The position numbers were made by a program, and so were the translations under genes. This document shows, piece after piece, positions 1-64,000 of a stretch of DNA of 64,000 nt; within the stretch, counting starts at the first letter, position 1, and each line of letters starts with the position of its first letter. The stretch lies in contig JBBTQL010000004.1 of NCBI GenBank assembly GCA_038065715.1, positions 35,693 through 99,692 of the forward strand, read 5' to 3'. This DNA is from Patescibacteria group bacterium (GTDB lineage: Bacteria > Patescibacteriota > Minisyncoccia > Minisyncoccales > Staskawiczbacteraceae). The notes beneath the pieces are model-generated. The model had not been told where the DNA came from, searched no databases, and was given only the letters and a program-made list of their open reading frames with translations.

Positions 1-1
1 A

Positions 2-364
2 CCTAAAAAATTTAAAACGCAGGTTATACTAAAAAGAGATGAGTTTTTAAACCAAATTAAAACAGCATCTCTATTTTCTGGAAAAATCAACGAAGTAAAA
101 ATTACCATAAATGTTGAAAAAAAAGAAATAGAAATATTTGCTCAAAGCCCGGATCTTGGCGAAAATAAATCTATTATTATAGGAAAAATAGACGGAGAAT
201 CAATAGAAGCTTCTTTTAATCACAGGTTTTTAACAGATGGTCTATTAAATATAAAAAGCTCAGAAGTAATGTTTAATTTAAGCAAAGAAGAGGGGGCGTG
301 CATTTTAAGGCCGGTCGGCGACGCGAGTTATATTTATGTGGTAATGCCAATTAAATCAACATAG
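2..364 (+). CDS. dnaN: DNA polymerase III beta sliding clamp, C-terminal fragment (5' end cut by window edge)
   Basis: Open frame from window start to TAG 362-364; translation ...FNHRFLTDGLLNIKSSEVMFNLSKEEGACILRPVGDASYIYVVMPIKST resembles DnaN domain III C-terminus. Confidence 0.6.
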   Translation, partial: PKKFKTQVILKRDEFLNQIKTASLFSGKINEVKITINVEKKEIEIFAQSPDLGENKSIIIGKIDGESIEASFNHRFLTDGLLNIKSSEVMFNLSKEEGACILRPVGDASYIYVVMPIKST

Positions 365-367
365 GTT

Positions 368-2497
368 TTATCTTCCGGCAGCCAGCCAATTATTAATTCC
401 TTGTTGCCAATAATTATATTGCGCGTCTGTGTTTGGATTTTGTGGAGGAGGGCCCAAAGGATCATCTTTATTTATATAATATAAAATAGTGTTAGTGTCA
501 TTAGAATTTAACTGGCCCAATAAAACAGGGCTTTTATTTATTATATTGTCTGGCGGATTAAAATTTTCAACAGCATGATTTTTAATTATTTTTTCTATAA
601 CTTTTCTCCATATTGGAGCCGCTAATCCAACGCCAACATCTTTTGTTGGAGAATTATCGCTGTTTCCAACCCACACCCCCACAACCGTGAAGGGAGAATA
701 TCCCATTGTCCAGCCGTCTTTTAAATTTGATGTCGTTCCTGTTTTAGCCGCAACCTGATAGTCTGGAAAATAAAGAGCGGAATTTGCGCCGAAAACAGGC
801 GCCCTTAAATTATTGTCTGATAAAATATTATTTATTTGCCTTGCGGTCTGCGTGTCTAAAACCTTAGTAGATTGTTTGTTTTTTTGTTCAATAATATTGC
901 CGCCGCTGTCTTCTATTTTTAATATACTAGACGGAGAGGTCAGTAAACCTTCTGTCGCAAAAACACCATAAGCAGAGGTTAATTCTAATAAATTTACTTC
1001 TCCTCCGCCCAACACCAAGGATAAGCCATAACGATCCGGATTATTTAAAGTTGTCATTCCAAAATCTTGCGCTGTTTTTAAAGCGTCTTTAAGCCCCGAC
1101 AAATATAATAATTTTACCGATGGAAGGTTTAAAGATTGCGCTAAAGATTGCCTTATAGTAACCTTTCCTCTATAAGCGCCGTCATAATTTTGAGGATGAT
1201 AACATTCTAACCCATACATGTCTTTTTGCTGGCCTCCGTTAGGGCTGCAATTAGGGTTAAATTCAGTTTTTGCGTCCCATAACACTGTATCTGGGGTAAA
1301 ACCTTTTTTAAGCGCTGTAGCATAAACAAATGGCTTAAACGATGATCCTGGCTGTCTTTGCCCCATAGTTGCCACATCATATTTTGGATCAAATAAACAA
1401 CTTCCTGCGGGCTTTTCATCACATCCTGAAGGATAGGGTTTTTCAAAATAATTTTTTGATCCAATTAGCGCTAAAATTTCGCCGGTTTTTGGGTCAAGAA
1501 CCACCACGGCTGCATTATTCGCCCCGCGGCTTTTATTTGTTTTTTCTGCGTCTTTTAAAATTTTCTCTGCATATTGCTGAATATCCCAGTCTATCGTTGT
1601 ATAAACCCTTAATCCTTTTTCCTTTAAAAAATCTTCGCCGTATTTTTTATTTAAATATTTTTGTACATACATTACAAAATGCGGAGCTTTTATATTTGTT
1701 CTGTCTTCTGAAAAAACTATTTTTTCTGCCTTTGATTTTTCCATTTGGTCTTTTGTTATATACCCCGCTTTCTGTACTTTTTCTAAAACATAATCTTTTC
1801 TTTTTAAAAGTTCGTTTTTATTAGAACCGTATGGAGAAAGATAACTTGGAGCCGGAAGCAGCGCCGTTAAAGTTGCGGCCTCTGCCACAGAAATATCAGA
1901 CGCCGGCTTATTAAAATATGTTTGGCTGGCAGACTCAACCCCATAAGTATTTTGTCCGAAAGGAACTGCGTTTAAATACCAATTAAAAATTTGGTCTTTT
2001 GAATATTTTCTTTCTAATTCTATGCTTAAAACAATTTCCCTGACTTTTCTTGATATGCTTTTTTGGCCAGTTAAATAAACAGACCTTATTAGTTGCTGGG
2101 TTATTGTAGATCCGCCCTGGCTGGCAGATTGCAGTTTTAAGTCAATTAGTATGGCTCTGAATATTCCTTCAAAATCTATTCCGCCATGCTGGTAAAACCT
2201 TGCATCCTCTGAAGCTAAAACGGCATGTTTTAAATTATCTGAGATTTTATCAAACGCAACAATTTCCCTTTTTTCTTCGCCATAAATATCATATAAAAGA
2301 ACCTTTCCTGTCCTGTCATAAATTTTAGTGGATTGTATAAATGGAGTTTCAGTGAATTTTTCGGGCTGGGGCAGATTATAAGTGTAATAAAAAAACAGCA
2401 ATAAAATAAAACCTAAGAAAGCCAAAAACAAATAAGACAGGTATTCCCCTATCTTAATTACTATTTTTAATCTTTTATCTTTAATATTTTTAAACAT
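368..2497 (-). CDS. class A penicillin-binding protein (glycosyltransferase GT51 + transpeptidase)
   Basis: 709 aa ORF; N-terminal TM helix; GT51 motifs EDARFYQHGGID and QGGSTITQQL; transpeptidase SSFKPF (SxxK) and KTGT. Confidence 0.85.
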   Translation of the reverse strand: MFKNIKDKRLKIVIKIGEYLSYLFLAFLGFILLLFFYYTYNLPQPEKFTETPFIQSTKIYDRTGKVLLYDIYGEEKREIVAFDKISDNLKHAVLASEDARFYQHGGIDFEGIFRAILIDLKLQSASQGGSTITQQLIRSVYLTGQKSISRKVREIVLSIELERKYSKDQIFNWYLNAVPFGQNTYGVESASQTYFNKPASDISVAEAATLTALLPAPSYLSPYGSNKNELLKRKDYVLEKVQKAGYITKDQMEKSKAEKIVFSEDRTNIKAPHFVMYVQKYLNKKYGEDFLKEKGLRVYTTIDWDIQQYAEKILKDAEKTNKSRGANNAAVVVLDPKTGEILALIGSKNYFEKPYPSGCDEKPAGSCLFDPKYDVATMGQRQPGSSFKPFVYATALKKGFTPDTVLWDAKTEFNPNCSPNGGQQKDMYGLECYHPQNYDGAYRGKVTIRQSLAQSLNLPSVKLLYLSGLKDALKTAQDFGMTTLNNPDRYGLSLVLGGGEVNLLELTSAYGVFATEGLLTSPSSILKIEDSGGNIIEQKNKQSTKVLDTQTARQINNILSDNNLRAPVFGANSALYFPDYQVAAKTGTTSNLKDGWTMGYSPFTVVGVWVGNSDNSPTKDVGVGLAAPIWRKVIEKIIKNHAVENFNPPDNIINKSPVLLGQLNSNDTNTILYYINKDDPLGPPPQNPNTDAQYNYWQQGINNWLAAGR

Positions 2498-2556
2498 ATA
2501 TTTTTGAATATAATTTAAGAATATAATACCACAAAACCCCTATTTTTACAAAAAAC

Positions 2557-2590
2557 AAAAACTCCGCTTAAATTCCACGGAGTTTTTGTT
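2557..2590. terminator. bidirectional intrinsic terminator hairpin
   Basis: AAAAACTCCG-loop-CGGAGTTTTT perfect 10-bp stem flanked by A/T runs on both sides, between two minus-strand genes. Confidence 0.6.
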
Positions 2591-2602
2591 TTGTTGTTGT
2601 TA

Positions 2603-2788
2603 TTATTCTTCTTCCTCTACCATTGTATCATCATCGTCGTCAACCACTTCTTCGGCTTTTTCATCGTCGCCGTCATCATCCCAATTATCTTCATCAAAGT
2701 CATCTTCTTGATTTATAAGCCTATTTAAAAATTCTTCTTCCATTTTTTTTATTTTTTTAATTCTATTGTCCTTATTATATTTTTTCAT
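2603..2788 (-). CDS. small acidic protein (D/E-rich tail), function unknown
   Basis: 61 aa ORF followed by the terminator; very acidic C-terminus; no recognisable family. Confidence 0.4.
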   Translation of the reverse strand: MKKYNKDNRIKKIKKMEEEFLNRLINQEDDFDEDNWDDDGDDEKAEEVVDDDDDTMVEEEE

Positions 2789-2833
2789 AAACTATTGTCA
2801 ACCCCGTTAAAAGCCTACTCTGTGGAAAACTTT

Positions 2834-3331
2834 TTAAGTCCAATAATTTTTTAACGAAGCGCAAATAGCCAGCCCCAAAGCATCAAAAGCATCGTCCTTT
2901 TTTCTATTGTTTTTTTTAAAATCAAACCCGTTTAAATCCAATGTTTTTTTTAGCATCTCTTGCATTTGTTTTTTTTCTGCCCTGCCATACCCAGTGATAG
3001 CCATTTTCACTTGCAAAGGAGTAAATTCTACAACTGGCAATTTTTTTTCTTCAGCCGCAAGCAGTATTACTCCCTTTGTTTGGCTTACGGGAATTGCTGT
3101 TTTTAAATTTTTAAAGAAAAATAAATTTTCAACAGCCATTATTTCAGGTTTATGCTTTGCAATCAGTTTTTCTGTTTCTTTGTATATTTTTTTTAATCTT
3201 TCTCCAGTGGTTGCAAACTGCTCTGTTATTATGCATCCAAAATCAATAACCTCAACGCGGCAGTCTTTATGCTTTTTGATAATAGAATAGCCAACCACCA
3301 CAGACCCCGGATCTATGCCTAAGATTATCAT
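2834..3331 (-). CDS. ruvC: crossover junction endodeoxyribonuclease RuvC
   Basis: MIILGIDPGSVVVGYSII N-terminus typical of RuvC; 165 aa. Confidence 0.9.
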   Translation of the reverse strand: MIILGIDPGSVVVGYSIIKKHKDCRVEVIDFGCIITEQFATTGERLKKIYKETEKLIAKHKPEIMAVENLFFFKNLKTAIPVSQTKGVILLAAEEKKLPVVEFTPLQVKMAITGYGRAEKKQMQEMLKKTLDLNGFDFKKNNRKKDDAFDALGLAICASLKNYWT

Positions 3332-4057
3332 TTAGTTTTTTAGGTTAGAGTAAATATCGTTTACTGCATCGTTTTCGTCTAAGGCTTCAAAGAGTTTTTG
3401 CGCTTGTTGTTTTTCTTTTTCTGAAATTTCAACTTCTTCTTTAGCAACATAATCCAAAGACGCAGATTCAATTTTAATCCCCTTTTCTTCTAAGGATTTT
3501 TTTACGCTATCTAAATCTTCTATTTTTGTATAAATTTCAAGTTCGTCTCCGCGCCACTTTACATCATCTGCGCCAGCTTCTATGGCTAAAAGCTCCAGTT
3601 CTTCTTTTGTTTTATTGTTTCCGCTAACAGATATAGCTCCTTTTCTCTCAAACATCCATCTCACAGCTCCTTCGCCTGCCATTTTTCCGTTATTTTGGTT
3701 TAAAATAGATTTTATTTCTCCCAAAGTCCTGTTTGTATTGTCTGTAATGCCGTTAATTATTAAAGCGATTCCTCCTGGCCCAAATCCCTCAAAAGACACC
3801 TCTTCTAAAGTTTCTCCTGCCAATTCTCCGGTACCTTTTTTAATTGCCCGTTCAATATTTTCTTTGGGCATATTCATATTTTTAGCCTGTTCTATCACAG
3901 CCTTAAGTTTGGCGTTTTTAAATGGGTCTCCCGATCCCCCTCCTTCTTTGACGGCTATTGTAATTAACCGGCCATATTTAGAATATATTTTTCCTTTTTT
4001 GGCATCATTGGCCATCTTTGTGGCCATAATTGTTTTTGCATGACTATGTCCCGACAT
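3332..4057 (-). CDS. YebC/PmpR family DNA-binding transcriptional regulator
   Basis: 241 aa; MSGHSHAKTIMATK...KYGRLITIAVKEGGGSGDPFKNAKLKAVIEQAK matches YebC family; abuts ruvC as in many bacteria. Confidence 0.9.
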   Translation of the reverse strand: MSGHSHAKTIMATKMANDAKKGKIYSKYGRLITIAVKEGGGSGDPFKNAKLKAVIEQAKNMNMPKENIERAIKKGTGELAGETLEEVSFEGFGPGGIALIINGITDNTNRTLGEIKSILNQNNGKMAGEGAVRWMFERKGAISVSGNNKTKEELELLAIEAGADDVKWRGDELEIYTKIEDLDSVKKSLEEKGIKIESASLDYVAKEEVEISEKEKQQAQKLFEALDENDAVNDIYSNLKN

Positions 4058-5057
4058 ATTTTTTAAAAAGTTTTAATTTAATTAATAATACAATTGCGGC
4101 TGAAATTATAGTTATAATTAAGGCTGTTAAAAATAAAAACCAAGGATTTGCCCCGCTAAAACTTTCGTTGGCAGTTTGGCTTATTGCGTCATTAATGCTT
4201 GCTGTTTTTAAATTTTCATCAACTTTATTACTATTACCAGATTTTTTAGAATTAGACAATATCTCTAAAACAATAATATTTGCAGTTCCCGGGGTAAGGG
4301 TCTTACTCCATTGCCAGCCTGCCTGCGCGGGCAGGCCATTATTCGTTTTATTGTAAGATTGGCCGAGAGGCGCCTTTGTGAGAGAAACTAAATCAATGGT
4401 TTTGCCATCGGGAGTTAACAAATTTAAGCCGTCCCCATCATTGTTCAGTATTATTTTAGTGTCTTGTCTTTTAAAAACTAAATATCCATTGGCAGATATT
4501 TTTACCTGCCTGCCTTCAGGCAGGTATTTAGAAATTGTAAAAGCCGTAATTGTGCCTGCTGTATCTTTTATTTGCCAGTTTGATAAATCAACTTCAAAGT
4601 TATTTGCGTTATATAATTCAATCCATTCGTTTGTTTCGTCTGCGCCTTCTGGTGAAGGCAAAATCTCATTTATAAAAATTCCGCTCGGATAAATTATCGC
4701 GCGTGTTGCCTCTGTCGTGTTTTGTGTATTTAAATTTTGAGAATTAGGATTTGTTTCGGATTTAGAATTTTGAATTTCGGATTTTTCGCCTACATAGGCG
4801 AGCCCCTGGTCTTTTATTTTTTGTAAAGTTTTTTCTCCTATTCCTTTAACTTTTATCAAATCGTCAACAGATAAAAATGGTCTTGCCTCTATTATTCTTT
4901 GCGCCAATACCGGCCCTATGCCAATTATCTCATCTAATTGCGCCAATGAGGCGGTATTTATTTCCACCTTATCTGCCCGCGCAGACAGGTCTGCCGCCAA
5001 AATAAGAGGCGGGCAAAAAGAAAAAACTAATAAAAAAATAATAAATATATTTTTCAC
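4044..5057 (-). CDS. secreted ComEA-like helix-hairpin-helix DNA-binding protein fused to lamin-tail (LTD) domain
   Basis: Signal/TM N-terminus; HhH segment VEINTASLAQLDEIIGIGPVLAQRIIEARPF; C-terminal INEILPSPEGADETNEWIELYNANNFEVDLSNWQIKD resembles LTD. Confidence 0.55.
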   Translation of the reverse strand: MKNIFIIFLLVFSFCPPLILAADLSARADKVEINTASLAQLDEIIGIGPVLAQRIIEARPFLSVDDLIKVKGIGEKTLQKIKDQGLAYVGEKSEIQNSKSETNPNSQNLNTQNTTEATRAIIYPSGIFINEILPSPEGADETNEWIELYNANNFEVDLSNWQIKDTAGTITAFTISKYLPEGRQVKISANGYLVFKRQDTKIILNNDGDGLNLLTPDGKTIDLVSLTKAPLGQSYNKTNNGLPAQAGWQWSKTLTPGTANIIVLEILSNSKKSGNSNKVDENLKTASINDAISQTANESFSGANPWFLFLTALIITIISAAIVLLIKLKLFKKYVGT

Positions 5058-5070
5058 AATTCAGGCATGC

Positions 5071-6084
5071 TTAAATTAATGGACTTTGATTGTTCTTTGG
5101 TTTAAGCCCAAAATGTTCATAGGCAAGTTTTGAGGCGACTCTGCCCTTTGGAGTTCTTTCAATAAAACCGCATTGCATCAAATAGGGTTCGTAAATATCT
5201 AAAATAGAATCTTCTTCTTCCATGGCAGCAGCCGACAAAGATTGAAGCCCCACTGGACCGCCGTTAAATTTTTCTATCAAAGCTTTTAATATAGATCTGT
5301 CGCTGGAATCTAACCCCATTTTATCCACTTCTAAAGAATTTAGCGCATCATTTGCAATTTCTTTTGTGATAAATCCATCACTTTTAACTTCTGCAAAATC
5401 TCTAACTCTTTTAAAAAGTCGGTTGGCAACCCTTGGAGTAAAACGAGACCTCTTTGCTATAATTTTTACGGCTTCTGGCTCAATCCCCACATTTAAAATT
5501 TTTCCTGACCTTTCAATTATTTTTTCAATATCTTCATTTGAGTAAAAATTTAATTGAAAAGTCGCGCCAAAGCGATTTCTTAAGGGCGAGGACAAAAGCC
5601 CGGGCCTTGTTGTGGCTCCAATCATTGTAAAATGAGGCAACTTTAATTCCATTGTTCTTGCCATAGGTCCTTTGCCTAAAATTAAATTAAGCTTGTACTC
5701 TTCCATGGCAGGATATAAATATTCTTCAACCGTTTTATTTATTCTATGTATTTCATCTAAAAACAAAACATCGCCTTCTGATAAATTAGTTAGAATTGCC
5801 GCCAAATCTCCGGCTCTTTCTACGGCAGGGCCCGAAGTCACCCTAATGGACTTGCCCATTTCATTGGCAACTAAATATGCCAGCGTGGTTTTTCCTAATC
5901 CAGAGTTCCCATAAAATAATAAATGGTCAGGCGACTGGCTTCTTTTTTTTGCCGCTGTTATTATTATCCTGATATTTTCTTTGATTTTTTCCTGGCCCAC
6001 ATACTCTTGCCAGTTTTTTGGTCGCAAAGCAGAATCCAGCGCGTTATCGTCATTGTTTATTTTTTCTGGTAAAACTCTTGACAT
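5071..6084 (-). CDS. ruvB: Holliday junction branch migration helicase RuvB
   Basis: 337 aa; Walker A GNSGLGKTTLA, DEIHRINKTVEE (Walker B), typical RuvB length and C-terminal winged helix. Confidence 0.95.
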   Translation of the reverse strand: MSRVLPEKINNDDNALDSALRPKNWQEYVGQEKIKENIRIIITAAKKRSQSPDHLLFYGNSGLGKTTLAYLVANEMGKSIRVTSGPAVERAGDLAAILTNLSEGDVLFLDEIHRINKTVEEYLYPAMEEYKLNLILGKGPMARTMELKLPHFTMIGATTRPGLLSSPLRNRFGATFQLNFYSNEDIEKIIERSGKILNVGIEPEAVKIIAKRSRFTPRVANRLFKRVRDFAEVKSDGFITKEIANDALNSLEVDKMGLDSSDRSILKALIEKFNGGPVGLQSLSAAAMEEEDSILDIYEPYLMQCGFIERTPKGRVASKLAYEHFGLKPKNNQSPLI

Positions 6085-6169
6085 AAGCTTTATAAGGTGA
6101 TATAATTAAATTTATTGACGCCTACAATTTATTATAACAAATTTGTTCGTATTATTTATAGGTTTTGCT

Positions 6170-6304
6170 AAAACAGCTCTGGAGTTGGAGGTTTTATATG
6201 GGTTTGTCTCAGTTTCCGGGTAATCTTGCTCCGGCTCGATTATTCCTCAGACAAACTTTTACTTATGTCCCAGACATAAAGACACCTCCAACTCCAGAGC
6301 TGTT
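6170..6304. repeat. perfect 23-bp inverted repeat enclosing nested stems (structured element, ncRNA or MITE-like)
   Basis: AAAACAGCTCTGGAGTTGGAGGT at 6170-6192 is exact reverse complement of 6282-6304; inner GTTTGTCT/AGACAAAC stem; local GC above background. Confidence 0.5.
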
Positions 6305-6344
6305 TTCCCCCGTTTCTAGTTCTTTGTTTTTAGGAGAAACGCCA

Positions 6345-6521
6345 TGAGAAAAATATGTATTATCGGGCATTCCATTTCCTGGGTGGCAGTTGTTCTATAT
6401 ATACTTGCTTGCACTTTTGCACCAGAGTTGGCCGGAAAGCACAACTGGGCAGCAATACTGTCTTTCGCCGCTCTTGGGATGTTCTCTTTTCTCCACTTCT
6501 CAGTTGTTGATGCTAAATAAA
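6345..6521 (+). CDS. small hydrophobic protein (58 aa), hypothetical
   Basis: AGGAG RBS 6-8 nt upstream of ATG 6345; two predicted TM segments; below 60 aa ORF-track cutoff; GC ~45%. Confidence 0.3.
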
Positions 6522-6537
6522 CATTCAACAACCTCAC

Positions 6538-6579
6538 AAAAGTCCTAGTAGGCTTCGCCCAACGGACTTTATTTTTTTA
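6538..6579. terminator. intrinsic terminator between convergent genes
   Basis: AAAGTCC...GGACTTT stem followed by ATTTTTTT. Confidence 0.5.
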
Positions 6580-6581
6580 AA

Positions 6582-7913
6582 CTAACCAGCTGGCTGCTCT
6601 TCGTCTTCCTCGACAACCCTCAAAACTTCTTCTAATGTTGTATCTCCTAAAACAACATCAATTAAACCCGACTGGTACATTGTGACCATCCCCTTTTTGA
6701 TGGCTAATTCCCTAATTGATGAAACTGGAGGATTAGTTAAAATAAATTTTTCCATTTGCGAGTCTACTAAAAATACTTCAAATAATCCCTGCCTTCCTTT
6801 ATATCCTGTAAAGTTGCAAGCCTCGCACCCTTTTTCTTTTGTTTTTGCAATTTGTATTTTATTTAAATCAGGAAGGATAATATCGTTGGGCAGATTTTTT
6901 AACCCTTTTTTTATTTCAGATAATTCGCTTGCAGTCGGCTTTGCAAGGGTTGAGCATTTTTTGCATACTTTTCTTACCAATCTTTGGGCTACTGTCATTT
7001 TTAATCCTGATGCGATTGATGACGGTTCTGTGCCTAGGTCCACAAGCCTTGGAATGGTGCCAGCAGCGTCATTAGTATGTAAAGTTGATAATACCAAGTG
7101 GCCAGTTAAAGCCGCTTGCAGGGCTATTTTAGCGGTTTCAAGGTCTCTAATTTCACCAACCAATATAACATCGGGGTCTTGCCTTACTATTGACCTTAGC
7201 CCGTCTGAAAAGTCATATCCTTTTTCTGGAGCCACTTGTGTTTGAGAAACGCCTTTTAAGTGATATTCAATCGGGTCCTCAATTGTGATAATTTTAATTT
7301 CTGGATTTTGAATCTTCATTAAAAAAGCGTAAAGAGTAGTTGTTTTTCCAGAACCCGTAGGACCTGTAACAATTATCATTCCATTGGGCTTTTCAATTTC
7401 TTTTTGAAAAATTTTATATAAATCTTTTCTTAATCCTAAAGAATCTAACCCAATTAAATTTTTTGGATTTAAAATTCTCATTACAATTGATTCGCCATAT
7501 TCAGCCGGCAGGCTGGAAGTTCTTATTTCTATTAATGAGTCCTCAATTTCTATGGTAAACCTTCCGTCTTGCGGCTTATCTGTGATATTTAATTTAAGCC
7601 TAGAGAGAAGCTTTAATCTGGAAATTAAGCTGTGATATATTTTTTCGTCAAAAAAAACAACGTCCTGTAAGACGCCGTCTAACCTTATTCTTAACCTTGA
7701 GTTATTTTCCTGCGGCTCTATATGTATATCAGAAGTATCAAGCGCTATGGCTCCAAACAAAATAACATCTAAAAGATTTGTGGTATTTTGCGTTATGTAT
7801 TCTTCTATCTTTGCTTTAAAATTGGAAATACTTTTAACATCTTTTTTTACTTCAACTATAACATCTTTTGAAATAGCTACGGTTCCTAATAATTTTTTCT
7901 TTGTTTCATTCAT
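6582..7913 (-). CDS. type II secretion/type IV pilus assembly ATPase (GspE/PilB family)
   Basis: 443 aa; Walker A VTGPTGSGKTTTLYA; GspE-type N-terminal region; Cys-rich C-terminal zinc-binding CxxC...CxxC. Confidence 0.8.
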   Translation of the reverse strand: MNETKKKLLGTVAISKDVIVEVKKDVKSISNFKAKIEEYITQNTTNLLDVILFGAIALDTSDIHIEPQENNSRLRIRLDGVLQDVVFFDEKIYHSLISRLKLLSRLKLNITDKPQDGRFTIEIEDSLIEIRTSSLPAEYGESIVMRILNPKNLIGLDSLGLRKDLYKIFQKEIEKPNGMIIVTGPTGSGKTTTLYAFLMKIQNPEIKIITIEDPIEYHLKGVSQTQVAPEKGYDFSDGLRSIVRQDPDVILVGEIRDLETAKIALQAALTGHLVLSTLHTNDAAGTIPRLVDLGTEPSSIASGLKMTVAQRLVRKVCKKCSTLAKPTASELSEIKKGLKNLPNDIILPDLNKIQIAKTKEKGCEACNFTGYKGRQGLFEVFLVDSQMEKFILTNPPVSSIRELAIKKGMVTMYQSGLIDVVLGDTTLEEVLRVVEEDEEQPAG

Positions 7914-8748
7914 TTTTATTAAAAATATTATTTTTTATTTCTTTTAAGTCGGCTCCCGTTTTCATTAAAAGCCCGGCAGTTTCAAAAATTTCCTGCGTTG
8001 TTTTTGAATTTCCAAAATTTTCTGTGTAAATTGCCAGTCCTGCCAAAAAGCAGTTGGCAGCCTGTTTTTTTACCCCGTTAGAAAGCCCATCTTTTGAGGG
8101 TTCCTTATTGGATGGGTCGTATGGCCCCGGTTGCTCAAGCTTTCTATCGGGGTTTACAAGATTTAACGCCATCTCTGACAAAGAATAATCTCTTATTATG
8201 TTTATTCTACCAAAGTTTTGGTTTTTTGTCCCGACTTCGTCGAGGATGCTCGATGGCGAAGCCATCGGCACACTTTCACTATCTATATTTAAAATAAGAG
8301 AATCCAGTAAAAACCCATAAGAGTTAAGCTTGCCAGCCAATTCAGTTTTAAAATCTTTTATTCCTAAAGTTATTGTAAGGTCTGGTTTTGTTTCTGAAAA
8401 ATAAAATAAGAGGTTTTCTTTTTTTATATTTCCCCTGTCAATCATTAAATGAATTTTTAATCCTTCTTCATTTTTTTCGTAGTAAACCTGCGAGATTTCA
8501 GCTGTTTTTTGAGGAATTGAAATCACAAAGTTTTTTGGATATGAAATATGGCCTAAGCTAGGCAATAAAAATCGAAATTTTTCTGGAAATTCTTCTATTA
8601 TTAAGTTTACATTTTTATTTAATTCTTTTAAAGTATAAAAAAGAGCCAAAGCAACTGGAATGCTTTCGCCATTTGGGTTATCATTTGGAATAATGCAGAT
8701 ATTTTTTGCTTCAGAAATTAATTGCTTTGCTTCTTGCGGTATTTCCAT
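7906..8748 (-). CDS. DHH/NrnA-like phosphoesterase homolog with degenerate catalytic motif
   Basis: 280 aa; N-terminus ICIIPNDNPNGESIPVALALFYTLKE parallels NrnA HRNPDGDAIGSxLAL but His/Asp replaced; overlaps upstream ATPase gene by 8 nt; contains GC-rich hairpin insert at 8229-8268. Confidence 0.45.
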   Translation of the reverse strand: MEIPQEAKQLISEAKNICIIPNDNPNGESIPVALALFYTLKELNKNVNLIIEEFPEKFRFLLPSLGHISYPKNFVISIPQKTAEISQVYYEKNEEGLKIHLMIDRGNIKKENLLFYFSETKPDLTITLGIKDFKTELAGKLNSYGFLLDSLILNIDSESVPMASPSSILDEVGTKNQNFGRINIIRDYSLSEMALNLVNPDRKLEQPGPYDPSNKEPSKDGLSNGVKKQAANCFLAGLAIYTENFGNSKTTQEIFETAGLLMKTGADLKEIKNNIFNKNE

Positions 8749-8796
8749 AAAATTTAAGATTTAATATACCCTATTCGATTTTAAAAAATAAGTCAA

Positions 8797-9312
8797 TTGT
8801 GGATTATGAGAAATAAAATTATAACAAAAAGTTTTAAAGAAACTCAAAAAATTGGCGAGAAATTGGCAGATGAAATTTTGAAATTACTGCCGCAAAAAAG
8901 CGCAATAATTTTAGGTTTGAACGGAAACCTTGGGGGAGGCAAAACAACCTTCTTGCAAGGTTTTGCAAAAGGGCTGGGAATTAAAGAAAAAATATTAAGC
9001 CCCACCTTTGTAATTTACAAAAAGTTTATTATTTCACCAATACTTATAAATAAGCGTACGCAGAATTTGGAGTATCGCCAATTTTATCACTTTGATTGCT
9101 ATCGCATAAAAAATTACAAAGACTTTTTGGCGATAGGATTTTCCGCCCAAGGCGGACCAGCCTCGGGCTGGAAAGAAATAATTTCAAACCCAAAAAATAT
9201 TGTGGCAATTGAATGGCCAGAAAAAATTAAAAAGATTTTTCCAAAAACTGCCGTAAAGATAAATTTTAAATTTATCAACGAAAGCGCAAGAGAGTTGACA
9301 ATTAATAAATAA
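8797..9312 (+). CDS. tsaE: tRNA threonylcarbamoyladenosine biosynthesis protein TsaE
   Basis: P-loop LGLNGNLGGGKTTFLQGFAKGLGI typical of TsaE/YjeE; ~170 aa. Confidence 0.75.
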   Translation: MWIMRNKIITKSFKETQKIGEKLADEILKLLPQKSAIILGLNGNLGGGKTTFLQGFAKGLGIKEKILSPTFVIYKKFIISPILINKRTQNLEYRQFYHFDCYRIKNYKDFLAIGFSAQGGPASGWKEIISNPKNIVAIEWPEKIKKIFPKTAVKINFKFINESARELTINK

Positions 9313-9350
9313 TATGATAAACTCTAAATTAGTTCCTGAAAAAACGTTTA

Positions 9351-9530
9351 GTTAGCGGCAAGGCGCCTTTTTTACCAACGGGGAAAGATGGAGCAATACC
9401 CATCTGAAAGCGCGTTGGATTGCTGAGATAATCTTTGTCACCCTGACACAAAGAAACGATTTTTGGCAAAGAGGCGCGCTGGAAAAGAAATGCCAGCCGA
9501 ATCTATTGGAGTCGATTCGGCGCCGCTAAC
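9351..9530 (+). ncRNA. candidate structured small RNA (identity unknown; 6S-like closing stem)
   Basis: 5' GTTAGCGGC..GGCGCC pairs with 3' GGCGCC..GCCGCTAAC; several internal hairpins; GC above background; followed directly by strong intrinsic terminator; no ORF with RBS. Confidence 0.3.
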
Positions 9531-9535
9531 CTTAA

Positions 9536-9578
9536 AGCCCCTTGTTTTGCAACTCGCAGAACAAGGGGCTGATTTTTT
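9536..9578 (+). terminator. rho-independent terminator
   Basis: AGCCCCTTGTT-loop-AACAAGGGGCT followed by GATTTTTT. Confidence 0.6.
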
Positions 9579-9632
9579 GAATAATTTGACATTATTATTA
9601 GTATAATAGTATTATAAATAATAATTAAATAT

Positions 9633-9845
9633 ATGTCTAAAAAAGTAATTTTATTAAAATCAACAGTAAGAAGGGAAAAAGGCGTGGTGGTTTTACCTTT
9701 GGAAAAATGGCAGAAACTGGAAAAAGAAAAATATGAACTTAAAGAGGTGGTAAAAGCGGTTTTAGAGGGAGAATTAGCGCTGAGGTCAGGGAAAACCAGG
9801 TCTTTTAGAGATTTTATAAAAGACAAATATGCCAAAGATTTTTAA
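9633..9845 (+). CDS. type II antitoxin (Phd/RelB-like)
   Basis: 70 aa; overlaps downstream RelE/ParE-like ORF by 17 nt; typical TA layout. Confidence 0.5.
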   Translation: MSKKVILLKSTVRREKGVVVLPLEKWQKLEKEKYELKEVVKAVLEGELALRSGKTRSFRDFIKDKYAKDF

Positions 9846-10101
9846 ATCGCATTCTACCCCTCATTTTGAAAGCAAATTTGATAAACTTCCGGAAGATATT
9901 AAAAAAATCGCGCTTAGAAAAATTTTACTTTTTGAAAGTAATTTTCTTCATCCCAGCTTAAATACGCACAAATTAAAAGGGCCCCTTTCTAACTTTTGGG
10001 CTTTTTATATTACTAAAAACTATAGAGTTCTTTTTCAGTTTTTAAAGAATAAAGAAGTCATCTATTATGATATTGATACCCACGATATTTATAAAAAATA
10101 A
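9829..10101 (+). CDS. RelE/ParE family toxin
   Basis: 90 aa; HKLKGPLSNFWAFYITKNYRVLFQF matches RelE/ParE core; paralog at 42414-42671. Confidence 0.65.
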   Translation: MPKIFKSHSTPHFESKFDKLPEDIKKIALRKILLFESNFLHPSLNTHKLKGPLSNFWAFYITKNYRVLFQFLKNKEVIYYDIDTHDIYKK

Positions 10102-10998
10102 ATGGAAACAAAACGGCTTATAATAATTGATTCTAATGCCCTGTTACATAGGGCATTTCATGCTTTGCCGCCTTTAACCAATAAAAAAGGCGAACCAACT
10201 GGAGCTGTTTACGGGTATCTGCTGATTTTATTTAAGGCAATAAAAGATTTAAAAGCAAATTACGTGGTTGCCTGTTTTGACACAAAGGCAAAAACTTTCC
10301 GCCACGAAGAATTTAAAGAATATAAGGCGCATAGAGTTGCCACGCCAGACGGCATAATCTCGCAAATACCAATAGCAAAAAAAGTCCTTCAGGCTTTCAG
10401 GATTCCTGTTTTTGCAAAAGATGGATTTGAAGCAGACGATTTAATTGCAACCATTGCTACAGAAGTCGCTAAAAAAGATAACTTAGAAGTTTATATTTTA
10501 AGCGGCGACTTAGATAATTTACAGCTTGTTTCAAATAATATAAAGGTTTATACTTTAGGTAAGGGCATAAAAGATACCGTGGTTTATGACAAAAATAAAG
10601 TTGTAGAACGTTTTGGAGTGGAGCCTTTGCAGATGAATGATTTTAAAGCGTTAACAGGAGACGCTTCAGATAATATTCCTGGGGTTCCCGGCATTGGCAA
10701 AACAACAGCGGCAGATTTAATACAAAGATACGGCAATATAAAAAATATTTATGACGAGCTTTCAACAGACACAGCTGTTTTAAAACCAAAAATAAAAGAA
10801 GCTTTGAAAAACAATAAAGAGTCAGCTTTTCTTTCTCTCAAGCTAGTAGAAACAAAAAAAAATGTTGATATAGATTTTAAAATTGATGATTGCGAGTTTG
10901 GCAAATTTGATTTTAAAGAAGTTGAAAATATTTTTAGAGAATTAGATTTTAATACTTTAATTGATCGTTTAAAATCAATAACAAACAGTAATTATTAA
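10102..10998 (+). CDS. 5'-3' exonuclease (Pol I N-terminal domain-like, stand-alone)
   Basis: LIIIDSNALLHRAFHALPPL..GEPTGAVYGY and FEADDLIAT motifs of FEN/5'-3' exonuclease family; HhH region. Confidence 0.8.
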   Translation: METKRLIIIDSNALLHRAFHALPPLTNKKGEPTGAVYGYLLILFKAIKDLKANYVVACFDTKAKTFRHEEFKEYKAHRVATPDGIISQIPIAKKVLQAFRIPVFAKDGFEADDLIATIATEVAKKDNLEVYILSGDLDNLQLVSNNIKVYTLGKGIKDTVVYDKNKVVERFGVEPLQMNDFKALTGDASDNIPGVPGIGKTTAADLIQRYGNIKNIYDELSTDTAVLKPKIKEALKNNKESAFLSLKLVETKKNVDIDFKIDDCEFGKFDFKEVENIFRELDFNTLIDRLKSITNSNY

Positions 10999-11013
10999 TT
11001 ACATAAATAAATT

Positions 11014-11610
11014 ATGATGAAAATTACATCAAGGATAGCTTTGCCAATAATACTTGCAGGATTATTTGCGATTGTCTCTTTGATAGCCATAGAATACGAT
11101 AGATTAGATACTAGTTTTTATATAGTATTTTTATTTCTTGCAATATATTTGTTTTTATTTGGTTTTGCTATAGGAGAAAGGGTTTCTCTTCCCGTAAAAA
11201 AAATATTACAAAGGGCAACTGAATTAAGCAAAGGAGATTTAAAATCAAGAATTTATTTAGGGGATAAAGACGAGCTTGGCGAGCTTGCAAAAGTTTTTAA
11301 TAAAATAGCAGAAGAACTTGAAAATAGCCGCCTTGAAGCTGGAAAAACAGAAAATTCGGTTAATATAAAAGTGAAAGCCAGAACAGAATCTTTAGAAGAA
11401 ACAATAAAAGCGTTAGAACAAAAAGTCGGGAATAGGGCTTTAGAGCTTGATAAAATAATAAATGAATCTAAAAAAATGCAGGAGATAGCGGCTAAAAAAG
11501 AGATGGAGGCTTTAGAATTAAAAAATGAGCTTTTATTTTTAAAAGAAAAAGCAAAAAGATATAAATCTAAGAAATGTCCGGTTCCGGTAAATGAGGATAA
11601 CGGACAATAA
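11014..11610 (+). CDS. membrane protein with HAMP domain and coiled coil
   Basis: Two N-terminal TM helices then HAMP-like LPVKKILQRATELSKGDLKSRIYLGDKDELGELAKVFNKIAEEL, coiled-coil tail. Confidence 0.5.
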   Translation: MMKITSRIALPIILAGLFAIVSLIAIEYDRLDTSFYIVFLFLAIYLFLFGFAIGERVSLPVKKILQRATELSKGDLKSRIYLGDKDELGELAKVFNKIAEELENSRLEAGKTENSVNIKVKARTESLEETIKALEQKVGNRALELDKIINESKKMQEIAAKKEMEALELKNELLFLKEKAKRYKSKKCPVPVNEDNGQ

Positions 11611-11619
11611 TAAAAAAAG

Positions 11620-12513
11620 ATGCCAGAGCTTCCAGAAGTAGAAACAACGGTGCGCGGTTTAAATTCAAAGGTCCTAAAAAGGGCCTTTGTTGATGTGTGG
11701 TCAGATTGGGAAAGAATAATTAAAAAACCAGACAATTTTGAAGTTTTTAAAAAAAATATAAAAGGTAAAAAAATAGAAAAAATATGGCGCCGCGCTAAAA
11801 ATATTATTTTTGATTTATCTGAAGAAAGTTCTCTTTTAATCCACCAAAAAATGACAGGCCATCTTTTGCATGGAACATGGAACATAAAACATGAAACATG
11901 GACGCCGGCTGAAAAAGGTCCATTGAATGACCCGATGAATCGTTTTATTCATTTAATATTTTTTTTAGACAATGGAAAAATGCTCGCTTTGTCTGATGCA
12001 AGAAAATTTGCCAAAGTTGAATTATGGAAAACAGAAGAATTATTAAAAGAATTTGATAATTTAGGGCCAGAACCGCTGGACAAAAATTTTACTTTTGAAA
12101 AGTTTAAAGAAAGATTGTTGCGGCAAAACCCGCCTTCGCCAAGGCTTCGGCGGGGCAAAGTAAAACAGGTTTTAATGAATCCAGAAATAATTGCAGGCAT
12201 TGGAAATATTTATTCTTCAGAGGCATTGTGGCATGCAAAAATACATCCAGAAAAAGAAATCCAAAAATTAAATGGCAAAGAACTAAAAAATATTTATAAT
12301 TCTATTAAAAAAGTTTTAGAGTTGGGGGTGAAATTGGGAGGAGAAAGTTTCTCAGACTACAGAAAACCAGACGGCAGCAAAGGAAATTTTGACACAGAAA
12401 GAAGGGCTTATAAAAGGGAGGGGCAAAAATGCCATAGATGCGGGACAAAAATAAAAAGAATAAAATTTGGCGGCAGAAGCGCATTTTTTTGCCCCCACTG
12501 CCAAAAACTATGA
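11620..12513 (+). CDS. mutM: formamidopyrimidine-DNA glycosylase (Fpg/MutM)
   Basis: MPELPEVETTVRGL N-terminus; C-terminal zinc finger CHRCGTKIKRIKFGGRSAFFCPHCQ; carries GC-rich in-frame insert at 12130-12155. Confidence 0.9.
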   Translation: MPELPEVETTVRGLNSKVLKRAFVDVWSDWERIIKKPDNFEVFKKNIKGKKIEKIWRRAKNIIFDLSEESSLLIHQKMTGHLLHGTWNIKHETWTPAEKGPLNDPMNRFIHLIFFLDNGKMLALSDARKFAKVELWKTEELLKEFDNLGPEPLDKNFTFEKFKERLLRQNPPSPRLRRGKVKQVLMNPEIIAGIGNIYSSEALWHAKIHPEKEIQKLNGKELKNIYNSIKKVLELGVKLGGESFSDYRKPDGSKGNFDTERRAYKREGQKCHRCGTKIKRIKFGGRSAFFCPHCQKL

Positions 12514-12526
12514 TAAAAGCAAAAAA

Positions 12527-13331
12527 TAGAGACCCGATCTCGCACAACTCACACAAAAAAATACTATGCCATATAGAAAAGAACAATTTGTGAACGGAGA
12601 TATTTATCACATTACCAATAGAGCAATTGATGATAACTTAATTTTTAAAGATAAAAACGATTATTATCGCGGTATTTTTTCTATTTATGAATTTAATAAT
12701 GAAAAACCTGTGAATATATCTAATAGAAGACGAGATCGGATTGTCGAAAAAGAAAGAGAAAAACCGTGTGAGACCGGGTCTCATGCGAAGCTTTCTTCGG
12801 ATGAAAGGGAAAAGTTGGTGGATATTTTTGCATTTTGTTTTATGCCAAATCATATTCATCTTTTGGTAAAACAGCTGGAAGATAATGGAATAACTAATTT
12901 TATGAAAAAAGTCGGCATAGGATATGGAGGTTATTTTAATAGAAAATATCAGCGCAAAGGTTATGTTTTCCAAAACAGATTTAAATCAGTTCACATAGAG
13001 AATGACAATCAATTTATGGTGGTTGTGCCGTACATATTTACAAATCCCACCGCATTAATAGAGCCAGGGTGGAAAGGACAGGGGATCAAAAATCACTCCA
13101 CCAAAGAGGTGCTTAAATTTTTAGAAGAATACAAGTGGTCAAGTTATCAAGATTGTATTGGAATTAAGAATTTTGATTCTGTCACACAAAGAGATTTTTT
13201 ATTAGAAATGATGGCAGGCAAACAAGGTTGTAAAGACGCAGTTGAAAATTGGATAAAAAATAAAGTCGAAATTGGACAGCACGCAAATATTTTATTAGAT
13301 TAAAAACCGTGTGAGATCGGGTCTCACACAG
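12527..13331 (+). mobile_element. RAYT/IS200-like HuH transposase unit flanked by REP-like hairpins
   Basis: GAGACCCGATCTC.. at 12529-12554 is inverted copy of ..GTGTGAGATCGGGTCTCACAC at 13306-13330; third near-identical copy inside the ORF at 12761-12788. Confidence 0.5.
12566..13303 (+). CDS. Y1 HuH tyrosine transposase (IS200/IS605 TnpA-like / REP-associated tyrosine transposase)
   Basis: 245 aa; HuH motif FMPNHIHLLV; C-terminal GGYFNRKYQRKGYVFQNRF resembles catalytic-Tyr/GxLWQxRF region of Y1 transposases. Confidence 0.7.
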   Translation: MPYRKEQFVNGDIYHITNRAIDDNLIFKDKNDYYRGIFSIYEFNNEKPVNISNRRRDRIVEKEREKPCETGSHAKLSSDEREKLVDIFAFCFMPNHIHLLVKQLEDNGITNFMKKVGIGYGGYFNRKYQRKGYVFQNRFKSVHIENDNQFMVVVPYIFTNPTALIEPGWKGQGIKNHSTKEVLKFLEEYKWSSYQDCIGIKNFDSVTQRDFLLEMMAGKQGCKDAVENWIKNKVEIGQHANILLD

Positions 13332-13332
13332 C

Positions 13333-14316
13333 TTGCTAAAAATGATTTATTTTATTTACGGGGAAGATTCTTACAGGTCAAAAAAGAAATTAGAAGAGAT
13401 AATTTTAGGTTACAAAAAAGTCCATAAATCAGGATTAAATTTGGTTTATGTTGATGCTGGTAAAACAGACTTTAATGATTTTTACAGCAATTTTAAAATT
13501 ACCTCAATGTTTGCTGAAAAAAAACTGATAGTTTTAAAAAATGTTTTTTCTCGCCCTGAACGCGCCGAAGGGCCAAGTCAAAAGTTTCAGGAGGAGTTTT
13601 TAGAAAATTTTAAAAATTTAGAAAAAATTGAAGATATAATTATTGTTTTTGAATATGATGCGGTTGATGAAAGAAAAAAGCTTTTTAAAATTTTAAAAAA
13701 AGAAACAAAATGCCAGGAGCTCTCTTTTCTTTTTGGGCTAAGCCTAAAAAAATGGGCAAAAGAGGAGTTCGAAAAAAACAAAACAAAAATTAATCCTGAC
13801 GCAGAAGACTTGCTTTTGGCTTTTACGGGAAACGATCTCTGGCAATTAGCAAATGAGATAAATAAATTATCAAATTATAAAAGAGAGGGGTACTCGCTGC
13901 CAGGTCTTATAAAAAAAGAAGATGTTGAGCTTTTAGTAAGGCCTAAGTTAGAAAATGATATTTTTAAAACAATTGAAGCCATGGCTCAAAAAAATAAAAA
14001 AGAAGCTTTTTCTTTATTGCATAAGCATATTGAAAATGGAGACAACGCCCTTTATCTGCTTTCAATGATTGCCTACCAGTTTAAAAATCTTTTAATAATA
14101 AAAGAACTTATTGAAAAACGCCTGCCCTATGCTGTTGTTTCAAAAAACAGCGGGCTTCACCCGTTTGTTGTTAAAAAAACATATTATTTGTGCGGCCAGT
14201 TTTCATTTAACGAACTAAAAAAAATCTACCAAAAAATTTTTCAGGCAGATTTAGATATTAAAACAGGTAAGATTGATCCAGAACTCACCTTAGATTTATT
14301 AGTTTCAGAAGTATAG
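13333..14316 (+). CDS. holA: DNA polymerase III delta subunit
   Basis: N-terminus (M)IYFIYGEDSYRSKKKLEEII and FAEKKLIVLKN typical of HolA; ~325 aa. Confidence 0.65.
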   Translation: MLKMIYFIYGEDSYRSKKKLEEIILGYKKVHKSGLNLVYVDAGKTDFNDFYSNFKITSMFAEKKLIVLKNVFSRPERAEGPSQKFQEEFLENFKNLEKIEDIIIVFEYDAVDERKKLFKILKKETKCQELSFLFGLSLKKWAKEEFEKNKTKINPDAEDLLLAFTGNDLWQLANEINKLSNYKREGYSLPGLIKKEDVELLVRPKLENDIFKTIEAMAQKNKKEAFSLLHKHIENGDNALYLLSMIAYQFKNLLIIKELIEKRLPYAVVSKNSGLHPFVVKKTYYLCGQFSFNELKKIYQKIFQADLDIKTGKIDPELTLDLLVSEV

Positions 14317-14322
14317 TTATTT

Positions 14323-14583
14323 TTATTTTTTTTCTATCAATCTTGTTAATCTGGATTTTTTTCTTGACGCGGCATTCTTTTTTATAACCCCCTTTTTTGC
14401 CGCTTTATCTAAAATAGAATAAACCTCTGATAATAGTTTTTTTACTTCAACAGATTTTTTTTCTAAAACCAAACTGCGGGCCTCTTTAATGAGGCTTTTC
14501 ATTTTGTTTTTATAAACAAGATTTTGCTCTTTTCGCCTTGCGTTTTGGCGAATAGCTTTTTTAGCTGATTTTGTTATAGCCAT
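14323..14583 (-). CDS. rpsT: 30S ribosomal protein S20
   Basis: MAITKSAKKAIRQNARRKEQN...; 86 aa basic protein. Confidence 0.9.
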   Translation of the reverse strand: MAITKSAKKAIRQNARRKEQNLVYKNKMKSLIKEARSLVLEKKSVEVKKLLSEVYSILDKAAKKGVIKKNAASRKKSRLTRLIEKK

Positions 14584-14629
14584 AATTTTTTATTTTATAT
14601 AAAAAAAGCATATCACATAATTATTATTT

Positions 14630-14658
14630 TTGCAATAGTTGAAGCTTTGTGCTATATT
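14630..14658 (+). promoter_or_regulatory. sigma70-like promoter (TTGCAA-17-TATATT)
   Basis: Hexamers with 17-bp spacer ~65 nt upstream of radical SAM gene; followed by leader hairpin and AAGGGAG RBS. Confidence 0.4.
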
Positions 14659-14724
14659 GTAAAAACAGTTTTTTACTTGCCCGTGTGGGCAGGTTTCGCA
14701 CATTGACATTAAGGGAGCTCAGAA

Positions 14725-16302
14725 ATGATTAGCAAACAAAAAAACAACGATTGGCGGTTGATAAGGATTATTGTTCCTGCGTCTAAGAGAGAAACTATAT
14801 ATAGCAGACCATTAAAGATTACTACATCTTTGGCGGCTGTGATTTTAGCAACTATTATCAATAAGATTTGGGGATGGAGGGTTGAGATAATAGATGAAAA
14901 CAATTTTAGGAGCGGTCCTTTAGATAAAAACGGTTTGCCAGACCATGCAGTTTTGCAAAGAGAAAATCCAGCTGTATTGGTTGGATTTTACTGCGGTTTA
15001 AGCAGCCAGATTGACAGAGTTTGGGATTTGGCCAAACTTTATAAAGAACAAGGAGTGGCCACTGTAGCAGGCTCTTGGCATTCTCACTATTTGCCAGAAG
15101 AAACCTTACGCCACGATATTGATTTAGTTGTGCACGGCGATGGAGAACCTGTGATAAAAAGAATTATCTCTAACTTCAGCGACGGAAAGCCTTTGTGGCA
15201 ATCTGTTCCAGGAGTTTCTTTTTTGAGAGATGGTAAAGTTTATCACAACTCTTTAAGCTTGCAAGAAATTCAAGGTATTCCAGATGAAGATGAATTTTTG
15301 AATGGCTTAATGAATAAGGCTTTTGACTTAAGCGACCAGCCCTATCCAGACTTTGGTTTAGTAAAACTTGCAAAAATCAAAATATACCCGATAGGTCGCA
15401 TTAGGGGGTGCAGTTTTAGATGCGAGTTTTGCAGTGTTAGGGGTTCTGCTAGATGGGCAAGCCCAGAATATTTATTTGGAACAGTTAATTGGCTGGTTCA
15501 AACAAGAAAAGCAAAAGAGTTTTTTATTGTTGACGACAGGCTTGAAGAAGATATTGAAGGCACAATAAGGTTTTTTGAAATGATTGCTAAAAAGTACGGC
15601 AACAAACTCAGTTTTATTGTGCAAGTTCGTCTTGGAGCCGCAGAAAATACAAGGCTCTTAGAGGTAATGGAAAAAGCAGGAGTTAGAGTTGTTTGTATTG
15701 GGTATGAATCTCCGATTCAAGAAGAATTGAAGGCAATGCGCAAAGGAGTGGCGGCAGAGAAAATGCTTGAACTAACTAGAATCTGGCGGAAACATTTTAG
15801 GATTCACGGAATGTTTATAGTTGGTTTTCCTCTGCAAGACAACCAACCGTCTCCGCCAGCAAAGAAAATTTACAAAGTCTACAAGGATTTTGTAAGAAAA
15901 GCTGGCATAGACAGCGTTCAGTTTCTTGTGGCAGGGCCGGTGCCGGGGTCTGACCTTAAAAAAAGGTTGAAAAAAGATCAAAGACTGCCCTTTTCTGACC
16001 AAGAAATGTCGTTGGCTGGCGATGGAAATTTTGTTTTGTTCAAACCAATTGGCATAACTGCAACAGAGCTTCAAAATACTACCATGCGGCTAATGAGATG
16101 GTTTTACGGGCCTCTGAACATTCCCAGATTTGTTTTTAGGCTCTTGTCTTTTCCATTTGATTGGCTGATAAGAGGATGGCAAAATTGGTACAAAGACTGG
16201 TGTAGAGACAAAATAAAACTTGGAGGCCATTATTTGTTAAGAAAATGGCAAAGAAGAAAAGAAGTAGCAGAGCTTTTGGAAGAGATTAAAAAGCGATGCT
16301 AA
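14725..16302 (+). CDS. B12-binding domain radical SAM protein
   Basis: 525 aa; Cx3Cx2C motif RIRGCSFRCEFCSV; N-terminal B12-binding-like region. Confidence 0.7.
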   Translation: MISKQKNNDWRLIRIIVPASKRETIYSRPLKITTSLAAVILATIINKIWGWRVEIIDENNFRSGPLDKNGLPDHAVLQRENPAVLVGFYCGLSSQIDRVWDLAKLYKEQGVATVAGSWHSHYLPEETLRHDIDLVVHGDGEPVIKRIISNFSDGKPLWQSVPGVSFLRDGKVYHNSLSLQEIQGIPDEDEFLNGLMNKAFDLSDQPYPDFGLVKLAKIKIYPIGRIRGCSFRCEFCSVRGSARWASPEYLFGTVNWLVQTRKAKEFFIVDDRLEEDIEGTIRFFEMIAKKYGNKLSFIVQVRLGAAENTRLLEVMEKAGVRVVCIGYESPIQEELKAMRKGVAAEKMLELTRIWRKHFRIHGMFIVGFPLQDNQPSPPAKKIYKVYKDFVRKAGIDSVQFLVAGPVPGSDLKKRLKKDQRLPFSDQEMSLAGDGNFVLFKPIGITATELQNTTMRLMRWFYGPLNIPRFVFRLLSFPFDWLIRGWQNWYKDWCRDKIKLGGHYLLRKWQRRKEVAELLEEIKKRC

Positions 16303-16310
16303 TAATTGCA

Positions 16311-16337
16311 GACGAACGAAAGTTCGTCTTTTTTTTG
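16311..16337 (+). terminator. rho-independent terminator
   Basis: GACGAAC-GAAA-GTTCGTC followed by TTTTTTTTT. Confidence 0.6.
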
Positions 16338-16354
16338 AGTGGCTTGTTAGAAGT

Positions 16355-16383
16355 TTGACGTAATATGTGGCAAGTGGTAAAAT
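16355..16383 (+). promoter_or_regulatory. sigma70-like promoter (TTGACG-17-TAAAAT)
   Basis: Consensus-like hexamers with 17-bp spacer, 36 nt upstream of 16420 ORF. Confidence 0.45.
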
Positions 16384-16419
16384 TAAGTAAACTTTTTAAA
16401 AATAAAAAATAAAAAAAAT

Positions 16420-18360
16420 ATGGGAGAAAAACCAAACAGAGGAGAAAATGCCAAAAATATACAAATGGTAAAAAATATGGCCGAACAAGCCAAAGCACTT
16501 GAAGATAGTCAAGCTTCAACTAATCCAGAAATAACTCCACCGCAACTTCCACCAAAACCAGACGGAAGTCCAATACCTCCAGAAATTTTTGCTGGAGGTT
16601 TAAAAGGAGTAAAAGCGCCAGCGGAAGAGCTTGTTGGACAGGGAAAATTAGAAAATGTAATTAAACCCAACGAGTCTTTTATCGAAAGTGAAAAAAAATA
16701 TTTTCAAACAAAAGCATATTTTGAAAGATTGATAGAAGCTACTAATGACAAATTAGAAGAATTAAGTTTTAATTTGAAAGAAGGAAAAGGCGCGAAAGAA
16801 GACACAAAAAATGAAATAGCCGATGTAAAAAAAGATTATAAAAAAGTCTCGGATTTGCTTCACGATTTAGAAAACGGAAAAACCGAACAAGTAAAGGTAT
16901 TTATTGCCGACAGGCTGGAATTGGCAAAAAAACAAATTGAGATAGGAGAAATAAAAGAAGATGACGATAAATATACTCATCTTTTAGAGCTTGCTGAAGA
17001 GCTTGGTATACAGAAGGAGGCAGAAAAAGAAAATAAACCTCAAGTTACAGAAAAATTAATTCAGCCAAATGGAAATATAGAAGATGACAGCACAAAAAAA
17101 GTTTTAGATGCGGCAAAAGAAAAATTAGAAAAACAAAGACAAATTTTAGAGTCAGCTTATGGTTCTGGAGATAACACAATAGATGTTGGTGCAGAAGCGA
17201 AGCTAATTGTCAGCCAATTTGAAACGCCCCTGCTAGAGGAAATACCAGTTCCAAAAACAGAGGTTGAGCCGCTTGTTACAGAATCAAGTTTAGAAGAAGA
17301 AAAAGAACAGGGAGAAGCTGTTGTTAGTCCTGATGGCAAATTTATTTACATTAATGGAGAAAAAGAAAAGCCAGCCGTAGAAGAAAAGGTTAGAGTGGAA
17401 TCTGAAGAAGACAGAGAAAAAAGAGAAAAAGCAGAAGCACAGCTGGCTGAAGAAATGCGCTTGCAAAAAATCAAAGAAGCAAAAGAAGAATTAATAAAAA
17501 CAGCAGAGCAGATAAAAACTGCAGTTGCAGAAAAAAATAAAAGCAGTGAGGCGTTGTTATTAGAATCTGCCAAGGGGCCTTTTGAAACAGCAACTGGAGA
17601 AAATTTAGAAAGAAAGAGCGGTGAAAGAGCAGAATTGGTGGCTAAAGAAACAATGAATTGTAAAAGAGTAACTGTGGCAGAATATCTGCAAGAAAATACA
17701 AAAAAAGAAACAGGCATTGCTGAACAAAAACAGAGATTTAAAGCATTAAAAAAATATTGGGCTAATTTATCTAAGGAAGAACAAATACAATATGTTCATG
17801 ACGGTAAAGTTGATGCAAATAAAGTCGCTGTAGATTTGGATAAAAAAATAAATGATAAAAAAGCGGAGTTAGGTAAAAAAGGAATAGAACTTTCTACAAA
17901 TGCATTTTATGCAATGATTGATAATGGATTAAGGCCAGAAGAAATCAAGATATATAAACCATGGTATTCCTCCGTGTTTAAAATAGAAATTCCGCGTTTG
18001 TCTAAAAGAGATAAAAGCGGACCGGCTAAATATTCAGAAAAAGATTTTGCGGAGGAAATTAAAGAGATAGAGGGTGTTTTTAATAAATCAATTAGAAGCG
18101 ATGCAAGAGCCCAACTCGAAAGAAAAATTATATCAGGCAAGAATATATGGAAACAAATAAAGCAAAAGTGCATGAGAAATATAATTGAAGAAACAGCTGA
18201 TGAATATAAAAAACAACAAGAGAATCTGCAGGAAGAACAGGCCGAAAACGCCACAAATAATGTTGCGCCAGAAGTTAAAGTCAGGCGAAGAAAAAATCGA
18301 TTTACTGCGCCAAAAGCTGAGGGTAGACATAAAATAATAAAGAAAAAAAGTAAAAAATAA
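16420..18360 (+). CDS. large E/K-rich coiled-coil protein, function unknown
   Basis: 646 aa uninterrupted ORF; low-complexity charged repeats; own promoter and terminators. Confidence 0.5.
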   Translation: MGEKPNRGENAKNIQMVKNMAEQAKALEDSQASTNPEITPPQLPPKPDGSPIPPEIFAGGLKGVKAPAEELVGQGKLENVIKPNESFIESEKKYFQTKAYFERLIEATNDKLEELSFNLKEGKGAKEDTKNEIADVKKDYKKVSDLLHDLENGKTEQVKVFIADRLELAKKQIEIGEIKEDDDKYTHLLELAEELGIQKEAEKENKPQVTEKLIQPNGNIEDDSTKKVLDAAKEKLEKQRQILESAYGSGDNTIDVGAEAKLIVSQFETPLLEEIPVPKTEVEPLVTESSLEEEKEQGEAVVSPDGKFIYINGEKEKPAVEEKVRVESEEDREKREKAEAQLAEEMRLQKIKEAKEELIKTAEQIKTAVAEKNKSSEALLLESAKGPFETATGENLERKSGERAELVAKETMNCKRVTVAEYLQENTKKETGIAEQKQRFKALKKYWANLSKEEQIQYVHDGKVDANKVAVDLDKKINDKKAELGKKGIELSTNAFYAMIDNGLRPEEIKIYKPWYSSVFKIEIPRLSKRDKSGPAKYSEKDFAEEIKEIEGVFNKSIRSDARAQLERKIISGKNIWKQIKQKCMRNIIEETADEYKKQQENLQEEQAENATNNVAPEVKVRRRKNRFTAPKAEGRHKIIKKKSKK

Positions 18361-18371
18361 TATAAAAAAAG

Positions 18372-18412
18372 AGAGCTGAGGCCAATAAATTGGCTTCAGC
18401 TCTTTGCGTTTT
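18372..18412. terminator. bidirectional intrinsic terminator
   Basis: AGAGCTGAGGCC...GGCTTCAGCTCT stem then T-rich tract, between convergent genes. Confidence 0.5.
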
Positions 18413-18439
18413 CCCTATTCCCGATGATTCGGAGAACTG

Positions 18440-18904
18440 CTACTTGTTGGTTTTAGCCGGCTCTTTTGGCGCTGGGAAAAGCTCCACAAACTTTTCCTTT
18501 GCCATTACTGGCACTTCTCTGATGCCCAGAGGCTGGGAAACCTTGGCGTAGAAAACTTTGCCCGAGCTGTCTTCAACAAGCAATAAGGTTTTCTTGTCTT
18601 TTGTCTGGCCCTCCCACATCACGTGGTAGATGTCCTCTTCTTTCGGGGTGGCATCAGAGGCAGTTGTTGGCGACTTTGCAGGAGGTGCTAATCCCTTTTG
18701 CACCAACAAAAACCCCGCAAAAGCGAACATGAAACAGAAAACAACAAACACTCCCAACAGCCATGGCCGTATTTCCCATTTGATGCCGTAGCTAAACGAC
18801 ATCAAAACGAAAAACCCAGCCACGATTATTACCGTCAGGCCAAAACAAATCTGAAGCACGTCCATTTTCAGACTCCCTATAGTAGGAACTTTTTGACGCA
18901 ACAT
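18440..18904 (-). CDS. membrane-anchored protein, GC-atypical (~48% GC), function unknown
   Basis: 154 aa; two N-terminal TM helices then soluble domain; strongly elevated GC versus neighbours. Confidence 0.5.
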   Translation of the reverse strand: MLRQKVPTIGSLKMDVLQICFGLTVIIVAGFFVLMSFSYGIKWEIRPWLLGVFVVFCFMFAFAGFLLVQKGLAPPAKSPTTASDATPKEEDIYHVMWEGQTKDKKTLLLVEDSSGKVFYAKVSQPLGIREVPVMAKEKFVELFPAPKEPAKTNK

Positions 18905-19034
18905 AGTGTCGCGTTCTTTATTTATAGTATCATATTATATAATGGTTGTCAACCCTTCACCTTTCCGTCAATACTTGTTCCTAAAAATATTCAAAATTAT
19001 AAGACTTCTATACGGCTTTTAAAAATTTGATTTC

Positions 19035-21083
19035 TTAAGGTGAAGGGTCAATAGCTGGTGGATTATTTATTAAATCTCTAATTTCTGCCGCTCTTTCAAA
19101 GTCTAAATTTTTAACGGCTATTTTCATTTCTTTTTCCAGTAATTTCCTGTCGTGTACTGCCCAAAATTCTTCTGAAACAACTTCTTTTTTTGAAAAACCC
19201 CAATCGCGTATGTCTTTTATTATTGCTTTTGGATTTATTTTATTTTTTTTATTGTAAGCTATTTGTATTTTTCTTCTTCTGTTTATTTCGTCAATGGCTG
19301 ACTGCATAGAAAAAGTAGTTTTGTCTGCATATAAAATAACGCGCCCCTGAAGGTGCCTTGCGGCCCTGCCCATTGTTTGTATTAAGGTTGTTTTATTTCT
19401 TAAAAAACCTTCTTTGTCAGCGTCTAAAATTGCAACCAATGAAACTTCGGGCAGATCAATCCCCTCTCTTAGAAGATTTATTCCAACTAAAACATCGTAT
19501 TTTCCCTCTCTTAAATCTTTTAAAATTTTAGGCCTTTCCATTGTTTTTATTTCAGAATGCAGATATTGGGTTTTGATTCCTCTTTCAATTAAATAATCAG
19601 AAATTTCTTCTGCCAATCTTTTTGTTAAAGTTACAACTAAAACCCTATGTTTTTTAGCAGTTTCTTTTTTAATTTCTTTTATTAAGTCTTTAATTTGATT
19701 CTCGGTTTTTTTGATTTCAATTGATGGTTCTAATAATCCGGTTGGCCTTATAAGCTGTTCAACAATATTTTTGCCTGATTTGTGTTTTTCATAATCGGCT
19801 GGAGTTGCTGAAACATAAATTGTCTGCCCGCCTGCAACGGCTATGCCGTAGGCATTGCGGGCAGGCTTTTGCCTTTTTTCAAATTCTGCAAAAGTTAAAG
19901 GCCTGTTATCAACTGCAGAGGGCAAACGAAATCCAAAATCAATTAAAGTTTCTTTTCTTATTTTATCTTGAACCGACATAGCGCGAATTTGCGGAATTGA
20001 AATATGCGACTCATCAATAAAAATTAACGACCCTTTAGGATTGAAGTAATTAAAATAATCAACCAAAGAAAATGGAGCTTCGCCATGTTTTCTAAATTCC
20101 AAATGCCTTGAATAGTTTTCTATTCCATGGCAAAAGCCAACCTCTTGCATCATCTCTACGTCATAATTTGTTCTTTGCCCTAATCTTTCTGCTTCCAGTA
20201 ATTTTTTTTGTTCATTTAATTTTTTTAGCTGTTCGTGCAATTCTAATTTTATATTTTCTATGGCTATATTTATTTTGTCTTTTGGAGCCACCCAAAAAGT
20301 TGCGGGGAATAGACATAAATTTGAAATTTGAAATTTGAAATTTGAAATTTCGATATTTTTATCGTTAGTTTTTTTTCTGTAAATTTTTTTTATAATATCA
20401 TTGCCAAATTCAATTCTAATAATTTCTTCGCCTGTTACTAAAAATATATCTATAATATCTCCCCTGACACGAAAAGTGGCTGGCTTAAAATCCCAGCCCG
20501 CATTGCTACGCGAAGCGTTGCTGGCGGGAATATCATTTCTTTTATATTGCAAAGCTATAAGATGTGAAATAAATTCTTTGCGTTTTATTTTTTGCCCGGG
20601 GTTTATATCCAAAGAAACATTTTGATAGTTTTCAGGCGAGCCAATATTATAAATGCACGACACAGAAGCCACTACAATTACATCTTTACGCGACAGAACA
20701 TCTTGAACTGCCGAATGCCTTAACCTGTCAATTTCTTCATTTATTTTTGCATCCTTTTCTATATATGTGTCTGATTGCGGGATATAGGCTTCGGGCTGGT
20801 AATAATCATAATAAGAAACAAAGTAATGCACGGCGTTGTTTGGAAAAAATTCTTTAAATTCCTGGTAGAGCTGGGCAGCTAAAGTTTTGTTTGGAGAAAT
20901 AACTAAAGTAGGTTTTTGGATTTTTTGTATAACATTAGCTAATGTGAAAGTTTTGCCCGAGCCAGTAACGCCTAAAAGCACCTGGTCTTTTACGCCATGT
21001 TTGAGATTATTAGTCAGTTCTCTTATTGCTCGTGGCTGATCTCCGGTAGCTGAGAATTTAGATTTTAATTTAAAGTTGGTCAT
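19035..21083 (-). CDS. uvrB: excinuclease ABC subunit B
   Basis: 682 aa; Walker A GVTGSGKTFT, helicase motifs, C-terminal UVR domain; contains (AAATTTG)5 heptamer array at 20317-20351 in frame. Confidence 0.95.
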   Translation of the reverse strand: MTNFKLKSKFSATGDQPRAIRELTNNLKHGVKDQVLLGVTGSGKTFTLANVIQKIQKPTLVISPNKTLAAQLYQEFKEFFPNNAVHYFVSYYDYYQPEAYIPQSDTYIEKDAKINEEIDRLRHSAVQDVLSRKDVIVVASVSCIYNIGSPENYQNVSLDINPGQKIKRKEFISHLIALQYKRNDIPASNASRSNAGWDFKPATFRVRGDIIDIFLVTGEEIIRIEFGNDIIKKIYRKKTNDKNIEISNFKFQISNLCLFPATFWVAPKDKINIAIENIKLELHEQLKKLNEQKKLLEAERLGQRTNYDVEMMQEVGFCHGIENYSRHLEFRKHGEAPFSLVDYFNYFNPKGSLIFIDESHISIPQIRAMSVQDKIRKETLIDFGFRLPSAVDNRPLTFAEFEKRQKPARNAYGIAVAGGQTIYVSATPADYEKHKSGKNIVEQLIRPTGLLEPSIEIKKTENQIKDLIKEIKKETAKKHRVLVVTLTKRLAEEISDYLIERGIKTQYLHSEIKTMERPKILKDLREGKYDVLVGINLLREGIDLPEVSLVAILDADKEGFLRNKTTLIQTMGRAARHLQGRVILYADKTTFSMQSAIDEINRRRKIQIAYNKKNKINPKAIIKDIRDWGFSKKEVVSEEFWAVHDRKLLEKEMKIAVKNLDFERAAEIRDLINNPPAIDPSP

Positions 21084-21181
21084 GTTTTTGGCTGGCCTTG
21101 CCCATCCGAAGCTTTAGCGGAGGAGGGTCGCCTGTTGGTTTAAATTTTGATTTTAATTTGAATTTCATATATTATTATTTA

Positions 21182-21787
21182 ATGATAGCATTTTTATCGG
21201 GTAAAATTTTATTAAAAAAGGACAAGTTTATCATTCTTGAAGCAGCTGGCGTTGGCTACAAAGTTTTTTTAAATCAGCAAACCCTATCCCGACTCGATCG
21301 AGGATCCTCGACGACTTCGTCGTCGGGATTAAAATTATCAGAAATAGGGCAGGATGTAAAGCTATTTTGCTTCCAAAATATAAAAGAAGATGCTTCGGAT
21401 TTATATGGGTTTTTAAGTTATGACGAGCTTGATTTTTTTGAGGTGCTAAACGATATTCATGGCGTAGGGCCAAAAGCTGCTTTGGAAATTTCTGTGTTAG
21501 GCCCCTTAGAAAAAATTAAGGACAGAATTTTAGCGCAGGACGAAAAAATATTTGAAGGAATTCCCGGAATTGGTTCAAAAAGGGCGTCGTCAATTATTTT
21601 AGAATTGACCGGAAAAATAATGGCGAAGTCCGCCTTTGCTAAAGCTTCGCCAGACGAAGCAGAAACCGCTTTAACCCAGCTTGGTTTTTCAAAACAGCAA
21701 GCAAAGGATGCCCTGGCTCGCGTGCCTGTTGCTGTTAAAAATTCTGAAGACAGAATAAAATTAGCGCTTAAAAATTTAGGAAAATAA
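21182..21787 (+). CDS. ruvA: Holliday junction branch migration protein RuvA
   Basis: MIAFLSGKILLKKDKFIILEAAGVGYKVF N-terminus, HhH GVGPKAALEI, C-terminal domain III; true start ATG 21182 (ORF-track start 21098 lies in GC-rich non-coding element); in-frame GC hairpin insert 21286-21329. Confidence 0.85.
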   Translation: MIAFLSGKILLKKDKFIILEAAGVGYKVFLNQQTLSRLDRGSSTTSSSGLKLSEIGQDVKLFCFQNIKEDASDLYGFLSYDELDFFEVLNDIHGVGPKAALEISVLGPLEKIKDRILAQDEKIFEGIPGIGSKRASSIILELTGKIMAKSAFAKASPDEAETALTQLGFSKQQAKDALARVPVAVKNSEDRIKLALKNLGK

Positions 21788-21791
21788 AAAT

Positions 21792-22097
21792 ATGAAAGAA
21801 ATTTATTTGTTATTAATAGGATTATTATTAGGCATAGTTTTAACATGGGTGTTTGAGTTGATTTTAAAAACTAATAAAAAATTGCGGGAGAAATATTATA
21901 GGCGCCATAAGCTTTTTTGGGGTTACCATATACACCACAGCACTTTTGGATTAGTGTTTATTGCGCTTAATGTGGTTTTATTTTTAATGGATAAAAAACC
22001 AACAGATTTAATTTATACAGCAATAGGCGTAGGAATTATTATTATGCACACTATTTCAGACGGCAGGTTTGTTTTTATAGAAAAACAAAGAAATTGA
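21792..22097 (+). CDS. small membrane protein, hypothetical
   Basis: 101 aa; three predicted TM helices. Confidence 0.45.
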   Translation: MKEIYLLLIGLLLGIVLTWVFELILKTNKKLREKYYRRHKLFWGYHIHHSTFGLVFIALNVVLFLMDKKPTDLIYTAIGVGIIIMHTISDGRFVFIEKQRN

Positions 22098-22304
22098 AAT
22101 TTGACTTATTTTTTTGTATTTGCTATATATAAATATATGAACTTCCGAACAGCGGAAAACATAATTATTCTTAGTATTATTAACCTCTCTTAGAGAAGGA
22201 GCATTTTGGGAAATTAAAAAATTAGAAAACCAAGAAATTAAAAATGCCTCTTCTCAAAAAGAGGTTTTTGTTTTTTAGGGCACGGAAAGCTCTAAAATCT
22301 TTTT

Positions 22305-22562
22305 TTGAAGTTCGTTGACAATCTATCGGGAAAGGAAAACACTATGTGTGATTTGAATGAGGCTCACGAAATAGCCAAGGTTGCATGGAAAAATTCTCCT
22401 ATGAAAAGTTCTTTGTCAAGAAAAAAATGCCCAAGATGTTTTGATAATTGGCAAAGAAATGGCTGCAAGGCAGAACAAAAGCCTCCCTATTTTCCTGCCG
22501 ATTATGAGGAAAATTGTCCTGTCTGTAAAAGCGAACTTTCTAGGCCAGGCATTCCTTTCTAA
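22305..22562 (+). CDS. small Cys-rich (zinc-ribbon-like) protein, hypothetical
   Basis: CPRC...CPVC pairs; probable real start ATG 22344 after GGAAAGGAAA RBS; followed by terminator. Confidence 0.4.
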   Translation: MKFVDNLSGKENTMCDLNEAHEIAKVAWKNSPMKSSLSRKKCPRCFDNWQRNGCKAEQKPPYFPADYEENCPVCKSELSRPGIPF

Positions 22563-22568
22563 AATTAA

Positions 22569-22600
22569 GCCCGCCGGCTTGTATATAGCCGGCTTTTTAT
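22569..22600 (+). terminator. rho-independent terminator
   Basis: GC-rich palindrome GCCCGCCGGC...GCCGGC followed by TTTTTATTTT. Confidence 0.55.
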
Positions 22601-22635
22601 TTTGCTTCATTCTTAAAAATAAATAAAAGCAAAAT

Positions 22636-22748
22636 AACCCCTCGCCAATTTTACCAATATAGCTTGAACTGCCATAAAGGCCGGCGTAGCCGATTCGCCT
22701 TTCTGTATAAATATATTTAAGAAAAGTCGTTGAAATTGGCGACGGGGT
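22636..22748. repeat. 16-bp inverted repeat enclosing GC-rich core upstream of Mur ligase
   Basis: AACCCCTCGCCAATTT vs AAATTGGCGACGGGGTT (1 indel) separated by ~80 bp containing GGCCGGCGTAGCCGATTCGCC. Confidence 0.4.
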
Positions 22749-22788
22749 TGCTACCATTATTTAAAACTTTGTGTTAGATTGGGTAAAT

Positions 22789-24039
22789 ATGAGGATAAAA
22801 GAAGCAGTTAAAAAAATATTAGGCAGAAATTTGTTGGGTTTTTATCATTATGGCATGGCTTTTTTGGGAGCTGTGATTTTTGGTTTTCCATCTAAAAATT
22901 TAACTGTTATAGGGGTTACAGGCACCAGCGGTAAATCAACTACTTCTGATTTTATCACAAGAATTTTAGAAGAACCCTTCGACGGGGCCCAGGGCAGGTC
23001 TGGCAATAAGGTGGCTTCAATTTCAACAATAAGATTTAAAATTGCAGAAAAAGAATGGGAAAATAAATATAAAATGACAATGCCCGGCCGTTTTGTTATT
23101 CAAAAGTTTTTAAGGCAGGCAAAAAAAGCAGGATGCAAATTTGTGGTTTTAGAAGTTACTTCGCAAGGCATTGAACAATATCGCCATAAATTTATAAATT
23201 TTGATACAGCTGTTTTTACTAATTTGTCGCCAGAGCATATTGAAAGCCATGGCAGTTTTGAAAATTACAGAAACGCAAAACTAAAACTATTTCGAGCAAC
23301 AAAAAACATCCATATTATAAATACTGATGACGCAAATTCAAAATATTTTTGGAATATTCCGGCAAAACAAAAAATTGGATTTTCAGCCAAAGATGCGCAA
23401 AACGCTAATTTAAAATTAAATTTAATTGGAGACTTTAATATTTTAAACGCCTTAGCGGCAATTTCTGCGGCAAAGGCATATGGCATTGATTTTAGCATTT
23501 GTAAAAGGGCGCTGGAAAAGGCCAAAGGAATTTCTGGCAGAATGGAAGTGATTCAAAAAGAGCCATTCAAAGTTATTGTTGACTATGCTCATACTCCAGA
23601 ACAACTCGAAAGTGTCTATAAGGCACTTTCTCAAAACCCAAAACCTCAAACTCCAAACCCCAAACTTATTTGTGTGCTTGGAAGTTGCGGCGGGGGAAGG
23701 GATAAATGGAAAAGGACTGTTTTAGGAGAAATTGCAAATAAATATTGCGACAAAATATTTATAACCAATGAAGATCCATATGATGAAAACCCCAACCAGA
23801 TTTTATCTGAAATAAAATCTGGAATTATCAATTCTCAATTTCCAATTTCCAATTTATATGAAATTTTAGACCGTAAAGAGGCAATTAAAACTGCAATAAA
23901 ATTAGCAAAATCAGATGATATTGTTATAATCACTGGCAAGGGTTCAGAATCCTGGATGTGCATAGCAAACGGTAAAAAAATCCCCTGGGACGACAGGCAA
24001 ATCGCTAAAGATGCGTTGGGGCTCCAAACCTTGACATAG
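22789..24039 (+). CDS. Mur ligase family protein (MurE/MurF-like UDP-N-acetylmuramoyl peptide ligase)
   Basis: P-loop GVTGTSGKSTT; Mur ligase middle and C-terminal domains; in-frame inserts at 22977-22994 (GC hairpin) and 23828-23855 (heptamer repeat). Confidence 0.75.
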   Translation: MRIKEAVKKILGRNLLGFYHYGMAFLGAVIFGFPSKNLTVIGVTGTSGKSTTSDFITRILEEPFDGAQGRSGNKVASISTIRFKIAEKEWENKYKMTMPGRFVIQKFLRQAKKAGCKFVVLEVTSQGIEQYRHKFINFDTAVFTNLSPEHIESHGSFENYRNAKLKLFRATKNIHIINTDDANSKYFWNIPAKQKIGFSAKDAQNANLKLNLIGDFNILNALAAISAAKAYGIDFSICKRALEKAKGISGRMEVIQKEPFKVIVDYAHTPEQLESVYKALSQNPKPQTPNPKLICVLGSCGGGRDKWKRTVLGEIANKYCDKIFITNEDPYDENPNQILSEIKSGIINSQFPISNLYEILDRKEAIKTAIKLAKSDDIVIITGKGSESWMCIANGKKIPWDDRQIAKDALGLQTLT

Positions 24040-24218
24040 ATGCTTTAATATGATATGATTAATAATATAGCTCTTTTTTATTGTTACTTGCGAAATTGGC
24101 AGTTATAGCCAAAAGCTACTGAATTATATCGGTATCTTCTGGCTATGACTGCTATGTCGGTACGTCAAGCAGAAACCAGCCTGTCATAATTGGCGGGCAA
24201 AACAGAAAGGAGATTGTC

Positions 24219-24878
24219 ATGGCTGTGCAAGTCATTGGCGATCTATATGTGGAGTTGGATGGGAAGTTGGCGGAGATTAAGCGGCAAATGAGGCAGCAGG
24301 GAGGCTATCCGTTTGACCCGGAGAAATTAAACAAGTTTCTCCAACTAGCTGTCGAGGGCAGGTTCAACGACAACCGGTGCTGGTGCGAGAAGGAAGGAGT
24401 GATCTACTTTGAGGTCACCTCTGACGGCACGACTGGACCCCAATGGATTGAGCGTCTGGAGAAGAAGGGTATCCAGCTCTCCAAGTGGGCCAAGGACGTC
24501 CTGCTGTCTCCGGACTTCAAGCCGACCAACGGCGTGACCACCGAGATCGCTGTCCTCAAGGGCGCGCTTTTTATGGACAATGATCGCATCACGTCTAAGA
24601 TCCGCGCTGAGGCCGACAAGCGCAAGCTCGTCAAGCCCGAAGCCGAACTCGGTTGCCTTATCCGCGACACGTTCACGGACGAGGAAATCGAAGCCATGGG
24701 TCTTGTGTGGATCGTGGCGTTCCACGAGCCCATCAAGGACTCTGACGGCGATCCGACGTTGCTCGGTGCGCGTCGCCTTGGCGATGGCCGTTGGCTGCGC
24801 GCGTGCTGCGGCCTGCCCGACCGCAGGTGGCTTCGCGACCGTGGCTTTGCCTTCGCCGTCTCGCAAGTATCTTCGTAA
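24219..24878 (+). CDS. DGR target protein (variable C-terminus, probable C-type lectin-like fold)
   Basis: 219 aa; ~60% GC in 33% GC genome; AAAGGAG RBS; C-terminal ...GARRLGDGRWLRACCGLPDRRWLRDRGFAFAVSQVSS encoded by VR. Confidence 0.7.
   Translation: MAVQVIGDLYVELDGKLAEIKRQMRQQGGYPFDPEKLNKFLQLAVEGRFNDNRCWCEKEGVIYFEVTSDGTTGPQWIERLEKKGIQLSKWAKDVLLSPDFKPTNGVTTEIAVLKGALFMDNDRITSKIRAEADKRKLVKPEAELGCLIRDTFTDEEIEAMGLVWIVAFHEPIKDSDGDPTLLGARRLGDGRWLRACCGLPDRRWLRDRGFAFAVSQVSS
24741..24866 (+). other. DGR variable region VR1
   Basis: 126 nt aligning 1:1 with TR1 25208-25333; 22 of 23 mismatches fall at TR adenines. Confidence 0.8.
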
Positions 24879-25207
24879 GTCCTTTGGGCTTGAGCCTTTG
24901 CTCTAGCCCTTGGATCCTCTGCCCTTTGCATTTCCTCACGGACTTGCACTGGGCAGATTTTTTTTGCTAAAATATAAATGGTAATAGGTGAATCTTGCGG
25001 GAGATCAAGGTTTCCCGCGGCCGAATCCAGTATTCGTATGCTGAGAGCGTTTGCGATTAAGGTTGCAAACGGAGGGCATACGAATTACTTTCAAAAAAGA
25101 AGATACTTGGCGTGGGAAACTAGGGCATTACGATGCCGAATTCGATACAGCCCTGTGATCGTAAAACTACTTCAAGGGGCAGTGGCATAGATGGTTTCTT
25201 GCGTATT

Positions 25208-25333
25208 TCTGACGGCGATCCGAACTTGCTCAGTGCGAATCGCAATGACGATGGCCATTGGCTGAACGCGTACTACGACAAGCCCGACAACAGGTGGAAT
25301 CGCGACAATGGCTTTGCCTTCGCCGTCTCGCAA
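25208..25333 (+). other. DGR template repeat TR1 (non-coding)
   Basis: Adenine-rich (AAC-rich) near-copy of VR1; followed by diverged IMH-like end; preceded by conserved CAAGGGGCAGTGGCATAGATGG element shared with DGR-2. Confidence 0.8.
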
Positions 25334-25339
25334 CTCTCT

Positions 25340-25699
25340 TCATTTCTCTCCTTGCTTAGGAGAGTTTTGTTTAATAATTTGTCCCGACCAACCACCGAGC
25401 ATTTTGCCAATTTCATCTAGTTTCAATGATAGAGCAATATATTTTTTGTTATCCAATGATTTTGTTTCCCAAAGAATCATTAAAAATATTTTTAACGTAT
25501 CGACCTTTCTAATTGCTAAACGTACATAGGACAATTTTTCTGATTGCCCAAGAAAACTTGCAGTCACTATTGCCTCTATTGCTTCAACAAAAAGTTTATC
25601 AATTTTTTCACCAAGAGAATATTTATGTATTTTTGGTATAATTAAATAGTGTTGGTACCAAAAAAGATAAGCTTCTTTCAACTTTTGCAAAACAGGCAA
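25340..25699 (-). CDS. Avd-like accessory variability determinant (four-helix-bundle family)
   Basis: ~120 aa from TTG 25699; paralog of 63274-63642; C-terminal ...KLDEIGKMLGGW motif; antisense to TR and RT. Confidence 0.55.
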   Translation of the reverse strand: MPVLQKLKEAYLFWYQHYLIIPKIHKYSLGEKIDKLFVEAIEAIVTASFLGQSEKLSYVRLAIRKVDTLKIFLMILWETKSLDNKKYIALSLKLDEIGKMLGGWSGQIIKQNSPKQGEK

Positions 25700-25739
25700 C
25701 AGTCTGGGGGGGGGGATTAAAAGCTGAGTTATTTTGATT

Positions 25740-26726
25740 ATGAAAATTACTTTGCAACATAAATACGAAGACATCATAAGCGTTGAGAATATTTTGGAAG
25801 CATGGCAAGAGTTTCTTCTCGGCAAAAGAAACAAGCCCGATGTTCAAGAATTTTCTCTCTGTCTGATGAATAATGTTTTTAATTTGCACAACGACTTATC
25901 CAATCATACCTACAAACACGGAGGCTATCAACAATTTAAAATTAACGACCCAAAGCCAAGAACAATCCACAAAGCCAGCGTAAAAGACAGATTATTGCAC
26001 CACGCAGTATATCGTATATTATACCCGTTTTTTGATAAAAAGTTTATTGCAGACTCTTTCTCTTGCAGAAACAACAAAGGCACTCATAAAGCATTAAACA
26101 AATTCAGGGAGTTCAGCTATATTGTTTCCAAAAACAACACAAACACCTGCTGGATTTTAAAATGCGACATAAAAAAGTTTTTTGCCAGCGTTGATCAGCA
26201 GATACTAATTAAAATTTTAGAAAAATATATTTCAGAAAAAGATATTATCAACTTTCTAAAAGAAATAATTTTTGGTTTTAAACCCAATGGTTTGCCTCTC
26301 GGTAATTTGACTTCCCAGTTGTTCGCAAATGTTTATCTGAATGAATTTGACCAGTTTGTAAAACACAAATTGAAAGTAAAATACTATATTAGGTATGCCG
26401 ATGACTTCGTAATTTTATCAGAGAACAAAAATTATTTAAAAAACATAATTCCAGAGCTAAAATATTATTTAAAAAACAATTTAAAACTGGAAATTCATCC
26501 AAATAAAATTTTTATTAAAACATTGAATTCTGGCGTTGATTTTTTAGGCTGGATTAATTTTACAGATCATAGAGTTTTAAGGACAAAAACTAAAAACAGA
26601 ATATTAAAGAGAATAAAAAATAATTCAAGTATTGAAACATTAAATTCTTATTCGGGTTTGTTAAAACATGGAAATATGAACAAAATGATTAAGAAATTAT
26701 TTAAGGAAACGGAGATTGCTTTTTAA
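25740..26726 (+). CDS. DGR reverse transcriptase
   Basis: RT motifs incl. YADD and DGR-diagnostic LGNLTSQLFANVYL (IGxxxSQ); ~328 aa. Confidence 0.85.
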   Translation: MKITLQHKYEDIISVENILEAWQEFLLGKRNKPDVQEFSLCLMNNVFNLHNDLSNHTYKHGGYQQFKINDPKPRTIHKASVKDRLLHHAVYRILYPFFDKKFIADSFSCRNNKGTHKALNKFREFSYIVSKNNTNTCWILKCDIKKFFASVDQQILIKILEKYISEKDIINFLKEIIFGFKPNGLPLGNLTSQLFANVYLNEFDQFVKHKLKVKYYIRYADDFVILSENKNYLKNIIPELKYYLKNNLKLEIHPNKIFIKTLNSGVDFLGWINFTDHRVLRTKTKNRILKRIKNNSSIETLNSYSGLLKHGNMNKMIKKLFKETEIAF

Positions 26727-26752
26727 TCTATTTTGTGTTAGAATTAAAAATC

Positions 26753-27031
26753 ATGAAAAATTCAAAATCTGTTAAGAAATTTATTAGGACGCAAAAGGCG
26801 CAGATTAGGCGCCAGTTTTTTGATGTGAAAAAACAAGAAGCTGAAATAGCAGAGTTATATAAAAAAGTGGCAGGAACTGTGGTGGCGAAATCCTTCGACG
26901 CGGCTCAGGACGATGCTTCTACATTGAAAGCAGAAGTTAAAAAACCTGCCCGCAATGCTTCGCATAGCGATGCAGGCGGGGAGAAATCGAGAAAAGAAAT
27001 AAAGAAACAAAAGCTAAAAGTTAAATCTTAA
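26753..27031 (+). CDS. small basic protein, hypothetical
   Basis: K/R-rich; contains in-frame CCTTCGACGCGGCTCAGG hairpin element at 26891-26912. Confidence 0.35.
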   Translation: MKNSKSVKKFIRTQKAQIRRQFFDVKKQEAEIAELYKKVAGTVVAKSFDAAQDDASTLKAEVKKPARNASHSDAGGEKSRKEIKKQKLKVKS

Positions 27032-27038
27032 AAATAAG

Positions 27039-27983
27039 ATGAAAGTTATTGATATTCAAAATTTATTTATTAAGCTTGGAATGGAAGCCGATTTTCGCGG
27101 CAAAGACGGAGTGCAGAGTTTTTTGGATAACAAAAAGAAAAAGTTTGAAAAATTATCTTTACAGGAAAAAGAAGAATTTGATAAAGACGCTTTAGAAAAT
27201 CCTTATTTGGATTCAGGCATTTATAATATTTCAGACGATAAAGAAATAAAAAAAGTTTTAGTTGGGATTGATATTTCGCCCGCAGAAATTTTAATAGCAA
27301 AAGAGCTTGGCGGCATTGATTTAATTATCGCCCACCATCCAATAGGCAAGGGTTTGGCGCAGTTGGCAGATGTTATGAGCCTGCAGTGCGATGTTTTAAG
27401 TTATTACGGAGTTCCAATAAATATATCAGAAGGCTTAATGAAAGAAAGAATTTCAGAAGTGGCGCGAGGAGTTAATGCTTCAAACCACCAAAGAACAGTT
27501 GACGCGGCGAAACTTATGAATGTTAATTTAATGAATTCCCATACTCCAGCCGATAATTCTGCGGCAAAATTTTTAAGGGGTTTAATTGAAAACAAAAAAA
27601 TAGACAGGGTTTCAGACCTGATAAATATATTAAAAGAAATACCAGAATATAAAGAAGCTATGAAAATTGGAGTTGGCCCTAAAATTTTTGTGGGCACGCC
27701 CGAAAATCATTGCGGAAAAATTGCTTTATCTGAAATAACAGGAGGCACTGAAGGCTCTCCAAAGCTTTATGAAAAAATGGCCCAGGCTGGCATTGGAACT
27801 GTTGTTGGAATGCATATTTCAGAAGAGCATAAGAAAGAAGCAGAAAACGCCCACATTAATATTGTGATAGCTGGCCACATTTCTTCAGATTCGCTTGGCA
27901 TGAATTTATTAATGGACGAGCTGGAAAAACAGGGAATTGAAATTGTGCCTTGCTCTGGGTTCGCAAGATTTTCAAGAGTTTAA
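27039..27983 (+). CDS. Nif3-like dinuclear metal center protein
   Basis: IDLIIAHHPIGKG motif and length consistent with NIF3/YqfO family. Confidence 0.6.
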   Translation: MKVIDIQNLFIKLGMEADFRGKDGVQSFLDNKKKKFEKLSLQEKEEFDKDALENPYLDSGIYNISDDKEIKKVLVGIDISPAEILIAKELGGIDLIIAHHPIGKGLAQLADVMSLQCDVLSYYGVPINISEGLMKERISEVARGVNASNHQRTVDAAKLMNVNLMNSHTPADNSAAKFLRGLIENKKIDRVSDLINILKEIPEYKEAMKIGVGPKIFVGTPENHCGKIALSEITGGTEGSPKLYEKMAQAGIGTVVGMHISEEHKKEAENAHINIVIAGHISSDSLGMNLLMDELEKQGIEIVPCSGFARFSRV

Positions 27984-27990
27984 AAATTAC

Positions 27991-28018
27991 TTGACATTTG
28001 TTTTTTTGGGATTAAAAT
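27991..28018 (+). promoter_or_regulatory. sigma70-like promoter (TTGACA-16-TAAAAT)
   Basis: Perfect -35, good -10, immediately after Nif3 stop, drives 28025-28199 transcript. Confidence 0.45.
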
Positions 28019-28024
28019 GCAAAG

Positions 28025-28199
28025 TGAGGGGGTGAGAGATTTATTCTCAAGGACAGAATAGTTCTTAATGAAGGAGGTTTATGCATATGCCTAGCTTCAC
28101 ATTGTCCGAATCTAGTTTAAACAACAGGCCAAGAGCGTTGAGAATTATATACCCCCTCATCAAAAAAACCATCCTTCGATAAACTCAGGATGGTTTTTT
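28025..28199 (+). ncRNA. candidate small RNA / sORF-bearing transcript (33-aa ORF 28081-28182)
   Basis: Promoter and terminator ~175 nt apart; 5' GAGGGGGT pairs with 3' ACCCCCTC; internal strong SD AAGGAGGT then ATG; stop lies inside terminator stem. Confidence 0.35.
28169..28199 (+). terminator. rho-independent terminator (CCTTCGATAA-loop hairpin family)
   Basis: CCATCCT-TCGATAAACTC-AGGATGG then TTTTTT; near-identical hairpin at 36926-36955. Confidence 0.6.
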
Positions 28200-28282
28200 C
28201 GATTGATAAGGCGCATCTTTTTTGTTAATATACAAATAAAGGTCGTAACTTATTTTAGCTTTAAATTATTCAAATTTATTTT

Positions 28283-28561
28283 ATGCCAAAAGAAGAAAAA
28301 GCCCTGCCTGCCGTCAGGCAGGCAATTGGCAAAATTACTCACTATTTTTCTAATATAGGCGTGGCGGTTATTGATATTTCTGGTGTTTTAAAAGAAGGCG
28401 ATAGCATTAGAATTACAGGCGGAGAGAATACAGACTTTGAGCAAGAAGTTGATTCTATGCAGGTTGACCACAAGGAAGTAAAAACTGCCAAAAAAGGAGA
28501 TTCTGTGGGATTAAAAGTAAAAGAAAAAGTCAGAGAGGGATATAGCGTTTATAAAATTTAA
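28283..28561 (+). CDS. small beta-rich protein, hypothetical
   Basis: 92 aa ORF with A/T-rich upstream; no confident family assignment. Confidence 0.45.
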   Translation: MPKEEKALPAVRQAIGKITHYFSNIGVAVIDISGVLKEGDSIRITGGENTDFEQEVDSMQVDHKEVKTAKKGDSVGLKVKEKVREGYSVYKI

Positions 28562-28653
28562 AATTAAATTTTATAAACGAATTTTTAATTTTTAATTTAT
28601 AATTTTTAATTATAGTATCGCATAAATCGCGATAATGTTTATTTTATTTTAAA

Positions 28654-29085
28654 ATGGCAGAAAATATACAAGAAAAGATAGAAAATAAAATTATTGATTT
28701 AATAGCATTGGGAGCAGGAGGAAGGCTTATAGTTTTTAAGCCCCAAAATTCCTTCGGGCGTAGCTCGCAGCCGTTAGCTTACGAGCGAGGCCCAACGGGC
28801 GAGCCAACGGGCGAGGCGGATAAAGATTTGGTTGTAGAAAAAAAGGGCGATTATAAAAAAAAGCCGATTTTTTTAAAAATTTACGATAAAAAACTTTTTG
28901 ATAAAGTTTTAGCAGATAAGGATAAGGATAAAAACTTTTATTTAATTTTTGCGCGTTTTGACATCGTAAAGCAAGATATTGAAGACGAAATTTTTATTGT
29001 TTCATCCGTTGATTCAAAAAAGATTATAATGAGTAAAAAAGATTTTGTCAGATTTCTATTAGAAAAATTTGAAAAAAGAGAATAA
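28654..29085 (+). CDS. hypothetical protein with in-frame GC-rich tandem insert
   Basis: 143 aa; 28751-28815 GC-rich segment with CCAACGGGCGAG x2 tandem encoding PTGEPTGE. Confidence 0.45.
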   Translation: MAENIQEKIENKIIDLIALGAGGRLIVFKPQNSFGRSSQPLAYERGPTGEPTGEADKDLVVEKKGDYKKKPIFLKIYDKKLFDKVLADKDKDKNFYLIFARFDIVKQDIEDEIFIVSSVDSKKIIMSKKDFVRFLLEKFEKRE

Positions 29086-29087
29086 TT

Positions 29088-30386
29088 ATGAAGTTTGCAG
29101 CTGATTTTCATATACACTCAAAATATTCAAGAGCCACTTCCCCTTCAATGGACTTGGAAAATTTAGATAAATGGGCAAAAATTAAAGGCATTAAGGTTTT
29201 AGGAACAGGAGATTTTACTCATCCTGGTTGGCTTAAGAATTTAAAAGAAAAATTGAGCCCCGCTGAGCGGGGTCTTTTTTGCGCCCAAGGCGCATCCGCC
29301 TTGGGCGCAAAGCTTAATGATAATTTTGCTACTAGGTTTTTACTTACAGCTGAGATTAGCTGTATATATTCTAAGGCTGGTAAAGTTAGAAAAATCCATA
29401 TTATAATTTTTGCCCCCTCATTTGAGGCAGTAGAAAAAATTAATTTAAAACTGGGCCAAATTGGAAATTTAAAAGCAGATGGCAGGCCTATTTTAGGCCT
29501 TGATGCAAAAGAATTGGCTAAAATTATTTTTGACGCAGATGAAAATTGCATGGTTGCGCCGGCTCATATGTGGACGCCATGGTTTTCTGTTTTCGGTTCA
29601 AAATCAGGCTTTAATTCAATGGAAGAGTGTTTTGAAGAATATTCAAAATATATTTACGCTGGCGAAACTGGTTTGTCTTCTGACCCGGCAATGAACTGGC
29701 GGCTTTCACAATTAGATAAAATTACCTTGATTTCTAATAGCGACGCCCATTCCCCCAGTAAAATCGGTAGAGAAGCGAATTTTTTTGATACAGAAATGAG
29801 TTATATTGGGATAATAGACATAATAAAAAACCCCATTAGAAAGCCTTCGGCTTCTAACGGGGCAAGGTTTTTGTATACAATAGAATTTTTTCCAGAAGAA
29901 GGAAAGTATCATTATGACGGCCATAGGTCGTGCGACATAAGATTATCTCCGCAAGAATCAAAAAGATATAACAATATTTGCCCAAAATGCCAAAAACCTC
30001 TTGTTATTGGAGTTTTAAACAGAGTTGAGGAGCTGGCTGATAGGCCTGAAGGATTCCAGCCAGAAAATGCTGTACCTTTTAAAAGCTTAATTCCATTAGA
30101 AGAAATAATCGCTGAATCTATCGGCGTTACGACTGCGTCAAAACAAGTCGCTAAATTTTATAATAATTTAATAAAAAATATAGGCAGCGAGTTTAAAATT
30201 TTGTTAGAAGCAGATAAAGAAGAAATTAAAAAAATAAGTTTGCCTGCCATTGCAGAAGGTATTATAAAAGTTAGGGAAGGGAAAATTTATATTGAGCCGG
30301 GTTACGATGGAGTCTATGGAAAAATAAAAATTTTTGCAAAACCAGAGGAAAAAAAATTTTTATTTTCACAAAAAACATTATTTTAA
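29088..30386 (+). CDS. PHP (polymerase and histidinol phosphatase) domain protein
   Basis: DFHIHSKYSRATS N-terminal His motif of PHP family; 432 aa; terminator-like hairpin pair inserted in frame at 29257-29308. Confidence 0.75.
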   Translation: MKFAADFHIHSKYSRATSPSMDLENLDKWAKIKGIKVLGTGDFTHPGWLKNLKEKLSPAERGLFCAQGASALGAKLNDNFATRFLLTAEISCIYSKAGKVRKIHIIIFAPSFEAVEKINLKLGQIGNLKADGRPILGLDAKELAKIIFDADENCMVAPAHMWTPWFSVFGSKSGFNSMEECFEEYSKYIYAGETGLSSDPAMNWRLSQLDKITLISNSDAHSPSKIGREANFFDTEMSYIGIIDIIKNPIRKPSASNGARFLYTIEFFPEEGKYHYDGHRSCDIRLSPQESKRYNNICPKCQKPLVIGVLNRVEELADRPEGFQPENAVPFKSLIPLEEIIAESIGVTTASKQVAKFYNNLIKNIGSEFKILLEADKEEIKKISLPAIAEGIIKVREGKIYIEPGYDGVYGKIKIFAKPEEKKFLFSQKTLF

Positions 30387-30486
30387 TAAAGTTATTAACC
30401 CTTGCGCTATTATGTTTGCTATTATAAAATTATTCAACGGTGTTTTTTTAGTTCATTGAAAATCAGTAGAACAAGGAGGTTTTAAT

Positions 30487-30708
30487 ATGTCTGCCTGTGC
30501 GAAAACAGAACATAAAAAAGAATTGAAGAAGAAGCTAATTTATAGCGTAATATTTGAAAACGATGGAGAAGAATCATCAAACATGACAGAAATATTTGCA
30601 TTAATAGAAGAAAAAATAAACACCGCTGAAAGGCAGGGCAAGAGAGTTAAATTGTGTATATGTTTTGTTGATGATGTAATATTAAAAATATATCCTTTTT
30701 GTGTTTAA
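30487..30708 (+). CDS. small hypothetical protein
   Basis: 73 aa; strong RBS ACAAGGAGGT upstream. Confidence 0.4.
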   Translation: MSACAKTEHKKELKKKLIYSVIFENDGEESSNMTEIFALIEEKINTAERQGKRVKLCICFVDDVILKIYPFCV

Positions 30709-30845
30709 TATAAATATGGGTTATCATTGCGATAGCCTTTTTTTATTATAAAAACAGCTCCGAAAATTGAGGGGTTGACATTTTTAAGAAAATAAATAAG
30801 ATTAAAGAACCCTAAGGGAAAGAAAATTAAGTTTGAAGAGAAATC

Positions 30846-31322
30846 ATGGACGAAAAGAAATTTTATTTAACTAAACAAAAATTAGCAGAATTGGAAAAAG
30901 AGCATAAAAAAATGCTTGCTTTTGAAAAAAATAAGGCAACAGGAGAAGAAGCGCCCAAAATTTTTGAATCCGAGGATATAAATCCAGAATTTATCAGTTT
31001 TCAAGAGGACATGATTTTTTTGAGGTCCAGAATTAAAGAATTAGAAAATATTTTAGCCAACTATGAATTGATTAAAAATCCTACGAAAGAAAATAAAAAC
31101 ATCGTTAATTTAGGGGCTAAAGTTTTGCTGGAAATAGACGGACAAAAAGACCAATTTATAATCACTGGCACCCTTGAGGCTAATCCGTCTTTAGGGAAAA
31201 TAAGCAACGAATCTCCTGTAGGAAAGGCGCTTATGGGGCATAAAATTGGAGACGAGGTCGTTGTTTCTTCCCCTATTAAGACAACATATAAAATAAAAAA
31301 CATAAAATACGAAATTAGCTAA
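30846..31322 (+). CDS. greA: transcription elongation factor GreA
   Basis: N-terminal coiled coil; C-terminal FKBP-like ...GKALMGHKIGDEVVVSSP... Confidence 0.85.
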   Translation: MDEKKFYLTKQKLAELEKEHKKMLAFEKNKATGEEAPKIFESEDINPEFISFQEDMIFLRSRIKELENILANYELIKNPTKENKNIVNLGAKVLLEIDGQKDQFIITGTLEANPSLGKISNESPVGKALMGHKIGDEVVVSSPIKTTYKIKNIKYEIS

Positions 31323-31326
31323 GCAT

Positions 31327-31962
31327 ATGAAAGATTTGGTTAATTTTTTTCATCAAGTCGGCAAGCTAAAAGATATGCCGAGGCGCGGCTGGGTGATAAA
31401 TGATATTAAAAATCCAGAAAGCATTGCTGAGCATATTTTTCGAGCCTCTTTAATGGTTTGGATTTTGGGCAGTAAAAAGAAGCTTAATATAGAAAGAGTT
31501 TTAAAGATGGCTTTGATCCATGATTTGTGTGAGATATATGCTGGCGACACAACTCCCTATGATTCTATTTTGCCAAAAAATCACAAAAAAAGAAAAGAGT
31601 TTATGAAGACCTGGCCAAGGTTTTCAGATAAAGAAAAAAAGAGGTTAAGCGAAAAAAAGCATAAAAAAGAAAAAATTGCTTTAGAAAAACTTCTTAAAAA
31701 TTTACCAAGAGAATTAAGCAGTGAAATTAAACATTTGTGGTATGATTATGAAAAAGGTTTGACCAAAGAGGGAAGATTTTTTAAACAAACAGATCGTCTC
31801 GAAAATTTTTTACAGGCAATGGAATATTGGAAAAAGTATAAAAAGCCGCCGCAAGGGCCTTGGTGGGAATGGGCAAGAGAATTTTTTGACGACCCCGTCT
31901 CACTTGAGTTTGTTGAAGAAATGGCTAAAAAGTTTCACCATAAAATTAAACCAAGAGCCTAA
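31327..31962 (+). CDS. HD domain hydrolase (YfbR-like)
   Basis: IAEHIFRASLMVWIL ... ALIHDLCEIYAGDTTPYD HD motif. Confidence 0.7.
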   Translation: MKDLVNFFHQVGKLKDMPRRGWVINDIKNPESIAEHIFRASLMVWILGSKKKLNIERVLKMALIHDLCEIYAGDTTPYDSILPKNHKKRKEFMKTWPRFSDKEKKRLSEKKHKKEKIALEKLLKNLPRELSSEIKHLWYDYEKGLTKEGRFFKQTDRLENFLQAMEYWKKYKKPPQGPWWEWAREFFDDPVSLEFVEEMAKKFHHKIKPRA

Positions 31963-32048
31963 AAAAAACAAAACTCCAAAATGGGGTTTTTTGTTTTTAG
32001 TTTAATAACAGGATATAATAAATATATAATTAAAAATATTCTATTAAA

Positions 32049-32690
32049 ATGCCAAAACTTATAAACAAGATTATTAAAGTATTAATAACAAGCGATTTCT
32101 TTTTGAATTTAGGCTGGGGTCTTTTGTCGCCTATTTTTGCCTTATTTATTTTAGAAAAAATAACAATTGGAAACCCAGCGAAGGCTGCGGAGGTGGCTGG
32201 ATTTGCTGCATTATTTTATTGGATATCAAAATCATCTATAGAAATACCCATAGGCAGATTTTTAGATAAAAATAAAGGGGAAAAAGATGATTTTTGGTTT
32301 ATGGTCAGCGGACTTTTTATAGTGGGATTAGTGCCTATTGGATATTTATTTTCCACATCTCCTTGGCAAATTTATTTTTTTCAGATAATTCATGCTGTTG
32401 GCATGGCAATGACTTTGCCTTCTTGGCTGGCAATTTTTACCCGCCATATAGATAAAGGCAAGGAAGCATTTGAATGGAGTATGGAAACCACATCTATGGG
32501 AGCTGGAGCCGGAATAGCTGGAGGATTGGGGGGTATTATAGCCTCGGTTTTTGGCTTTAAAATACTTTTTATTTTTGTAAGCTCTCTTACAATATTTTCT
32601 GCATTTTTGTTATTGTTTGTAAAAAACGATATTTCTGCAAAACCAGCTGGCGTTAAAATATATGCAGAAAAACCAGTAGTAGAACCATAG
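32049..32690 (+). CDS. membrane protein (MFS-like, six TM)
   Basis: 213 aa; multiple TM helices; G-rich TM motifs. Confidence 0.5.
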   Translation: MPKLINKIIKVLITSDFFLNLGWGLLSPIFALFILEKITIGNPAKAAEVAGFAALFYWISKSSIEIPIGRFLDKNKGEKDDFWFMVSGLFIVGLVPIGYLFSTSPWQIYFFQIIHAVGMAMTLPSWLAIFTRHIDKGKEAFEWSMETTSMGAGAGIAGGLGGIIASVFGFKILFIFVSSLTIFSAFLLLFVKNDISAKPAGVKIYAEKPVVEP

Positions 32691-32697
32691 TATAGTT

Positions 32698-34527
32698 ATG
32701 AAGAACAAGGAAATTGCTAAAATATTTTATGAAATAGCGAAATTTTTAGAAATAGAAAGAGTGGCTTTTAAGCCCTATGCTTATGAAAGGGCTGGTAATT
32801 CCTTAGAAGCATTGAAAGAAGATGTGGGCGATATTTATAGAAAAGGCGGGGCAAAGGCTTTGCAGGAAATTTCAGGAGTCGGCAAAAATATTGCAGGGCA
32901 TATTGAAGAGTATTTAAAAAATGGAAAGGTAAAAATCTACGAACAGCTTAAAAAGAAATTGCCCCTTAAAATAGATGAGTTGATTAAAGTAGAAGGTTTG
33001 GGCCCAAGAAAAATAAAAATTCTTTATCAAAAATTAGGCGTTAAAAATTTGAAAGATTTGGAAAAGATGGCTAAGGCGCATAAAATAGCCCCGCTTTTCG
33101 GTTTTGGAGAAAAAACAGAAAATAATATTTTAGAAGGCATTGAATTTTTAAAAAGAAGCAAAGGCCGGTCTCGTTTGGGAGACATAATGCCAATAGTAGA
33201 AGAAATTTTTGAAAATTTAAAAAATTTAAAAGAGGTTGAAAAAATCAGTTTAGCTGGCTCTTTAAGAAGAAGAAAAGAAACTATTGGAGATGTTGATATT
33301 TTAGTGGTTTCCCGCCCAGCAGGGCGAGGCTCGCCTGGTGAGGCGGCTAATAAAGTAATGGATTTTTTTGTTTCTCAAGAGGGCGTAGAAAAAGTATGGG
33401 GCAAAGGAGGAACAAAAGCATCGGTTCATATGAAATATGGATTTGATATGGATTTAAGAATTGTTCCCGAAAAAAGTTATGGCTCTGCTTTGCAATACTT
33501 TACCGGGTCAAAAGACCACAATATTGTTACAAGAAAAATTGCCATAGAAAAAGGCCTAAAATTAAGCGAGTACGGAGTTTTTAAAGGAAAAAAACAGATT
33601 GCCGGTAAAACAGAAGAAGATGTTTATAAAGCAATTGGTTTGCCATTTATAGAACCAGAATTAAGAGAAAACGAAGGCGAAATTGAGGCGGCTCTTCGAC
33701 AAGCTCAGGGTAAACTTCCGGGATTGCCAAAAATAGTTGAGTTAAAAGATATAAGGGGGGACTTACATTGCCATTCAAAACCCGATGGAGTCGCCCATTT
33801 GAATGTCGGAGAAAAATCGATTGAAGAAATGGCTAAAGTGGCAATGGCTATGGGTTACGAATATATTGGAATTTCTGATCATACAAAATTTTTAAAAATT
33901 GATGATGGTTTAGACGAGAAACAATTATTAAAACAAAATGAAGCAATAAAAAAAATAAATACCCGCCTCCGCCAACCTGCGCTTCGCCAAAGGCTTCGGC
34001 AAGGCGAGGGCTTCGGCGGGCAAGAAAAATTTCGCATACTTCACGGATGCGAGGCAAATATTCTACCGGACGGTTCAATAGATATTAAAGACGAAGTTTT
34101 GGCTCAATTAGATTATGTTATAGCTGGCGTTCACAATGCTTTAAAACAAGAAAAACTAAAAATGACAGAAAGGTTAATAAGAGCAATGAAAAATCCGAAT
34201 GTTGATATTATTTCGCATCCAACGGGCAGATTAATAGGCAGCAGAGACGAATATCAAATTGATTTTGATAAAATTTTAGAAATAGCAAAAGAAACCGGAA
34301 CAATTTTGGAAATTAATTCGTCTCCTTACAGATTAGATTTAAAAGACTTATATGTCAGAAGAGCAAAAAATGAAGGCGTGAAAATGATTATAAATACCGA
34401 CAGCCACCAAAAAGAGCAATTAAATCTTATGGAATATGGAGTTTCGCAAGCCAGAAGAGGTTGGGCGGAGAGAGAGGATATTATAAACACAAATTCATTA
34501 GACGGATTATTAAAATATTTTAAATGA
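32698..34527 (+). CDS. polX: DNA polymerase X family protein with C-terminal PHP domain
   Basis: HhH GVGKNIAGHIEEYL; Pol beta nucleotidyltransferase GSLRRRKETIGDVDILV; PHP DLHCHSKPDG; in-frame GC insert 33964-34023. Confidence 0.85.
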   Translation: MKNKEIAKIFYEIAKFLEIERVAFKPYAYERAGNSLEALKEDVGDIYRKGGAKALQEISGVGKNIAGHIEEYLKNGKVKIYEQLKKKLPLKIDELIKVEGLGPRKIKILYQKLGVKNLKDLEKMAKAHKIAPLFGFGEKTENNILEGIEFLKRSKGRSRLGDIMPIVEEIFENLKNLKEVEKISLAGSLRRRKETIGDVDILVVSRPAGRGSPGEAANKVMDFFVSQEGVEKVWGKGGTKASVHMKYGFDMDLRIVPEKSYGSALQYFTGSKDHNIVTRKIAIEKGLKLSEYGVFKGKKQIAGKTEEDVYKAIGLPFIEPELRENEGEIEAALRQAQGKLPGLPKIVELKDIRGDLHCHSKPDGVAHLNVGEKSIEEMAKVAMAMGYEYIGISDHTKFLKIDDGLDEKQLLKQNEAIKKINTRLRQPALRQRLRQGEGFGGQEKFRILHGCEANILPDGSIDIKDEVLAQLDYVIAGVHNALKQEKLKMTERLIRAMKNPNVDIISHPTGRLIGSRDEYQIDFDKILEIAKETGTILEINSSPYRLDLKDLYVRRAKNEGVKMIINTDSHQKEQLNLMEYGVSQARRGWAEREDIINTNSLDGLLKYFK

Positions 34528-34664
34528 AATTTAAAAATTTGACACAGAGTTGAGGGGGGGGTATTATAAGATAATATCAAAAATATCAAATTTTTAGTTT
34601 TTAATTTCTAATTTTTTAAATAATTTTTCAATTTTAGAATTTTAAAATTAAAATTTAATAGCAT

Positions 34665-36359
34665 ATGAGAATAAAATATTTTTTAATAACAGCTGTTTTA
34701 GCAACATCAATTTTAGGTTCTGGCGGTTTTGTGAAAGCGCAAACCACAGACAATTCAGCGTTAATTGCCCAACTTCAAGCGCAAATTCAGGCAATTCTGC
34801 AACAAATAGCGCAACTGCAAGCTCAGCAAGATACAAACGCGGTCCAAAACTCTGCGTCAGAAAATGCTAATTCAGACAGTTCAAAAGCAAACTGGTGCTA
34901 TAATTTCAAACAAAACTTGTGGATTGGTAAAAATGGCAGGCCTGTTGAGGCTTTACAGATTGCTTTGTCTAAAGAAGGTTTGTTTGACGCCAGTTTAATT
35001 AAGAATCCATGGAGATTTGGCCCCTCTACCTTATTGGCAGTAATCAAGTTTCAGAATAAATATAGCATAAAACCAACAGGATATGTGGGCTTCGCCACAA
35101 ACAAAAAACTAAACGAACTCTACGGCTGCAAAACCACCGAGTCATCAGTTACAGTTACTTCGCCCAACGGCGGAGAGGAGTGGGTGCGAGGGTCAACTCA
35201 TAATGTTACGTGGACGTCTCAAAATGTGGAAAGAGATGTTTATCTTACAATTAAAAACTTTGACACAAACGTCATAAAGAGCATTTCTTTAGCGCCTGTT
35301 TCGCCGGTCAGCGATTCTGCTTCTTTTAATATTCCGTCTGATTTGGCCGTGGGAAACAAATATAAGGTTAGAGTGGGAAATAGCGATGTTTCAGATTACA
35401 GCGACAATTATTTTAGCATTCTTGATACAACAACTTCTTCAAATGCGTCTATTACCGTCACTTCGCCCAACGGCGGAGAAACATGGCAAGTCGGCGGAAC
35501 GCATAATATCACATGGTTCAGTCAGGGTGCAAATGCTATAAATTATAATGTTCAAATCGGAATTATTGATAATCGCTATAGTACGGAATCAGGAGATAGA
35601 TCCGAAAAAATTATAGTAAATTCTATTCCTAATACTGGCAGTTATTCTTGGACGGTGCCTCAATCTATTGGAACAATGAATCTGAATGATACTATCCAAC
35701 CGGTTTATAAAATTGTTGTACATTCTCGAAGTGATGCGGTTACAGGAGTGGCTCTTGGAGACTCGAGCGATAATCCTTTCAGTATTGTGGCGCCGACGGT
35801 TGCCTGTACGTCATTTACCTATTCAGCTTGGGGGGCTTGCCAGTCAAACAATACCCAAACAAGAACAGTTGTATCATCCTCGCCAACTGGATGCGCAGGA
35901 GGCAGCCCAATATTATCGCAATCTTGCGGAGTAGTAAAGACTGTATTCAGCAATAGCCAAATTTATCTTGACGCCAATAGCAAAGTAGCGCCCTTGTCTT
36001 GCACTAATTATAAGTGTAACGGCTCTTTTGGCTATTGCTCTGCTTCTTGCGGAGGAGGATATTATCCAGATAATTTAACAGCCCAGAAATTGTGCCAGAA
36101 AAAAGGTTACGATGCAGCTTCAAGTTTCACCATAAAAAATGGTTTTTATGCATCTTGCAGCGATAACTATATGTGGAAATGGAATGGGGTTAGCGCTGAA
36201 TATGTTTGGTCTTGCGTTAAAAATAGCGGTATAGACACTGTCACTTGCTCAAAAACTGTTGGGACTACGGCAAGCATTGATTCTCAAGATCAATTAGCGT
36301 CTATTTCTAGCGCAATACAAAGAATAGCTCAACAAATTCAAGCATTATTTGAAAGGTAA
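34665..36359 (+). CDS. secreted protein: Q-rich coiled coil, peptidoglycan-binding-like domain, Ser/Thr-rich SPNGGE-W repeats, Cys-rich C-terminus
   Basis: Signal peptide; PG_binding-like ...ALQIALSKEGLF...GPSTLLAVIKFQ; two TVTSPNGGE(E/T)W..G..HN.TW repeats. Confidence 0.55.
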   Translation: MRIKYFLITAVLATSILGSGGFVKAQTTDNSALIAQLQAQIQAILQQIAQLQAQQDTNAVQNSASENANSDSSKANWCYNFKQNLWIGKNGRPVEALQIALSKEGLFDASLIKNPWRFGPSTLLAVIKFQNKYSIKPTGYVGFATNKKLNELYGCKTTESSVTVTSPNGGEEWVRGSTHNVTWTSQNVERDVYLTIKNFDTNVIKSISLAPVSPVSDSASFNIPSDLAVGNKYKVRVGNSDVSDYSDNYFSILDTTTSSNASITVTSPNGGETWQVGGTHNITWFSQGANAINYNVQIGIIDNRYSTESGDRSEKIIVNSIPNTGSYSWTVPQSIGTMNLNDTIQPVYKIVVHSRSDAVTGVALGDSSDNPFSIVAPTVACTSFTYSAWGACQSNNTQTRTVVSSSPTGCAGGSPILSQSCGVVKTVFSNSQIYLDANSKVAPLSCTNYKCNGSFGYCSASCGGGYYPDNLTAQKLCQKKGYDAASSFTIKNGFYASCSDNYMWKWNGVSAEYVWSCVKNSGIDTVTCSKTVGTTASIDSQDQLASISSAIQRIAQQIQALFER

Positions 36360-36424
36360 TCAATTAGAGAATGAAACCAGCCCAATGGGCTGGTTTTGTT
36401 TTTAATAGTTGATATAATAATCCA

Positions 36425-36916
36425 ATGCCAAAAGAAAAGTCAGCTGGAGTTATAATTTTTAGACGGGAACCCTTCGACCCGGCTCAGGGTAAAAAATCTG
36501 ATATTTTTTACCTGCTTTTGCATTATGCTCCGTCTGAGCCGGGAAAACATGGACACTGGGGGTTTGCAAAAGGGCATATTGAAAAAGGCGAAACAGACGA
36601 AGAAACAGCTAAAAGAGAAGTCGCTGAAGAAACTGGCATTAAAGACCTAAAAATAATTTCTGGATTTAAAGAATTAGAAAAATATTTTTTTAGGCAGGTT
36701 TACGGGCTAAAGGGCGAAGCAAGAAAAAAAGCGCCGTGGGTTTTCAAATCAGTTGTATTTTTTTTAGCTGAAACAAAAATTAAAGATGTTAAAATTTCAG
36801 AAGAACACGCTGGTTTTTTGTGGCTGGCTTACGGAGATGCTGTTAGAAAAATAAGTTTTAAAAACTCAAAAGAGCTATTAAAAAAAGCAAATGAATTTTT
36901 AGAAGAAAACAAGTAA
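36425..36916 (+). CDS. NUDIX hydrolase
   Basis: Nudix box GHWGFAKGHIEKGETDEETAKREVAEETGI; in-frame CCTTCGACCCGGCTCAGG insert 36471-36490. Confidence 0.85.
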   Translation: MPKEKSAGVIIFRREPFDPAQGKKSDIFYLLLHYAPSEPGKHGHWGFAKGHIEKGETDEETAKREVAEETGIKDLKIISGFKELEKYFFRQVYGLKGEARKKAPWVFKSVVFFLAETKIKDVKISEEHAGFLWLAYGDAVRKISFKNSKELLKKANEFLEENK

Positions 36917-36925
36917 AATAAAAAA

Positions 36926-36955
36926 CCGTCCTTCGATAATCTTGGGACGGTTTTT
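36926..36955 (+). terminator. rho-independent terminator (same hairpin family as 28169-28199)
   Basis: CCGTCC-TTCGATAATCTTG-GGACGG then TTTTTCGTTTTT. Confidence 0.6.
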
Positions 36956-36968
36956 CGTTTTTAAATAA

Positions 36969-37319
36969 TTATTTTGATTTGACTTTTTCTATTATTTTCA
37001 CAAAAATTTCAGGATGCTTTTTTGCCAATTCAGACAAAATTTTTCTATCAAGCTCAATTTTATTTTCTTTTAATCCGTGAATGAGCCTGCTGTAATTTAT
37101 GCCGTTTTCTCTAGCTAAAGCATTAATTTGCAATTGCCAAAGCTGCCTGAAGTCTCTTTTTTTAATTTTTCTGTCGCGATACGAATAAGTCCACGCATGC
37201 CTTAAAGCATCTTTTGCCAGCTTATATTTTGATTTTCTGCCCCACTTAAAACCTTTCGCATGTTTTAATGTGTTTTTTCTATGTTTTCTGGCTGATACTG
37301 CTCTTTTTACTCTTGCCAT
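36969..37319 (-). CDS. rplT: 50S ribosomal protein L20
   Basis: MARVKRAVSARKHRKNTLKHAKGF...; 116 aa. Confidence 0.95.
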   Translation of the reverse strand: MARVKRAVSARKHRKNTLKHAKGFKWGRKSKYKLAKDALRHAWTYSYRDRKIKKRDFRQLWQLQINALARENGINYSRLIHGLKENKIELDRKILSELAKKHPEIFVKIIEKVKSK

Positions 37320-37331
37320 ATTTTTGGATTT

Positions 37332-37523
37332 TTATATATGTAAAAATCTTTTAATTTTTTTAGTTTCGGATTTGGAAACTTGAATCCATTTACGGCCTTT
37401 TCTTTTCCTTGCGCCTGATTTTTTAGCTTGAAGATGGTTTTGCCCGGAAAGCCTTCTTAAAATTTTTCCGGTTTTTGTTATTTTAAACCTTTTTACTAAT
37501 GCTTTTTTTGTTTTATTCATATT
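37332..37523 (-). CDS. rpmI: 50S ribosomal protein L35
   Basis: MNKTKKALVKRFKITKTGKILRR...; between infC and rplT. Confidence 0.85.
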   Translation of the reverse strand, partial: NMNKTKKALVKRFKITKTGKILRRLSGQNHLQAKKSGARKRKGRKWIQVSKSETKKIKRFLHI

Positions 37524-37530
37524 TTTATTT

Positions 37531-38037
37531 TTATTCTTTTGAAACAATTACTGTGAATCCCTTTGGCTCTCTTTTCAATTCTCTTTCAACCTTTATTGGC
37601 ATTAATTTATCTATATTTTCTAAAAACATCAGCACTTTTTTCTTTGCAAAATCTCCCAATGCCTTTTCTCTTCCTCTTAATACCATAGACAATTTAACTT
37701 TGTCTCCGCCTTTTAAAAATTTTTCTGCCTGTTTTGCCCTAATATCCATATCATGCGGCGAAATATTAAAGGTAAGCCTTATTTCTTTTAATTCTCCGCC
37801 CTTAGGATGCGCTACTTTTTTTTCTTTCTTTTGCAAAGAGTAAAGATATTTTCCATAGTCTCCAATTCTGCAAACCGGCGGTTCAACTTTTTCTGTAACC
37901 TGGATTAAATCCAAACTCTTAGATTTTGCCAAATCAATAGCCTCAAATATACCCATTACCCCGAGCTGGTTTCCAGCCTCGTCTATAATTCTTACCTCTT
38001 TTGCCCTTATATAATTGTTTATTAAAACTTTATTCAA
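37531..38037 (-). CDS. infC: translation initiation factor IF-3
   Basis: N- and C-domain IF3 signatures; infC-rpmI-rplT order. Confidence 0.9.
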   Translation of the reverse strand: MNKVLINNYIRAKEVRIIDEAGNQLGVMGIFEAIDLAKSKSLDLIQVTEKVEPPVCRIGDYGKYLYSLQKKEKKVAHPKGGELKEIRLTFNISPHDMDIRAKQAEKFLKGGDKVKLSMVLRGREKALGDFAKKKVLMFLENIDKLMPIKVERELKREPKGFTVIVSKE

Positions 38038-38045
38038 TTGTATTT

Positions 38046-38403
38046 ATTATTTTAGTGGAAGCGCCGGGGTCGAACCCGGGTCCAGAAATTTTTTAAAAAT
38101 AAATCTACAAATTTATCTTGCTTTGTTGTTTGGATATTAAATAAGAAGCAAGAAAAATGTTTAATATCCTAATTCTCGTAAATCTCGACAGTTCCCCGAG
38201 AAATAAAACTGCCTATCCTGAAAATATAACACCCTCGGTCCATTTATCAGGAGTCAATGGCGAGGATGCAGCATTAAGCTAAAGCTAGTGCTGGTTGCCT
38301 ATTAAATAAATTAGCAATTATGTTTTTTCTATAAGTTTAACCAGGTTATAGAAAACTGGATTTGCATATTTTTAATGAAACATCTGTCAAAACTTACGCT
38401 CCC
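38046..38403 (-). ncRNA. ssrA: tmRNA (SsrA)
   Basis: Minus-strand 5' GGGAGCG pairs with 3' CGCUUCC-A; tRNA-like T arm GGTTCGACCCC; internal tag frame GCT AAT TTA TTT AAT AGG CAA CCA GCA CTA GCT TTA GCT TAA (ANLFNRQPALALA*); starts 2 nt after smpB stop. Confidence 0.75.
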
Positions 38404-38404
38404 A

Positions 38405-38848
38405 TTATCCTCTTAATTCGCGATTAACCTCGCGCTCTGTGTCTCTTTTCTTTATTTCCTCTTTTTTGTTGTATTTTTTCTTTCCCTTAGCCAATCCGAA
38501 TTCAAGTTTTATCCTACCATTTTTCTCGTAAACTTTCAAGGGTATCAGCGAAAAACCCTTCATATTTGACTTTCCTGCAAGAAAATTTATCTCTTTTTTG
38601 TTCAAAAGCAGTTTTCTTTGCCTTTCTGGATTATATCCCTCTGGCGCGTTTTTTGGCTGATAAGCTGGAATTTTAGCTCCTATTAAAAATACCTCTTCAT
38701 TTCTTAAAACAACATAAGAAGCAGTTAGAGTAATATGCCCGCCCCGAATTGATTTTACTTCTGTGCCAATCAAAACAAGCCCCGCTTCAAACTTGTCGAG
38801 TATTTCATAATCATAGTAGGCCTTTTTGTTTTCACTGAAAATTTTCAT
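38405..38848 (-). CDS. smpB: SsrA-binding protein SmpB
   Basis: MKIFSENKKAYYDYEILDKFEAGLVLIGTEVKSIR... SmpB family; natural start at Met21 of listed ORF. Confidence 0.9.
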   Translation of the reverse strand: MKIFSENKKAYYDYEILDKFEAGLVLIGTEVKSIRGGHITLTASYVVLRNEEVFLIGAKIPAYQPKNAPEGYNPERQRKLLLNKKEINFLAGKSNMKGFSLIPLKVYEKNGRIKLEFGLAKGKKKYNKKEEIKKRDTEREVNRELRG

Positions 38849-38892
38849 ATTTTTCTTTAAGCTTAGCAGTTGTTTTATATTACCACAACTAT

Positions 38893-38921
38893 TGACAAAT
38901 GTAAACAATGGGTGTATAATT
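38893..38921 (+). promoter_or_regulatory. consensus sigma70 promoter TTGACA-17-TATAAT
   Basis: Perfect hexamers and spacing; points into hairpin cluster and the 39153 gene. Confidence 0.4.
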
Positions 38922-38949
38922 AATATAATATGATCTGTTGATTTATTTC

Positions 38950-39085
38950 TCTGCCGTCCCCGGTCAGATTCGTCTGATCGAGGGCTTTTTTATTGTTTTT
39001 TTGTCCGTGTGCGGCTTTTTCACTCGAGTGAAAAAGCCGCACCTTTTGAAAATTAGAAACCCGCTTCGCCCGCGAAGCGAGGCGA
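38950..39085. repeat. cluster of GC-rich hairpins incl. perfect 34-nt palindrome
   Basis: TCAGA-TTCG-TCTGA then GAGGGCTTTTTT; GTGCGGCTTTTTCACTC|GAGTGAAAAAGCCGCAC (39009-39042); CGCTTCGCCCGCGAAGCG (39062-39079). Confidence 0.55.
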
Positions 39086-39152
39086 GTTGAAAATTGAAAA
39101 TTAGCCCATGAGCCCTTTAAATTTTAGCTAAAATAAGGTAGACTAAGAAATA

Positions 39153-39830
39153 ATGAATAAGGAAACTATAATAATTTCACTGGGTGGGTCGCTTGTAGCG
39201 CCGGGGGAAATTGATATTGGATTTTTGAAGAATTTTAAGCACGCTTTGTTAAAATACTTAAAGTTAAAGCGTTTTTTTATTATTGTAGGCGGAGGCAAAA
39301 TTTGCAGAAATTACCAAAAAACATTATCAGAATTTGGCGCAAAAGATGTTGATAAGGACTGGATAGGAATAAATGTTTCAAAATTAAACGCAGAAGTTGT
39401 AAAACAGGTTTTTTCTAAGTTTTCTTTTTCTGAAATTATTACAAACCCTACAAAAGAAATAACAACTAAAAAAGATATTGTTGTAGCGTCTGGCTGGAAA
39501 CCTGGCCGCTCTACTGATTACTGCTCCGTTGTGATGGCAAAAAAAGCCGGTATTAAGACGATTATAAACTTAACAAATATTGATTATGTTTACGATAAAG
39601 ACCCAAAACAGTTTCCTGGAGCTAAAGCCATAAAAGAAATAAGCTGGAAAGATTTTAGAAAAATTATTGGTGATAAATGGAGCCCTGGATTGTCAGCTCC
39701 CTTTGACCCTGAGGCTTCAAAAATTGCAGAAAAATTAAAATTAAAGGTGGCAATGATTAACGGCAAAAATTTAGAACGCCTTGAAGATTTTTTAAACAGT
39801 AAGCCATTTATTGGAACTATTATTCAATGA
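39153..39830 (+). CDS. amino-acid kinase family protein, putative UMP kinase
   Basis: IIISLGGSLVAPGE ... VGGGKICR signatures of the AAK fold; 225 aa. Confidence 0.55.
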   Translation: MNKETIIISLGGSLVAPGEIDIGFLKNFKHALLKYLKLKRFFIIVGGGKICRNYQKTLSEFGAKDVDKDWIGINVSKLNAEVVKQVFSKFSFSEIITNPTKEITTKKDIVVASGWKPGRSTDYCSVVMAKKAGIKTIINLTNIDYVYDKDPKQFPGAKAIKEISWKDFRKIIGDKWSPGLSAPFDPEASKIAEKLKLKVAMINGKNLERLEDFLNSKPFIGTIIQ

Positions 39831-41482
39831 TAAAAGAAGAAATAAAAAAAATAGTGGAAAACTCAATTAAAAACCTGCAAAAACAGGGCGCATTTTTAAA
39901 ATTAAAAATGCCAGAAATTTTAATTGAGCGGCCTAAAGAAAAAATACGCGGTGACTATTCAACCAACATTGCCTTTGTAATTGGAAAAGATGTTTTGAAA
40001 AATCCATTTGAAACGGCATTGCTTTTGAAAACAGAAATTGTCTCGCTTTGCGAGATCTCGCGCAGCGAGAAAAAACAAAAATCTGTAATAGAAAAAGTTG
40101 AGGTAGTGGGAGGGTTTATTAATTTTTTTGTTGCTGACGATTATTTTAAAAATCAGCTGCAAATTATTTTAAAACAAAAAAACAAATTTGGAGATTTAAA
40201 ACTTGGTAAAAGTCAAAAAGTAAACATAGAATTTATTTCTGCAAATCCAACAGGGCCGTTAACTTTAGGAAACGGCAGAGGAGGATTTTGTGGCGATGTT
40301 TTGGCTAATGTTTTAGAAAAAGCAGGATATAAAGTTGAAAGAGAATATTATATTAACAATACCGGAGCTCAAATTAAAAAACTTGGGCATTCTGTAATTG
40401 GAGATGCAGAAGCTGTTTACAAAGGAAAATATATTATTGATTTAAGAAACAAAGTTAAGGGAGATGACCCCGAGAAAGTTGGAGAAAAATCGGCAAAAAT
40501 TATTTTAGAAAAAATGATAAAGCCGTCTGTAAAAAAAATGGGAATTAAATTTGACACATGGTTTTCAGAAAAAACTCTCTATAAAAATAAAGAAGTAGAT
40601 AAAACAATACAAGAATTGGCTAAAAAAGGGTTCACCTATGAAAGCGAAGACGCTGTGTGGTTTAAATCTAAAGAATTGGGCGATGACAAAGACAGGGTTT
40701 TGGTGAGAGCCGACGGAATTAAAACATATTTTGCTTCAGATATTGCTTATTTTAAAAATAAATTTAAAAGAGGGTTTGGTAAACTTATTATGTTTTTGGG
40801 AGCCGACCACTATGGATATGTTCCGAGGCTAAAAGCTGCCTCGCTTGCTTTTGGTTTTAAAAAAGACAGTATTGATGCTATTGTTATGCAGTTGGTGCGG
40901 CTTTATGAAAAAGGCAAAGAAGTAAGAATGGCAAAAAGGACTGGTATTTATGTAACAATAGATGAGTTAATTGGCGAGGTTAGTTTGGATGTTGCCAGAT
41001 TTTTCTTTTTAATGATAAGCCCTAATACCCACATGAATTTTAATTTGGATTTAGCAAAAGAAAAATCAGAGAAAAATCCGGTTTTTAAAGTGCAATATGC
41101 GCATGCCCGAATTTGCTCAATTTTCCGAAAATTTGGAAATTTCAAATTTTCCCGATTTCATCGAGGATCCTCAATGGCAAAGCCATCGGGACAAATTTCA
41201 AATTTAAAATTATTAAATGAGCCGAGCGAGTTAGGGTTAATTAGAGAATTAATTAAACTTCCAGAAATTATTGAAGAGATAGCTAAAGATTATCAAGTTC
41301 AAAGACTACCGCAATACGCAATGGATTTAACTGATGCATTCCATAGATTTTATGAAAACTGTAAAGTCCTGAGCGAAGTCGAAGGATTGCGTGATGCCCG
41401 CTTGTCTCTTGTTATGGCAACAAAAATTGTTTTAAAAAATACATTAGACTTAATGGGAATATCTGCTCCTGAAAAAATGTGA
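39827..41482 (+). CDS. argS: arginine--tRNA ligase
   Basis: SANPTGPLTLGNGRGG class I motif; C-terminal DALK-type anticodon-binding domain; in-frame AAATTT-type repeat plus GC hairpin insert 41108-41190. Confidence 0.9.
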   Translation: MIKEEIKKIVENSIKNLQKQGAFLKLKMPEILIERPKEKIRGDYSTNIAFVIGKDVLKNPFETALLLKTEIVSLCEISRSEKKQKSVIEKVEVVGGFINFFVADDYFKNQLQIILKQKNKFGDLKLGKSQKVNIEFISANPTGPLTLGNGRGGFCGDVLANVLEKAGYKVEREYYINNTGAQIKKLGHSVIGDAEAVYKGKYIIDLRNKVKGDDPEKVGEKSAKIILEKMIKPSVKKMGIKFDTWFSEKTLYKNKEVDKTIQELAKKGFTYESEDAVWFKSKELGDDKDRVLVRADGIKTYFASDIAYFKNKFKRGFGKLIMFLGADHYGYVPRLKAASLAFGFKKDSIDAIVMQLVRLYEKGKEVRMAKRTGIYVTIDELIGEVSLDVARFFFLMISPNTHMNFNLDLAKEKSEKNPVFKVQYAHARICSIFRKFGNFKFSRFHRGSSMAKPSGQISNLKLLNEPSELGLIRELIKLPEIIEEIAKDYQVQRLPQYAMDLTDAFHRFYENCKVLSEVEGLRDARLSLVMATKIVLKNTLDLMGISAPEKM

Positions 41483-41536
41483 AATTTAGCTATGCTGAAT
41501 TTCATCCTGAGCTATTGCGAAGGATAAATTATTACT

Positions 41537-42106
41537 ATGAAACTAAATAATAAATACTATGTTTTACGCCATGGGGAGGCTTTGTCTAATGTTAAAAATA
41601 TTGTTTCTTGCTGGCCTGAAAAATTTGAAAATTCATTAACAAAAAATGGAATATCGCAGATTAAAATAGTTGCGCAAGAGTTAAGGAATAAAAATATAAA
41701 TTTAGTATTAGCTTCAGATTTATTAAGAACTAAACAAACAGCAGAAATCAGCGGCAATATTTTGGGAATAAAGCCGGAATATGATAAAAGGCTAAGAGAA
41801 ATTGATTTTGGGATCCTTAACGGGGGTTTGGCATCAGATTTCGAAAAATATTTTAAAAATTATTTAGAAAGAATAGACAAGGCCACGCCAGAGGGAGAAA
41901 ACTATAAAGATGTTTTTAAAAGAGTTGCTGATTTTTTTAAAGAAATAAATAATAAATATAAAGATAAAAATATCTTGATAATTAGCCACCAGGCCCCGCT
42001 TTTTCTACTGGAAGGATATATGAGGGGTTTTTCGATTGAACAAACTATCGAAAATTTTCCAGAAGAAAAAATGCTTCGCAACGGAGAATTAAGAGGATTA
42101 AATTAG
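41537..42106 (+). CDS. histidine phosphatase family protein (phosphoglycerate mutase-like)
   Basis: YYVLRHGEALSN RHG motif; second His region near C-terminus. Confidence 0.7.
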   Translation: MKLNNKYYVLRHGEALSNVKNIVSCWPEKFENSLTKNGISQIKIVAQELRNKNINLVLASDLLRTKQTAEISGNILGIKPEYDKRLREIDFGILNGGLASDFEKYFKNYLERIDKATPEGENYKDVFKRVADFFKEINNKYKDKNILIISHQAPLFLLEGYMRGFSIEQTIENFPEEKMLRNGELRGLN

Positions 42107-42187
42107 AAGTATTGACAGATTTTTTAAAAAAGATAAAATGAATATGTAATACAAATTATTACATATTATAATTAATATTTTAATTTT

Positions 42188-42406
42188 ATGCGCTCAATTG
42201 TTAATATATCATTATCAAAAGAACTTGTTTCTGATTTGAATAAGGCGGTAAAAAAGGGAAAATATTCAAGCAAAAGCGAATTTTTGAGAGAACTTATAAG
42301 AGAAAGAATTGAACAGGAAGATTTGTTGAGGAGGGTAAGGATAAGTCAAAAAGAAATAAAACAAGGTAAAGGAAAAATTCTTAAGTCATTAAAAGATTTA
42401 AGGTAA
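42188..42406 (+). CDS. type II antitoxin (ribbon-helix-helix-like)
   Basis: 72 aa upstream of and 7 nt from RelE/ParE toxin ORF. Confidence 0.5.
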   Translation: MRSIVNISLSKELVSDLNKAVKKGKYSSKSEFLRELIRERIEQEDLLRRVRISQKEIKQGKGKILKSLKDLR

Positions 42407-42413
42407 TTTTATC

Positions 42414-42671
42414 ATGCAGATTATTTATTCTCCGCAATTTGTAAAAGATTACAAAAAAATAAACGAGCAGACAAAGAGAAAAGCGGAGGCGAAAGAAAAT
42501 ATTCTTCGCAATAATCCTTTCGACAGCCGTTTAAAAACCCATAAATTAAGCGGTAAGTTTTATGATTTTTGGTCGTTTTCCGTTGATTATAATTGCAGAA
42601 TAATTTTTGAGTTTAAAAATGAAAAAATTGTTATATTCCATGCAATTGGTAGCCATTCTATTTATAAATGA
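42414..42671 (+). CDS. RelE/ParE family toxin
   Basis: THKLSGKFYDFWSFSVDYNCRIIFEF; paralog of 9829-10101. Confidence 0.65.
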   Translation: MQIIYSPQFVKDYKKINEQTKRKAEAKENILRNNPFDSRLKTHKLSGKFYDFWSFSVDYNCRIIFEFKNEKIVIFHAIGSHSIYK

Positions 42672-42728
42672 TGTAAAAAAAGAATTCACAAAGCAGAAAG
42701 AAGAGAATCAAATTAAATTTTAATAAAT

Positions 42729-43355
42729 ATGCTAAAAGAAAATATTTCAGAAATTGTAGAAGGACTTTTAAAACTTCAAAAAAAATATTCTTCTACTCCC
42801 AGATCTATAGTGACCTACGATAGGAATAAAAATATTATTGAATCGGGTTTATTAAAAGAATATAATTATGACTCTGAAATAATTCGCGAGCCGCTAATTG
42901 AACATGTTGGGCATCTGCCGATTATTGCATCTTATTTGCACCAATTTATTGAACATAAAAATAAAGTTGATTTAGGAAAGTCATTAATTATTTTATCAGT
43001 GCATGATATTGGGGAAACAGAAGTCGGAGACATGATAACTTATTCAAAAACAAAATCGCACGAAAAAGCAGAAGAGAAAGCCGCTTTTAAAATCCTGCCT
43101 GATTATTTGTATAAATATTTTATAGAATATGATGAGGCAAAAACCATAGATGCCAAGTTTGCCAAGTCGGTTGATTCTTTGGCGCCATTATTACACGAAT
43201 TAACATTGCCAAAAATTACAGCCGAAAGATTTAAATATCATAATTTCAGCGTTGATAAAATTGTTGTAAAGAAAAAAGTATATTTTAAATGGGATAATGT
43301 TTTATCTAAAATATTTGATTATGTGACAGACGAATTAAGAAAAATAGAAAAATAA
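42729..43355 (+). CDS. HD domain protein
   Basis: LIEHVGHLP...ILSVHDIGETEVGD HD motif. Confidence 0.6.
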   Translation: MLKENISEIVEGLLKLQKKYSSTPRSIVTYDRNKNIIESGLLKEYNYDSEIIREPLIEHVGHLPIIASYLHQFIEHKNKVDLGKSLIILSVHDIGETEVGDMITYSKTKSHEKAEEKAAFKILPDYLYKYFIEYDEAKTIDAKFAKSVDSLAPLLHELTLPKITAERFKYHNFSVDKIVVKKKVYFKWDNVLSKIFDYVTDELRKIEK

Positions 43356-43364
43356 TTTTTAAAT

Positions 43365-46313
43365 ATGTATAATTTTCCAGAAGCAGAAAATAAAATCTTA
43401 AAGTTTTGGCAGGATAACAAAATTTTTGAAAAGTTAAGACAAAAAAATAAAAAGGGAAAACCATGGTCTTTTTTAGACGGGCCTATAACTGCAAACAATC
43501 CGATGGGCGCGCATCATGCATGGGGCAGAAGTTATAAAGATATTTTTCAGAGATATAAGGCGATGCAAGGTTATGACCAGCGATATCAAAATGGTTTTGA
43601 TTGCCAGGGATTGTGGGTTGAAGTTGAAGTTGAAAAAGAGCTGGGCTTTAAAAATAAAAAAGATATTGAAAAATATGGAATTGATAAATTTGTTGAAAAA
43701 TGCAAAGAAAGAGTTGAAAAATATTCAACCATACAGACGCAGCAGTCAATAAGATTGGGCCAATGGATGGATTGGGAAAATTCTTATTACACAATGTCTG
43801 ATGAAAACAATTATGCTATTTGGCATTTTTTAAAAAAATGTTGGCAAGAGGGCTATTTATATAAAGGCAGGGATTCGGTTCCTTGGTGTCCAAGATGCGG
43901 AACTGCAATTTCTCAGCATGAAATTTTAACAGAAGAATATAAAGAAATAACGCACAAAGCCATATATTTTAAGTTACCCGTGATAGAGGGCAAACTAAAA
44001 GGCAAAAAGTTTTTGGTTTGGACGACTACTCCATGGACAATTCCAGCTAACGTTGCTTTGGTCGTAAACCCAGATTTTGATTACGGAATTTATAAAAAAG
44101 ATAACGAAGAATTAATTTTATTGAAATCTTTAGCCGAAAAAGTTTTACATGCCCGCGAAGGCGGGGGTAAAGATTATATTTTAGAAAAGAAAATTAAAGG
44201 CAAAGATTTAAAGGGCATAAAATATGAAGGGCCGTTTGACAGCCTACCTAGAGTTAAAAAAATAAAAGAAGAAAAAATAGACACATTTCATACGGTTGTT
44301 TTAGATAAAGATTTAGTGACAGAAACAGAGGGAACGGGAATTGTGCACTGTGCGCCGGGCGCCGGCGAAGAAGATTTTAAAATAAGCCAAAGAGAGGGCT
44401 TAGCGGTAATTGATGTGATTGATGAAGCAGCAGTGTATTTGCCGGAAATGGAAGAATTTTCTGGAAAAAATGCAAAAAAAATTCCAGATATTATTTTTGA
44501 TTATTTAAAATCCAGTGAAAATGGAAAATTCTTTTTTAAGATAGAAGATTATACGCACCGCTATCCTACTTGCTGGAGATGTAAAACAGAATTAGTTTGG
44601 AGGGTTGTTGACGAGTGGTATATTTCTATGGATAAGTTAAGAAAAAATTTAGAAAAAATTACAAAAAAAATAAATTGGATTCCATCTTTTGGCAAAGAGC
44701 GTGAGCTTGACTGGTTAAAAAATATGCATGACTGGCTGATTTCTAAAAAAAGGTATTGGGGTTTGGCTTTGCCTATTTTTGAATGCGAATGCGGAAATTT
44801 TGAGGTTATTGGCTCAAAAGAAGAGCTAAAAAAGAGAGCGATAGAAGGTTGGGATAAATTTGAAAATAATTCTCCTCATAGGCCGTGGATAGACAATGTA
44901 AAAATAAAATGCAAAAAATGCAAAAAAATAGTTTCAAGAATTAAAGATGTGGGCAGCCCTTGGTTAGATGCTGGAATTGTTTCTTTTTCCACAATGAAAT
45001 ATTTTTCAGATAAGTCATATTGGAAAAAATGGTTTCCTATAGAATTAGTTTGTGAATCATTTCCCGGGCAATTTAAAAATTGGTTTTATAGTTTGTTAGT
45101 GATGTCAGTTGTTTTAGAAGATACAAATCCAATAAAAACAATTTTTGGTTATGCCTTAGTCCGCGATGAAAAAGGAGAGGAAATGCACAAATCAAAAGGT
45201 AATGCCATTTGGTTTGACGAGGCCGTAGAAAAAATTGGGGCTGATCCAATGCGCTGGATGTATTCAAAACAAAATCCAGCAGAAAATCTTAATTTTGGTT
45301 ATAATACAGCCGATGAAGTAAAAAGAAGACTGTTAACACTTTATAATGTTTATGCTTTTTTCAATACCTATGTTAAAAAAGAAGAATTTGAAAATATAGA
45401 TTTGAATCCAAAGCCGAAAAGTGTTTTAGATAAATGGATTTTGTCAAAAATAGACCATTTAATTGGCGCTTGTGAATTTAATCTTGAAAAATACGATGTT
45501 GCTAAAGTAGTTTTAGCCATAGAAGATTTTTTCATAAATGATTTGTCTTTATGGTATATAAGAAGGTCAAGGAAAAGATTTCATCCTTCGGCGGACTCGG
45601 GGCAAGTCAATGATAGCCAAGATAGGTCAGAGGCGATGTCAGCTCTTTATTATGCGCTTTTGAATATTACAAAGCTAATAAGTCCGATAATGCCATTTTT
45701 TGCAGAAGAAATGTATCAAAATTTAAAAACAAACAATATGCTAGAATCGGTTCATTTGTGTAGTTGGCCTCAATTAAAAAAAGAAGGTTATGTTGATTTA
45801 GAACTTGAAGGCAAAATGGACGAAGCCCGCAATATTGTTAATTTGGCCTTAGCAGAAAGGGCCGAAAAAGTAATCAAAGTAAGACAGCCAATTGCTTTGA
45901 TTAAAATAAAAAATAAGAAATTAAAAATTGAGGGCGATAAAGAAATATTAGAATTGATAAAAGACGAGGTTAATACAAAAAAAATTGTTTTTGATGTCAA
46001 AATTAAAAATGAGATAGAGCTTGATACAAAAATTACGCAAGAGTTAAAAGAAGAAGGAATGGTCAGGGAAATAATTAGGTATATTCAAAATATGAGGAAA
46101 GAGGCGGGCTTAATACCAGAAAACAAAATTTTGGTTTTCTTTTTTGGCGGACTCGGAATAAACAAGGTTTTGGAGAAAAATAAAGAGTTTTTATTGAAAG
46201 AAATTAATGCAAAAGATTTTTATTTAGATAAAAAATCAGGCCCAGCTTGCGATATGGAAAAAGAATTTTTAATTGATAACCAAAAAATATTATTAAAAAT
46301 AAAAAAAATATAA
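43365..46313 (+). CDS. ileS: isoleucine--tRNA ligase
   Basis: 982 aa class I aaRS; HIGH-like AHHAWG; KMSKS-like MHKSKGN; WTTTPWTIPAN editing domain; zinc-binding Cys pairs; GC insert 45584-45650. Confidence 0.85.
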   Translation: MYNFPEAENKILKFWQDNKIFEKLRQKNKKGKPWSFLDGPITANNPMGAHHAWGRSYKDIFQRYKAMQGYDQRYQNGFDCQGLWVEVEVEKELGFKNKKDIEKYGIDKFVEKCKERVEKYSTIQTQQSIRLGQWMDWENSYYTMSDENNYAIWHFLKKCWQEGYLYKGRDSVPWCPRCGTAISQHEILTEEYKEITHKAIYFKLPVIEGKLKGKKFLVWTTTPWTIPANVALVVNPDFDYGIYKKDNEELILLKSLAEKVLHAREGGGKDYILEKKIKGKDLKGIKYEGPFDSLPRVKKIKEEKIDTFHTVVLDKDLVTETEGTGIVHCAPGAGEEDFKISQREGLAVIDVIDEAAVYLPEMEEFSGKNAKKIPDIIFDYLKSSENGKFFFKIEDYTHRYPTCWRCKTELVWRVVDEWYISMDKLRKNLEKITKKINWIPSFGKERELDWLKNMHDWLISKKRYWGLALPIFECECGNFEVIGSKEELKKRAIEGWDKFENNSPHRPWIDNVKIKCKKCKKIVSRIKDVGSPWLDAGIVSFSTMKYFSDKSYWKKWFPIELVCESFPGQFKNWFYSLLVMSVVLEDTNPIKTIFGYALVRDEKGEEMHKSKGNAIWFDEAVEKIGADPMRWMYSKQNPAENLNFGYNTADEVKRRLLTLYNVYAFFNTYVKKEEFENIDLNPKPKSVLDKWILSKIDHLIGACEFNLEKYDVAKVVLAIEDFFINDLSLWYIRRSRKRFHPSADSGQVNDSQDRSEAMSALYYALLNITKLISPIMPFFAEEMYQNLKTNNMLESVHLCSWPQLKKEGYVDLELEGKMDEARNIVNLALAERAEKVIKVRQPIALIKIKNKKLKIEGDKEILELIKDEVNTKKIVFDVKIKNEIELDTKITQELKEEGMVREIIRYIQNMRKEAGLIPENKILVFFFGGLGINKVLEKNKEFLLKEINAKDFYLDKKSGPACDMEKEFLIDNQKILLKIKKI

Positions 46314-46314
46314 A

Positions 46315-46614
46315 ATGTCATTATTTGATAAAAAAGGGCAATTACCGAGAAAAGAATTTAGGGATATACTTAAAAGAAGCGATATAAAAACAGGACCAAC
46401 AAAGGGGCTGAATATTAAAGAAAGACTTAAAATAGAAGAAGATGTTTTTCCTAAAAAACACGGTGAAATAATATCAAAAAGTATCTTTGACAGGGGGCTT
46501 AATAATCTTAAAAAGAAAGGCGCATGGGAAGTTGATCTTATAAAGAAATCGAAAATACATAAAAAAATAAAATACTTAAAAAAATTAGAAGAAACAGGAG
46601 GCACAGATAAATAA
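46315..46614 (+). CDS. small basic hypothetical protein
   Basis: 99 aa K-rich ORF tightly packed between ileS and recO. Confidence 0.4.
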   Translation: MSLFDKKGQLPRKEFRDILKRSDIKTGPTKGLNIKERLKIEEDVFPKKHGEIISKSIFDRGLNNLKKKGAWEVDLIKKSKIHKKIKYLKKLEETGGTDK

Positions 46615-46615
46615 T

Positions 46616-47371
46616 ATGGCAGTTCATTATAGAACCAAAGGTTTAATCTTTAAAGAAAATAACTGGGCTGAGGCAGATAAAGTTTTTTCTATTTTTACTT
46701 GTGATTTTGGAAGGCTTGAAGTTTTTGCTAAGGCCATAAGAAAAATTACTTCAAAATTAAGAGGAGGAATTGAAATTTTTTCTTTATCTGAAATCGAGTT
46801 TATACAAGGCAAAAACCGCAAAACCTTAACCGACGCAGTTTTTATAAACAATTTTAACAATATAGCGCATGATTTGGAAAAATTAAGAATTGCCAGCAAA
46901 GTTATCCAAGCTTTAGACAACTTTGTTAAAGGCCAAGAGAAAGATGAAAAAATTTGGAATTTGATAATTGATATTTTTGAAAAAATAAATAGCCCATTAT
47001 TATCTCAAGAAAAATATCAATTAACTTATTATTATTTTATTTGGAATTTTTTTTCTATATTGGGATATAAGCCCGAAGTTTCAAAGTGCGCTATATGCCA
47101 GAAAAAGTTAAATCCCTATAATTTATATTTTTGCAATCAAGAAGGAGGAATTATTTGCAAAAATTGTTTTTCAAAAAAAAGAGATGTTAAAAAAATAAAC
47201 TCCAGTATTGTTAAAGTTTTAAGGCTGTTTTTTAAAAAAGACTGGCAAACTATACAAAAATTAAAAATTGAGTTTTCTTTAATAAATCTTTTGAAAGAAG
47301 TTTCTGAAGATTATTATCTTTATCTTTTATCATCGCATTCTTTTAAAGACAGCATAAATGATGTAATATAA
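46616..47371 (+). CDS. recO: DNA repair protein RecO
   Basis: N-terminal OB fold KGLIFKENNWAEADKVFSIFT..GRLEVFAKA; zinc finger CAICQKK...CKNC. Confidence 0.8.
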   Translation: MAVHYRTKGLIFKENNWAEADKVFSIFTCDFGRLEVFAKAIRKITSKLRGGIEIFSLSEIEFIQGKNRKTLTDAVFINNFNNIAHDLEKLRIASKVIQALDNFVKGQEKDEKIWNLIIDIFEKINSPLLSQEKYQLTYYYFIWNFFSILGYKPEVSKCAICQKKLNPYNLYFCNQEGGIICKNCFSKKRDVKKINSSIVKVLRLFFKKDWQTIQKLKIEFSLINLLKEVSEDYYLYLLSSHSFKDSINDVI

Positions 47372-47376
47372 AAAAT

Positions 47377-49041
47377 ATGAACAAAAAAGCAACTTTTATA
47401 TTGTTATTTATCGTTATTATGTTAGGTTTTTTAGGATTTTGGTATTACAGAAATACGATTTTTTCAAAAGAAATTTTAAAATTAGAAATCCTTGGACTTG
47501 ATTCTGCTAAAATGGGAGATGAAATTAAGTACACTGTAAAATATAAAAATAACGGCAATTTTGTTTTAGAGCAGCCAAAGCTGATTTTTGAGCTTCCTGA
47601 TAATTCTTTAACCGAGGACGGAAAAACAAGATTTGAAAAGGACCTAAAAGATATTTATCCTGGAGTTGAAGAAATTGTGCAATTTAACGGCAGGCTTCTC
47701 GGAAAAGAGGGCGACTTAAAAGTAGCCAAAGCCTCTCTTTCTTATATTCCAAAAAACATAACAGCCCGCTATGAATCAAGCACTACATTTACCACAAAAA
47801 TTGATGCTGTTGCCATAACTTTAGATTTTGATTTGCCTTCAAAAATAGAAAAAGGCAAGGAAATTTCTTATTCTCTTAATTATTTTTCTAACATAGATTA
47901 TCCTTTAGAAAATCTAAGCATGAAAATTGATTCTGTAAACGGTTTTAACTTTGAGTCGGCAACTCCCTCTTCATTAGATAATTCTGAATGGAAATTACAA
48001 ACATTAAACAAGGCCCAAGGTGGCAGGATAAATGTTAAGGGAGCAATTACGGCCTCTGCTAATAGCCGCATAATATTTGGCGCAACGCTTGGCGTATGGC
48101 AAAACGGAGCATTTATCGCAATAAAACAAACCAACGCAGATATTGAGGTTATTGATCCTTTATTATTTATATCGCAGCAAATAAACGGATCTTCTAATCA
48201 CATTGCTTCTCCCGGTGAAAAGCTGCATTATAAAATATTTTTTAGAAATATCGGCTCCAGTTCTTTTGATAATTTATTTATGATAGTAAGGTTAGACGGT
48301 TTAGCTTTTGATTTGTCTACGCTTCAGTCACAGCAAGGGCAAGCAAGGCCAAATGACAATTTAATTGTTTTTGATTCAAAACAAGTTTCAGAATTAACTC
48401 ATTTAAACCCCCAACAAGAAAACAAAGTTGAATTTGATGTTAAGTTAAAAGACAGCTGGCCTCCTGTTCCAGCTGAAAAAAACAATACAGTTATAAAAAG
48501 CAAGGTTAATATTTCTGATATCAGCCAGGAATTTGATACTAAAGTTAATTCAAGATTAGAAGTTTCTCAAAAAGCATATTACTCAAATCAAGGGAATGTA
48601 GAAAATTCAGGGCCTGTCCCTCCAGAGGTTGGCAAAGCTACCACATATACTATAGTTTGGCAGATTAAAAATTATTTTAACGATGTTAAGAATGTAAAGG
48701 TAAGAGCTGTTTTGCCCCAAGGCGTTGTTTTAACCGGGAAAATACTGCCAGACAATCAAATAGCCAATTTTTCTATGGATAATGGCAGCAGGGAAATTGT
48801 TTGGTCTGCTGGAGATATTTCAGCTGGCGCAGGAATTTCAAGTTCTGGGCCGTCATTATTTTTTCAGGTTTCTTCAACTCCAAGTTCTTTCCAAAAAGGA
48901 GGGACAGCGAGCCTTATTGGCCAGGCAACAATTTTTGGCGAAGACCAATTTACTAATTCCACTGCTCAAAGCAATGCGCCAGCGGCAGATACTAATTTGC
49001 CAGATGACCAAAATAATTCTGGCGGCGGAATCGTGCAGTAA
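47377..49041 (+). CDS. membrane-anchored surface protein with DUF11-like repeat domains
   Basis: N-terminal TM; repeated beta-rich modules; G-rich C-terminus. Confidence 0.5.
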   Translation: MNKKATFILLFIVIMLGFLGFWYYRNTIFSKEILKLEILGLDSAKMGDEIKYTVKYKNNGNFVLEQPKLIFELPDNSLTEDGKTRFEKDLKDIYPGVEEIVQFNGRLLGKEGDLKVAKASLSYIPKNITARYESSTTFTTKIDAVAITLDFDLPSKIEKGKEISYSLNYFSNIDYPLENLSMKIDSVNGFNFESATPSSLDNSEWKLQTLNKAQGGRINVKGAITASANSRIIFGATLGVWQNGAFIAIKQTNADIEVIDPLLFISQQINGSSNHIASPGEKLHYKIFFRNIGSSSFDNLFMIVRLDGLAFDLSTLQSQQGQARPNDNLIVFDSKQVSELTHLNPQQENKVEFDVKLKDSWPPVPAEKNNTVIKSKVNISDISQEFDTKVNSRLEVSQKAYYSNQGNVENSGPVPPEVGKATTYTIVWQIKNYFNDVKNVKVRAVLPQGVVLTGKILPDNQIANFSMDNGSREIVWSAGDISAGAGISSSGPSLFFQVSSTPSSFQKGGTASLIGQATIFGEDQFTNSTAQSNAPAADTNLPDDQNNSGGGIVQ

Positions 49042-49058
49042 TTAAAAAAGAAAAAATT

Positions 49059-50369
49059 ATGAAAAAAGAAGAAAATAATTTAATGGAAAAAATAGTGTCT
49101 TTATGTAAAAGAAGAGGGTTTGTATTTCCTGGTTCTGAAATTTATGGAGGCATGGCAAACAGTTATGATTACGGCCCTTTGGGCGCCGAAGTTTTTAATA
49201 ATATACGTAATTTATGGTGGAAAAAATTTGTGCATGAAAGAGACGACATGGTGGGTGTAAGGGGACCCATTATAATGAATTCAAAAGTTTGGGAAGCTTC
49301 CGGACATATTAAAAATTTTACAGACCCCTTGGTTGAATGCAAAATTTGCCATACAAGATTACGTTCAGATAAGACAATGGAAATTAAAGAACATGAAAAA
49401 TCGCATAAAGAAAAAGTTGAGTGGGCAGATCCTAAAAATTTTAATTTGCTATTTAAAACGTTTATAGGGGCAACAGAAGATAAAACATCCGAAGTTTATT
49501 TACGCGGAGAAACTGCGCAAACCATGTTTACAGATTTTAAGCTTGTTATGGATTCTATGAGGCGCAAACTTCCCTTTGGAATTGCGCAAATAGGCAGGTC
49601 GTTTAGAAATGAAATTACCACTGGAAATTTCATTTTCAGAATGAAAGAGTTTACCATTGCCGAATTTGAATATTTCGTAAAACCAGAAAGTGATGATAAA
49701 TCTTTTTCTGAACTTTTAGATTATCAGCAAGATTTTTTTATAAATAGTTTAGGCATTAAAAAGGAAAACATAAAAACTGTTGAGTTGTCAAAAGACGAAT
49801 TAGCTCATTATTCAAAACGAACAGTTGATACGTATTTTAATTTTCCTTTTGGATGGGACGAGGTTGCTGGAATAGCAAATCGCGTAGATTACGATTTAAA
49901 AAATCATATTGCGTTATCTGGCGAAAATCTTTCATATAAAGATGAAGAAACAAAAGAGGAATTCGTTCCCTATGTGATAGAGCCGACTTTTGGTTTAGAC
50001 AGATTATTGCTAGCCGTATTAACTGATGCATATAAAGAAGAAGCAAACAGGGTTGTTTTGAAATTAAAGCCGAGTTTGGCGCCATATAAGGCTGCTGTGT
50101 TTCCGCTTTTAAAAAACAAGCCAGAGTTAGTTAAAAAAGCAAAAGAAATTTACAACGTATTAAGAAAGGAATTTAATATTGCTTTTGACGACAGGGGAAA
50201 TATAGGCAAGCGTTATTATAGCCAAGACGAAATTGGCACGCCCTATTGCATTACTATTGATTTTGACACATTAAAAGATGATACAGTAACCGTCCGCGAC
50301 CGCGACACAATGAAACAAGAAAGAGTAAAAATTCCCGATTTAATAAAAAAAATATCAGAATTTTTATAA
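49059..50369 (+). CDS. glyQS: glycine--tRNA ligase (dimeric type)
   Basis: RRGFVFPGSEIYGGMANSYDYGPLG N-terminus; class II motifs; C-terminal anticodon-binding domain. Confidence 0.9.
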   Translation: MKKEENNLMEKIVSLCKRRGFVFPGSEIYGGMANSYDYGPLGAEVFNNIRNLWWKKFVHERDDMVGVRGPIIMNSKVWEASGHIKNFTDPLVECKICHTRLRSDKTMEIKEHEKSHKEKVEWADPKNFNLLFKTFIGATEDKTSEVYLRGETAQTMFTDFKLVMDSMRRKLPFGIAQIGRSFRNEITTGNFIFRMKEFTIAEFEYFVKPESDDKSFSELLDYQQDFFINSLGIKKENIKTVELSKDELAHYSKRTVDTYFNFPFGWDEVAGIANRVDYDLKNHIALSGENLSYKDEETKEEFVPYVIEPTFGLDRLLLAVLTDAYKEEANRVVLKLKPSLAPYKAAVFPLLKNKPELVKKAKEIYNVLRKEFNIAFDDRGNIGKRYYSQDEIGTPYCITIDFDTLKDDTVTVRDRDTMKQERVKIPDLIKKISEFL

Positions 50370-50374
50370 AAATA

Positions 50375-51361
50375 ATGGAAGGAGAAAAAAGAGAATCAGA
50401 AAAAATACCAGAACAAAAAATTAATATTCCTCAAAATGAGGGTAAAATTTTAGGAATTAACTCAGAAACCACAAAAGAAAGGGAGGCTGAAGAACAAGTG
50501 GAAATTAAAGAATTAAAAAAAGAAATTGAGAAATCATTTACTGACGAAAATCCTAATACAACAGAAAAATCGGTCAATTCTCCAGAAAAAGAATTTGAAG
50601 AAAAATCAGCGCAAGGAAAGAATGAAAGTATTGCTAAAAAATTTGGCGTCTTCATTGGGAAATCATTGAGCTGGATGTTCGGTTCATTAGAAAGCAGAGT
50701 TAAAAATTTTGATGTTGAACTTTCAGGGTCTGAAAATTTAAGAGAGTTAGAGGGTAGACCGTATATATTAGCGGCTAACCATATTAAACCAAAAAACATT
50801 CTAATGCAGGCAATAGGGTTGTCTCCCGATTCTTTTGTAATTAGAAGAGTCGTTCAGGAAGAAACCCAGCGGATGCCCCATGTCATTGCAAATGTATCAA
50901 GCAAGATAAGAAAAATTCCGATTTTTGGGCAAATAGATAAGATATGGTCTCCATTTCGAGAGGGAATAATGCAGGGAGCAGGTTTTATCCCTGTAAAAAT
51001 GAGGAGAGGAGGAGAATCGACAGGATTTAATCGTAATTTCATCGAAAGGTTTCGAGAGGTAGTAGACAAAAAAGAACCGGTTATTATTTTTCCTCAAGGC
51101 CATTGGGATAAAGATTTTAATCCCGAGAGAGAATTTGAAACTGGGACAGCTACGCTTGCTAGGAACTATGGCTTGCCGATAGCACCGGTTTACATTCAAG
51201 GATGTCAATCATGGTCACCAAAGGGAAGAGCGTCGGTTAGTATTGGTCAAATTATTGATCCTGCTGAAAAAAATAAAGAAGAGATAACGGATGAAATTAA
51301 AAAAAGCATAATCTGCATGAAAGAAGTTAAAGCAGGCAGTAATGACACAACAAAAAAATGA
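50375..51361 (+). CDS. acyltransferase family protein (PlsC-like), putative
   Basis: E/K-rich N-terminus; LAANHIKPKN and FPQGHW segments reminiscent of lysophospholipid acyltransferases. Confidence 0.45.
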   Translation: MEGEKRESEKIPEQKINIPQNEGKILGINSETTKEREAEEQVEIKELKKEIEKSFTDENPNTTEKSVNSPEKEFEEKSAQGKNESIAKKFGVFIGKSLSWMFGSLESRVKNFDVELSGSENLRELEGRPYILAANHIKPKNILMQAIGLSPDSFVIRRVVQEETQRMPHVIANVSSKIRKIPIFGQIDKIWSPFREGIMQGAGFIPVKMRRGGESTGFNRNFIERFREVVDKKEPVIIFPQGHWDKDFNPEREFETGTATLARNYGLPIAPVYIQGCQSWSPKGRASVSIGQIIDPAEKNKEEITDEIKKSIICMKEVKAGSNDTTKK

Positions 51362-51921
51362 GCAGGTTTTTTAGAAACATAATACACAAAATAAAAAATA
51401 AAGGAGCAAAAGATAGGATTAAAAAGATTAGGCCATATTTAAACAAAAAAGATAAAATTTTAGATATTGGGGCCGGTTCTTGCATTGTTTGCGAAGCACT
51501 GCGAGAAGAAGGTTATCATATTACGCCGATCGATATTAAAAACTCGAGTTTTGCTAAGGATATCAAGCCGATTATATATGGCGGTGTAAAAATACCGTTT
51601 AAGAGAGATGAATTTAATACAGCTTTAATTTTAACGGTTTTGCATCATACGCCTTCTCCCAGAAAAATTTTAGAAGAAGCTAAAAGAATATCAAGGGTAA
51701 TTATTATTATAGAAGATATTTATACAAATATATTTAATAAGTATATGACCTATTTTATTGACAACCTGCTTAATTTAGAATTTATTGGTTGTTATCATAC
51801 AAATAAAAATGACAGAGAATGGAAAAAAATATTCGATAAAATGAATTTGAAATTGCTTGACACTAAATACTATAAATCCTTTTTCAGAGTTAAGCGTGCG
51901 GTATATTATCTTAAAAAATAA
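51358..51921 (+). CDS. class I SAM-dependent methyltransferase
   Basis: Motif I ILDIGAGSCIV; ~187 aa. Confidence 0.65.
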   Translation: MSRFFRNIIHKIKNKGAKDRIKKIRPYLNKKDKILDIGAGSCIVCEALREEGYHITPIDIKNSSFAKDIKPIIYGGVKIPFKRDEFNTALILTVLHHTPSPRKILEEAKRISRVIIIIEDIYTNIFNKYMTYFIDNLLNLEFIGCYHTNKNDREWKKIFDKMNLKLLDTKYYKSFFRVKRAVYYLKK

Positions 51922-51951
51922 TCTTTTACAGGAAAATAACGACATCGGCTA

Positions 51952-52821
51952 ATGAAATTTTTGATAAATCTTTTCAAGCTTACAAGACCACTAAGCAATG
52001 TAAAAAACATTGCAATAGTTGTCCTAGCTTTTTATTTTTCAAAAAAGGGATTTGATTTATGGCTGTTTTCAGGTTCTCTGATTTCTTTATCGTTGGTCTG
52101 CTCGGCTTTTTATGCCTATAACACTTTATCTGACTTTGATTTAGATAAAGATAATAAAAATAAAAAGCATTATCTGGAGGCGGTTAATTATTTTGGAAAA
52201 AATAAAAGTTTTATTATTTTTATAACTCTTTTAATTGCGGGGCTGTTCATCGGATATTTTATAAATTTATACTTTTTTATATTTTTATTGCTTTTAGCTT
52301 TAACCGATTTTTCATACTCTTTTAAGTATACTCGGTTTAAAGAAAAATTTATTTTAGATATATTGTTTGGCGCTTCTTTTACTTTTTTATTCAGATTTCT
52401 TGCTTTTTGGTTTGTTTTTTCGTCTGCCTTTCCGCCATTGTTGGTTGTGGCAGGATTGGTTTTTGCCAAAAGCGGAGGATATTTTTTGTATAAATCATTG
52501 GATTATCAGTATTTACTAAAAGAAAACATAAAAAATTCAATAACAATTTTAAATCAAAAAACAAAAATTATTGTTTCTATTTTATTTTGGGTTATTGCCC
52601 TCATTTCTTTTATATTTTTGTGCTTTAATTCTTATTTTAAAATCGGATTGATTGGAGAGCTTCCTTTTAAGTTTTTGTTTTTAGGGCTACTTGCAGTTCC
52701 TCCACTTGCTGTAATTTATCTTTCAGTTTTCGGAAAGATTAAAATAAAAATTAAAAATTTAAGAACTGCAGGATACATTTATTGGGCGGCAGTTTTGGCC
52801 ACTACCTTAACTTTTATATGA
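51952..52821 (+). CDS. UbiA family prenyltransferase
   Basis: N-terminal LTRPLSNVKN; Asp-rich NTLSDFDLDKDNK; multi-TM. Confidence 0.55.
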   Translation: MKFLINLFKLTRPLSNVKNIAIVVLAFYFSKKGFDLWLFSGSLISLSLVCSAFYAYNTLSDFDLDKDNKNKKHYLEAVNYFGKNKSFIIFITLLIAGLFIGYFINLYFFIFLLLLALTDFSYSFKYTRFKEKFILDILFGASFTFLFRFLAFWFVFSSAFPPLLVVAGLVFAKSGGYFLYKSLDYQYLLKENIKNSITILNQKTKIIVSILFWVIALISFIFLCFNSYFKIGLIGELPFKFLFLGLLAVPPLAVIYLSVFGKIKIKIKNLRTAGYIYWAAVLATTLTFI

Positions 52822-53330
52822 AAAAAGGATTTATTAGAAATTTATTGCCTGACCATAGGTTTGAAAAAATTATAGATATTATGTCGGATTTTTTTTCAGG
52901 CAGTCAGCTTGTTATTTTTGATTTGGATAATACGCTGGTTTTTTCTGAAAAAACAGAATCGACAAAAGAAATTATTAATTGGATAGCTTCTATTAAAAAC
53001 AGATACAAGTGCGTATGTATATCCAACAGCAGAACTGCCAAAGATAGAGCTCAGAAAATTTCAAAAGCGCTTGACATTGATATTTTTTTAAGCAAAGAAA
53101 AAAAGCCATCAAAAAAGTTATTTGAGGAAATCAAAAAAAAATATAATTTAGGAAATGGCAAAATATTTGTTGTTGGCGACAGAGTTTTTACAGATATTTT
53201 GTTTGGCAATTTAAATGGGGCGGCAACTGTCTTAATAAAACCTTTAAGCAGGAAAGAAAATATTTTAATTAAAATTATAAGGAAAATTGAAAACGCAATT
53301 CTTTTTTTAGTCAATTTAATATATACTTAA
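52818..53330 (+). CDS. HAD family phosphatase (YqeG-like)
   Basis: LVIFDLDNTLV motif I and VVGDRVFTDIL motif III. Confidence 0.7.
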   Translation: MKKGFIRNLLPDHRFEKIIDIMSDFFSGSQLVIFDLDNTLVFSEKTESTKEIINWIASIKNRYKCVCISNSRTAKDRAQKISKALDIDIFLSKEKKPSKKLFEEIKKKYNLGNGKIFVVGDRVFTDILFGNLNGAATVLIKPLSRKENILIKIIRKIENAILFLVNLIYT

Positions 53331-53335
53331 AATAT

Positions 53336-54607
53336 ATGTATAAAAAAACAACATTAAAAAACGGATTAAGGGTGATAACAATTCCAATGGAAAACGCCAA
53401 TAGTGTTACTGTTTTAATCTTGGTTGGCACAGGTTCAAAATATGAAACAAAAGACATAAACGGCATTTCTCATTTTTTAGAACATATGTTTTTTAAAGGC
53501 ACTGAAAAAAGGCCAACCACTTTAAAAATTGCCGAAACCTTAGATATGGTTGGCGGCGAATATAATGCTTTCACATCAAAAGAAATTACTGGATTTTGGG
53601 CTAAAGTAGATAAAAAACACACAGATGTTGCTTTAGACTGGATATCTGATATGTTTTTAAATTCTAAATTTGACGAAAAAGAAATAGAAAGAGAAAAAGG
53701 AGTAATAATAGAAGAGGTAAATATGTATTTAGACACCCCAATGGCCTATGTTGGAGAATTATGGGAAGATTTGCTTTACAAAGACCAGCCGGCCGGCTGG
53801 CGGGTTATAGGCGAAAAAGAAAACATACTGAACTTTAACAGAAAAAAAATTATAAATTATTATAAAAATCATTATTCGCCAAAAAATACAATAATTTGCG
53901 TGTCGGGAGGCATTGAGCAAGATAAAATTGCATCAAAAATACAGAGTTATTTTTCCCCCTTCGGGGGATCCGCCGTAGGCGGAAAAGTTAAAGTAAAAGA
54001 ATACCAAAAAGAGCCTGAAATATTGTTTCACCATAAAAAAACAGACCAGACCCATTTTTGTTTAGGGGTAAGGGCATACGATATGTTTCATCAGCAAAAA
54101 TATGCTTTGGTTTTACTGGCTATTATTTTGGGGGGAAACATGAGCTCGCGTCTTTTTATTAAAGTAAGGGAAAGAAGCGGTTTGGCTTATTCTATTCACA
54201 CATCTGTTGACGCTTCTACTGACACCGGATATTTGGTCACGCAAGCTGGAATTGACCATAAAAATTTAGAAAAATCAGTAAAGCTTATTTTACAGGAATA
54301 TAAAAACATTAAAGATACAAAAATTACAGAAAGAGAATTGCAAAAGGCAAAAGATTATTTAAAGGGAACTATGTCTTTGTCTTTAGATTCGTCAGACAGC
54401 CAAGCTTCTTTTTATGCCGTGCAAGAATTGCTTGAAAAGGAAGTTTTATCTCCTGAAGAAAAGTTTAAAAAAATTGACACAGTTTCTGTAAATGATATAA
54501 AAAAGGTAGCAGAGGATATATTTTTACCAGAAAAGTTGAATTTGGCAGTTATCGGCCCGTTTGAAGAAAATAAAAAAGAAGAGTTTAAAAAAATACTAAA
54601 AATATGA
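53336..54607 (+). CDS. M16 family zinc peptidase
   Basis: HFLEHMFFKGT (HxxEH) zinc-binding motif; 423 aa; in-frame double UUCG-type hairpin insert 53955-53982. Confidence 0.85.
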   Translation: MYKKTTLKNGLRVITIPMENANSVTVLILVGTGSKYETKDINGISHFLEHMFFKGTEKRPTTLKIAETLDMVGGEYNAFTSKEITGFWAKVDKKHTDVALDWISDMFLNSKFDEKEIEREKGVIIEEVNMYLDTPMAYVGELWEDLLYKDQPAGWRVIGEKENILNFNRKKIINYYKNHYSPKNTIICVSGGIEQDKIASKIQSYFSPFGGSAVGGKVKVKEYQKEPEILFHHKKTDQTHFCLGVRAYDMFHQQKYALVLLAIILGGNMSSRLFIKVRERSGLAYSIHTSVDASTDTGYLVTQAGIDHKNLEKSVKLILQEYKNIKDTKITERELQKAKDYLKGTMSLSLDSSDSQASFYAVQELLEKEVLSPEEKFKKIDTVSVNDIKKVAEDIFLPEKLNLAVIGPFEENKKEEFKKILKI

Positions 54608-55635
54608 GCCAAAGCCAAACATTGGACATTTCTTGGGAAGCTATAATAAAAATATTTATAGCAATTTTTGTTTTATATATGATTTATTTGGCGCGGAATA
54701 TCGTCCTTTGGTTTTTCTTTGGGCTGGCAATATCTGTTTTATTGGATCCTGCAATTAATTTTTTAAGAAAGCTATGGATACCTAAAATGCTGGCAATAGT
54801 TGTGATTTATTTTTCTATTTTTGGATTATTAGGAATTTTAATTTATTTAATGGCGCCTCTTTTTATAAGCGAGTTAAAGCAATTTTCCAGTTATTTGCCT
54901 GATTATTTTAATCAAATAAATCCGGTTTTGCAAAAATTCGGGATAGATGCCGCCCAAAGCTTTAACGAATTTATCGGTTCGCTGGTAGGCGGGTTAGAGC
55001 AAAGTTCAAGGGGAGTGATGGACGCATTATTCACATTCTTTGGAGGGTTATCTTCAACTGTTATTATTTTAACAATAGCCTTTTTTCTATCGCTGGAAGA
55101 CAGGGGCCCAGAAAAGTTTTTGGCGCTGGTTTCGCCTAAAAAATACCAGGATAAAATTGTTTTATTTTTTGAAAAAGCCCAGACTAAGGTTGCAGGATGG
55201 TTTGGCGCAAGGATAATTGCCTGTCTTTTTGTGGGAGCAGCATCTTTTATAGTATTTTATATTTTTAACATAAAATACGCCTTTTTATTGGCATTAATTG
55301 CCGGTATTTTTAATTTTGTTCCATATATAGGACCGTTAATAACCGCTATTTTGCTGATTGTATTTGTTTTTGTTTCTGCCGGATCTTGGCTTATTACAAT
55401 GTATATTTTGCTGGCTATTTGGGTTGTTCAGATAATAGAAAATAATATTTTAACTCCTTTTTTAATGAAAAAAATGATAGACATTCCGCCAGTTTTAGTT
55501 TTAATATCTTTGCTGTTTGGAGCCAAAGTTTTTGGTTTTTTGGGGACTATATTTGTAGTGCCAGTTTTTGGAATTATATATGAATTTACAAAAGAGATGC
55601 TGGAAAAGAGAAAAGAAGAAACGTTTTCTGATTAA
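54604..55635 (+). CDS. AI-2E family transporter (PerM/YhhT-like permease)
   Basis: 343 aa, eight TM helices, family-typical topology. Confidence 0.7.
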   Translation: MSQSQTLDISWEAIIKIFIAIFVLYMIYLARNIVLWFFFGLAISVLLDPAINFLRKLWIPKMLAIVVIYFSIFGLLGILIYLMAPLFISELKQFSSYLPDYFNQINPVLQKFGIDAAQSFNEFIGSLVGGLEQSSRGVMDALFTFFGGLSSTVIILTIAFFLSLEDRGPEKFLALVSPKKYQDKIVLFFEKAQTKVAGWFGARIIACLFVGAASFIVFYIFNIKYAFLLALIAGIFNFVPYIGPLITAILLIVFVFVSAGSWLITMYILLAIWVVQIIENNILTPFLMKKMIDIPPVLVLISLLFGAKVFGFLGTIFVVPVFGIIYEFTKEMLEKRKEETFSD

Positions 55636-56078
55636 AATTTTAATAAAATAACAGAAATAATAATTATTATAATCTGGCTTGAAATTCTCCATAAGTTGGA
55701 GATTTTTTTGTGTTTTAGAAAATGGTTTTTTTCGTGAAAATTACTATGAATTTGCAATAATCTGTTTCTAAAAATCATATTTAAAATATTAAGTATGTCG
55801 GGCAGGACGGCAAAAAAAGCCACTATAAAAATTATTGGCTGGCTGTTTGAAAATATTAAAATAAGAAGTATTCCAAGAGAAAAATCCAGGAATACTCTTA
55901 AAAAATCCGGGAAAGCTTTAAGCCATTGCCTATTTTTAATATTTTCAATAGGATATTCAATATGGGGAATAGCATCTAAAATATAATGGCTTAAAAAGCT
56001 TAAAGTTATTGATAGTGGAATATATTTTATTTTAGAAGCAATAACAGCCCCTAAAAGCAGGTGCGCAATTAAAATCAT
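55632..56078 (-). CDS. membrane protein, hypothetical (boundaries uncertain)
   Basis: 148 aa hydrophobic ORF; 3' part reads through AT-rich region containing a hairpin, so C-terminus doubtful. Confidence 0.3.
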   Translation of the reverse strand: MILIAHLLLGAVIASKIKYIPLSITLSFLSHYILDAIPHIEYPIENIKNRQWLKAFPDFLRVFLDFSLGILLILIFSNSQPIIFIVAFFAVLPDILNILNMIFRNRLLQIHSNFHEKNHFLKHKKISNLWRISSQIIIIIISVILLKF

Positions 56079-56135
56079 ATGAAATTTAATAAAAAAATGA
56101 TAAAATCAACTTAAACCAATTAGACCTATTATACT

Positions 56136-57569
56136 ATGTTTGGCAAAAAGAAAAAGTTTTATATAACGACAACTTTGCCCTATGTTAATGCCGACCCGCA
56201 TCTCGGCCATATTTTAGAATTTGCGCAAGCAGATGTGGCTGCGCGATATCATAAGTTATTAGGCTATGATGTATTTTTTAATACAGGCGTTGACGAGCAC
56301 GGATTAAAAATTTATCAAAAAGCGCAGGAAAGAAAATTAGATCCGCAGGAATATTGCGATATTTATGCTAAAAAATTTGATAATTTAAAAAGCGCGTTTA
56401 ATCTAAGCTATAATAGTTTTATTAGAACCACAGACGAACATCACATTAAAGCCGCGCAAGAATTTTGGCGACGATGCCAAAAGAACGGGGATATTTATAA
56501 AAAAATATATAAAATAAAATATTGCATCGGCTGCGAATTAGGAAAAACTGAATCAGAAATAGTTGGCGGCAAATGCCCCATACACCCAAATTTAGAAATA
56601 GAAATTATTGAAGAAGAAAATTATTTTTTTAAGTATTCAAAATATCAAAAATCACTTTTAAATTTTTATAAAAAAAATGCAGATTTTGTTGTTCCAGAAT
56701 CAAGATTTAACGAAATAAAAGAATTTACTAAAAGAGGTTTGGAAGATTTTAGCATATCCAGACTAAAAGAAAAAATGCCATGGGGCGTTCCAGTTCCCGA
56801 TGATAACAATCATATTATGTATGTTTGGTTTGATGCCCTTGTAAATTATATTTCTGCTTTAGGCTGGCCTGAAAATTCAAAACAATTTAAAGATTTCTGG
56901 CCAGGACTCCAAATAGCAGGAAAAGACAATCTTCGCCAGCAGTCTTCAATGTGGCAAGCTATGCTTATGTCTGCTGGACTGCCAAATTCAAAACAGATTT
57001 TTATTCATGGATTCATTACGGTAAATGGGCAAAAAATGTCAAAGAGCTTGGGAAATGTAATTGACCCGTTTGAGTTAGTAAAAAAATATGGAACAGATGC
57101 CGCGCGTTATTATTTATTGAGAGAGATTTCTCCAACAGAAGACGGCGATTTTACTTATGAAAAATTTGAGCGAAGATATAATTCAGATTTAGCTGGAGGA
57201 ATAGGAAATTTAGTTGCAAGAACAATGGCTCTGTTTTTAAAACTGAATATAAAGACAAAAAAACCAAGCTTGTTTATAAAAAAGGCAGTAGAAAAGGCCA
57301 ATAAAGATTGTTTTGGCTTTTTAGAAAATTACAAATTCAGCGATTCATTAAAATCAATTTGGGAGCTTATTTCTTTTTGCGACAAATATATAAATAATGA
57401 AAAGCCGTGGGAAAACAATGGCAGTTCTTTGCAAGTTATTTCAGATGTAATTTTTGCTTTGGAAAATATTGTAGAATTATTGAGTCCATTTTTGCCAGAA
57501 ACATCAGAGAAGATTAAAAAAATAATTAAAGCCGGAAAAAATTCAGAAATTCTATTTCTAAGGATTTAA
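56136..57569 (+). CDS. metG: methionine--tRNA ligase
   Basis: HIGH motif PYVNADPHLGH; KMSKS as KMSKSLGN; zinc knuckle CIGC...CPIH. Confidence 0.9.
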   Translation: MFGKKKKFYITTTLPYVNADPHLGHILEFAQADVAARYHKLLGYDVFFNTGVDEHGLKIYQKAQERKLDPQEYCDIYAKKFDNLKSAFNLSYNSFIRTTDEHHIKAAQEFWRRCQKNGDIYKKIYKIKYCIGCELGKTESEIVGGKCPIHPNLEIEIIEEENYFFKYSKYQKSLLNFYKKNADFVVPESRFNEIKEFTKRGLEDFSISRLKEKMPWGVPVPDDNNHIMYVWFDALVNYISALGWPENSKQFKDFWPGLQIAGKDNLRQQSSMWQAMLMSAGLPNSKQIFIHGFITVNGQKMSKSLGNVIDPFELVKKYGTDAARYYLLREISPTEDGDFTYEKFERRYNSDLAGGIGNLVARTMALFLKLNIKTKKPSLFIKKAVEKANKDCFGFLENYKFSDSLKSIWELISFCDKYINNEKPWENNGSSLQVISDVIFALENIVELLSPFLPETSEKIKKIIKAGKNSEILFLRI

Positions 57570-57600
57570 AGGTGTTTTTTAGTTGTACTTGTTGACGCTA

Positions 57601-57629
57601 TTGACTTTATTTTAGCATTATGATATCAT
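57601..57629 (+). promoter_or_regulatory. sigma70-like promoter (TTGACT-17-TATCAT) with leader hairpin
   Basis: Good hexamers, 17-bp spacer; 5' UTR hairpin AACTCTTT...AAAGAGTT; RBS AAAGGAGAG before csrA. Confidence 0.45.
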
Positions 57630-57698
57630 AAAAGTAACTCTTTATTTCAGTCAAGATGACCGAAAAGAGTTAGACCCCCCCAGAAAGGAGAGTGCAAG

Positions 57699-57953
57699 AT
57701 GCTGGTTTTGTCCCGCAAGAAGAACGAGAGCATTGTCATCAACGACGATATCACGATTGTCGTGATAGAAATCCGCGGCGACAAGGTTCGCCTCGGCATT
57801 GATGCGCCAAAAGAGGTGCCTGTCCACCGGCGCGAAGTGTTTGACGCGATACGTCGCGATGATGCTTCAGCAGCTAGTACGGGGATTAAAACCTCCGAGA
57901 CCCCCGATAATCTGGAGGATCCCGCCGAGGAAAGCCCTCAAGACCCAGGTTAA
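57699..57953 (+). CDS. csrA: carbon storage regulator CsrA (GC-atypical, extended acidic tail)
   Basis: MLVLSRKKNESIVINDDITIVVIEIRGDKVRLGIDAPKEVPVHRREVF matches CsrA; ~55% GC; 30-aa Pro/Asp/Glu tail. Confidence 0.8.
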   Translation: MLVLSRKKNESIVINDDITIVVIEIRGDKVRLGIDAPKEVPVHRREVFDAIRRDDASAASTGIKTSETPDNLEDPAEESPQDPG

Positions 57954-57990
57954 TTCTTGGGAACACAGCACAAGGCGCGAAAGCGCATAA

Positions 57991-58018
57991 CGGATAACCG
58001 CTGGTTATCCGTTTTTTT
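57991..58018 (+). terminator. rho-independent terminator
   Basis: CGGATAACC-GCT-GGTTATCCG then TTTTTTT. Confidence 0.6.
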
Positions 58019-58036
58019 ATTTGTTATTATAAAAAC

Positions 58037-58945
58037 ATGATTATTGATACACATTCTCATTTAAGTTTTAAGGCATATGATAGCGATAGAGATGAGGTTA
58101 TAAAACGCACTCAAAAAGAGGGTGTTGTTTGTATTGATGTTGGCACAAAATATGAAACAAGCAAAAGGGCAGTTGAATTAGCAGAAAAATATGAAAATAT
58201 ATATGCAGCCGTTGGAATGCATCCAATTCATATAAAAACAGATTTATTAAAATTAAAATTAGACAAAGAAGAGGGCGCATTTGCTCCGCTTGGCGAAGAG
58301 TTTGATAAAGCGAAATACAGAGAACTTGTTATAAATAGTGAAAAAAAAGCCGAAGGTCCTAACTCGAGAAGGACCGAAGGCTCTGAGGAGCTAAAGCGAC
58401 GAAGAGTGGTAGCGGTTGGTGAAATTGGATTAGACTATTATTATAAGCCAAAAGGAACAGCTAAAAAAGAACAATTTAAAGAAAAACAAAAACAAGTTTT
58501 TTTACAGCAATTAGAATTGGCAGAAGAATTAAATTTACCGGTAATTGTTCATTGCAGAATGGCGCATCAGGATGTTATAGAAATTTTGAAAAATAAAAAT
58601 GTTGAAGGAGTTATTCATTGTTTCACAGGAAATTGGGAAGAAGCGCAAAAATATATAGATTTAGGATTTTATATTGGCTTAAACGGAATTATTTTTTCTG
58701 CCCTAGGCAGACCCGCCTCGGGCGGGAAATTACCGCTAGATGATGTTGTTACGCAGTGTCCCCTAGATAAAATTTTAACAGAAACAGATTGCCCATATTT
58801 AACACCCTTGCAGGAAAACGGAAAAAGAAACGAACCGATTTTTGTAAAACACGTTATTCAAAAAATCGCTGACTTAAAAAGTGTTAGTTTCGCCGAAGTT
58901 GCCGACAAAACTACCCAAAACGCCAAAAAATTATTTAATATTTAA
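58037..58945 (+). CDS. tatD: TatD family deoxyribonuclease/hydrolase
   Basis: MIIDTHSHLSF; metal-binding His/Glu/Asp pattern; in-frame GC hairpin insert ~58348-58400. Confidence 0.85.
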   Translation: MIIDTHSHLSFKAYDSDRDEVIKRTQKEGVVCIDVGTKYETSKRAVELAEKYENIYAAVGMHPIHIKTDLLKLKLDKEEGAFAPLGEEFDKAKYRELVINSEKKAEGPNSRRTEGSEELKRRRVVAVGEIGLDYYYKPKGTAKKEQFKEKQKQVFLQQLELAEELNLPVIVHCRMAHQDVIEILKNKNVEGVIHCFTGNWEEAQKYIDLGFYIGLNGIIFSALGRPASGGKLPLDDVVTQCPLDKILTETDCPYLTPLQENGKRNEPIFVKHVIQKIADLKSVSFAEVADKTTQNAKKLFNI

Positions 58946-58956
58946 AACAAAAAAAG

Positions 58957-58989
58957 ACCGCCCTTAGACTTTGCTCAAGGCGGTTTTTG
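58957..58989. terminator. bidirectional terminator
   Basis: ACCGCC...GGCGGT stem then TTTTT; between convergent tatD and 58999 gene. Confidence 0.5.
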
Positions 58990-58998
58990 ATTCGGAGA

Positions 58999-59337
58999 TC
59001 AACGGTCCACAATGCGCGTAACACACCATTCTTTCAAAACATCTTCTGACACACTATAAACAATGGTGTATACCGTTTTTCCGTGTTCATCTTTTGATGT
59101 TAGCACGGCCATGTTTTTTTTGAAGTCGGCGAAGTATAAGTTGTATGTTACACCTGCTTTGATCATCTCGCCTTCGGAAACAGGATTTTGAGATTTGACC
59201 ATTTCCATGATTGTCAAAGAAAGTTGGTCAATTTGACGCTGTTGGTCAATAAATTGTCCCATAAGAGTGACATAAACAATCGTCACAGTTACAAGAAAAA
59301 CACCAAAATGTGTTGGGGCAGTAAGAATTCTTTTCAT
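58999..59337 (-). CDS. membrane-anchored hypothetical protein
   Basis: 112 aa; N-terminal TM; GGAGG RBS on minus strand; moderately elevated GC. Confidence 0.45.
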   Translation of the reverse strand: MKRILTAPTHFGVFLVTVTIVYVTLMGQFIDQQRQIDQLSLTIMEMVKSQNPVSEGEMIKAGVTYNLYFADFKKNMAVLTSKDEHGKTVYTIVYSVSEDVLKEWCVTRIVDR

Positions 59338-59467
59338 TTCACACCTCCGATGGTTGAAAACCTTGTTTAAAGAGGCGAAATGCCTCTTTGTTTGTGCTGG
59401 TTGAAGATTATCATATTATTATATTAATGTCAAGATTTACCAGATCAAATAATTCTGTTATTATTAT

Positions 59468-62014
59468 ATGAATATGGCAAAATATAATCCTCAAAAAATT
59501 GAGAAGAAATGGCAAGAGGCTTGGTATAAATCAAGCATTTTTAAAGCTAAAAACGGGTCTAAAAATAAGAAATTTTACCTTTTAGTGGAGTTTCCTTATC
59601 CTTCGGGAGACGGGCTTCATGTCGGCCATTGCCGAAGCTATACTGCCTTAGATATTATTGCCAGAAAAAAAAGAATGCAGGGATTTAATGTTTTATTCCC
59701 AATGGGCTGGGACGCTTTTGGATTGCCAACTGAAAATTATGCCATAAAAAAGGGAGTACACCCGTCTGTTGTGACAAAAAAGAATACAGATAACTTTAGG
59801 CGGCAGATGAAAAGTTTGGGGCTTTCTTTTGACTGGAGCCGAGAAATAAATACCACAGACCCAAAATATTATAAATGGACGCAGTGGATTTTTTTGCAGT
59901 TATTTAAAAATAACTTGGCTTATAAAGATAAAATTGCAATCAACTGGTGCCCTAAAGATAAAATTGGATTGGCAAATGAAGAAGTGATAAATGGCAAATG
60001 CGAAAGATGCGGCGCAAAAGTTGAAAAAAGAGATAAAGAGCAATGGATGATAAAAATTACAAAATATGCCGACAGATTAATTGAAGATTTAAATTTAGTT
60101 GATTATTTAGAAAAAATAAAAATACAGCAGAAAGATTGGATAGGCGAGTCACATGGAGCGTTGATAAAATTTTCGTTAGAAGGAAGCGAAGAATTCATAG
60201 AAGTTTTTACAACCAGAATAGACACAATATTTTCTGGCACGTTTTTAATTTTATCTCCAGGACACAATTTTATAGATAAATATAAAAATAAAATTGAAAA
60301 CATTGATGAAGTTTTAAAATATAGAGAAACCGCAAAAAATACTTCTGATATAGATAGAACTAATCAAGATAAAGATATTACAGGAGTGGAATTAAAAGGA
60401 ATTACAGTAAAAAATCCTGCCACAAATGAAGAAATGCCAGTTTGGACAGCTGATTTTGTTTTAGAGCAATACGGAACAGGAGTCGTTTTTGCTGATGCCC
60501 ATGATAAAAGAGATTTTAAAATGGCAAAAAAATATGGGATACCTTTGCGAACTTCAATAAAACCAGAAAATGAACTATCGGCGCAAAAAGCAAAAAATTT
60601 GGAAGAATGTTTTGAGGGCGAAGGCGCTCTTTATAATTCTATGCATTTTGACGGCTTAACTTCTTCTGAAGCCCGACCTAAAATAATTTCTTGGTTAAGG
60701 GAAAAAGGATATGCGGAAAACAAAATAAGCTATAAGCTTCGAGATTGGGTTTTTTCGCGCCAGCATTATTGGGGCGAGCCAATACCAATGATTTTTTGCG
60801 TAAAATGCGGTTGGCAGGCTGTTTTAGAAAAAAATCTGCCCGTTGAATTGCCTAAGGTAAAAAAATATCAGCCAACAGATACAGGCGAATCTCCTCTTTC
60901 TGCTATTGAAAAATGGGTAAATGTAAAATGTCCAAAATGCAAAGGACCGGCAAAAAGAGAAACAGACACAATGCCTAATTGGGCAGGTTCAAACTGGTAT
61001 TACTTGGCATATACTATGCCAAAAATTTCAAATTTCAAATTTCAAATTTCAAATTCTGCGAAAGAATTTTCGCAGTGGATGCCAGTTGACTGGTATAATG
61101 GCGGAATGGAGCACACAACTTTGCATTTATTGTATTCAAGATTTATTTTTAAATTTTTATGGGATATTGGAGCTGTTCCAAAAATAATTGGGGCAGAACC
61201 ATATAAAAAAAGAACTTCGCATGGAATGATTTTAGGCGAAGGGGGAATTAAAATGTCAAAGTCAAAGGGAAATGTAATAAATCCAGATTCAGTTGTGAAA
61301 CAATATGGAGCCGACACCTTAAGAGTTTACGAAATGTTTATCGGGCCTTTTGAGCAAATGATTCCTTGGGATATAAAGGGGGTTGTTGGTTCGCGCAGGT
61401 TTTTAGAAAAAATTTACAACTTAGTTTTGAAGAAGGCAATTCCGGCAAAAATCCCGACGGTCTCGCCGTCGAGGACCCGCGACGAAGTCGGGGCAGAAGA
61501 AAATTTTAAAAAACTTTTGCATAAAACAATAAAAAAGGTTGGTGACGATATTGAGGCAATGAAATTTAACACAGCAGTGAGCTCTTTAATGGAATTTGTA
61601 AATGCATGGAGCATTGCTGAAAATAGTTTAGATAAACCAGCCTCCGATAAAGGCTACGGCTTGGCGAAGAAAGATTTGCAAGAATTTTTAAAGATTTTGT
61701 CGCCTTTTGCCCCGCATTTGTCAGAAGAGCTTTGGCAAAGAGCTGGATTTAAAGGTTTGTGCTGCGCTCAAAAATGGCCTAAGTATGACGAAAAATTAAT
61801 TGAAGAAAAAAACATATTGCTTATTGTGCAAATTAACGGTAAAGTTAGAGATAAAATAGAAGTTAACGCAGGCATTACTCAAAAACAAGCTGAAGAAATA
61901 GTTTTAAAATTAGAAAAAATTAAAAACCGTATAACTAATATTAAAGAAGTGGAAAAAGTTGTTTTTGTGCCAGGTAAGTTAATAAATTTTGTGACTATTG
62001 ACAAGGATAAGTAA
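59468..62014 (+). CDS. leuS: leucine--tRNA ligase
   Basis: HVGHCRSY (HIGH), KMSKSKGN; 848 aa; in-frame (AAATTTC)4 array 61023-61057 and GC hairpin insert 61453-61494. Confidence 0.9.
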   Translation: MNMAKYNPQKIEKKWQEAWYKSSIFKAKNGSKNKKFYLLVEFPYPSGDGLHVGHCRSYTALDIIARKKRMQGFNVLFPMGWDAFGLPTENYAIKKGVHPSVVTKKNTDNFRRQMKSLGLSFDWSREINTTDPKYYKWTQWIFLQLFKNNLAYKDKIAINWCPKDKIGLANEEVINGKCERCGAKVEKRDKEQWMIKITKYADRLIEDLNLVDYLEKIKIQQKDWIGESHGALIKFSLEGSEEFIEVFTTRIDTIFSGTFLILSPGHNFIDKYKNKIENIDEVLKYRETAKNTSDIDRTNQDKDITGVELKGITVKNPATNEEMPVWTADFVLEQYGTGVVFADAHDKRDFKMAKKYGIPLRTSIKPENELSAQKAKNLEECFEGEGALYNSMHFDGLTSSEARPKIISWLREKGYAENKISYKLRDWVFSRQHYWGEPIPMIFCVKCGWQAVLEKNLPVELPKVKKYQPTDTGESPLSAIEKWVNVKCPKCKGPAKRETDTMPNWAGSNWYYLAYTMPKISNFKFQISNSAKEFSQWMPVDWYNGGMEHTTLHLLYSRFIFKFLWDIGAVPKIIGAEPYKKRTSHGMILGEGGIKMSKSKGNVINPDSVVKQYGADTLRVYEMFIGPFEQMIPWDIKGVVGSRRFLEKIYNLVLKKAIPAKIPTVSPSRTRDEVGAEENFKKLLHKTIKKVGDDIEAMKFNTAVSSLMEFVNAWSIAENSLDKPASDKGYGLAKKDLQEFLKILSPFAPHLSEELWQRAGFKGLCCAQKWPKYDEKLIEEKNILLIVQINGKVRDKIEVNAGITQKQAEEIVLKLEKIKNRITNIKEVEKVVFVPGKLINFVTIDKDK

Positions 62015-62201
62015 ATATGCTATGATTAATAATACAGCTCTTTTTAAGTGAAAATACTTGCAAAAACAGCGGTTATAGCCAAAAGCGACCGAAGGTCGTC
62101 CTGAGCAGAGCCGAAGGACAACAAATCGGTATTTTCTGGCTATGACTGCTATGGTAGTAGTCAAGCGAAATGGTGAAACCCTAAAGAAAGGAAAAAGCAC
62201 C

Positions 62202-62822
62202 ATGTCGTACGACAAGCAGACAGCCGAGTTCATCGCCACTGTGGTGCAGAACATCCCCAAAATGTCAGGCGATGTTATGCAGGGTTGGATTGGGAATCCA
62301 AAAGCGCTACAGAAGCTCCTCTTGGGTCTATGCCCTTCTGTCAATGAGCCCAAGGAAGTCTCGTTGCTCCGCAAGCTCGCCAGCGTTCAGGTGGAGGGCG
62401 TTGCAAGATTCGTCGTTGACGACGATACCCTGCAGGCGGCCAACATCGGCTGGACTGGCGACAACTTCAAAAAGTTTTTCGCCAAGAAGGTTGAGGAGGA
62501 TGTTCCCGCCTGCGCTATCGCTGTTCACCGGCTGGAACGCGCGTCTTCGGATGCGCCCATTCTCACCGAACTCGGTGACCGCGCCGAAATCAGCCTCGCG
62601 CACCTGTTCGAGCTGATCAAAAAGCAGTCCAAGGGCGAAACTGGCCAGTTGTTGGTTAATGGTTATGCGAATGTCGCATATGTCCGTGGAACCGATGGCA
62701 ACCTCTGGGCTGTGCTTGCGGCCTGGCGCTCTTACTGCGGTTGCTGGGGTGTCGAGGCTGACTCGGTTGAGGATCCGGACGGGTGGCGCGGTAGCCGCCG
62801 GATTCTCTCCCGCGATTCTTGA
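62202..62822 (+). CDS. DGR target protein 2 (variable C-terminus)
   Basis: ~206 aa from ATG 62202 after AAAGGAAAAAG RBS (the 62142 start lies in conserved leader); ~58% GC; C-terminal ...LWAVLAAWRSYCGCWGVEADSVEDPDGWRGSRRILSRDS in VR. Confidence 0.7.
   Translation: MSYDKQTAEFIATVVQNIPKMSGDVMQGWIGNPKALQKLLLGLCPSVNEPKEVSLLRKLASVQVEGVARFVVDDDTLQAANIGWTGDNFKKFFAKKVEEDVPACAIAVHRLERASSDAPILTELGDRAEISLAHLFELIKKQSKGETGQLLVNGYANVAYVRGTDGNLWAVLAAWRSYCGCWGVEADSVEDPDGWRGSRRILSRDS
62704..62813 (+). other. DGR variable region VR2
   Basis: 110 nt aligning with TR2; 21 mismatches, all at TR adenines. Confidence 0.8.
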
Positions 62823-63164
62823 AACTTAATCCTTTTGGGATTTTGGATCTTGAATCCTTTGAATCTATGGCTCTCTGAAACTTTGAAAAAAGTAGTAAGA
62901 GAGCCTTTTTGTTTTGTGAAAAAGTAATGTAGAATAAATCTAAGGAATGCTAAGTATGAAGGCTACGGCTTTCATAAAGCGCTCCGAAAATGTATATTGC
63001 AGAATTATTGCGGATACGTCTTCAATAAGAGTTGATATACATATTTCAAAAAAAGAAAAGAATCGGTGTGGCGTGCTGGCGGACTTTGAGGTCCCAAATA
63101 AGATACAGCCCCTAGAGTATTCAAAGGGCAGTGGCATTGATGGCGCGTTGCATATTAATTAGGG

Positions 63165-63274
63165 TCTGGGCTGTGAATGCGAACTGGAACTCTAACTACG
63201 GTTACTGGAATGTCGAGGCTAACTCGGTTGAGAATCCGAACAGGTGGAACGATAGCAACCAGATTCTCTCCCGC
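63165..63274 (+). other. DGR template repeat TR2 (non-coding)
   Basis: A-rich near-copy of VR2; upstream CAAAGGGCAGTGGCATTGATGG element conserved with DGR-1. Confidence 0.8.
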
Positions 63275-63642
63275 TACTGTTTTCTTTCTTCCGCTTTTAT
63301 CGCGGAAGTTTTGCTTATTATTCCTTTTTTCCAGCCACCGATTATCTTACCAATGCCTTCTATCTCAGCGCCAAGCGAGATATATTGTTTATTAGAAACG
63401 AGTTTTGTTTCCCATAAAAGCTGAAAGAAAAAACGCAACGAATCAATTTTGTCCGATGTCGCTTCAAGCAAAACAAGTTTTTTATTTATTGGCGTATACG
63501 TAGCTTTTCTTAATAACTCAAGAAGATCTAAAAATAAAATATCTACTTTAGTCCCGATTCCGAACCGCGCGATTCGTTCAATATTGCGATGCACTTCCAT
63601 CCACTGTTTATATATCAATTTGGATTTTTGCAAAACTGGCAA
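63274..63642 (-). CDS. Avd-like accessory variability determinant
   Basis: 122 aa; TTG start; paralog of 25340-25699; ...EIEGIGKIIGGW motif. Confidence 0.6.
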   Translation of the reverse strand: MPVLQKSKLIYKQWMEVHRNIERIARFGIGTKVDILFLDLLELLRKATYTPINKKLVLLEATSDKIDSLRFFFQLLWETKLVSNKQYISLGAEIEGIGKIIGGWKKGIISKTSAIKAEERKQ

Positions 63643-63685
63643 CAGTCTGGGGGGGATTAGAAGAATAACTATTTATATTTTGATT

Positions 63686-64000
63686 ATGAAAATTGTTTTG
63701 AAACATAAATATGAATATTTAATTAGCGTTAATAATTTATTGGAAGCGTGGACAGAATTTATCAAGGGGAAGCGCAACAAAAGCGATGTTCAGATTTTTT
63801 CATTTCATTTAATGGATAATATTTTACAACTTCATTGTGATTTAAAAAATGGCACATATAAGCATGGAGGCTATCAACAATTTAAAATCAACGACCCAAA
63901 ACCAAGGATAATTCACAAAGCCAGCGTAAAAGACAGATTATTGCACCACGCAGTATATCGTATATTATACCCGTTTTTTGATAAAAAGTTCATTGCAGAC
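63686..64000 (+). CDS. DGR reverse transcriptase, N-terminal part (3' end beyond window)
   Basis: MKIVLKHKYEYLISVNNLLEAW...KINDPKPRIIHKASVKDRLLHHAVYRILYPFFDKKFIAD nearly identical to RT at 25740. Confidence 0.8.
   Translation, partial: MKIVLKHKYEYLISVNNLLEAWTEFIKGKRNKSDVQIFSFHLMDNILQLHCDLKNGTYKHGGYQQFKINDPKPRIIHKASVKDRLLHHAVYRILYPFFDKKFIAD

What the first reader, a model, noticed from the sequence alone, without database searches (positions are those of the whole stretch)
12527..13331. RAYT/IS200-like HuH tyrosine transposase bracketed by REP-like hairpins, with a third hairpin copy inside its own ORF
The 245-aa ORF has the HuH motif (FMPNHIHLL) and a C-terminal YxxxxxxGYVFQNRF region, like Y1 transposases / REP-associated tyrosine transposases. 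Immediately after its stop lies AAAACCGTGTGAGATCGGGTCTCACACAG (perfect 8-bp stem). An inverted copy lies 12 nt before the start codon. A direct near-identical copy (AAAACCGTGTGAGACCGGGTCTCATGCG) sits in frame inside the gene at 12761-12788. This is the REPtron arrangement. It is a plausible driver for the hairpin repeats that have colonised coding regions throughout this window.
Basis: partly seen in the sequence, partly recalled or inferred. Interest (0 to 1): 0.7.

Follow-up and report, generated by a model that had tools for sequence, protein, structure and literature searches.

The report
Hairpin-flanked RAYT-like gene in Patescibacteria
This is an intact gene for a single-strand-DNA-cutting enzyme of the IS200/RAYT kind that carries copies of its own recognition hairpin after, inside and (decayed) before its reading frame, an arrangement shared by a whole family of genes in ultra-small groundwater bacteria, but it is not the source of the other hairpins in this window.

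Summary
The sequence facts hold. ORF 12566-13303 (245 aa) is a Y1 HUH protein: Pfam Y1_Tnp above cut-off, and the AlphaFold model's best PDB match is E. coli TnpA_REP. A perfect 8-bp hairpin follows the stop codon. A 6-bp in-frame copy lies at 12769-12783. The upstream copy is only a 4-bp remnant. The catalytic Tyr is Y156 (PYIFTNP), not the quoted GYVFQNRF motif.

Comparison with about 115 homologous genes from Patescibacteria shows a family trait. Each gene has its own GC palindrome with a conserved top (GAG-R-NCGGG-Y-CTC) and a locus-specific lower stem. Copies sit upstream, downstream and, in about two thirds of close relatives, in frame in one disordered loop 16-29 codons before HuH. Copies match within a locus and differ between loci. 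In one pair of 90%-identical loci the internal copy has been swapped.

The gene has co-diverged with fpg and holA, but three related genomes have clean empty sites.

The closest known kind is a REPtron. In-frame REPs inside tnpAREP are already published (subclass 2.4), at a different position.

The "driver" claim fails. The motif occurs nowhere else in the 64 kb, and the other GC hairpins are a different class.

Verdict: new variant of a known kind, moderate interest.

The parts
12566..13303 (+). Y1 HUH (RAYT/TIRYT-like, class-2 TnpA_Y1) gene, 245 aa, intact
   Evidence: ORF listing. Pfam Y1_Tnp 35 bits, cut-off 23. AF2 pLDDT 89.8. Foldseek best hit 4ER8. 1565 homologs, 60-82% identical over the full length, in Patescibacteria.
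12851..12859 (+). HuH motif codons H96-I97-H98
   Evidence: Read from the sequence. H96 and H98 are invariant in alignments A1 and A3. They align to HMH of 4ER8.
13031..13033 (+). Codon of Y156, the predicted catalytic tyrosine (PYIFTNP, Y-x3-NP motif of class 2)
   Evidence: Aligned to the first Tyr of DYIYINP (residues 114-120) of 4ER8. Invariant in A3. Lies on helix 147-158 of the model.
13304..13331 (+). Downstream hairpin D: stem 13309-13316 / 13322-13329, loop TCGGG
   Evidence: ssDNA fold -7.5 kcal/mol, z = -4.0.
12761..12788 (+). Internal in-frame hairpin M: perfect stem 12769-12774 / 12778-12783, CGG loop. It encodes residues K67-A75 of a disordered loop.
   Evidence: Residues 65-84 are the only low-confidence internal stretch of the model (pLDDT below 50 at residues 70-75; the N- and C-terminal tails are also less confident).
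12520..12553 (-). Upstream remnant U: conserved core GAGA-CCCGA-TCTC at 12529-12541. The left arm AAAATAGAGA matches the hairpin type of L162 and L165. The right arm is no longer complementary.
11620..12513 (+). fpg (MutM), left boundary of the slot that the unit occupies
   Evidence: Pfam families listed. Synteny. Empty sites where fpg abuts holA in L161, L163 and L164.
13342..14316 (+). holA (DNA polymerase III delta), right boundary of the slot
   Evidence: Empty-site junctions.

Best explanation
The locus is a REPtron-like unit. It pairs a catalytically intact class-2 Y1 HUH single-strand-DNA endonuclease/strand-transferase with its own cognate palindromic hairpins. The enzyme resembles RAYT/TIRYT proteins and belongs to a family that is widespread and multi-copy in Patescibacteria.

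Inferred mechanism: the enzyme recognises the conserved top of the hairpin (GAG-R-NCGGG-Y-CTC) when it is extruded on single-stranded DNA, then cuts and rejoins nearby. Because it acts mostly in cis, hairpin copies are written and overwritten at three tolerated 'slots'. These are the 5' flank, one disordered protein loop ahead of the HuH strand, and the 3' flank. This would keep the copies of one locus alike while loci drift apart.

I take the in-frame copy to be most likely a tolerated, actively renewed by-product rather than a required element.

The whole unit is old and mainly vertically inherited at the fpg|holA junction. It can be lost cleanly and is occasionally relocated. In this window the unit is ageing: D is intact, M is weakened and U is decayed.

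Shown here: the fold, the catalytic residues, the hairpin architecture, its conservation and covariation, one slot replacement, and synteny with empty sites.

Inferred, not shown: binding, cleavage, and that the enzyme is the agent of homogenisation.
For: Protein:
- Pfam Y1_Tnp is above cut-off.
- The HuH histidines and Y156 are invariant.
- The best sequence and fold match is TnpA_REP 4ER8.
- Y-x3-NP is the class-2 signature in Quentin et al. 2018 (PMC6006769).

Hairpins:
- In 61 close homologs the longest shared string between U, M and D of one locus has a median of 16-20 nt, against 8 nt between loci.
- The consensus has G(-6) in 44/45 loci, A(-5) in 43/45 and an NCGGG loop. Lower-stem positions use all four Watson-Crick pair types and stay 78-96% paired.
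- An in-ORF copy is present in 29-32 of 40 loci, always 16-29 codons before HuH.
- The linker holds a palindrome of at least 8 pairs in 41/61 genes, against 16/183 control windows.
- M occurs in both loop orientations (20 with CGG on the coding strand, 15 with CCG) and, by inspection of the coding context, in more than one reading frame. The conserved thing is therefore the DNA, not the peptide.
- M maps to a loop of low model confidence (pLDDT below 50 at residues 70-75).

Slot replacement: L022 and L024 are 90% identical in DNA. Their U and D hairpins are homologous, but M is the U type in one and the D type in the other.

A 28%-identical subfamily shows U/D palindrome pairs in 41/52 loci. 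It shows internal copies at the same place in about a quarter of loci.

History of the locus:
- The order exo53-HAMP-fpg-Y1-holA-rpsT is shared by 14 or more genomes.
- Y1 identities track Fpg identities with r = 0.61, and mean Y1 identity is 61% against 68% for Fpg and 58% for HolA.
- Paralogs within one MAG are only 54-73% identical.
- Extra REP-like copies lie just after stop codons in L039.
Against: - There is no biochemical evidence that this protein binds or cuts these hairpins.
- The hairpin is not dispersed. There are no further copies in the 64-kb window and none in the +-10 kb flanks of most relatives. The defining REP property of high copy number is therefore missing.
- There is no GTAG guide tetranucleotide.
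- The NCBIfam RAYT model scores below its cut-off.
- Homogenisation could come from ordinary short-tract gene conversion or template switching rather than from the enzyme.
- One third of close relatives lack a good internal copy. Nothing shows that the copy is needed or, conversely, that it is neutral.
Confidence: 0.6

Rival explanations
1. It is an autonomous IS200-like insertion sequence. On this reading the gene is a working transposase. U and D are its left-end and right-end subterminal hairpins. The roughly 0.8-kb unit moves by single-strand 'peel and paste'.
For: - Clean empty sites, where fpg abuts or overlaps holA, occur in L161, L163 and L164. Each is nested among filled genomes in an Fpg tree.
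- An 82%-identical unit with its own U/M/D hairpins sits in a different context, upstream of murB, in L165/L166.
- MAGs carry 2-5 copies.
- The fold also matches IS608 and ISDra2 TnpA.
Against: - No near-identical copies exist within any genome; paralogs are 54-73% identical.
- The gene co-diverges with its neighbours at housekeeping-like rates.
- The Y motif is Y-x3-NP, not the Y-x3-Q of IS200 transposases.
- NCBIfam transpos_IS200 scores 13 bits against a cut-off of 55.
- U and D are in inverted orientation in 22 of 32 loci, whereas IS200/IS605 ends lie on one strand.
- In this window U is decayed.
Confidence: 0.15
2. The hairpins are ordinary RNA-level regulatory structures, such as terminators, attenuators or mRNA stabilisers. 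They resemble one another through local duplication, and the Y1 protein does not act on them.
For: - The consensus scan calls M terminator-like on both strands.
- D-type hairpins sit right after stop codons, here and at the extra copies in L039.
- Downstream copies have a biased loop orientation, 33 against 9.
Against: - A terminator does not need a loop (NCGGG) and stem top (GAG..CTC) conserved across 45 loci.
- U and M occur in both orientations, which changes the RNA loop.
- D in this window has no T-run and lies 12 nt before the holA start in what looks like an operon.
- Hairpins with this signature occur only next to Y1 genes in the window.
- No Rfam family matches.
- The G.T versus A.C mismatch asymmetry test gave no consistent strand signal.
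Confidence: 0.1
3. The internal hairpin is a required cis-element, for example an autoregulatory binding or nicking site inside the gene or a third recombination site. On this reading it is not a tolerated passenger.
For: - The position is the same in two subfamilies that are only 28% identical.
- Long perfect palindromes of up to 16 bp are maintained inside coding sequence.
- In close relatives of L043 the internal palindrome keeps pairing through G-C to A-T double changes relative to the flanking copies.
Against: - About one third of subfamily-1 genes and about three quarters of subfamily-2 genes lack a strong internal palindrome.
- In this window M is already weakened while the ORF is intact.
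- The site is the only long disordered loop in the model, so it may simply be the only permissive place.
Confidence: 0.3

Closest known systems
REPtron: RAYT / TnpA_REP flanked by REPs (E. coli yafM, PDB 4ER8; Quentin subclasses 2.2 and 2.5; Bertels groups 2 and 3)
   Same: - Y1 HUH fold; 4ER8 is the best sequence and structure match.
- Y-x3-NP motif.
- The gene is bracketed by cognate GC-rich palindromes, mostly in inverted orientation (22/32 loci).
- Some hairpins form inverted doublets like REPINs (L009, L032, L034, L051).
- Inheritance is largely vertical.
- Each paralog has its own hairpin type.
   Different: - It scores below the NCBIfam RAYT cut-off.
- There is no 5' GT[AG]G foot. The conserved part is the hairpin top and loop.
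- The hairpins are essentially private to the gene rather than present in tens to hundreds of dispersed copies.
- There are 2-5 paralogs per small genome.
- The protein has about 80 extra C-terminal helical residues.
TnpA_Y1 subclass 2.4 (Bertels group 4): REPs inserted in frame within tnpAREP itself (Quentin et al. 2018, PMC6006769)
   Same: A copy of the flanking REP lies inside the gene without breaking the frame, in a peripheral variable region. This is the published precedent for the 'third copy in its own ORF'.
   Different: [quoted passage not shown] Here it lies 16-29 codons upstream of HuH.
- Subclass 2.4 has WQ and YIxNNP motifs and a median length of 194 aa, and is found in Cyanobacteria and Bacteroidetes. 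Here the motifs are FQ and YIFTNP, with a WSS motif, the length is 245 aa, and the hosts are Patescibacteria.
TnpA_Y1 subclass 2.1 / TIRYT (Bertels group 1; Di Nocera et al. 2013, PMC3733652)
   Same: - Similar length (median 238 aa).
- NH[VYF]H-type HuH motif, an FQ variant of the W motif, and an 'SS' motif after the Tyr (KWSSY here).
- A C-terminal extension.
- Low identity among copies within a genome.
   Different: - Subclass 2.1 was reported without REP-like hairpins, or with terminal inverted repeats carrying GGGGWSAS.
- Its C-terminal domain resembles DnaA_C or HTH domains. No such Pfam hit is found here at E <= 1.
- Here perfect palindromes flank the gene and also enter it.
IS200/IS605 insertion sequences (IS200, IS608, ISDra2)
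   Same: - A small unit of about 0.8 kb with one Y1 gene and hairpins at both ends.
- Seamless empty sites in relatives.
- Related fold.
   Different: - The Tyr motif is Y-x3-NP, not Y-x3-Q.
- There are no identical copies.
- The ends are usually inverted.
- The unit has resided long-term at one locus.

Membership tests
Y1_Tnp / TnpA_Y1 HUH superfamily (PF01797) | Profile match above the curated cut-off | tested here: met
   35 bits against a cut-off of 23, covering residues 72-157.
Y1_Tnp / TnpA_Y1 HUH superfamily (PF01797) | HuH metal-binding motif and a single catalytic Tyr on the following helix | tested here: met
   H96-I-H98 and Y156 are invariant in 42 diverse sequences. They align to the HMH and DYIYINP motifs of 4ER8.
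Y1_Tnp / TnpA_Y1 HUH superfamily (PF01797) | IS200-type alpha/beta fold | tested here: met
   AF2 pLDDT 89.8. Foldseek hits are 4ER8 at E = 5e-6, then ISDra2 and IS608 TnpA.
Class 2 TnpA_Y1 (RAYT in the broad sense, Quentin 2018) | Y-x3-NP tyrosine motif | tested here: met
   Y156-I-F-T-N160-P161. N160 and P161 are at least 90% conserved.
Class 2 TnpA_Y1 (RAYT in the broad sense, Quentin 2018) | Low copy number with low identity among copies in one genome | tested here: met
   2-5 copies per MAG, 54-73% identical, with no pair at or above 95% within a genome.
Canonical RAYT / REPtron (NCBIfam NF047646; subclasses 2.2 and 2.5) | Equivalog HMM score above cut-off | tested here: not met
   41.9 bits against a cut-off of 80.
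Canonical RAYT / REPtron (NCBIfam NF047646; subclasses 2.2 and 2.5) | Gene flanked by cognate palindromes within +-1 kb | tested here: met
   The window has D intact and U as a remnant. In relatives, U and D share at least 12 nt in 44/61 and 41/52 loci.
Canonical RAYT / REPtron (NCBIfam NF047646; subclasses 2.2 and 2.5) | 5' GT[AG]G guide tetranucleotide at the hairpin foot | tested here: not met
   The foot positions are variable, with information below 0.4 bit. The conserved part is GAG-R-NCGGG-Y-CTC at the top.
Canonical RAYT / REPtron (NCBIfam NF047646; subclasses 2.2 and 2.5) | The same palindrome dispersed in many extragenic copies genome-wide | tested here: inconclusive
   There are 0 extra copies in the 64-kb window. 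Most +-10-kb flanks have none; L039 and L032 have 4 each and L061 has 3. The rest of the source genome could not be read.
TnpA_Y1 subclass 2.4 | REP copy inserted in frame within the gene | tested here: met
   12761-12788, in frame. Found in 29-32 of 40 relatives.
TnpA_Y1 subclass 2.4 | [quoted passage not shown] | tested here: not met
   The insertion lies 16-29 codons before HuH. The motifs are FQ and YIFTNP and the length is 245 aa, compared with the table.
TnpA_Y1 subclass 2.1 / TIRYT | About 238 aa, FQ or W[EQ] motif, SS motif after the Tyr | tested here: met
   245 aa, with GYVFQNRF and KWSSY. W191, S192 and S193 are at least 90% conserved.
TnpA_Y1 subclass 2.1 / TIRYT | C-terminal DnaA_C or HTH-like domain; flanks without REPs, or with GGGGWSAS terminal inverted repeats | tested here: not met
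   No second Pfam domain is found at E <= 1. The flanks are perfect palindromes, and the GGGGWSAS motif is not seen in the hairpin sequences listed.
IS200/IS605 insertion sequence | IS200 transposase HMM and Y-x3-Q motif | tested here: not met
   NF033573 scores 13.1 bits against a cut-off of 55. The motif is Y-x3-NP.
IS200/IS605 insertion sequence | Several near-identical copies per genome | tested here: not met
   The highest within-genome identity is 73%.
IS200/IS605 insertion sequence | Presence/absence polymorphism with seamless empty sites | tested here: met
   L161, L163 and L164 have fpg directly followed by or overlapping holA.
Any of the above | The enzyme binds and cleaves its hairpin on ssDNA | not testable with these tools
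   This needs biochemistry.

The most novel reading that the evidence does not exclude
The three-slot hairpin layout may not be an accident of insertion. It may be a self-maintaining system in which a Y1 HUH enzyme copies, flips and overwrites its own recognition hairpin at fixed sites, including a site inside its own coding sequence. The intragenic copy would then serve as a cis-acting control or recombination site, through which the enzyme senses or nicks its own gene. That would be enzyme-driven concerted evolution of a protein-coding segment. It would also be a compact, REP-poor model for what RAYT-type enzymes actually do.
Probability: 0.3. Interest if true: 0.75.

Novelty: new variant of a known kind. 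Interest (0 to 1): 0.55.

Why it matters
What RAYT-type 'domesticated' Y1 enzymes do in cells is still unsettled. The classical systems are hard to dissect because hundreds of REPs are scattered over the genome.

This Patescibacteria family is large. It has 339 clusters at 50% identity with E <= 1e-30. Its substrate set appears reduced to two or three private hairpins attached to the gene. The hairpin top is clearly conserved, the lower stem is locus-specific, and hairpin replacement has been caught between 90%-identical loci.

That makes three questions directly testable with a handful of oligonucleotides and one small protein: recognition, the cleavage site, and copy exchange.

The family also shows that reading frames in reduced genomes can carry actively renewed DNA palindromes.

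If the enzyme turns out to be irrelevant to the hairpins, the finding reduces to an ordinary annotated 'transposase' with local repeats.

Tried and rejected
- Rfam scan of 11500-14500 at E <= 1: no family matched.
- Terminator reading: the consensus scan flags M but not D, and D has no T-run. Kept only as a weak rival.
- Strand asymmetry of G.T versus A.C mismatches, to separate RNA-level from DNA-level selection: M leans to G.T (21 vs 13), while U and D lean the other way (8 vs 28 and 13 vs 24). A-rich flanks confound the result, so it is inconclusive.
- First AlphaFold run with 35 close homologs: pLDDT 49, unusable. It was redone with a diverse alignment.
- L016 as an empty site: other genes intervene, so it is not clean.
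- A target duplication. 'ATGAT' lies at both edges in this window, but inspection of the other filled junctions did not show it, so it was dropped.
- My interim claim that all members of the distant subfamily keep an internal palindrome: quantification gave only about 14-16 of 53, so it was withdrawn.
- Sequence or class identity between the Y1 hairpin and the window's other GC hairpins: rejected.
- Reading U as a simple decayed inverted copy of D: its left arm is identical to the AAAATAGAGA hairpin type of L162 and L165 instead.
- Literature: no paper in the library links Patescibacteria/CPR with RAYT or IS200 palindromes.
Full report
**1. What is in the window**

ORF 12566-13303 (+) encodes 245 aa. 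It lies between fpg (11620-12513) and holA (13342-14316). The surrounding gene order is exo53-HAMP-fpg-Y1-holA-rpsT-radical SAM. The source is a Hainich groundwater metagenome, and NCBI labels the protein 'MAG: transposase [Patescibacteria group bacterium]'.

The 18-mer GTGTGAGAYCGGGTCTCA, allowing up to 3 mismatches, hits only three places in 64 kb, with 0 expected.
- D (13309-13329) is a perfect 8-bp stem with a TCGGG loop. It starts 6 nt after the stop codon. As ssDNA it folds at -7.5 kcal/mol, z = -4.0.
- M (12761-12788) is in frame and encodes EKPCETGSHA. It has a perfect 6-bp stem around CGG, or 10 pairs with two G.T pairs. It folds at -6.3 kcal/mol, z = -2.1.
- U (12528-12545, minus strand) matches 16 of 18 bases. 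Only the GAGA/TCTC core can pair, and it folds at -1.5 kcal/mol, z = -1.0.

The observation therefore stands, except that the upstream element is a remnant rather than a hairpin.

**2. The protein**

Pfam Y1_Tnp scores 35 bits against a cut-off of 23. NCBIfam REP_Tyr_transpos scores 41.9 bits, below its 80-bit cut-off, and transpos_IS200 scores 13 bits against 55.

A profile of 35 homologs finds E. coli TnpA_REP (4ER8) as the best PDB sequence match. MPNHIHLL aligns with LPEHMHCI, and SYIFTNP aligns with DYIYINP. That string is the conserved W/FQ motif.

H96, H98 and Y156 are invariant in 42 sequences that go down to 28% identity.

AlphaFold with that diverse alignment gives pLDDT 89.8 and pTM 0.85. 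The only poorly defined internal stretch is residues 65-84, which is exactly the peptide encoded by M. Foldseek against the PDB ranks 4ER8 first (TnpA_REP bound to a REP hairpin, E = 5e-6), followed by ISDra2, IS608 and IS200 transposases.

I compared the motifs with the classification of Quentin et al. 2018 (PMC6006769). The motifs here are NHIH, FQ, YIFTNP and KWSSY, and the length is 245 aa. These place the protein in class 2 (Y-x3-NP). It is closest in architecture to subclass 2.1/TIRYT, but it lacks that subclass's DnaA_C/HTH-like domain.

The family is large. It has 1565 word-indexed homologs. Among 1.84 billion representative proteins, 339 clusters score E <= 1e-30 and 7635 score E <= 1e-10.

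**3. The hairpins are a family trait**

I fetched 79 loci from Patescibacteria MAGs and parsed 61 full genes. In almost every one, a GC-rich perfect palindrome lies upstream of the start, with its centre a median of 30 nt away. Another lies downstream of the stop, with its centre a median of 17 nt away. Usually a third lies inside the ORF.

The copies of one locus share their sequence. The longest common string has a median of 16-20 nt within a locus against 8 nt between loci.

Aligned on the central CGG, 45 loci give this consensus: variable lower stem, then G(44/45)-A(43/45)-G-R, then the loop N-C-G-G-G, then Y-C-T-C, then variable lower stem. Positions 6-9 of the stem use all four Watson-Crick pair types and remain 78-96% paired. 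The lower arm is 4.9/6 identical within a locus and 2.4/6 identical between loci.

So there is a conserved top, as expected for recognition by a conserved protein, and a locus-specific foot.

Hairpin-top variants follow the protein tree. The nearest protein neighbour shares the top type in 26/45 cases, against 21% expected by chance.

U and D are inverted relative to each other in 22 of 32 loci. Some hairpins form inverted doublets that resemble REPINs.

**4. The internal copy**

Of 40 loci whose U and D share at least 14 nt, 29-32 have a copy in the ORF. It always lies 16-29 codons before the HuH motif. A palindrome of at least 8 pairs occurs in that linker in 41/61 genes, against 16/183 control windows of the same ORFs.

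The internal copy occurs in both loop orientations, 20 against 15. By inspection of its coding context it also occurs in more than one reading frame, and it encodes unrelated peptides. The conserved thing is therefore the DNA palindrome.

A paralog only 28% identical to the window's protein, L043:7782-8465, has an unrelated AT-rich palindrome (AAACATTCAATGTTT) before, inside and after the gene. The internal copy lies at the equivalent position. Among 52 relatives of that paralog, U/D pairs are the rule (41/52). Strong internal copies occur in about a quarter of them, at 28-29 codons before HuH. I withdrew my earlier impression that all of them have one.

**5. Turnover**

L022 and L024 are 90% identical across the locus. 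Their U hairpins are homologous, with a compensatory G-C to A-T change, and so are their D hairpins. The M segment differs: in L022 it is the U type, and in L024 it is the D type together with its left flank, with the loop inverted. A slot has therefore been overwritten from within the locus since these two lineages split.

The closest syntenic relative of the window is L167 (Y1 80% identical). It has three perfect 10-bp copies of CCGTGTGAGA-N5-TCTCACACGG, in orientations U-, M-, D+. By comparison, the window's unit is decaying.

The window's U keeps the left arm AAAATAGAGA. That arm belongs to a second hairpin type that is intact at U in L162 and at all three slots in L165.

**6. History of the locus**

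The fpg-Y1-holA arrangement is shared by at least 14 genomes. Pairwise Y1 identities correlate with Fpg identities (r = 0.61, compared with 0.68 for Fpg against HolA). Mean Y1 identity is 61%, against 68% for Fpg and 58% for HolA. Inheritance at this slot is therefore largely vertical, at housekeeping-like rates.

Paralogs within one MAG are 54-73% identical, with no recent duplicates.

Three related genomes have fpg directly abutting or overlapping holA with no Y1 gene. They are L161 (Fpg 82% identical to the window's, the closest found), L163 and L164. Each is nested among filled genomes in an Fpg tree. This points to repeated clean loss.

An 82%-identical unit sits in another context, upstream of murB (L165/L166). 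The unit can therefore leave and, rarely, relocate.

**7. The 'driver' claim**

CGG-centred palindromes with the family's GAGA..TCTC core occur only at this locus in the window.

The window does hold 33 other GC-rich perfect hairpins, against 5.5 expected. They have other loops and are often tandem pairs of 15-nt units. Nothing links them to this gene.

In the +-10 kb around relatives, extra copies of the cognate hairpin are rare. Most loci have none; L039 and L032 have four each and L061 has three. In L039 they sit just after stop codons, as REPs do.

**8. Comparison with the literature**

RAYT genes flanked by cognate REPs (REPtrons) are well described. Quentin et al. [quoted passage not shown] Di Nocera et al. 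2013 (PMC3733652) catalogue REPs inside genes, and TIRYT genes with terminal repeats.

The differences here are:
- the lineage (Patescibacteria, with a 2.1-like protein architecture);
- a fixed slot ahead of HuH;
- a conserved loop and top instead of a GTAG foot;
- near-absence of dispersed copies;
- direct evidence for slot replacement.

I found no paper linking CPR bacteria with these elements.

**9. Verdict**

The best reading is a REPtron-like unit of a class-2 Y1 HUH enzyme with private cognate hairpins. The copies are kept alike by copy-replacement at three tolerated slots. The unit is old, mostly vertically inherited, can be lost, and is ageing in this window (confidence 0.6).

The rivals are as follows (the first two compete with the main reading; the third bears only on the role of the internal copy):
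- an IS200-like mobile element (0.15);
- plain RNA regulatory hairpins (0.1);
- for the internal copy specifically, a required cis-element rather than a tolerated passenger (0.3).

Binding, cleavage and the agent of homogenisation are inferred, not shown.

I rate it a new variant of a known kind, interest 0.55.

Noticed in passing
window 24219-26726: A diversity-generating retroelement. It has a high-GC target ORF at 24219-24878 with a variable repeat at 24741-24874. The template repeat is at 25208-25341 (82% identical). A bAvd gene lies at 25340-25834 (-), PF22296 at 44 bits. A reverse transcriptase lies at 25734-26726, RVT_1 at 87.7 bits.
   Followed up: partly
window 62142-64000: A second DGR cassette. 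It has a high-GC target ORF at 62142-62822 with a variable repeat at 62704-62820. The template repeat is at 63165-63281 (79% identical). A bAvd-like gene lies at 63274-63642 (-). An RT gene starts near 63676, is 78% identical in DNA to the first RT, and runs off the window.
   Followed up: partly
window 9142-9171, 40041-40070, 53954-53983, 58697-58726, and 29 other sites: There are 33 GC-rich perfect hairpins in a 34% GC window, against 5.5 expected. Several are tandem pairs of 15-nt units (6-bp stem plus 3-nt loop; 30 nt equals 10 codons). This is a different class from the Y1 hairpin, and its origin is unexplained.
   Followed up: partly
window 12116-12162 (inside fpg) and 13547-13584 (inside holA): GC-rich hairpin islands lie inside the two genes that flank the Y1 unit. 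They appear as the peptides PPSPRLRRGK in Fpg and SRPERAEGPSQ in HolA. They are unrelated in sequence to the Y1 hairpin.
   Followed up: no
L161 3905-3955: In the closest relative that lacks the Y1 gene, the 37-nt fpg-holA spacer holds two other GC hairpins (CAACCCT..AGGGTTG and GCGCT..AGCGC). There is no remnant of the Y1-type hairpin.
   Followed up: no
L061 1-601, 10001-10759, 20072-20744; L043 4080-4811 and 7782-8465: Several Y1 paralogs lie on single contigs. L061 has three copies about 10 kb apart. L043 has members of two subfamilies (28% identical) 3 kb apart, each with its own palindrome type.
   Followed up: partly
L082 and L085 (relatives of L043:7782-8465): Here the flanking palindromes are the AT-rich type (AAACATTCAATGTTT). 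In sister loci that type is found only inside the gene, where it encodes KHSMFN. This suggests that copying also runs from the internal slot to the flanks.
   Followed up: partly

What the first reader, a model, noticed from the sequence alone, without database searches (positions are those of the whole stretch)
20317..20351. AAATTTC heptamer tandem arrays embedded in frame in uvrB, leuS, a Mur ligase and argS, always in mRNA sense
(AAATTTG)4-AAATTTC sits inside uvrB (minus gene, so the mRNA reads AAAUUUC repeats). (AAATTTC)4 sits inside leuS at 61023-61057. CAATTTC-type units sit in the Mur ligase at 23828-23855. AAATTT-type octamer units sit in argS at 41108-41158. UvrB and LeuRS thereby carry the same peptide, ISNFKFQISN. 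In argS the array directly abuts a GC-rich hairpin insert (likewise 20295-20316 in uvrB), suggesting a composite element. A consistent orientation relative to transcription, across genes on both strands, argues for a transcription- or RNA-linked insertion mechanism, or for selection on the encoded peptide.
Basis: seen in the sequence. Interest (0 to 1): 0.7.

Follow-up and report, generated by a model that had tools for sequence, protein, structure and literature searches.

The report
In-frame heptamer microsatellites in housekeeping genes
The AAATTTC runs are real 7-base microsatellites that sit in frame in loops of essential genes across a whole clade of ultra-small (CPR) bacteria; their "always sense" orientation is mostly explained by the opposite orientation creating stop codons, so no RNA-linked insertion process is needed.

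Summary
The core observation holds. (AAATTTC)~4.8 lies in frame in uvrB (20317-20350, minus) and leuS (61023-61055), and both encode ISNFKFQISN. argS carries the same ~34-nt array, split by a separate 42-nt GC-rich element. The Mur ligase has three CAATTTC units.

The arrays are not private insertions. In 2.66 Mb from about 165 related Parcubacteria loci, period 7 is almost the only period forming good tandem arrays (39, against 1 each for periods 8 and 12). 63 of 74 arrays are genic, with a sharp length mode at 32-34 nt. The same sites in UvrB, Mur ligase (two sites), ArgRS, LeuRS and Fpg carry arrays in many genomes. Different lineages have different, internally uniform units (AAATTTC, CAAACTA, AAATGTC, CAAAAGT and others).

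Inverting AAATTTC gives TGA in all three frames. This applies to 43 of 63 genic units, so selection accounts for much of the orientation.

The supposed uvrB "hairpin" is the conserved LFPATFW motif. The argS hairpin is a later insertion, absent from the closest relative.

Best reading: heptamer-specific slippage microsatellites filtered by frame, stop codons and peptide tolerance.

One open point remains. Arrays in the same genome share a unit more often than chance (P about 0.01-0.02).

The parts
20317..20350 (-). (AAATTTC)4.9 perfect heptamer array in uvrB. It encodes E-ISNFKFQISN-L at the end of UvrB domain 2, just before the conserved LFPATFW motif.
61023..61055 (+). (AAATTTC)4.7 perfect heptamer array in leuS. 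It encodes K-ISNFKFQISN-S in a variable loop between WYYLAY and VDWYNGG.
41135..41149 (+). Left half of the argS heptamer array (GGAAATTTCAAATTT). Together with 41192-41211 it reconstitutes a ~34-nt (AAATTTC)-type array encoding GNFKFQISNLKLL.
41192..41211 (+). Right half of the argS heptamer array (CAAATTTCAAATTTAAAATT).
41150..41191 (+). Separate 42-nt (14-codon) GC-rich palindromic element, TCCCGA...TCGGGA, inserted into the argS array. It is absent from the closest relative and is not part of the heptamer system.
23829..23855 (+). (CAATTYC) array of about 3.9 units (2.9 perfect) in the Mur-ligase ORF, at hot spot 2 before YE(K)ILD. Relatives carry AAATTCC, AAATTCG, AAATCCG or AATTTCC arrays at this site.
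23634..23665 (+). (AAACCCC)-type degenerate heptamer array, 4.6 copies at 80% match, in the Mur-ligase ORF at hot spot 1 before LICVLG. It encodes QNPKPQTPNPK. Relatives carry AAAACTC, AAACAAG, AAACTAC or AAATTTC arrays at this site.
11869..11902 (+). (CATGGAA)-type degenerate heptamer array, 4.9 copies at 85% match, in fpg. It encodes HGTWNIKHETW. The same site is heptamer-periodic in L003, L005, L035 and L040.
28580..28611 (.). Intergenic (AATTTTT)4.6 heptamer array.
19035..21083 (-). Host gene uvrB (682 aa).
59468..62014 (+). Host gene leuS (848 aa).
39827..41482 (+). Host gene argS (551 aa).
22771..24039 (+). Host gene encoding a Mur-ligase family protein (422 aa).

Best explanation
The arrays are heptanucleotide microsatellites (simple sequence repeats) that live inside insertion-tolerant surface loops of housekeeping proteins in this CPR/Parcubacteria clade (Candidatus Staskawiczbacteria and neighbours).

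Shown:
- Only period 7 forms such arrays.
- They occupy the same orthologous sites in many genomes.
- Each lineage has its own internally uniform unit.
- Genic arrays cluster at 32-34 nt.
- One array-free leuS allele is exactly 21 nt (3 units) shorter than its array-bearing relatives.
- Inverted units would mostly create stop codons.

Inferred mechanism:
1. Strand misalignment during replication or repair, with a preferred 7-nt step, expands A-rich proto-repeats.
2. Selection then keeps only products that preserve the frame (net changes of 3 units, or compensated changes).
3. Selection also requires that no frame carry a stop. This forces a C, or a T, between the T-run and the A-run on the sense strand, which yields CAAATTT/AAATTTC as the simplest AT-rich solution.
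4. The encoded heptad must be tolerable in a loop. These heptads are rich in K, S, N, Q, F and I.
5. Arrays longer than about 5 units are not seen in genes, presumably because the frameshift load becomes too high.
6. Arrays decay by point mutation and are occasionally re-homogenised. This produces different perfect units at one old site.

UvrB and LeuRS share ISNFKFQISN because a 7-nt repeat yields the same 7-residue repeat in every frame, and because AAATTTC is the commonest unit in the clade. The GC-rich hairpin in argS is an unrelated 42-nt element that landed in the array later.
For: Period specificity:
- Perfect arrays of 3.5 units or more number 21 for period 7, 3 for period 4 and 0 for periods 5, 6 and 8-12, in 1.48 Mb.
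- TRF on 2.66 Mb finds 39 good arrays of period 7, against 1 of period 8 and 1 of period 12.

Orthologous hot spots with different units:
- The uvrB site carries AAATTTC, CAAACTA, AAATGTC, AAAATTC, AAGTTTC and others.
- At that site, lag-7 identity is 0.46 against 0.31 in controls. 15 of 45 loci reach 0.55 or more, against 1 of 540 control windows.
- Both Mur-ligase sites, Fpg, ArgRS and LeuRS behave the same way.

Length and steps:
- Genic lengths have a mode at 32-34 nt and a maximum of 5.7 copies. Non-genic arrays reach 7.6 copies.
- L088 leuS lacks the array and is exactly 21 nt shorter than L087, L107, L108, L120, L122, L123 and L151.

Orientation:
- GAAATTT gives TGA in all three frames.
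- 43 of 63 genic units are constrained in this way. Of the other 20, 16 have A>T on the sense strand.
- The uvrB and leuS/argS arrays lie on opposite DNA strands of one replichore, since dnaA and dnaN are just left of the window. Orientation therefore follows the coding strand, not replication.

Other points:
- Flanks of the arrays share nothing.
- The arrays replace variable loops of similar length in solved LeuRS and UvrB structures, adding only 4 to 5 residues.
- In the UvrB model the array region is mostly coil with short strand and helix stretches, with pLDDT 54-79.
Against: - No copy-number polymorphism was seen at population or strain level. Identical UvrB, LeuRS and ArgRS proteins occur in 4 independent assemblies, with a fifth argS copy differing by one residue outside the array. 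Three strains of 90% identity or more are identical across a degenerate uvrB array.
- At the uvrB site, 90 of 121 orthologues have the same segment length despite different units. Homogenisation there happened without a net length change, which simple slippage does not explain for essential genes.
- Going from about 2 to about 5 units by single-unit slips would pass through frameshifted intermediates.
- ArgRS loop lengths are not cleanly quantised in steps of 7 aa.
- Arrays in one genome share units more than expected. Independent in-situ slippage does not predict this.
Confidence: 0.6

Rival explanations
1. Copy-and-paste between dispersed arrays. Arrays at different loci of one genome exchange sequence, either by ectopic gene conversion or template switching between A/T-rich heptamer tracts, or through an unknown templated repeat-writing activity. 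An old degenerate array would then be overwritten in one step by a perfect ~33-nt donor array with the donor's unit and register. This would explain rejuvenation without a length change and without frameshifted intermediates.
For: - Same-unit pairs within a locus number 4 of 27 against 0.88 expected (P = 0.011).
- Excluding the window, the figure is 3 of 21 against 0.56 expected (P = 0.016).
- Mean unit distance is 2.11 against 2.52 (P = 0.03). The effect is not explained by GC content.
- In the window, uvrB and leuS arrays start at the same unit and codon phase. uvrB and argS share the 3' end ...CAAATTTCAAATTTA in the same frame.
- L086 has the rare unit AATTTCC in two different aaRS genes, both encoding ISNFQFPIS.
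- The closest relative has a different, degenerate unit (CAAGTTA) at the uvrB site at 86% protein identity.
Against: - The numbers are small: 4 pairs.
- Several genomes carry 2-3 arrays with different units (L047, L028, L056, L087, L010, L004, L075).
- 33 nt of A/T-rich homology is marginal for RecA-type conversion.
- No candidate enzyme or template was identified.
- AAATTTC is the commonest unit anyway: 9 of 51 genic arrays in the first 87-sequence set and still 9 of 63 in the full set.
Confidence: 0.2
2. Transcription- or RNA-linked insertion. A reverse transcriptase or other transcription-coupled process would insert AAATTTC arrays in mRNA orientation.
For: - All 63 genic arrays are in an A-rich or C-linked sense orientation. 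This includes 20 whose inversion would not create stops, and 16 of those have A>T on the sense strand.
- A DGR reverse transcriptase is present in the window.
Against: - Stop codons explain the orientation for 43 of 63 units. General coding-strand A-richness and peptide tolerance can explain the rest.
- Arrays sit at the same sites in dozens of genomes with different units. They are therefore not recent insertions.
- There are no clean empty or filled sites for arrays.
- The syntenic relative lacks the DGR cassette at that place but still has arrays.
- Intergenic arrays also exist.
Confidence: 0.05
3. A functional signal selected for itself. Candidates are a slippery X-XXY-YYZ site (A-AAU-UUC) for programmed frameshifting, a protein- or RNA-binding tract, or a specifically selected peptide module.
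For: - In one of its three registers AAATTTC fits the canonical slippery heptamer pattern. This is from sequence and general knowledge, and was not tested.
- Perfect arrays recur at fixed sites.
- FKFQISN has an alternating hydrophobic/polar pattern compatible with a beta-strand (inference).
Against: - Units, and hence peptides and any RNA motif, differ freely between lineages at the same site: KFQISNF, KLQTTNY, KCQMSNV, KSQKSKV and others.
- Many orthologues have decayed arrays.
- No Rfam family matches.
- Folding of the arrays is weak.
- Out-of-frame products would be truncated enzymes with no obvious use.
Confidence: 0.05
4. Phase-variable contingency loci of the neuO type, in which unit gain or loss switches the gene ON and OFF.
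For: - The unit length is not a multiple of 3, and the arrays lie inside coding sequence.
- neuO is a precedent: it has an A-rich heptanucleotide AAGACTC and is ON only when the copy number is divisible by 3 (PMC13001214).
Against: - The host genes are essential or housekeeping (LeuRS, ArgRS, Mur ligase).
- None of the 74 arrays lies at a frameshifted gene.
- Genic copy number is narrow, 2.9-5.7, against 3-53 in neuO.
- The host proteins are identical in four independent assemblies, with a fifth argS copy differing by one residue outside the array.
Confidence: 0.03

Closest known systems
Heptanucleotide simple sequence repeats of bacteria: Mrazek 2007 as cited in PMC4692102; Xanthomonas GGGAATC; Nostoc/Calothrix heptamer repeats (STRR)
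   Same: - Tandem 7-nt units.
- Heptamers are specifically over-represented relative to other long SSR periods.
- Length and sequence vary between related genomes at the same locus.
- Polymerase slippage with a ~7-nt footprint has been proposed as the cause.
   Different: - The known cases are G-rich and essentially intergenic.
- Here the arrays are A/T-rich and 85% lie inside genes, including essential ones.
- They are held in frame, capped at about 5 units, and occupy orthologous codon positions across a clade.
neuO coding heptanucleotide VNTR (AAGACTC) of the E. coli K1 CUS-3 prophage
   Same: - A heptanucleotide repeat inside an ORF.
- The A-rich strand is the sense strand.
- The unit fits the same CAAR-NNN theme.
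- The protein is made only if the total keeps the frame, and each 3 units add a heptad.
   Different: - neuO is a hypervariable ON/OFF contingency locus with 3-53 copies, and about 66% of genomes are OFF.
- Here copy number is narrow, no OFF alleles were found, and the hosts are housekeeping genes.
Perfect A-biased tandem repeats of Borg elements (PMC9879509)
   Same: - Perfect repeats with an A bias on the coding strand.
- They arise independently and recently.
- They are seeded at A-rich sequence and add new peptide to proteins.
- The mechanism is unresolved, with slippage and an enzyme-mediated process both considered.
   Different: - Genic units in Borgs have lengths divisible by 3, with many copies that create disordered regions.
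- Here the unit is always 7 nt and about 4.7 copies replace an existing loop.
In-frame palindromic insertion elements, such as Rickettsia palindromic elements (from general knowledge)
   Same: Short repeated DNA tolerated in frame within loops of conserved proteins. This description fits the 42-nt GC-rich element in argS and ruvA.
   Different: The heptamer arrays have no hairpin, no conserved ends and no clean empty sites. They are not this kind of element.

Membership tests
Slippage-type heptanucleotide SSR (microsatellite) | Head-to-tail copies of a short unit, in excess over chance | tested here: met
   - Perfect 4.7-4.9 copy arrays.
- Period 7 gives 39 good arrays, against at most 1 for any other period, in 2.66 Mb.
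Slippage-type heptanucleotide SSR (microsatellite) | Length differences between relatives in whole units | tested here: met
   - leuS: L088 is exactly 21 nt (3 units) shorter than seven array-bearing relatives.
- Only in-frame steps are seen inside genes.
- ArgRS lengths are less cleanly quantised.
Slippage-type heptanucleotide SSR (microsatellite) | Copy-number polymorphism within populations or close strains | tested here: inconclusive
   - Consensus proteins are identical in four assemblies, with one argS variant differing outside the array.
- Three close strains are identical over a degenerate array.
- Read-level data are not available.
Slippage-type heptanucleotide SSR (microsatellite) | No mobile-element hallmarks (conserved ends, TIR, TSD) | tested here: met
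   Flanks of about 30 arrays are unrelated. There is no significant fold.
Phase-variable contingency locus (neuO type) | Out-of-frame (OFF) alleles common among genomes | tested here: not met
   None of the 74 arrays lies at a frameshifted gene.
Phase-variable contingency locus (neuO type) | Wide copy-number range, with a host gene for a variable surface or accessory trait | tested here: not met
   Genic copy number is 2.9-5.7. The hosts are UvrB, LeuRS, ArgRS, Mur ligase and Fpg.
Mobile insertion element or RT-mediated insertion | Empty versus filled orthologous sites with clean boundaries | tested here: not met
   - Orthologous sites hold arrays with other units or decayed arrays.
- By contrast, the 42-nt GC element in argS does show a clean empty site.
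Mobile insertion element or RT-mediated insertion | Dependence on an element-encoded enzyme (DGR RT, RAYT) | not testable with these tools
   - Whole genomes are not available.
- The syntenic relative contig lacks the DGR cassette at that place yet has arrays.
Borg-type perfect tandem repeats (aaTR) | Genic unit length divisible by 3 | tested here: not met
   All units are 7 nt.
Borg-type perfect tandem repeats (aaTR) | Perfect repeats with an A bias on the coding strand | tested here: met
   Sense composition is A 168, T 94, C 67, G 28 over the 51 genic units of the first 87-sequence set. Many arrays are 100% perfect.

The most novel reading that the evidence does not exclude
A heptamer-specific repeat-writing or conversion process operates in Parcubacteria. 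It would install or refresh ~33-nt CAAR-WTT arrays at permissive codon positions of housekeeping genes in one in-frame step, using other arrays, or a common template, in the same genome as donor. Arrays of one genome would then share unit and register, as seen for window uvrB/leuS/argS and for the two aaRS genes of L086. Old sites would be repeatedly rejuvenated without frameshifted intermediates.
Probability: 0.2. Interest if true: 0.8.

Novelty: new variant of a known kind. Interest (0 to 1): 0.55.

Why it matters
Repeats whose unit is not a multiple of three are normally purged from essential genes, because each slip is a frameshift. Here a whole bacterial clade tolerates 7-nt microsatellites at fixed codon positions in aminoacyl-tRNA synthetases and in repair and cell-wall enzymes. 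No other period is seen. The length ceiling is sharp, and the unit turns over from lineage to lineage.

This provides a natural system for three questions. Why are heptamers the favoured long SSR in bacteria (the polymerase-footprint hypothesis)? How do reading frame and stop codons shape which repeats can exist in genes? How can short arrays be homogenised without changing length?

It also gives a practical warning. A strand bias of repeats relative to genes can be a pure translation filter, and need not be a mechanistic signature.

Tried and rejected
- GC hairpin at uvrB 20295-20316. The fold is no better than shuffles, and the region is the conserved LFPATFW motif. Rejected.
- Composite array-plus-hairpin element. 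The closest relative has the argS array without the 42-nt element, and the other copies of that element have no array flanks. Rejected.
- Orientation tied to replication. dnaA and dnaN lie just outside the window start, GC skew is monotonic, and arrays occur on both strands. Rejected.
- A phylogeny of UvrB to see whether AAATTTC lineages cluster. The neighbour-joining run timed out. UPGMA gives a star-like tree, with all distances about 0.15-0.20 apart from the closest relative at 0.09. AAATTTC-type sites are scattered across it, but the resolution is too low for a conclusion.
- Looking for 7-nt steps among three UvrB strains of 90% identity or more. The mid-gene array is identical in all three, and the 3' ends differ through unrelated divergence. 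Uninformative.
- Extending the source contig for more arrays of the same genome. No further heptamer array of the genic CAAR-WTT kind was found in about 10 kb to the left; TRF lists only a weak T-rich (TATTTTT)3.6 tract at L169 19350-19375. The look-up for the right end returned only a 980-nt contig.
- An IMG/VR scan for (AAATTTC)4. It found only 5 contigs, mostly intergenic and uninformative.
- Rfam. Only tmRNA matched, and nothing matched at the arrays.
- Literature searches for CPR or Patescibacteria SSRs. Nothing relevant was found.
Full report
SOURCE AND CONTEXT

The window is part of a 139.5-kb contig from Hainich groundwater (ENA ERZ1292632, Hain_H43_01um_R2_27). GC content is 34%. The best protein matches are Candidatus Staskawiczbacteria and other Parcubacteria/Patescibacteria. 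Translation table 11 gives full-length UvrB, LeuRS, ArgRS and Mur ligase with the expected Pfam domains. TGA is therefore a stop codon in this organism.

CHECKING THE OBSERVATION

- 20317-20350 is a perfect (AAATTTG)4.9. This reads as (AAATTTC)n in the sense of the minus-strand uvrB gene.
- 61023-61055 is a perfect (AAATTTC)4.7 in leuS. These are the two top-scoring tandem repeats in the window.
- Both proteins contain ISNFKFQISN.
- The two-unit pattern with up to 2 mismatches occurs 32 times against 12.5 expected, and no shuffle of 100 reaches 32.
- The Mur-ligase ORF has about 3.9 CAATTYC units at 23829-23855.
41108-41134 is the conserved AHARICSIFRKF coding sequence. The array proper is GGAAATTTCAAATTT (41135-41149) plus CAAATTTCAAATTTAAAATT (41192-41211), split by a 42-nt GC-rich segment. 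Removing that segment restores a ~34-nt (AAATTTC)-type array encoding GNFKFQISNLKLL.
- The alleged GC hairpin at 20295-20316 in uvrB encodes the nearly invariant LFPATFWVAP motif. It folds no better than shuffled sequence (z = 0.02).

WHY THE ORIENTATION IS ALWAYS SENSE

A 7-nt repeat passes through all three frames every 21 nt. Any frame of (AAATTTC)n therefore gives a cyclic permutation of KFQISNF. Any frame of the reverse complement (GAAATTT)n contains TGA. An antisense array of three or more units inside a gene is a nonsense mutation.

Across the relatives, 43 of 63 genic heptamer units have this property. Of the 20 that do not, 16 still have A>T on the sense strand. This is consistent with the general A-richness of coding strands and with tolerance of K/N/Q/S/T-rich loop peptides over F/L/W/C-rich ones.

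The sense-unit consensus is C-A-A-R-W-T-T. The C between the T-run and the A-run is what stop avoidance requires, because TGA, TAA and TAG are forbidden there. AAATTTC is simply the most AT-rich stop-free solution. It was the commonest unit in the first 87-sequence set (9 of 51 genic arrays) and remains so in the full set (9 of 63).

Orientation is not tied to replication. dnaA and dnaN lie just left of the window and cumulative GC skew rises monotonically from about 8 kb onward. Yet the uvrB array lies on the opposite DNA strand from the leuS and argS arrays.

THE ARRAYS ARE A CLADE-WIDE, SITE-FIXED PHENOMENON

I fetched 80 uvrB loci from GTDB genomes, 80 leuS loci from metagenomes and several syntenic contigs.

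Period specificity:
- In 1.48 Mb, perfect arrays of 3.5 units or more number 21 for period 7, 3 for period 4 and none for periods 5, 6 or 8-12.
- With TRF on 2.66 Mb, arrays with at least 3.5 copies and at least 90% match number 39 for period 7, 1 for period 8, 1 for period 12 and 0 for all other periods.

Distribution:
- Of 74 period-7 arrays, 63 lie inside long ORFs. That is 85%, against 93.5% of bases lying in such ORFs. Arrays are thus only mildly depleted in genes.
- Genic arrays have a sharp length mode at 32-34 nt (4.6-4.9 copies) and never exceed 5.7 copies.
- Non-genic arrays reach 7.6 copies.

Orthologous codon positions carry arrays in many genomes, with different units that are uniform within each array:
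- UvrB, before LFPATFW: AAATTTC (window, L014, L017, L028, L037), CAAACTA (L008), AAATGTC (L047), AAAATTC (L013), AAGTTTC (L023), plus degenerate versions in many others.
- At that UvrB site, mean lag-7 self-identity over 45 loci is 0.46 against 0.31 in control windows. 15 of 45 loci reach 0.55 or more, against 1 of 540 controls.
- Mur ligase, before LICVLG: AAACCCC (window), AAAACTC, AAACAAG, AAACTAC, AAATTTC.
- Mur ligase, before YEKILD: CAATTTC (window), AAATTCC, AAATTCG, AAATCCG.
- Fpg: CATGGAA-type arrays in five genomes.
- ArgRS: many variants, including uninterrupted GNFKFQISNFKLL in P0271 and P0274.
- LeuRS: most orthologues have DPKNNKKLADEKLLKYW with no array. A "LAY" subclade has AAATTTC (window), AATTTCC (L086), CAAAAGT (L087, perfect 5.1 copies), CAAAAAT (L122) and alternating CGAAACT/CGAAATC (L107, L108, L120, L151). 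L088 has no array and is exactly 21 nt shorter.

COMPARISON WITH THE CLOSEST RELATIVE

The relative is GCA_964555955, which is syntenic (UvrB 86%, ArgRS 81% and Mur ligase 78% identical).

- At uvrB it has a degenerate (CAAGTTA) array that is 12 nt shorter.
- At argS it has GGCAATTCCAAATTG|CAAATTTCAAATTTAAAA, with nothing between the two halves. The window's 42-nt TCCCGATTTCATCGAGGATCCTCAATGGCAAAGCCATCGGGA is thus a clean secondary insertion into an older array.
- That 42-nt element has a second copy with identical ends in the ruvA ORF (21287-21328; 2 matches against 0.02 expected), and a diverged copy near 8228-8272. Neither sits next to a heptamer array. The "composite element" idea fails.
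- The relative also lacks the DGR cassette that lies next to the Mur-ligase gene in the window, yet it still has arrays.

PROTEIN CONTEXT

- Against solved structures, the LeuRS array occupies a variable loop. It is 4 residues longer than in Thermus LeuRS and 2 residues shorter than in Mycoplasma LeuRS.
- The UvrB array covers the end of domain 2, adding 5 residues relative to the Bacillus caldotenax/Geobacillus UvrB structures.
- In an AlphaFold model of the window's UvrB (mean pLDDT 71), residues 246-257 are mostly coil with short strand and helix stretches. The pLDDT block means there are 54-79.
- The arrays overwrite loops rather than adding large insertions.

STABILITY

- The window's UvrB, LeuRS and ArgRS sequences each occur unchanged on four independent contigs; a fifth argS contig encodes a protein differing by one residue outside the array.
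- Three UvrB strains of 90% identity or more are 131/131 identical across a degenerate array.
- No array lies at a frameshifted gene.

These results argue against neuO-like phase variation. In neuO, the heptanucleotide AAGACTC has 3-53 copies and 66% of genomes are OFF (PMC13001214).

MECHANISM

The best-supported account is a heptamer-specific microsatellite process followed by a translation filter.

[quoted passage not shown] A proposed explanation is that 7 nt matches the DNA segment held in the polymerase active site (PMC4692102).
- The known cases (Xanthomonas, Nostoc) are G-rich and intergenic.
- In these CPR genomes the same bias would act on A-rich proto-repeats in loops.
- Selection would then pass only in-frame, stop-free arrays that are tolerable as peptides and short enough.
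- The 21-nt step in leuS, the 32-34-nt mode (about 1.7 proto-units plus 3 units) and the longer intergenic arrays all fit this account.

Some observations do not fit simple slippage.
- At uvrB, 90 of 121 orthologues keep the same segment length while carrying different homogeneous units. Homogenisation there happened without a net length change.
- Single-unit slips in essential genes would be lethal intermediates.
- Arrays within one locus share a unit more often than expected. The count is 4 of 27 pairs against 0.88 expected (P = 0.011). Excluding the window it is 3 of 21 against 0.56 expected (P = 0.016). Mean unit distance gives P = 0.03. The effect is not due to GC content.
- In the window and in L086 the shared arrays also share register: ISNFKFQISN twice, and ISNFQFPIS twice.

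This leaves room, at about 20%, for sequence exchange between dispersed arrays or a templated one-step process. The numbers are small, and several genomes carry arrays with different units.

COMPARISON WITH KNOWN SYSTEMS, AND NOVELTY

- The arrays work like bacterial heptanucleotide SSRs and are best filed there.
- They resemble the neuO coding heptanucleotide VNTR in being translated heptads. They fail its defining features of OFF alleles, wide copy range and an accessory-trait host gene.
- They resemble Borg tandem repeats in perfection and coding-strand A bias (PMC9879509). They fail the rule that genic units are divisible by 3.
- They are not mobile elements.
- Three literature searches found no description of such arrays in CPR or Patescibacteria.
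- I rate the finding as a new variant of a known kind. The sequence class and the likely mutational process are known. The setting is unusual: period 7 only, inside essential genes, at fixed orthologous positions, capped in length, with concerted unit turnover.

VERDICT

- The mechanistic inference of RNA-linked insertion and a composite element is not supported.
- The "selection" alternative is right in a broader sense.
- Interest is moderate to high (0.55). The phenomenon is cleaner and stranger than an ordinary microsatellite, and the within-genome unit sharing remains unexplained.

Noticed in passing
window 21287-21328, 41150-41191, ~8228-8272: A family of 42-nt (14-codon) GC-rich palindromic elements, TCCCGA-N30-TCGGGA with a central GAGGATCCTC, sits in frame in ruvA and argS. 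The argS copy is a clean insertion relative to the closest relative. It looks like an RPE/REP-like in-frame mobile element in an AT-rich CPR genome.
   Followed up: partly
window 20488-20534, 19818-19875 (uvrB) and many others listed: Numerous other GC-rich palindromic islands lie inside ORFs. In UvrB one encodes PASNASRSNAGW, a 12-aa gap against solved UvrB structures, and another encodes KPARNAYGIAVAGG. In the UvrB model the first (residues 185-198) has pLDDT below 50 and the second lies in blocks of mean pLDDT 61-70.
   Followed up: partly
window 24741-24874 and 25208-25341; RT ORF 25734-26726: A diversity-generating retroelement. The variable and template repeats form a 134-nt pair at 82% identity, next to an RVT_1 reverse transcriptase and a bAvd gene. 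The cassette is absent at the syntenic place in the closest relative.
   Followed up: partly
window 12566-13303, hairpins at 12762-12793 and 13307-13336: A Y1 (IS200/IS605 or RAYT-type) transposase gene, with CCGTGTGAGAYCGGGTCTCA hairpins within and just downstream of it.
   Followed up: no
window 61056-61075: A perfect 8-bp hairpin, CTGCGAAA-GAAT-TTTCGCAG, directly follows the leuS array and encodes SAKEFSQ. It is not present in relatives. Unexplained.
   Followed up: partly
window 38053-38403 (minus): A tmRNA gene, the only Rfam hit in the window.
   Followed up: no
just left of window position 1 (L169 12134-14825): dnaN and dnaA, and hence probably oriC, lie immediately outside the window start.
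   Followed up: partly
window 62142-62822 and 57766-57952: Strongly GC-rich segments in a 34% GC genome. The 226-aa ORF at 62142-62822 was found elsewhere only on a 980-nt Logan contig. They may be foreign DNA or a second DGR-type target.
   Followed up: no
L047 8835-8866; L037 12024-12057: Heptamer arrays at the extreme 3' end of uvrB in relatives. In L047 the (AAAAGTG) array itself supplies the TGA stop.
   Followed up: partly
L035 3-34: A contig ends inside an (AAATTTG)4.6 array. This suggests that such arrays can break assemblies, either because the same array occurs at several loci or because of heterogeneity.
   Followed up: no
L053 6475-6519 and L067 6657-6708: The longest arrays (6.4-7.6 copies) lie in what appears to be the same intergenic position in two genomes, between a ~340-aa gene and a ~482-aa gene. 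Intergenic hot spots may therefore also be orthologous.
   Followed up: no

What the first reader, a model, noticed from the sequence alone, without database searches (positions are those of the whole stretch)
21286..21329. Families of GC-rich hairpin miniature repeats inserted IN FRAME into conserved housekeeping genes, also used as intergenic terminators
Across the window, 20-60-nt GC-rich palindromic segments interrupt AT-rich conserved genes without breaking the reading frame; many have UUCG-type loops and CCTTCG/CGAAGG cores. The in-frame sites are RuvA 21286-21329, the DHH-like gene 8229-8268, ArgRS 41151-41190, LeuRS 61453-61494, Fpg 12130-12155, PolX 33964-34023, Mur ligase 22977-22994, the hypothetical protein at 26891-26912, Nudix 36471-36490, IleRS 45584-45650, PHP 29257-29308, M16 53955-53982, TatD ~58348-58400 and the hypothetical at 28751-28815. 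Members group by sequence. Family B is CCCGAYTTCRTCGAGGATSCTCRATGGCRAAGCCATCGG (8229, 41151; RuvA and LeuRS variants). Family A is CCTTCGACNCGGCYCAGG (22977, 26891, 36471), encoding PFDxAQG. Family C is CTTCGCCAA(A)GGCTTCGGCGGG (12130, 33964). The same stems recur as bona fide terminators at 28169-28199 and 36926-36955 and in the DGR-2 leader (62098-62125), and as an inverted copy of the same hairpin at 41497-41530 that has no T-run and is not called a terminator here. The PHP insert (29257-29280) is a textbook terminator, GCCCCGC-TGA-GCGGGG-TCTTTTTT, sitting inside a CDS. This points to a mobile hairpin element that proliferates into coding DNA and is tolerated only in frame, with possible effects on mRNA structure, translation pausing or premature termination.
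Basis: seen in the sequence. Interest (0 to 1): 0.8.

Follow-up and report, generated by a model that had tools for sequence, protein, structure and literature searches.

The report
Tiny palindromic repeats living inside genes
This ultra-small groundwater bacterium (Patescibacteria/CPR) carries several families of 15-42-base GC-rich palindromic DNA repeats spliced precisely and in frame into housekeeping genes, a smaller version of the "selfish DNA inside genes" known from Rickettsia, and one 42-base family is spread almost unchanged over more than a hundred related metagenome contigs.

Summary
GC-rich perfect hairpins are about ten times more frequent than in shuffles (22 vs ~2). Codon alignments with two syntenic relatives show that all seven insertions found only in the window's lineage are GC-rich, mostly hairpin-forming segments of 15-66 nt, always in multiples of three, with clean empty sites in the relatives.

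Family B is a defined 42-nt element, TCCCGAC-TTT-GTCGAGGATCCTCGAT-GGC-TTT-GCC-ATCGGGA. It occurs on at least 119 metagenome contigs against ~2 expected. Its stems covary strongly by Watson-Crick exchanges, 100 of 109 copies are exactly 42 nt, its consensus has no stop in any of six frames, and it sits inside ORFs in all six frames as well as between genes.

Fifteen-nt modules (TCCGCC-nnn-GGCGGA, usually as dimers at TTT|AAA sites) are always read S-A-x-G-G. AlphaFold puts the ArgRS insert in the only disordered loop.

A conserved, syntenic Y1 (RAYT-like) transposase gene flanked by inverted hairpins lies in the window. Its link to the repeats is unproven.

Best reading: REP/RPE-like non-autonomous DNA palindromes translated as loop insertions. 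This is a new variant of a known kind, and I found no description of it for CPR.

The parts
21287..21328 (+). Family-B 42-nt palindromic element in RuvA (14 codons, SRLDRGSSTTSSSG)
   Evidence: Exact 14-aa gap against P. aeruginosa RuvA. Absent in most close orthologs and present at the same site in a patchy subset. Matches the family-B pattern.
41150..41191 (+). Family-B element in ArgRS (SRFHRGSSMAKPSG), inserted in an (AAATTTC)n heptamer array
   Evidence: Absent in 59 of 60 orthologs. Empty sites in L001/L002 show a precise insertion with no target duplication. Residues 442-456 are the only pLDDT<50 segment of the AF2 model.
8229..8270 (+). Family-B element inside the hypothetical gene 7906-8748(-), antisense to that gene
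   Evidence: (D8/D10). L080 and L126, which carry an 82%-identical ortholog of the neighbouring T2SSE gene, also hold a family-B copy.
61452..61494 (-). Degenerate inverted family-B copy in LeuRS
   Evidence: Inverted-repeat pairs I4 and I7, 74-80% complementary to the copies at 8229 and 21287. The region is variable, and insertion status against T. thermophilus LeuRS is unclear.
9142..9171 (+). Dimer of 15-nt hairpin modules (TCCGCCCAAGGCGGA + CCAGCCTCGGGCTGG) in TsaE, peptide SAQGGPASGW, at a TTT|AAA site
   Evidence: Exact 10-aa gap against H. influenzae TsaE. Same dimer type in L001, L016, L041 and L154.
29280..29309 (+). Dimer of 15-nt modules (CAQGASALGA) in gene 29088-30386
   Evidence: Absent in L001 and L002, whose empty site reads CTTTTT|AAG.
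58697..58726 (+). Dimer of 15-nt modules (SALGRPASGG) in TatD
   Evidence: About 7 extra residues against T. maritima TatD. Near-identical dimer in L105.
53954..53983 (+). Dimer of 15-nt modules (SPFGGSAVGG) in the M16 peptidase
   Evidence: Hairpins. No net length change against 3hdi, so insertion is not shown.
44151..44165 (+). Single 15-nt GC hairpin (AREGG) in IleRS
   Evidence: Absent in L001 and L002.
45585..45608 (+). 24-nt GC-rich insert (PSADSGQV) in IleRS
   Evidence: Absent in L001 and L002.
36470..36493 (+). Family-A element (CCCTTCGACCCGGCTCAGGG, PFDPAQGK) in the Nudix hydrolase
   Evidence: Absent in L001 and L002. The core recurs in 22 places across the loci.
22975..22995 (+). 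Family-A element (PFDGAQG) in MurE
   Evidence: A 5-aa gap and a further 3-aa gap (8 extra residues in all) around this segment against T. maritima MurE.
26891..26912 (+). Family-A element (SFDAAQD) in hypothetical ORF 26735-27031
   Evidence: Sequence match. No comparator available.
28753..28818 (+). 66-nt GC-rich composite insert with a 12-nt tandem (FGRSSQPLAYERGPTGEPTGEA)
   Evidence: Absent in L002 and mostly absent in L001. TRF row 28792-28815.
33316..33342 (+). GC hairpin insert in PolX. L001 carries a different element (GCCCTGCCTGCCGGCAGG) in the same loop
33962..34026 (+). Nested family-C composite in PolX: an older element shared with L001 plus a 33-nt secondary insert (33976-34008)
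12128..12156 (+). Family-C hairpin (CCCGCC-TTCGCCAAGGCTTC-GGCGGG) in Fpg
   Evidence: About 3 extra residues against L. lactis Fpg.
28303..28324 (+). CCTGCCTGCC-GT-CAGGCAGG palindrome (LPAVRQA). The same element occurs in L001 (twice), L004, L009, L017, L024, L086 and L155
4317..4336 (-). Related CCTGCC...GGCAGG palindrome in the ComEA-like gene. A second copy lies at 4503-4526
   Evidence: No comparator available.
62094..62120 (+). 27-nt family-A hairpin inserted in a non-coding DGR leader
   Evidence: Precise gap against the paralogous leader at 24025-24225.
28169..28199 (+). Intergenic family-A core (CCATCCTTCGATAAACTCAGGATGG) followed by a T-run, a putative terminator
   Evidence: Not listed by the terminator scan because its loop exceeds 8 nt.
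36926..36955 (+). Intergenic family-A core followed by a T-run, 10 nt after the Nudix stop codon, a putative terminator
12566..13303 (+). Y1 HUH tyrosine transposase-like gene (RAYT-like), candidate mobiliser
   Evidence: PF01797 at 35 bits (cutoff 23). NCBIfam REP_Tyr_transpos E=9e-11 but 41.9 bits, below the cutoff of 80. HUH motif PNHIHLL and Tyr motif PYIFTNP. Profile's best PDB hit is 4ER8 TnpA-REP, E=0.057. Syntenic ortholog in L041.
12529..12541 (+). Upstream flanking hairpin GAGA-CCCGA-TCTC of the Y1 gene
13309..13329 (+). Downstream flanking hairpin GTGTGAGA-TCGGG-TCTCACAC, inverted relative to the upstream one
   Evidence: The same arrangement, with covarying stems and the same loop, is seen in L040 and L041.
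61023..61055 (+). In-frame heptamer tandem array (AAATTTC)4.7 in LeuRS, the kind of array that hosts family B in ArgRS
   Evidence: Similar arrays at 11869-11902, 20317-20350, 23634-23665 and 23836-23855.

Best explanation
The segments are several related families of very small, non-coding, non-autonomous DNA palindromes, REP/REPIN/RPE-like. They have spread through the genomes of this Patescibacteria (Parcubacteria, near Ca. Staskawiczbacteria) lineage.

Structure. The units are modular. One type is a 15-nt hairpin, YCNGCC-nnn-GGCNGR, mostly as 30-nt dimers joined at GGA|TCC. A second is a 42-nt two-hairpin element built on TCGA/GGATCC dyads (family B). A third has a CCTTCGA...CTCAGG core (family A). 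The modules nest into one another.

Insertion. They enter DNA precisely, with no target duplication at the sites where an empty allele is known, and they favour AT-rich sites: TTT|AAR for the dimers and heptamer tandem arrays for family B.

Fate. The genome is about 89% coding, so most landing sites are ORFs. Unit lengths are multiples of three and the family-B consensus has no stop in any frame. Copies that fall in tolerant surface loops therefore persist and are translated as short Ser/Ala/Gly/Pro/Arg-rich loop insertions. Copies between genes persist as well, and family-A copies followed by T-runs probably act as terminators.

Status of each step. Shown: insertion, family membership, wide distribution, DNA-type covariation and loop location. 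Inferred: mobility, translation of the inserts, and the mobiliser. The most plausible mobiliser is a single-strand-DNA HUH enzyme such as the conserved RAYT-like Y1 protein encoded at 12566-13303; I put this sub-hypothesis at about 0.3.
For: - Hairpin excess of 22 against ~2.
- All 7 insertions found only in the window's lineage (absent in both relatives) have GC of at least 0.50. Only 8-19% of CDS windows of 18-42 nt reach that value.
- Clean empty sites exist in the relatives.
- The relatives carry their own copies at other sites: L001 13867-13896, 18784-18807 and 5259-5276.
- Different elements have entered the same loops independently, in PolX and RuvA.
- Nested insertions occur, and there are family-B scaffolds whose hairpins are 15-nt modules (L139).
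- Family B was found on at least 119 contigs with a 21-base pattern for which I calculate ~2 chance matches.
- 100 of 109 family-B copies are exactly 42 nt. 58 lie in long ORFs, in all six frames, and the rest are at gene ends or between genes.
- The family-B consensus is stop-free in six frames, which holds for only 3.9% of shuffles.
- Covariation: 82 cells changed on both sides against 21.9 in shuffles (0 of 500 shuffles reach it), with few G-U pairs.
- All 17 coding TCCGCC modules are read in one phase.
- Dimers sit at TTT|AAA-type sites, and at 29280 that site existed before the insertion.
- A 27-nt insertion separates two paralogous non-coding leaders.
- The ArgRS insert is the only low-confidence loop in the model.
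- The Y1 gene is conserved at 60-82% identity in relatives, syntenic in L041, and flanked by inverted hairpins with covarying stems and a constant CCCGA/TCGGG loop in three genomes.
Against: - No transposition intermediate, recent identical copy or strain-level polymorphism was seen. The window's own family-B copies are only 71-80% alike, so the element may be inactive in this genome.
- The Y1 gene's flanking hairpins are low copy and are not the dispersed families.
- No Y1 gene lies in 804 kb of family-B loci.
- Its match to RAYT is below the NCBIfam cutoff and marginal against PDB.
- Neutral insertion followed by frame filtering does not by itself explain the strict phase-locking of the 15-nt modules.
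- The M16 and LeuRS copies show no net length gain.
- Translation of the inserts is inferred only from intact frames.
Confidence: 0.7

Rival explanations
1. The repeats are host-beneficial DNA signals rather than selfish elements. Examples would be DNA-uptake or recombination signals like the USS/DUS of Pasteurellaceae and Neisseria, or binding sites for a dimeric protein at the GGATCC/TCGA dyads. On this view they spread among lineages by biased uptake and homologous recombination and sit in ORFs because there is little intergenic space.
For: Family B is far better conserved across diverse contigs (33-47% GC; host proteins 37-82% identical) than the host genes are. The same RuvA site is occupied in a patchy set of lineages, as allele sharing by recombination would give. 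Inverted-repeat form, preferred reading frames and presence in genome-maintenance genes (RuvA, Fpg, PolX, TatD, with heptamer arrays in UvrB and MurE) resemble what is reported for USS/DUS (my own knowledge of that literature). Competence-type genes are present: a ComEA-like HHH_3 protein and a T2SSE ATPase in the window, and DprA in L041.
Against: Density is low, at 4 family-B copies per 64 kb, and there are several unrelated families rather than one dominant motif. The copies are length insertions, not substitutions. The window's copies are decaying (71-80% identity), which is not expected for a signal under selection. No receptor is linked to them.
Confidence: 0.1
2. The hairpins are selected RNA structures within mRNAs, acting as stability elements, internal or attenuating terminators, or translation-pausing sites. 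They would recur because the same stable GC stem-loops are favoured.
For: Strong stems form in an AT-rich transcriptome. Family-A cores followed by T-runs sit just downstream of genes. A hairpin plus T-run inside gene 29088-30386 is conserved in orthologs, with a changed loop and stem in L014. Family B is oriented 46 antisense to 12 sense in ORFs.
Against: Covariation is almost purely Watson-Crick, and G-U pairs are no more common than other mismatches. The elements occur in both orientations, in all frames and in non-coding DNA. Closest relatives lack them at the same sites without compensation. The conserved primary sequence in the unpaired and dyad parts (TCGAGGATCCTCGA) is not explained by stem stability. 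No Rfam match was found.
Confidence: 0.1
3. The palindromes arise de novo at each site by replication template switching or quasi-palindrome correction, or by error-prone end-filling at breaks (for example by the PolX enzyme). They would not be copies of a pre-existing element.
For: No target duplications are seen. Some palindromes are perfect and look self-extended, such as the 15-bp stem at 29278-29311. A synonymous compensatory change keeps a hairpin within conserved ArgRS codons in L010/L016. M16 'QPAGW' is a palindrome of native length.
Against: Arms are GC-rich while the flanks are AT-rich, so they are not copies of local sequence. The same 15-, 30- and 42-nt sequences recur at unrelated loci and in many genomes.
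Confidence: 0.05
4. The inserts are not translated. They would be bypassed by the ribosome (as with the byp elements of Magnusiomyces mitochondria or T4 gene 60) or excised from the RNA.
For: They are compact GC hairpins in AT-rich coding sequence, as byp elements are (my own knowledge). No expression data are available here.
Against: Every in-gene copy examined keeps the frame and lacks in-frame stops. Bypassed or spliced inserts would not need to. No gene in the window is split or frameshifted at a hairpin. No take-off/landing codon pairs were noticed at the sites aligned codon by codon, but this was not examined systematically.
Confidence: 0.03

Closest known systems
Rickettsia palindromic elements (RPE; Ogata et al. 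2000, cited from my own knowledge; summarised in PMC3733652)
   Same: Palindromic repeats inserted in frame into conserved protein genes of a small, AT-rich genome. They are tolerated in surface-exposed positions, also occur between genes, and no element-encoded protein is known.
   Different: RPE-1 is roughly 100-150 bp and restricted to Rickettsia. Here the units are 15-42 nt, GC-rich, modular and nested. One family is near-identical across many Patescibacteria lineages, and one module type is locked to a single codon phase.
Intragenic GTAG- and CGTC-tagged REPs (Di Nocera et al. 2013, PMC3733652)
   Same: Palindromes of 20-40 nt, often as dimers, that lie inside known genes in some species (O. 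terrae, R. conorii RPE-4/6), many of them replication or repair genes. CGTC REPs have no dedicated transposase.
   Different: I saw no terminal GTAG or CGTC tag and no CCA tail, but I did not search for them. Stems are 4-7 bp with 3-nt loops, against 8-9 bp with 4-5 nt loops. That survey covered 8 phyla and does not mention CPR.
REPIN-RAYT systems (Bertels & Rainey 2011, PMC3116915; Bertels et al. 2017, PMC5581495)
   Same: A vertically inherited Y1 HUH transposase-like gene, seen once in each fetched locus, is flanked by inverted hairpins. The dispersed repeats form doublets. Persistence in a lineage is long-term.
   Different: REPINs are extragenic and the RAYT's flanking REPs are the dispersed family. 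Here the flanking hairpins are low copy and differ from the dispersed families. The protein scores below the NCBIfam RAYT cutoff.
Cyanobacterial small dispersed repeats SDR4-6 and heptamer STRR arrays (Elhai et al. 2008 Genome Res 18:1484; the paper is not held in the library and is cited from memory, with the reference listed in PMC3116915)
   Same: Very small (21-27 nt) hairpin-forming mobile repeats, with nested insertions and an association with tandem heptanucleotide repeats.
   Different: A different phylum and different sequences. As far as I recall, in-frame residence in housekeeping genes is not the main feature there.
GC clusters, double-hairpin elements and byp elements of fungal mitochondrial genomes (review PMC8811140; DHE and byp cited from my own knowledge)
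   Same: Short GC-rich palindromes spreading in a very AT-rich genome, sometimes inside coding sequence, with a double-hairpin architecture.
   Different: Those are organellar. byp elements are skipped by the ribosome and need not be in frame, whereas here every copy keeps the frame.

Membership tests
REP / REPIN-RAYT (REPtron) | Y1 HUH tyrosine transposase with an HUH motif and a catalytic Tyr (Y-I-x-x-N-P helix) | tested here: met
   PF01797 at 35 bits, above the gathering score of 23. PNHIHLL and PYIFTNP motifs. The profile aligns HUH through YI..NP to 4ER8 TnpA-REP, though only at E=0.057.
REP / REPIN-RAYT (REPtron) | Protein scores as a RAYT equivalog | tested here: not met
   NCBIfam NF047646 gives 41.9 bits against a cutoff of 80. 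phmmer finds no PDB hit at E<=0.1.
REP / REPIN-RAYT (REPtron) | Single-copy, vertically inherited gene | tested here: inconclusive
   One copy in 64 kb. Homolog identities (60-82%) track those of ArgRS. Synteny Fpg-Y1-holA holds in L041 but the context differs in L040. No whole genome was available.
REP / REPIN-RAYT (REPtron) | Gene flanked by inverted copies of the dispersed REP family | tested here: not met
   Inverted hairpins do flank the gene in 3 genomes. They occur only at the gene in the window and are low copy elsewhere. They share only the CCCGA/TCGGG pentamers with the family-B termini.
REP / REPIN-RAYT (REPtron) | Repeats are extragenic | tested here: not met
   More than half of the family-B copies and most 15-nt modules lie inside long ORFs.
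GTAG/CGTC-tagged REP superfamilies | Unpaired GTAG or CGTC tag at one end, an 8-9 bp stem with a 4-5 nt loop (CGTC type), and a CCA tail | not tested
   The definition was read in PMC3733652. In the copies listed I did not notice such a tag or tail, and the stems are 4-7 bp with 3-nt loops. I made no systematic search for tags.
Rickettsia palindromic elements | Palindromic repeat inserted in frame in conserved genes at positions compatible with the fold | tested here: met
Rickettsia palindromic elements | Sequence homology to the RPE families | not tested
   No RPE sequences were available for comparison. The size class differs (15-42 nt against roughly 100-150 nt for RPE-1, from memory).
IS200/IS605-type single-strand transposition | Precise insertion without target duplication, next to a short specific target | tested here: inconclusive
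   No duplication at the ArgRS and 29280 sites. 82 of 107 family-B copies have no immediate direct repeat. Flanks are biased (..G|C.. for family B, TTT|AAA for the dimers), but no single target motif emerges.
IS200/IS605-type single-strand transposition | Orientation bias relative to the replication fork | not testable with these tools
   Only the orientation relative to genes is known (46 antisense to 12 sense). Closed genomes are needed.
MITE | Terminal inverted repeats matching a parent IS, 50-400 bp long, with target site duplication | tested here: not met
   Length is 15-42 nt, there is no regular target duplication, and no parent IS was found.
DNA uptake sequences (USS/DUS) | One short motif at a density near 1 per kb, arising by substitution | tested here: not met
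   There are several families, each at about 1 per 6-16 kb in the window, and they arise as length insertions.
Known RNA families (Rfam 15) | Match at the gathering score | tested here: not met
   Only tmRNA is found in the window. A consensus family-B copy gives no hit better than E=1.8.

The most novel reading that the evidence does not exclude
Patescibacteria host a phylum-wide set of ultra-small palindromic replicators that have adapted to living inside genes. Their unit lengths are intrinsic multiples of three (15, 30 and 42 nt, even in non-coding copies). The 42-nt backbone is free of stop codons in all six frames. The 15-nt modules land at TTT|AAA codon junctions so that they are always read as the harmless peptide S-A-x-G-G. 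A domesticated RAYT-like Y1 enzyme may maintain them. On this reading, the insertion-rich proteins typical of CPR would owe many of their lineage-specific loops to these elements.
Probability: 0.3. Interest if true: 0.8.

Novelty: new variant of a known kind. Interest (0 to 1): 0.66.

Why it matters
In-frame colonisation of essential genes by selfish palindromes has been a curiosity of Rickettsia and a few other bacteria. Here it appears in the Candidate Phyla Radiation, with the smallest units so far (15 nt). Across the orthologs compared, all seven insertions specific to the window's lineage are of this GC-rich kind.

Consequences:
1. It gives a concrete source for the many short lineage-specific insertions in CPR proteins and a caution for alignments, phylogenies and structure prediction of these organisms.
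2. It defines a sharply conserved 42-nt element (on at least 119 contigs) that can serve as a marker and as a substrate for testing HUH/Y1 enzymes.
3. It raises a testable question: can mobile DNA evolve to be compatible with reading frames, through lengths in multiples of three, six-frame stop-free sequence and phase-locked modules?

I found no description in the searchable literature. That library is incomplete.

Tried and rejected
- Rfam, whole window at gathering thresholds and a consensus family-B copy at E<=10: nothing but tmRNA.
- Hammerhead or other small ribozymes: considered from the three-way-junction look of family B and dropped, because I saw no core motifs by eye and Rfam found nothing.
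- Archaeal-type BHB splicing: rejected. The genes are bacterial (RuvA, MurE, Fpg, tmRNA) and all inserts keep the frame.
- Target-site duplication, and the idea that heptamer arrays are footprints of repeated insertion and excision: rejected for ArgRS. Empty and filled alleles have the same number of heptamer units, and 82 of 107 copies have no immediate direct repeat.
- Physical linkage of family B to Y1 genes: no Y1 gene in 804 kb of family-B loci.
- Dispersal of the Y1 gene's own CCCGA-loop hairpins: low copy.
- Phage origin: no family-B match in the viral contigs.
- Literature: the core sequence and the peptide strings gave only a cloning primer and unrelated hits. Elhai 2008 could not be read.
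- Terminator scan: it did not list the two family-A 'terminators', whose loops exceed its 8-nt limit.
- Assembly artefact: rejected. The same proteins occur on 4-6 independent contigs, and relatives from other studies carry their own copies.
Full report
**Source and setting.** The window is 34.5% GC and about 89% coding. Its proteins match a Patescibacteria MAG from Hainich groundwater, on contigs of 139-272 kb. The closest named relatives are Candidatus Staskawiczbacteria. Two syntenic relatives were fetched: L001 (ArgRS 81% identical) and L002 (67%). Together they cover window positions ~28-53 kb.

- GC-rich perfect hairpins (stem of at least 6 bp, at least 5 G-C pairs, 3-8 nt loop) occur at 22 distinct sites. 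Dinucleotide shuffles give 1.9 +/- 1.6, and 30-nt block shuffles that preserve local GC give 1.7 +/- 1.3.
- Family B is recovered independently by the repeat finder (D8, D10, I4, I7).

**Are they insertions?** I aligned every shared ortholog of the window, L001 and L002 at codon level.
- The seven segments of 4 or more residues present only in the window, and absent from both relatives, are 29280-29309, 29844-29864, 33706-33723, 33790-33807, 36470-36493, 41150-41191 and 45585-45608.
- All seven have GC of at least 0.50. Only 8-19% of coding windows of 18-42 nt reach that value.
- Most of them form hairpins, and the flanking codons align cleanly with the empty sites.
- L001 has its own elements where the window has none. 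IleRS 13867-13896 is CCCGCCCAAGGCGGG+TCTGCCTCGGGCAGA (PAQGGSASGR). Others lie at 18784-18807 and 5259-5276.
- The same PolX loop carries different elements in the window and in L001 and none in L002. A second PolX site shows a 33-nt element nested inside an older one shared with L001.

Outside the syntenic region I compared with solved structures:
- RuvA: exact 14-aa gap.
- TsaE: exact 10-aa gap, SAQGGPASGW.
- TatD: ~7 extra residues at 58697-58726, plus a separate ~38-aa extra region.
- MurE: 8 extra residues in two gaps at the PFDGAQG segment.
- Fpg: only ~3 extra residues at the family-C hairpin.
- LeuRS and M16: no net length change.

In ArgRS, 59 of 60 orthologs lack the 14 residues SRFHRGSSMAKPSG. 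L001 and L002 show the intact site GGC AAT TTC AAA TTT|CAA ATT TC., so the 42 nt went in precisely, without duplication or loss. An AlphaFold model built on 38 orthologs has mean pLDDT 89.6. Its only segment below 50 is residues 442-456, which is the insert, lying between helices of the anticodon-binding domain.

In RuvA, which is the finding's own coordinates, most close orthologs (186-188 aa) lack the insert. A patchy subset carries a family-B insert at the same site (SRLDRGSS..SG, SRLGRGSSIPSESG). Others carry different GC-type inserts in the same loop, such as PASPAKRGEPE and PAFAPKELRQGEPE.

**Family B is a defined, widespread element.**
- I scanned the metagenome contigs with TCCCGANNNNNTCGAGGANNCTCNAN{9,13}TCGG. 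It has 21 fixed bases, for which I calculate roughly two chance matches.
- The copies give the consensus TCCCGAC-TTT-GTCGAGGATCCTCGAT-GGC-TTT-GCC-ATCGGGA.
- Of 109 unique copies, 100 are exactly 42 nt.
- At positions the pattern left free, pairs 7-11, 26-36, 27-35, 28-34 and 29-33 covary. There are 82 cells changed on both sides against 21.9 in shuffles (0 of 500 shuffles reach it), and 97.8% of cells are paired against 22-45% when the 3' partners are slid.
- Exchanges are almost all Watson-Crick. G-U pairs (10 cells) are rarer than other mismatches (25 cells). This is what a DNA palindrome readable on either strand gives, not a strand-specific RNA.
- Four TCGA/CGA motifs allow two alternative folds: two hairpins, or a three-way junction.
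- 58 copies lie well inside ORFs of at least 100 codons, in all six frames (antisense 26/8/12 and sense 7/4/1 for phases 0/1/2). The rest are at gene ends or between genes.
- The consensus has no stop in any frame, which holds for 3.9% of shuffles of the same composition.
- Loops are T-rich on one strand, so orientation is defined.
- Host contigs are 32-56% GC. The 22 that share a gene with the window show 37-82% protein identity, so the element spans a broad part of the group.
- There are no matches in viral contigs, in Rfam or in the searchable literature.
- There is no regular target duplication: 82 of 107 copies have none. However, 24 of 107 share a 7-mer across the two flanks, against 3.9 in controls, because the element often sits inside a 7-8-nt tandem array. 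In ArgRS that array predates the insertion.
- The window also has such heptamer arrays on their own, in frame, in Fpg, UvrB, MurE and LeuRS.

**The 15-nt modules.**
- The most widely shared GC-rich 12-mers among all fetched loci are CCGCC-nnn-GGCG variants and the junction GGCGGATCCGCC.
- Units of 6+3+6 nt (YCNGCC-nnn-GGCNGR) mostly occur as 30-nt dimers. Near-identical dimers sit in unrelated genes of different genomes: window TsaE, L001 IleRS, L016, L041 and L154; window TatD and L105.
- All 17 coding copies with the TCCGCC stem are read in phase 0 as S-A-x-G-G. For all GC hairpins of this shape in ORFs, the phases are 49/18/13.
- Dimers are flanked by T-runs on the 5' side and A-runs on the 3' side, with TTT|AA(A/G) in about 8 of 14. 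At 29280 the empty alleles already read CTTTTT|AAG.
- A palindromic TTT|AAA target cannot occur in one coding phase, because it would create TAA. This explains part of the phase bias. The rest is probably selection against the R-P-R-R or P-P-x-A peptides of the other phases, which is inference.
- In L139 the family-B scaffold carries 15-nt modules as its two hairpins. The dimers and family B share a central GGATCC dyad, so the families are modular relatives.

**Family A.** The core CCTTCGA(Y)-n-CTCAGG occurs in MurE, Nudix and a small ORF as (P/S)FDxAQ(G/D), and in the two putative terminators. It was found at 22 places across the fetched loci, coding and non-coding, in several frames. The two DGR leaders of the window align at ~80% and differ by a precise 27-nt family-A hairpin. 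This is a within-genome insertion event in non-coding DNA.

**A candidate enzyme.**
- Window 12566-13303 encodes a 245-aa protein with Pfam Y1_Tnp above threshold and an NCBIfam REP-associated tyrosine transposase match (E=9e-11) below that model's cutoff. It has HUH (PNHIHLL) and Y-I-x-x-N-P motifs.
- A profile of 36 homologs finds E. coli TnpA-REP (4ER8) as its best solved relative, but only at E=0.057.
- Homologs are common in Patescibacteria at 60-82% identity, much like ArgRS.
- In L041 the gene sits in the same Fpg-Y1-holA context. In L040 the context differs.
- In all three genomes it is flanked by inverted hairpins whose stems covary (GAGA/TCTC against GAGC/GCTC). The loop stays CCCGA upstream and TCGGG downstream, and a further copy lies inside the gene.
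- This arrangement is RAYT- or TIRYT-like (PMC3733652, PMC5581495). However, these hairpins are low copy. They share only the pentamers CCCGA/TCGGG with the termini of family B, and no Y1 gene lies in 804 kb of family-B loci. The link is a lead, not a result.

**Mechanism, with status of each step.**
- Shown: precise, in-frame, lineage-specific insertions; sequence families shared across loci and genomes; DNA-type covariation; location in a disordered loop; residence in both coding and non-coding DNA.
- Inferred: the elements are copied from pre-existing copies, i.e. they are mobile; they are translated; copies that break frame or fold are purged.
- Speculative, at about 0.3: mobilisation by the Y1 enzyme through single-stranded DNA. 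This would fit the lack of target duplication, the hairpin substrates, the patchy distribution compatible with precise excision, and the 46:12 orientation bias.

**Comparison with known systems.**
- The closest are the Rickettsia palindromic elements and the intragenic GTAG/CGTC REPs described by Di Nocera et al..
- Next are the REPIN-RAYT systems, and, from memory, the 21-27-nt SDR elements of Nostoc with their heptamer arrays.
- Fungal mitochondrial GC clusters, double-hairpin elements and byp elements (for the review; the rest from memory) are also comparable.
- The present case differs in several ways: phylum (CPR); unit size (down to 15 nt); modular and nested build; unit lengths in multiples of three with a six-frame-open backbone; strict phase-locking of one module; and the flanking hairpins of the Y1 gene not being the dispersed family.
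- I therefore file it as working like RPE or intragenic REPs, not as a member of any named family.

- 'PHP' (29088-30386) and 'DHH-like' (7906-8748) have no Pfam support. The L001 ortholog of the former carries PF27218.
- The hairpin plus T-run at 29257-29273 is conserved among orthologs rather than newly inserted.
- The IleRS insert is 24 nt.
- LeuRS, M16 and Fpg are weak or unclear as insertions.

**Verdict.** This is a real, statistically solid and widespread feature, and a new variant of a known kind. I found no description of it for Patescibacteria in the literature I could search. Interest 0.66.

Noticed in passing
window 24219-26726 and 62142-64000: Two diversity-generating-retroelement-like cassettes. 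They comprise reverse transcriptases (25734-26726, and a 78%-identical copy from 63676), a bAvd-like gene at 63274-63642(-), and GC-rich VR/TR-like repeat pairs at 24741-24874/25208-25341 and 62704-62820/63165-63281. Their promoter-leader regions are paralogous.
   Followed up: partly
window 11869-11902, 20317-20350, 23634-23665, 23836-23855, 61023-61055: Heptanucleotide tandem arrays lie inside the coding sequences of Fpg, UvrB, MurE and LeuRS; four are ~33 nt (4.6-4.9 units) and 23836-23855 is 20 nt (2.9 units). In Fpg, MurE (23634 array) and LeuRS they coincide with extra residues relative to solved homologs (15, 5 and 4 aa). This is the same kind of array that hosts the family-B element in ArgRS and in about a fifth of the metagenomic copies.
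   Followed up: partly
window 12770-12782; L040 10197-10209; L041 10195-10227: Each Y1 transposase-like gene contains, about 200 nt into its own coding sequence, a further copy of the hairpin that flanks it (CCCGA/TCGGG-type loop; the window's internal copy reads CCGGG). In L041 the stem is 14 bp.
   Followed up: no
L010 11254-11278 and L016 11209-11233 (ArgRS): The conserved ArgRS codons A-R-I-H-S-I-L-A form an 11-bp hairpin. The two genomes differ by a pair of synonymous, mutually compensating changes (GCA...CTT against GCG...CTC). L011 has a different 13-bp palindrome at the same place. This lies just upstream of the insertion hot spot.
   Followed up: no
L015 10479-10509 (ArgRS) and L041 4609-4652 (DprA): Long hairpins with the CCCGA/TCGGG loop typical of the Y1 gene flanks also occur inside other genes in relatives. 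The transposase's own hairpin type may therefore disperse at low copy.
   Followed up: no
window 53785-53800 and the same site in L020, L027, L030: The M16 peptidase motif D-Q-P-A-G-W is encoded by the palindrome CCAGCCGGC(C)GGCTGG in four genomes. It has the same length as the corresponding segment of B. halodurans M16, so it is a palindrome without an insertion.
   Followed up: partly
loci L004, L015, L017, L030, L064, L100, L105, L115, L128, L136, L148 and the window: The family-A core CCTTCGACAAGCTCAGG and its variants give peptides such as PELVEG, LSLSKG and PSTSSG when they fall in ORFs. From memory, the same strings are common in 'hypothetical proteins' of other bacterial phyla, so this family may reach far beyond CPR.
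   Followed up: no
window 38053-38403 (-): tmRNA gene with tag peptide ANLFNRQPALALA, next to smpB.
   Followed up: no
window ~1-9000: dnaN lies just upstream of the window start. The cumulative GC skew has its minimum near 6-8 kb and gene orientation switches at ~8.75 kb, which suggests that the replication origin region is here.
   Followed up: no
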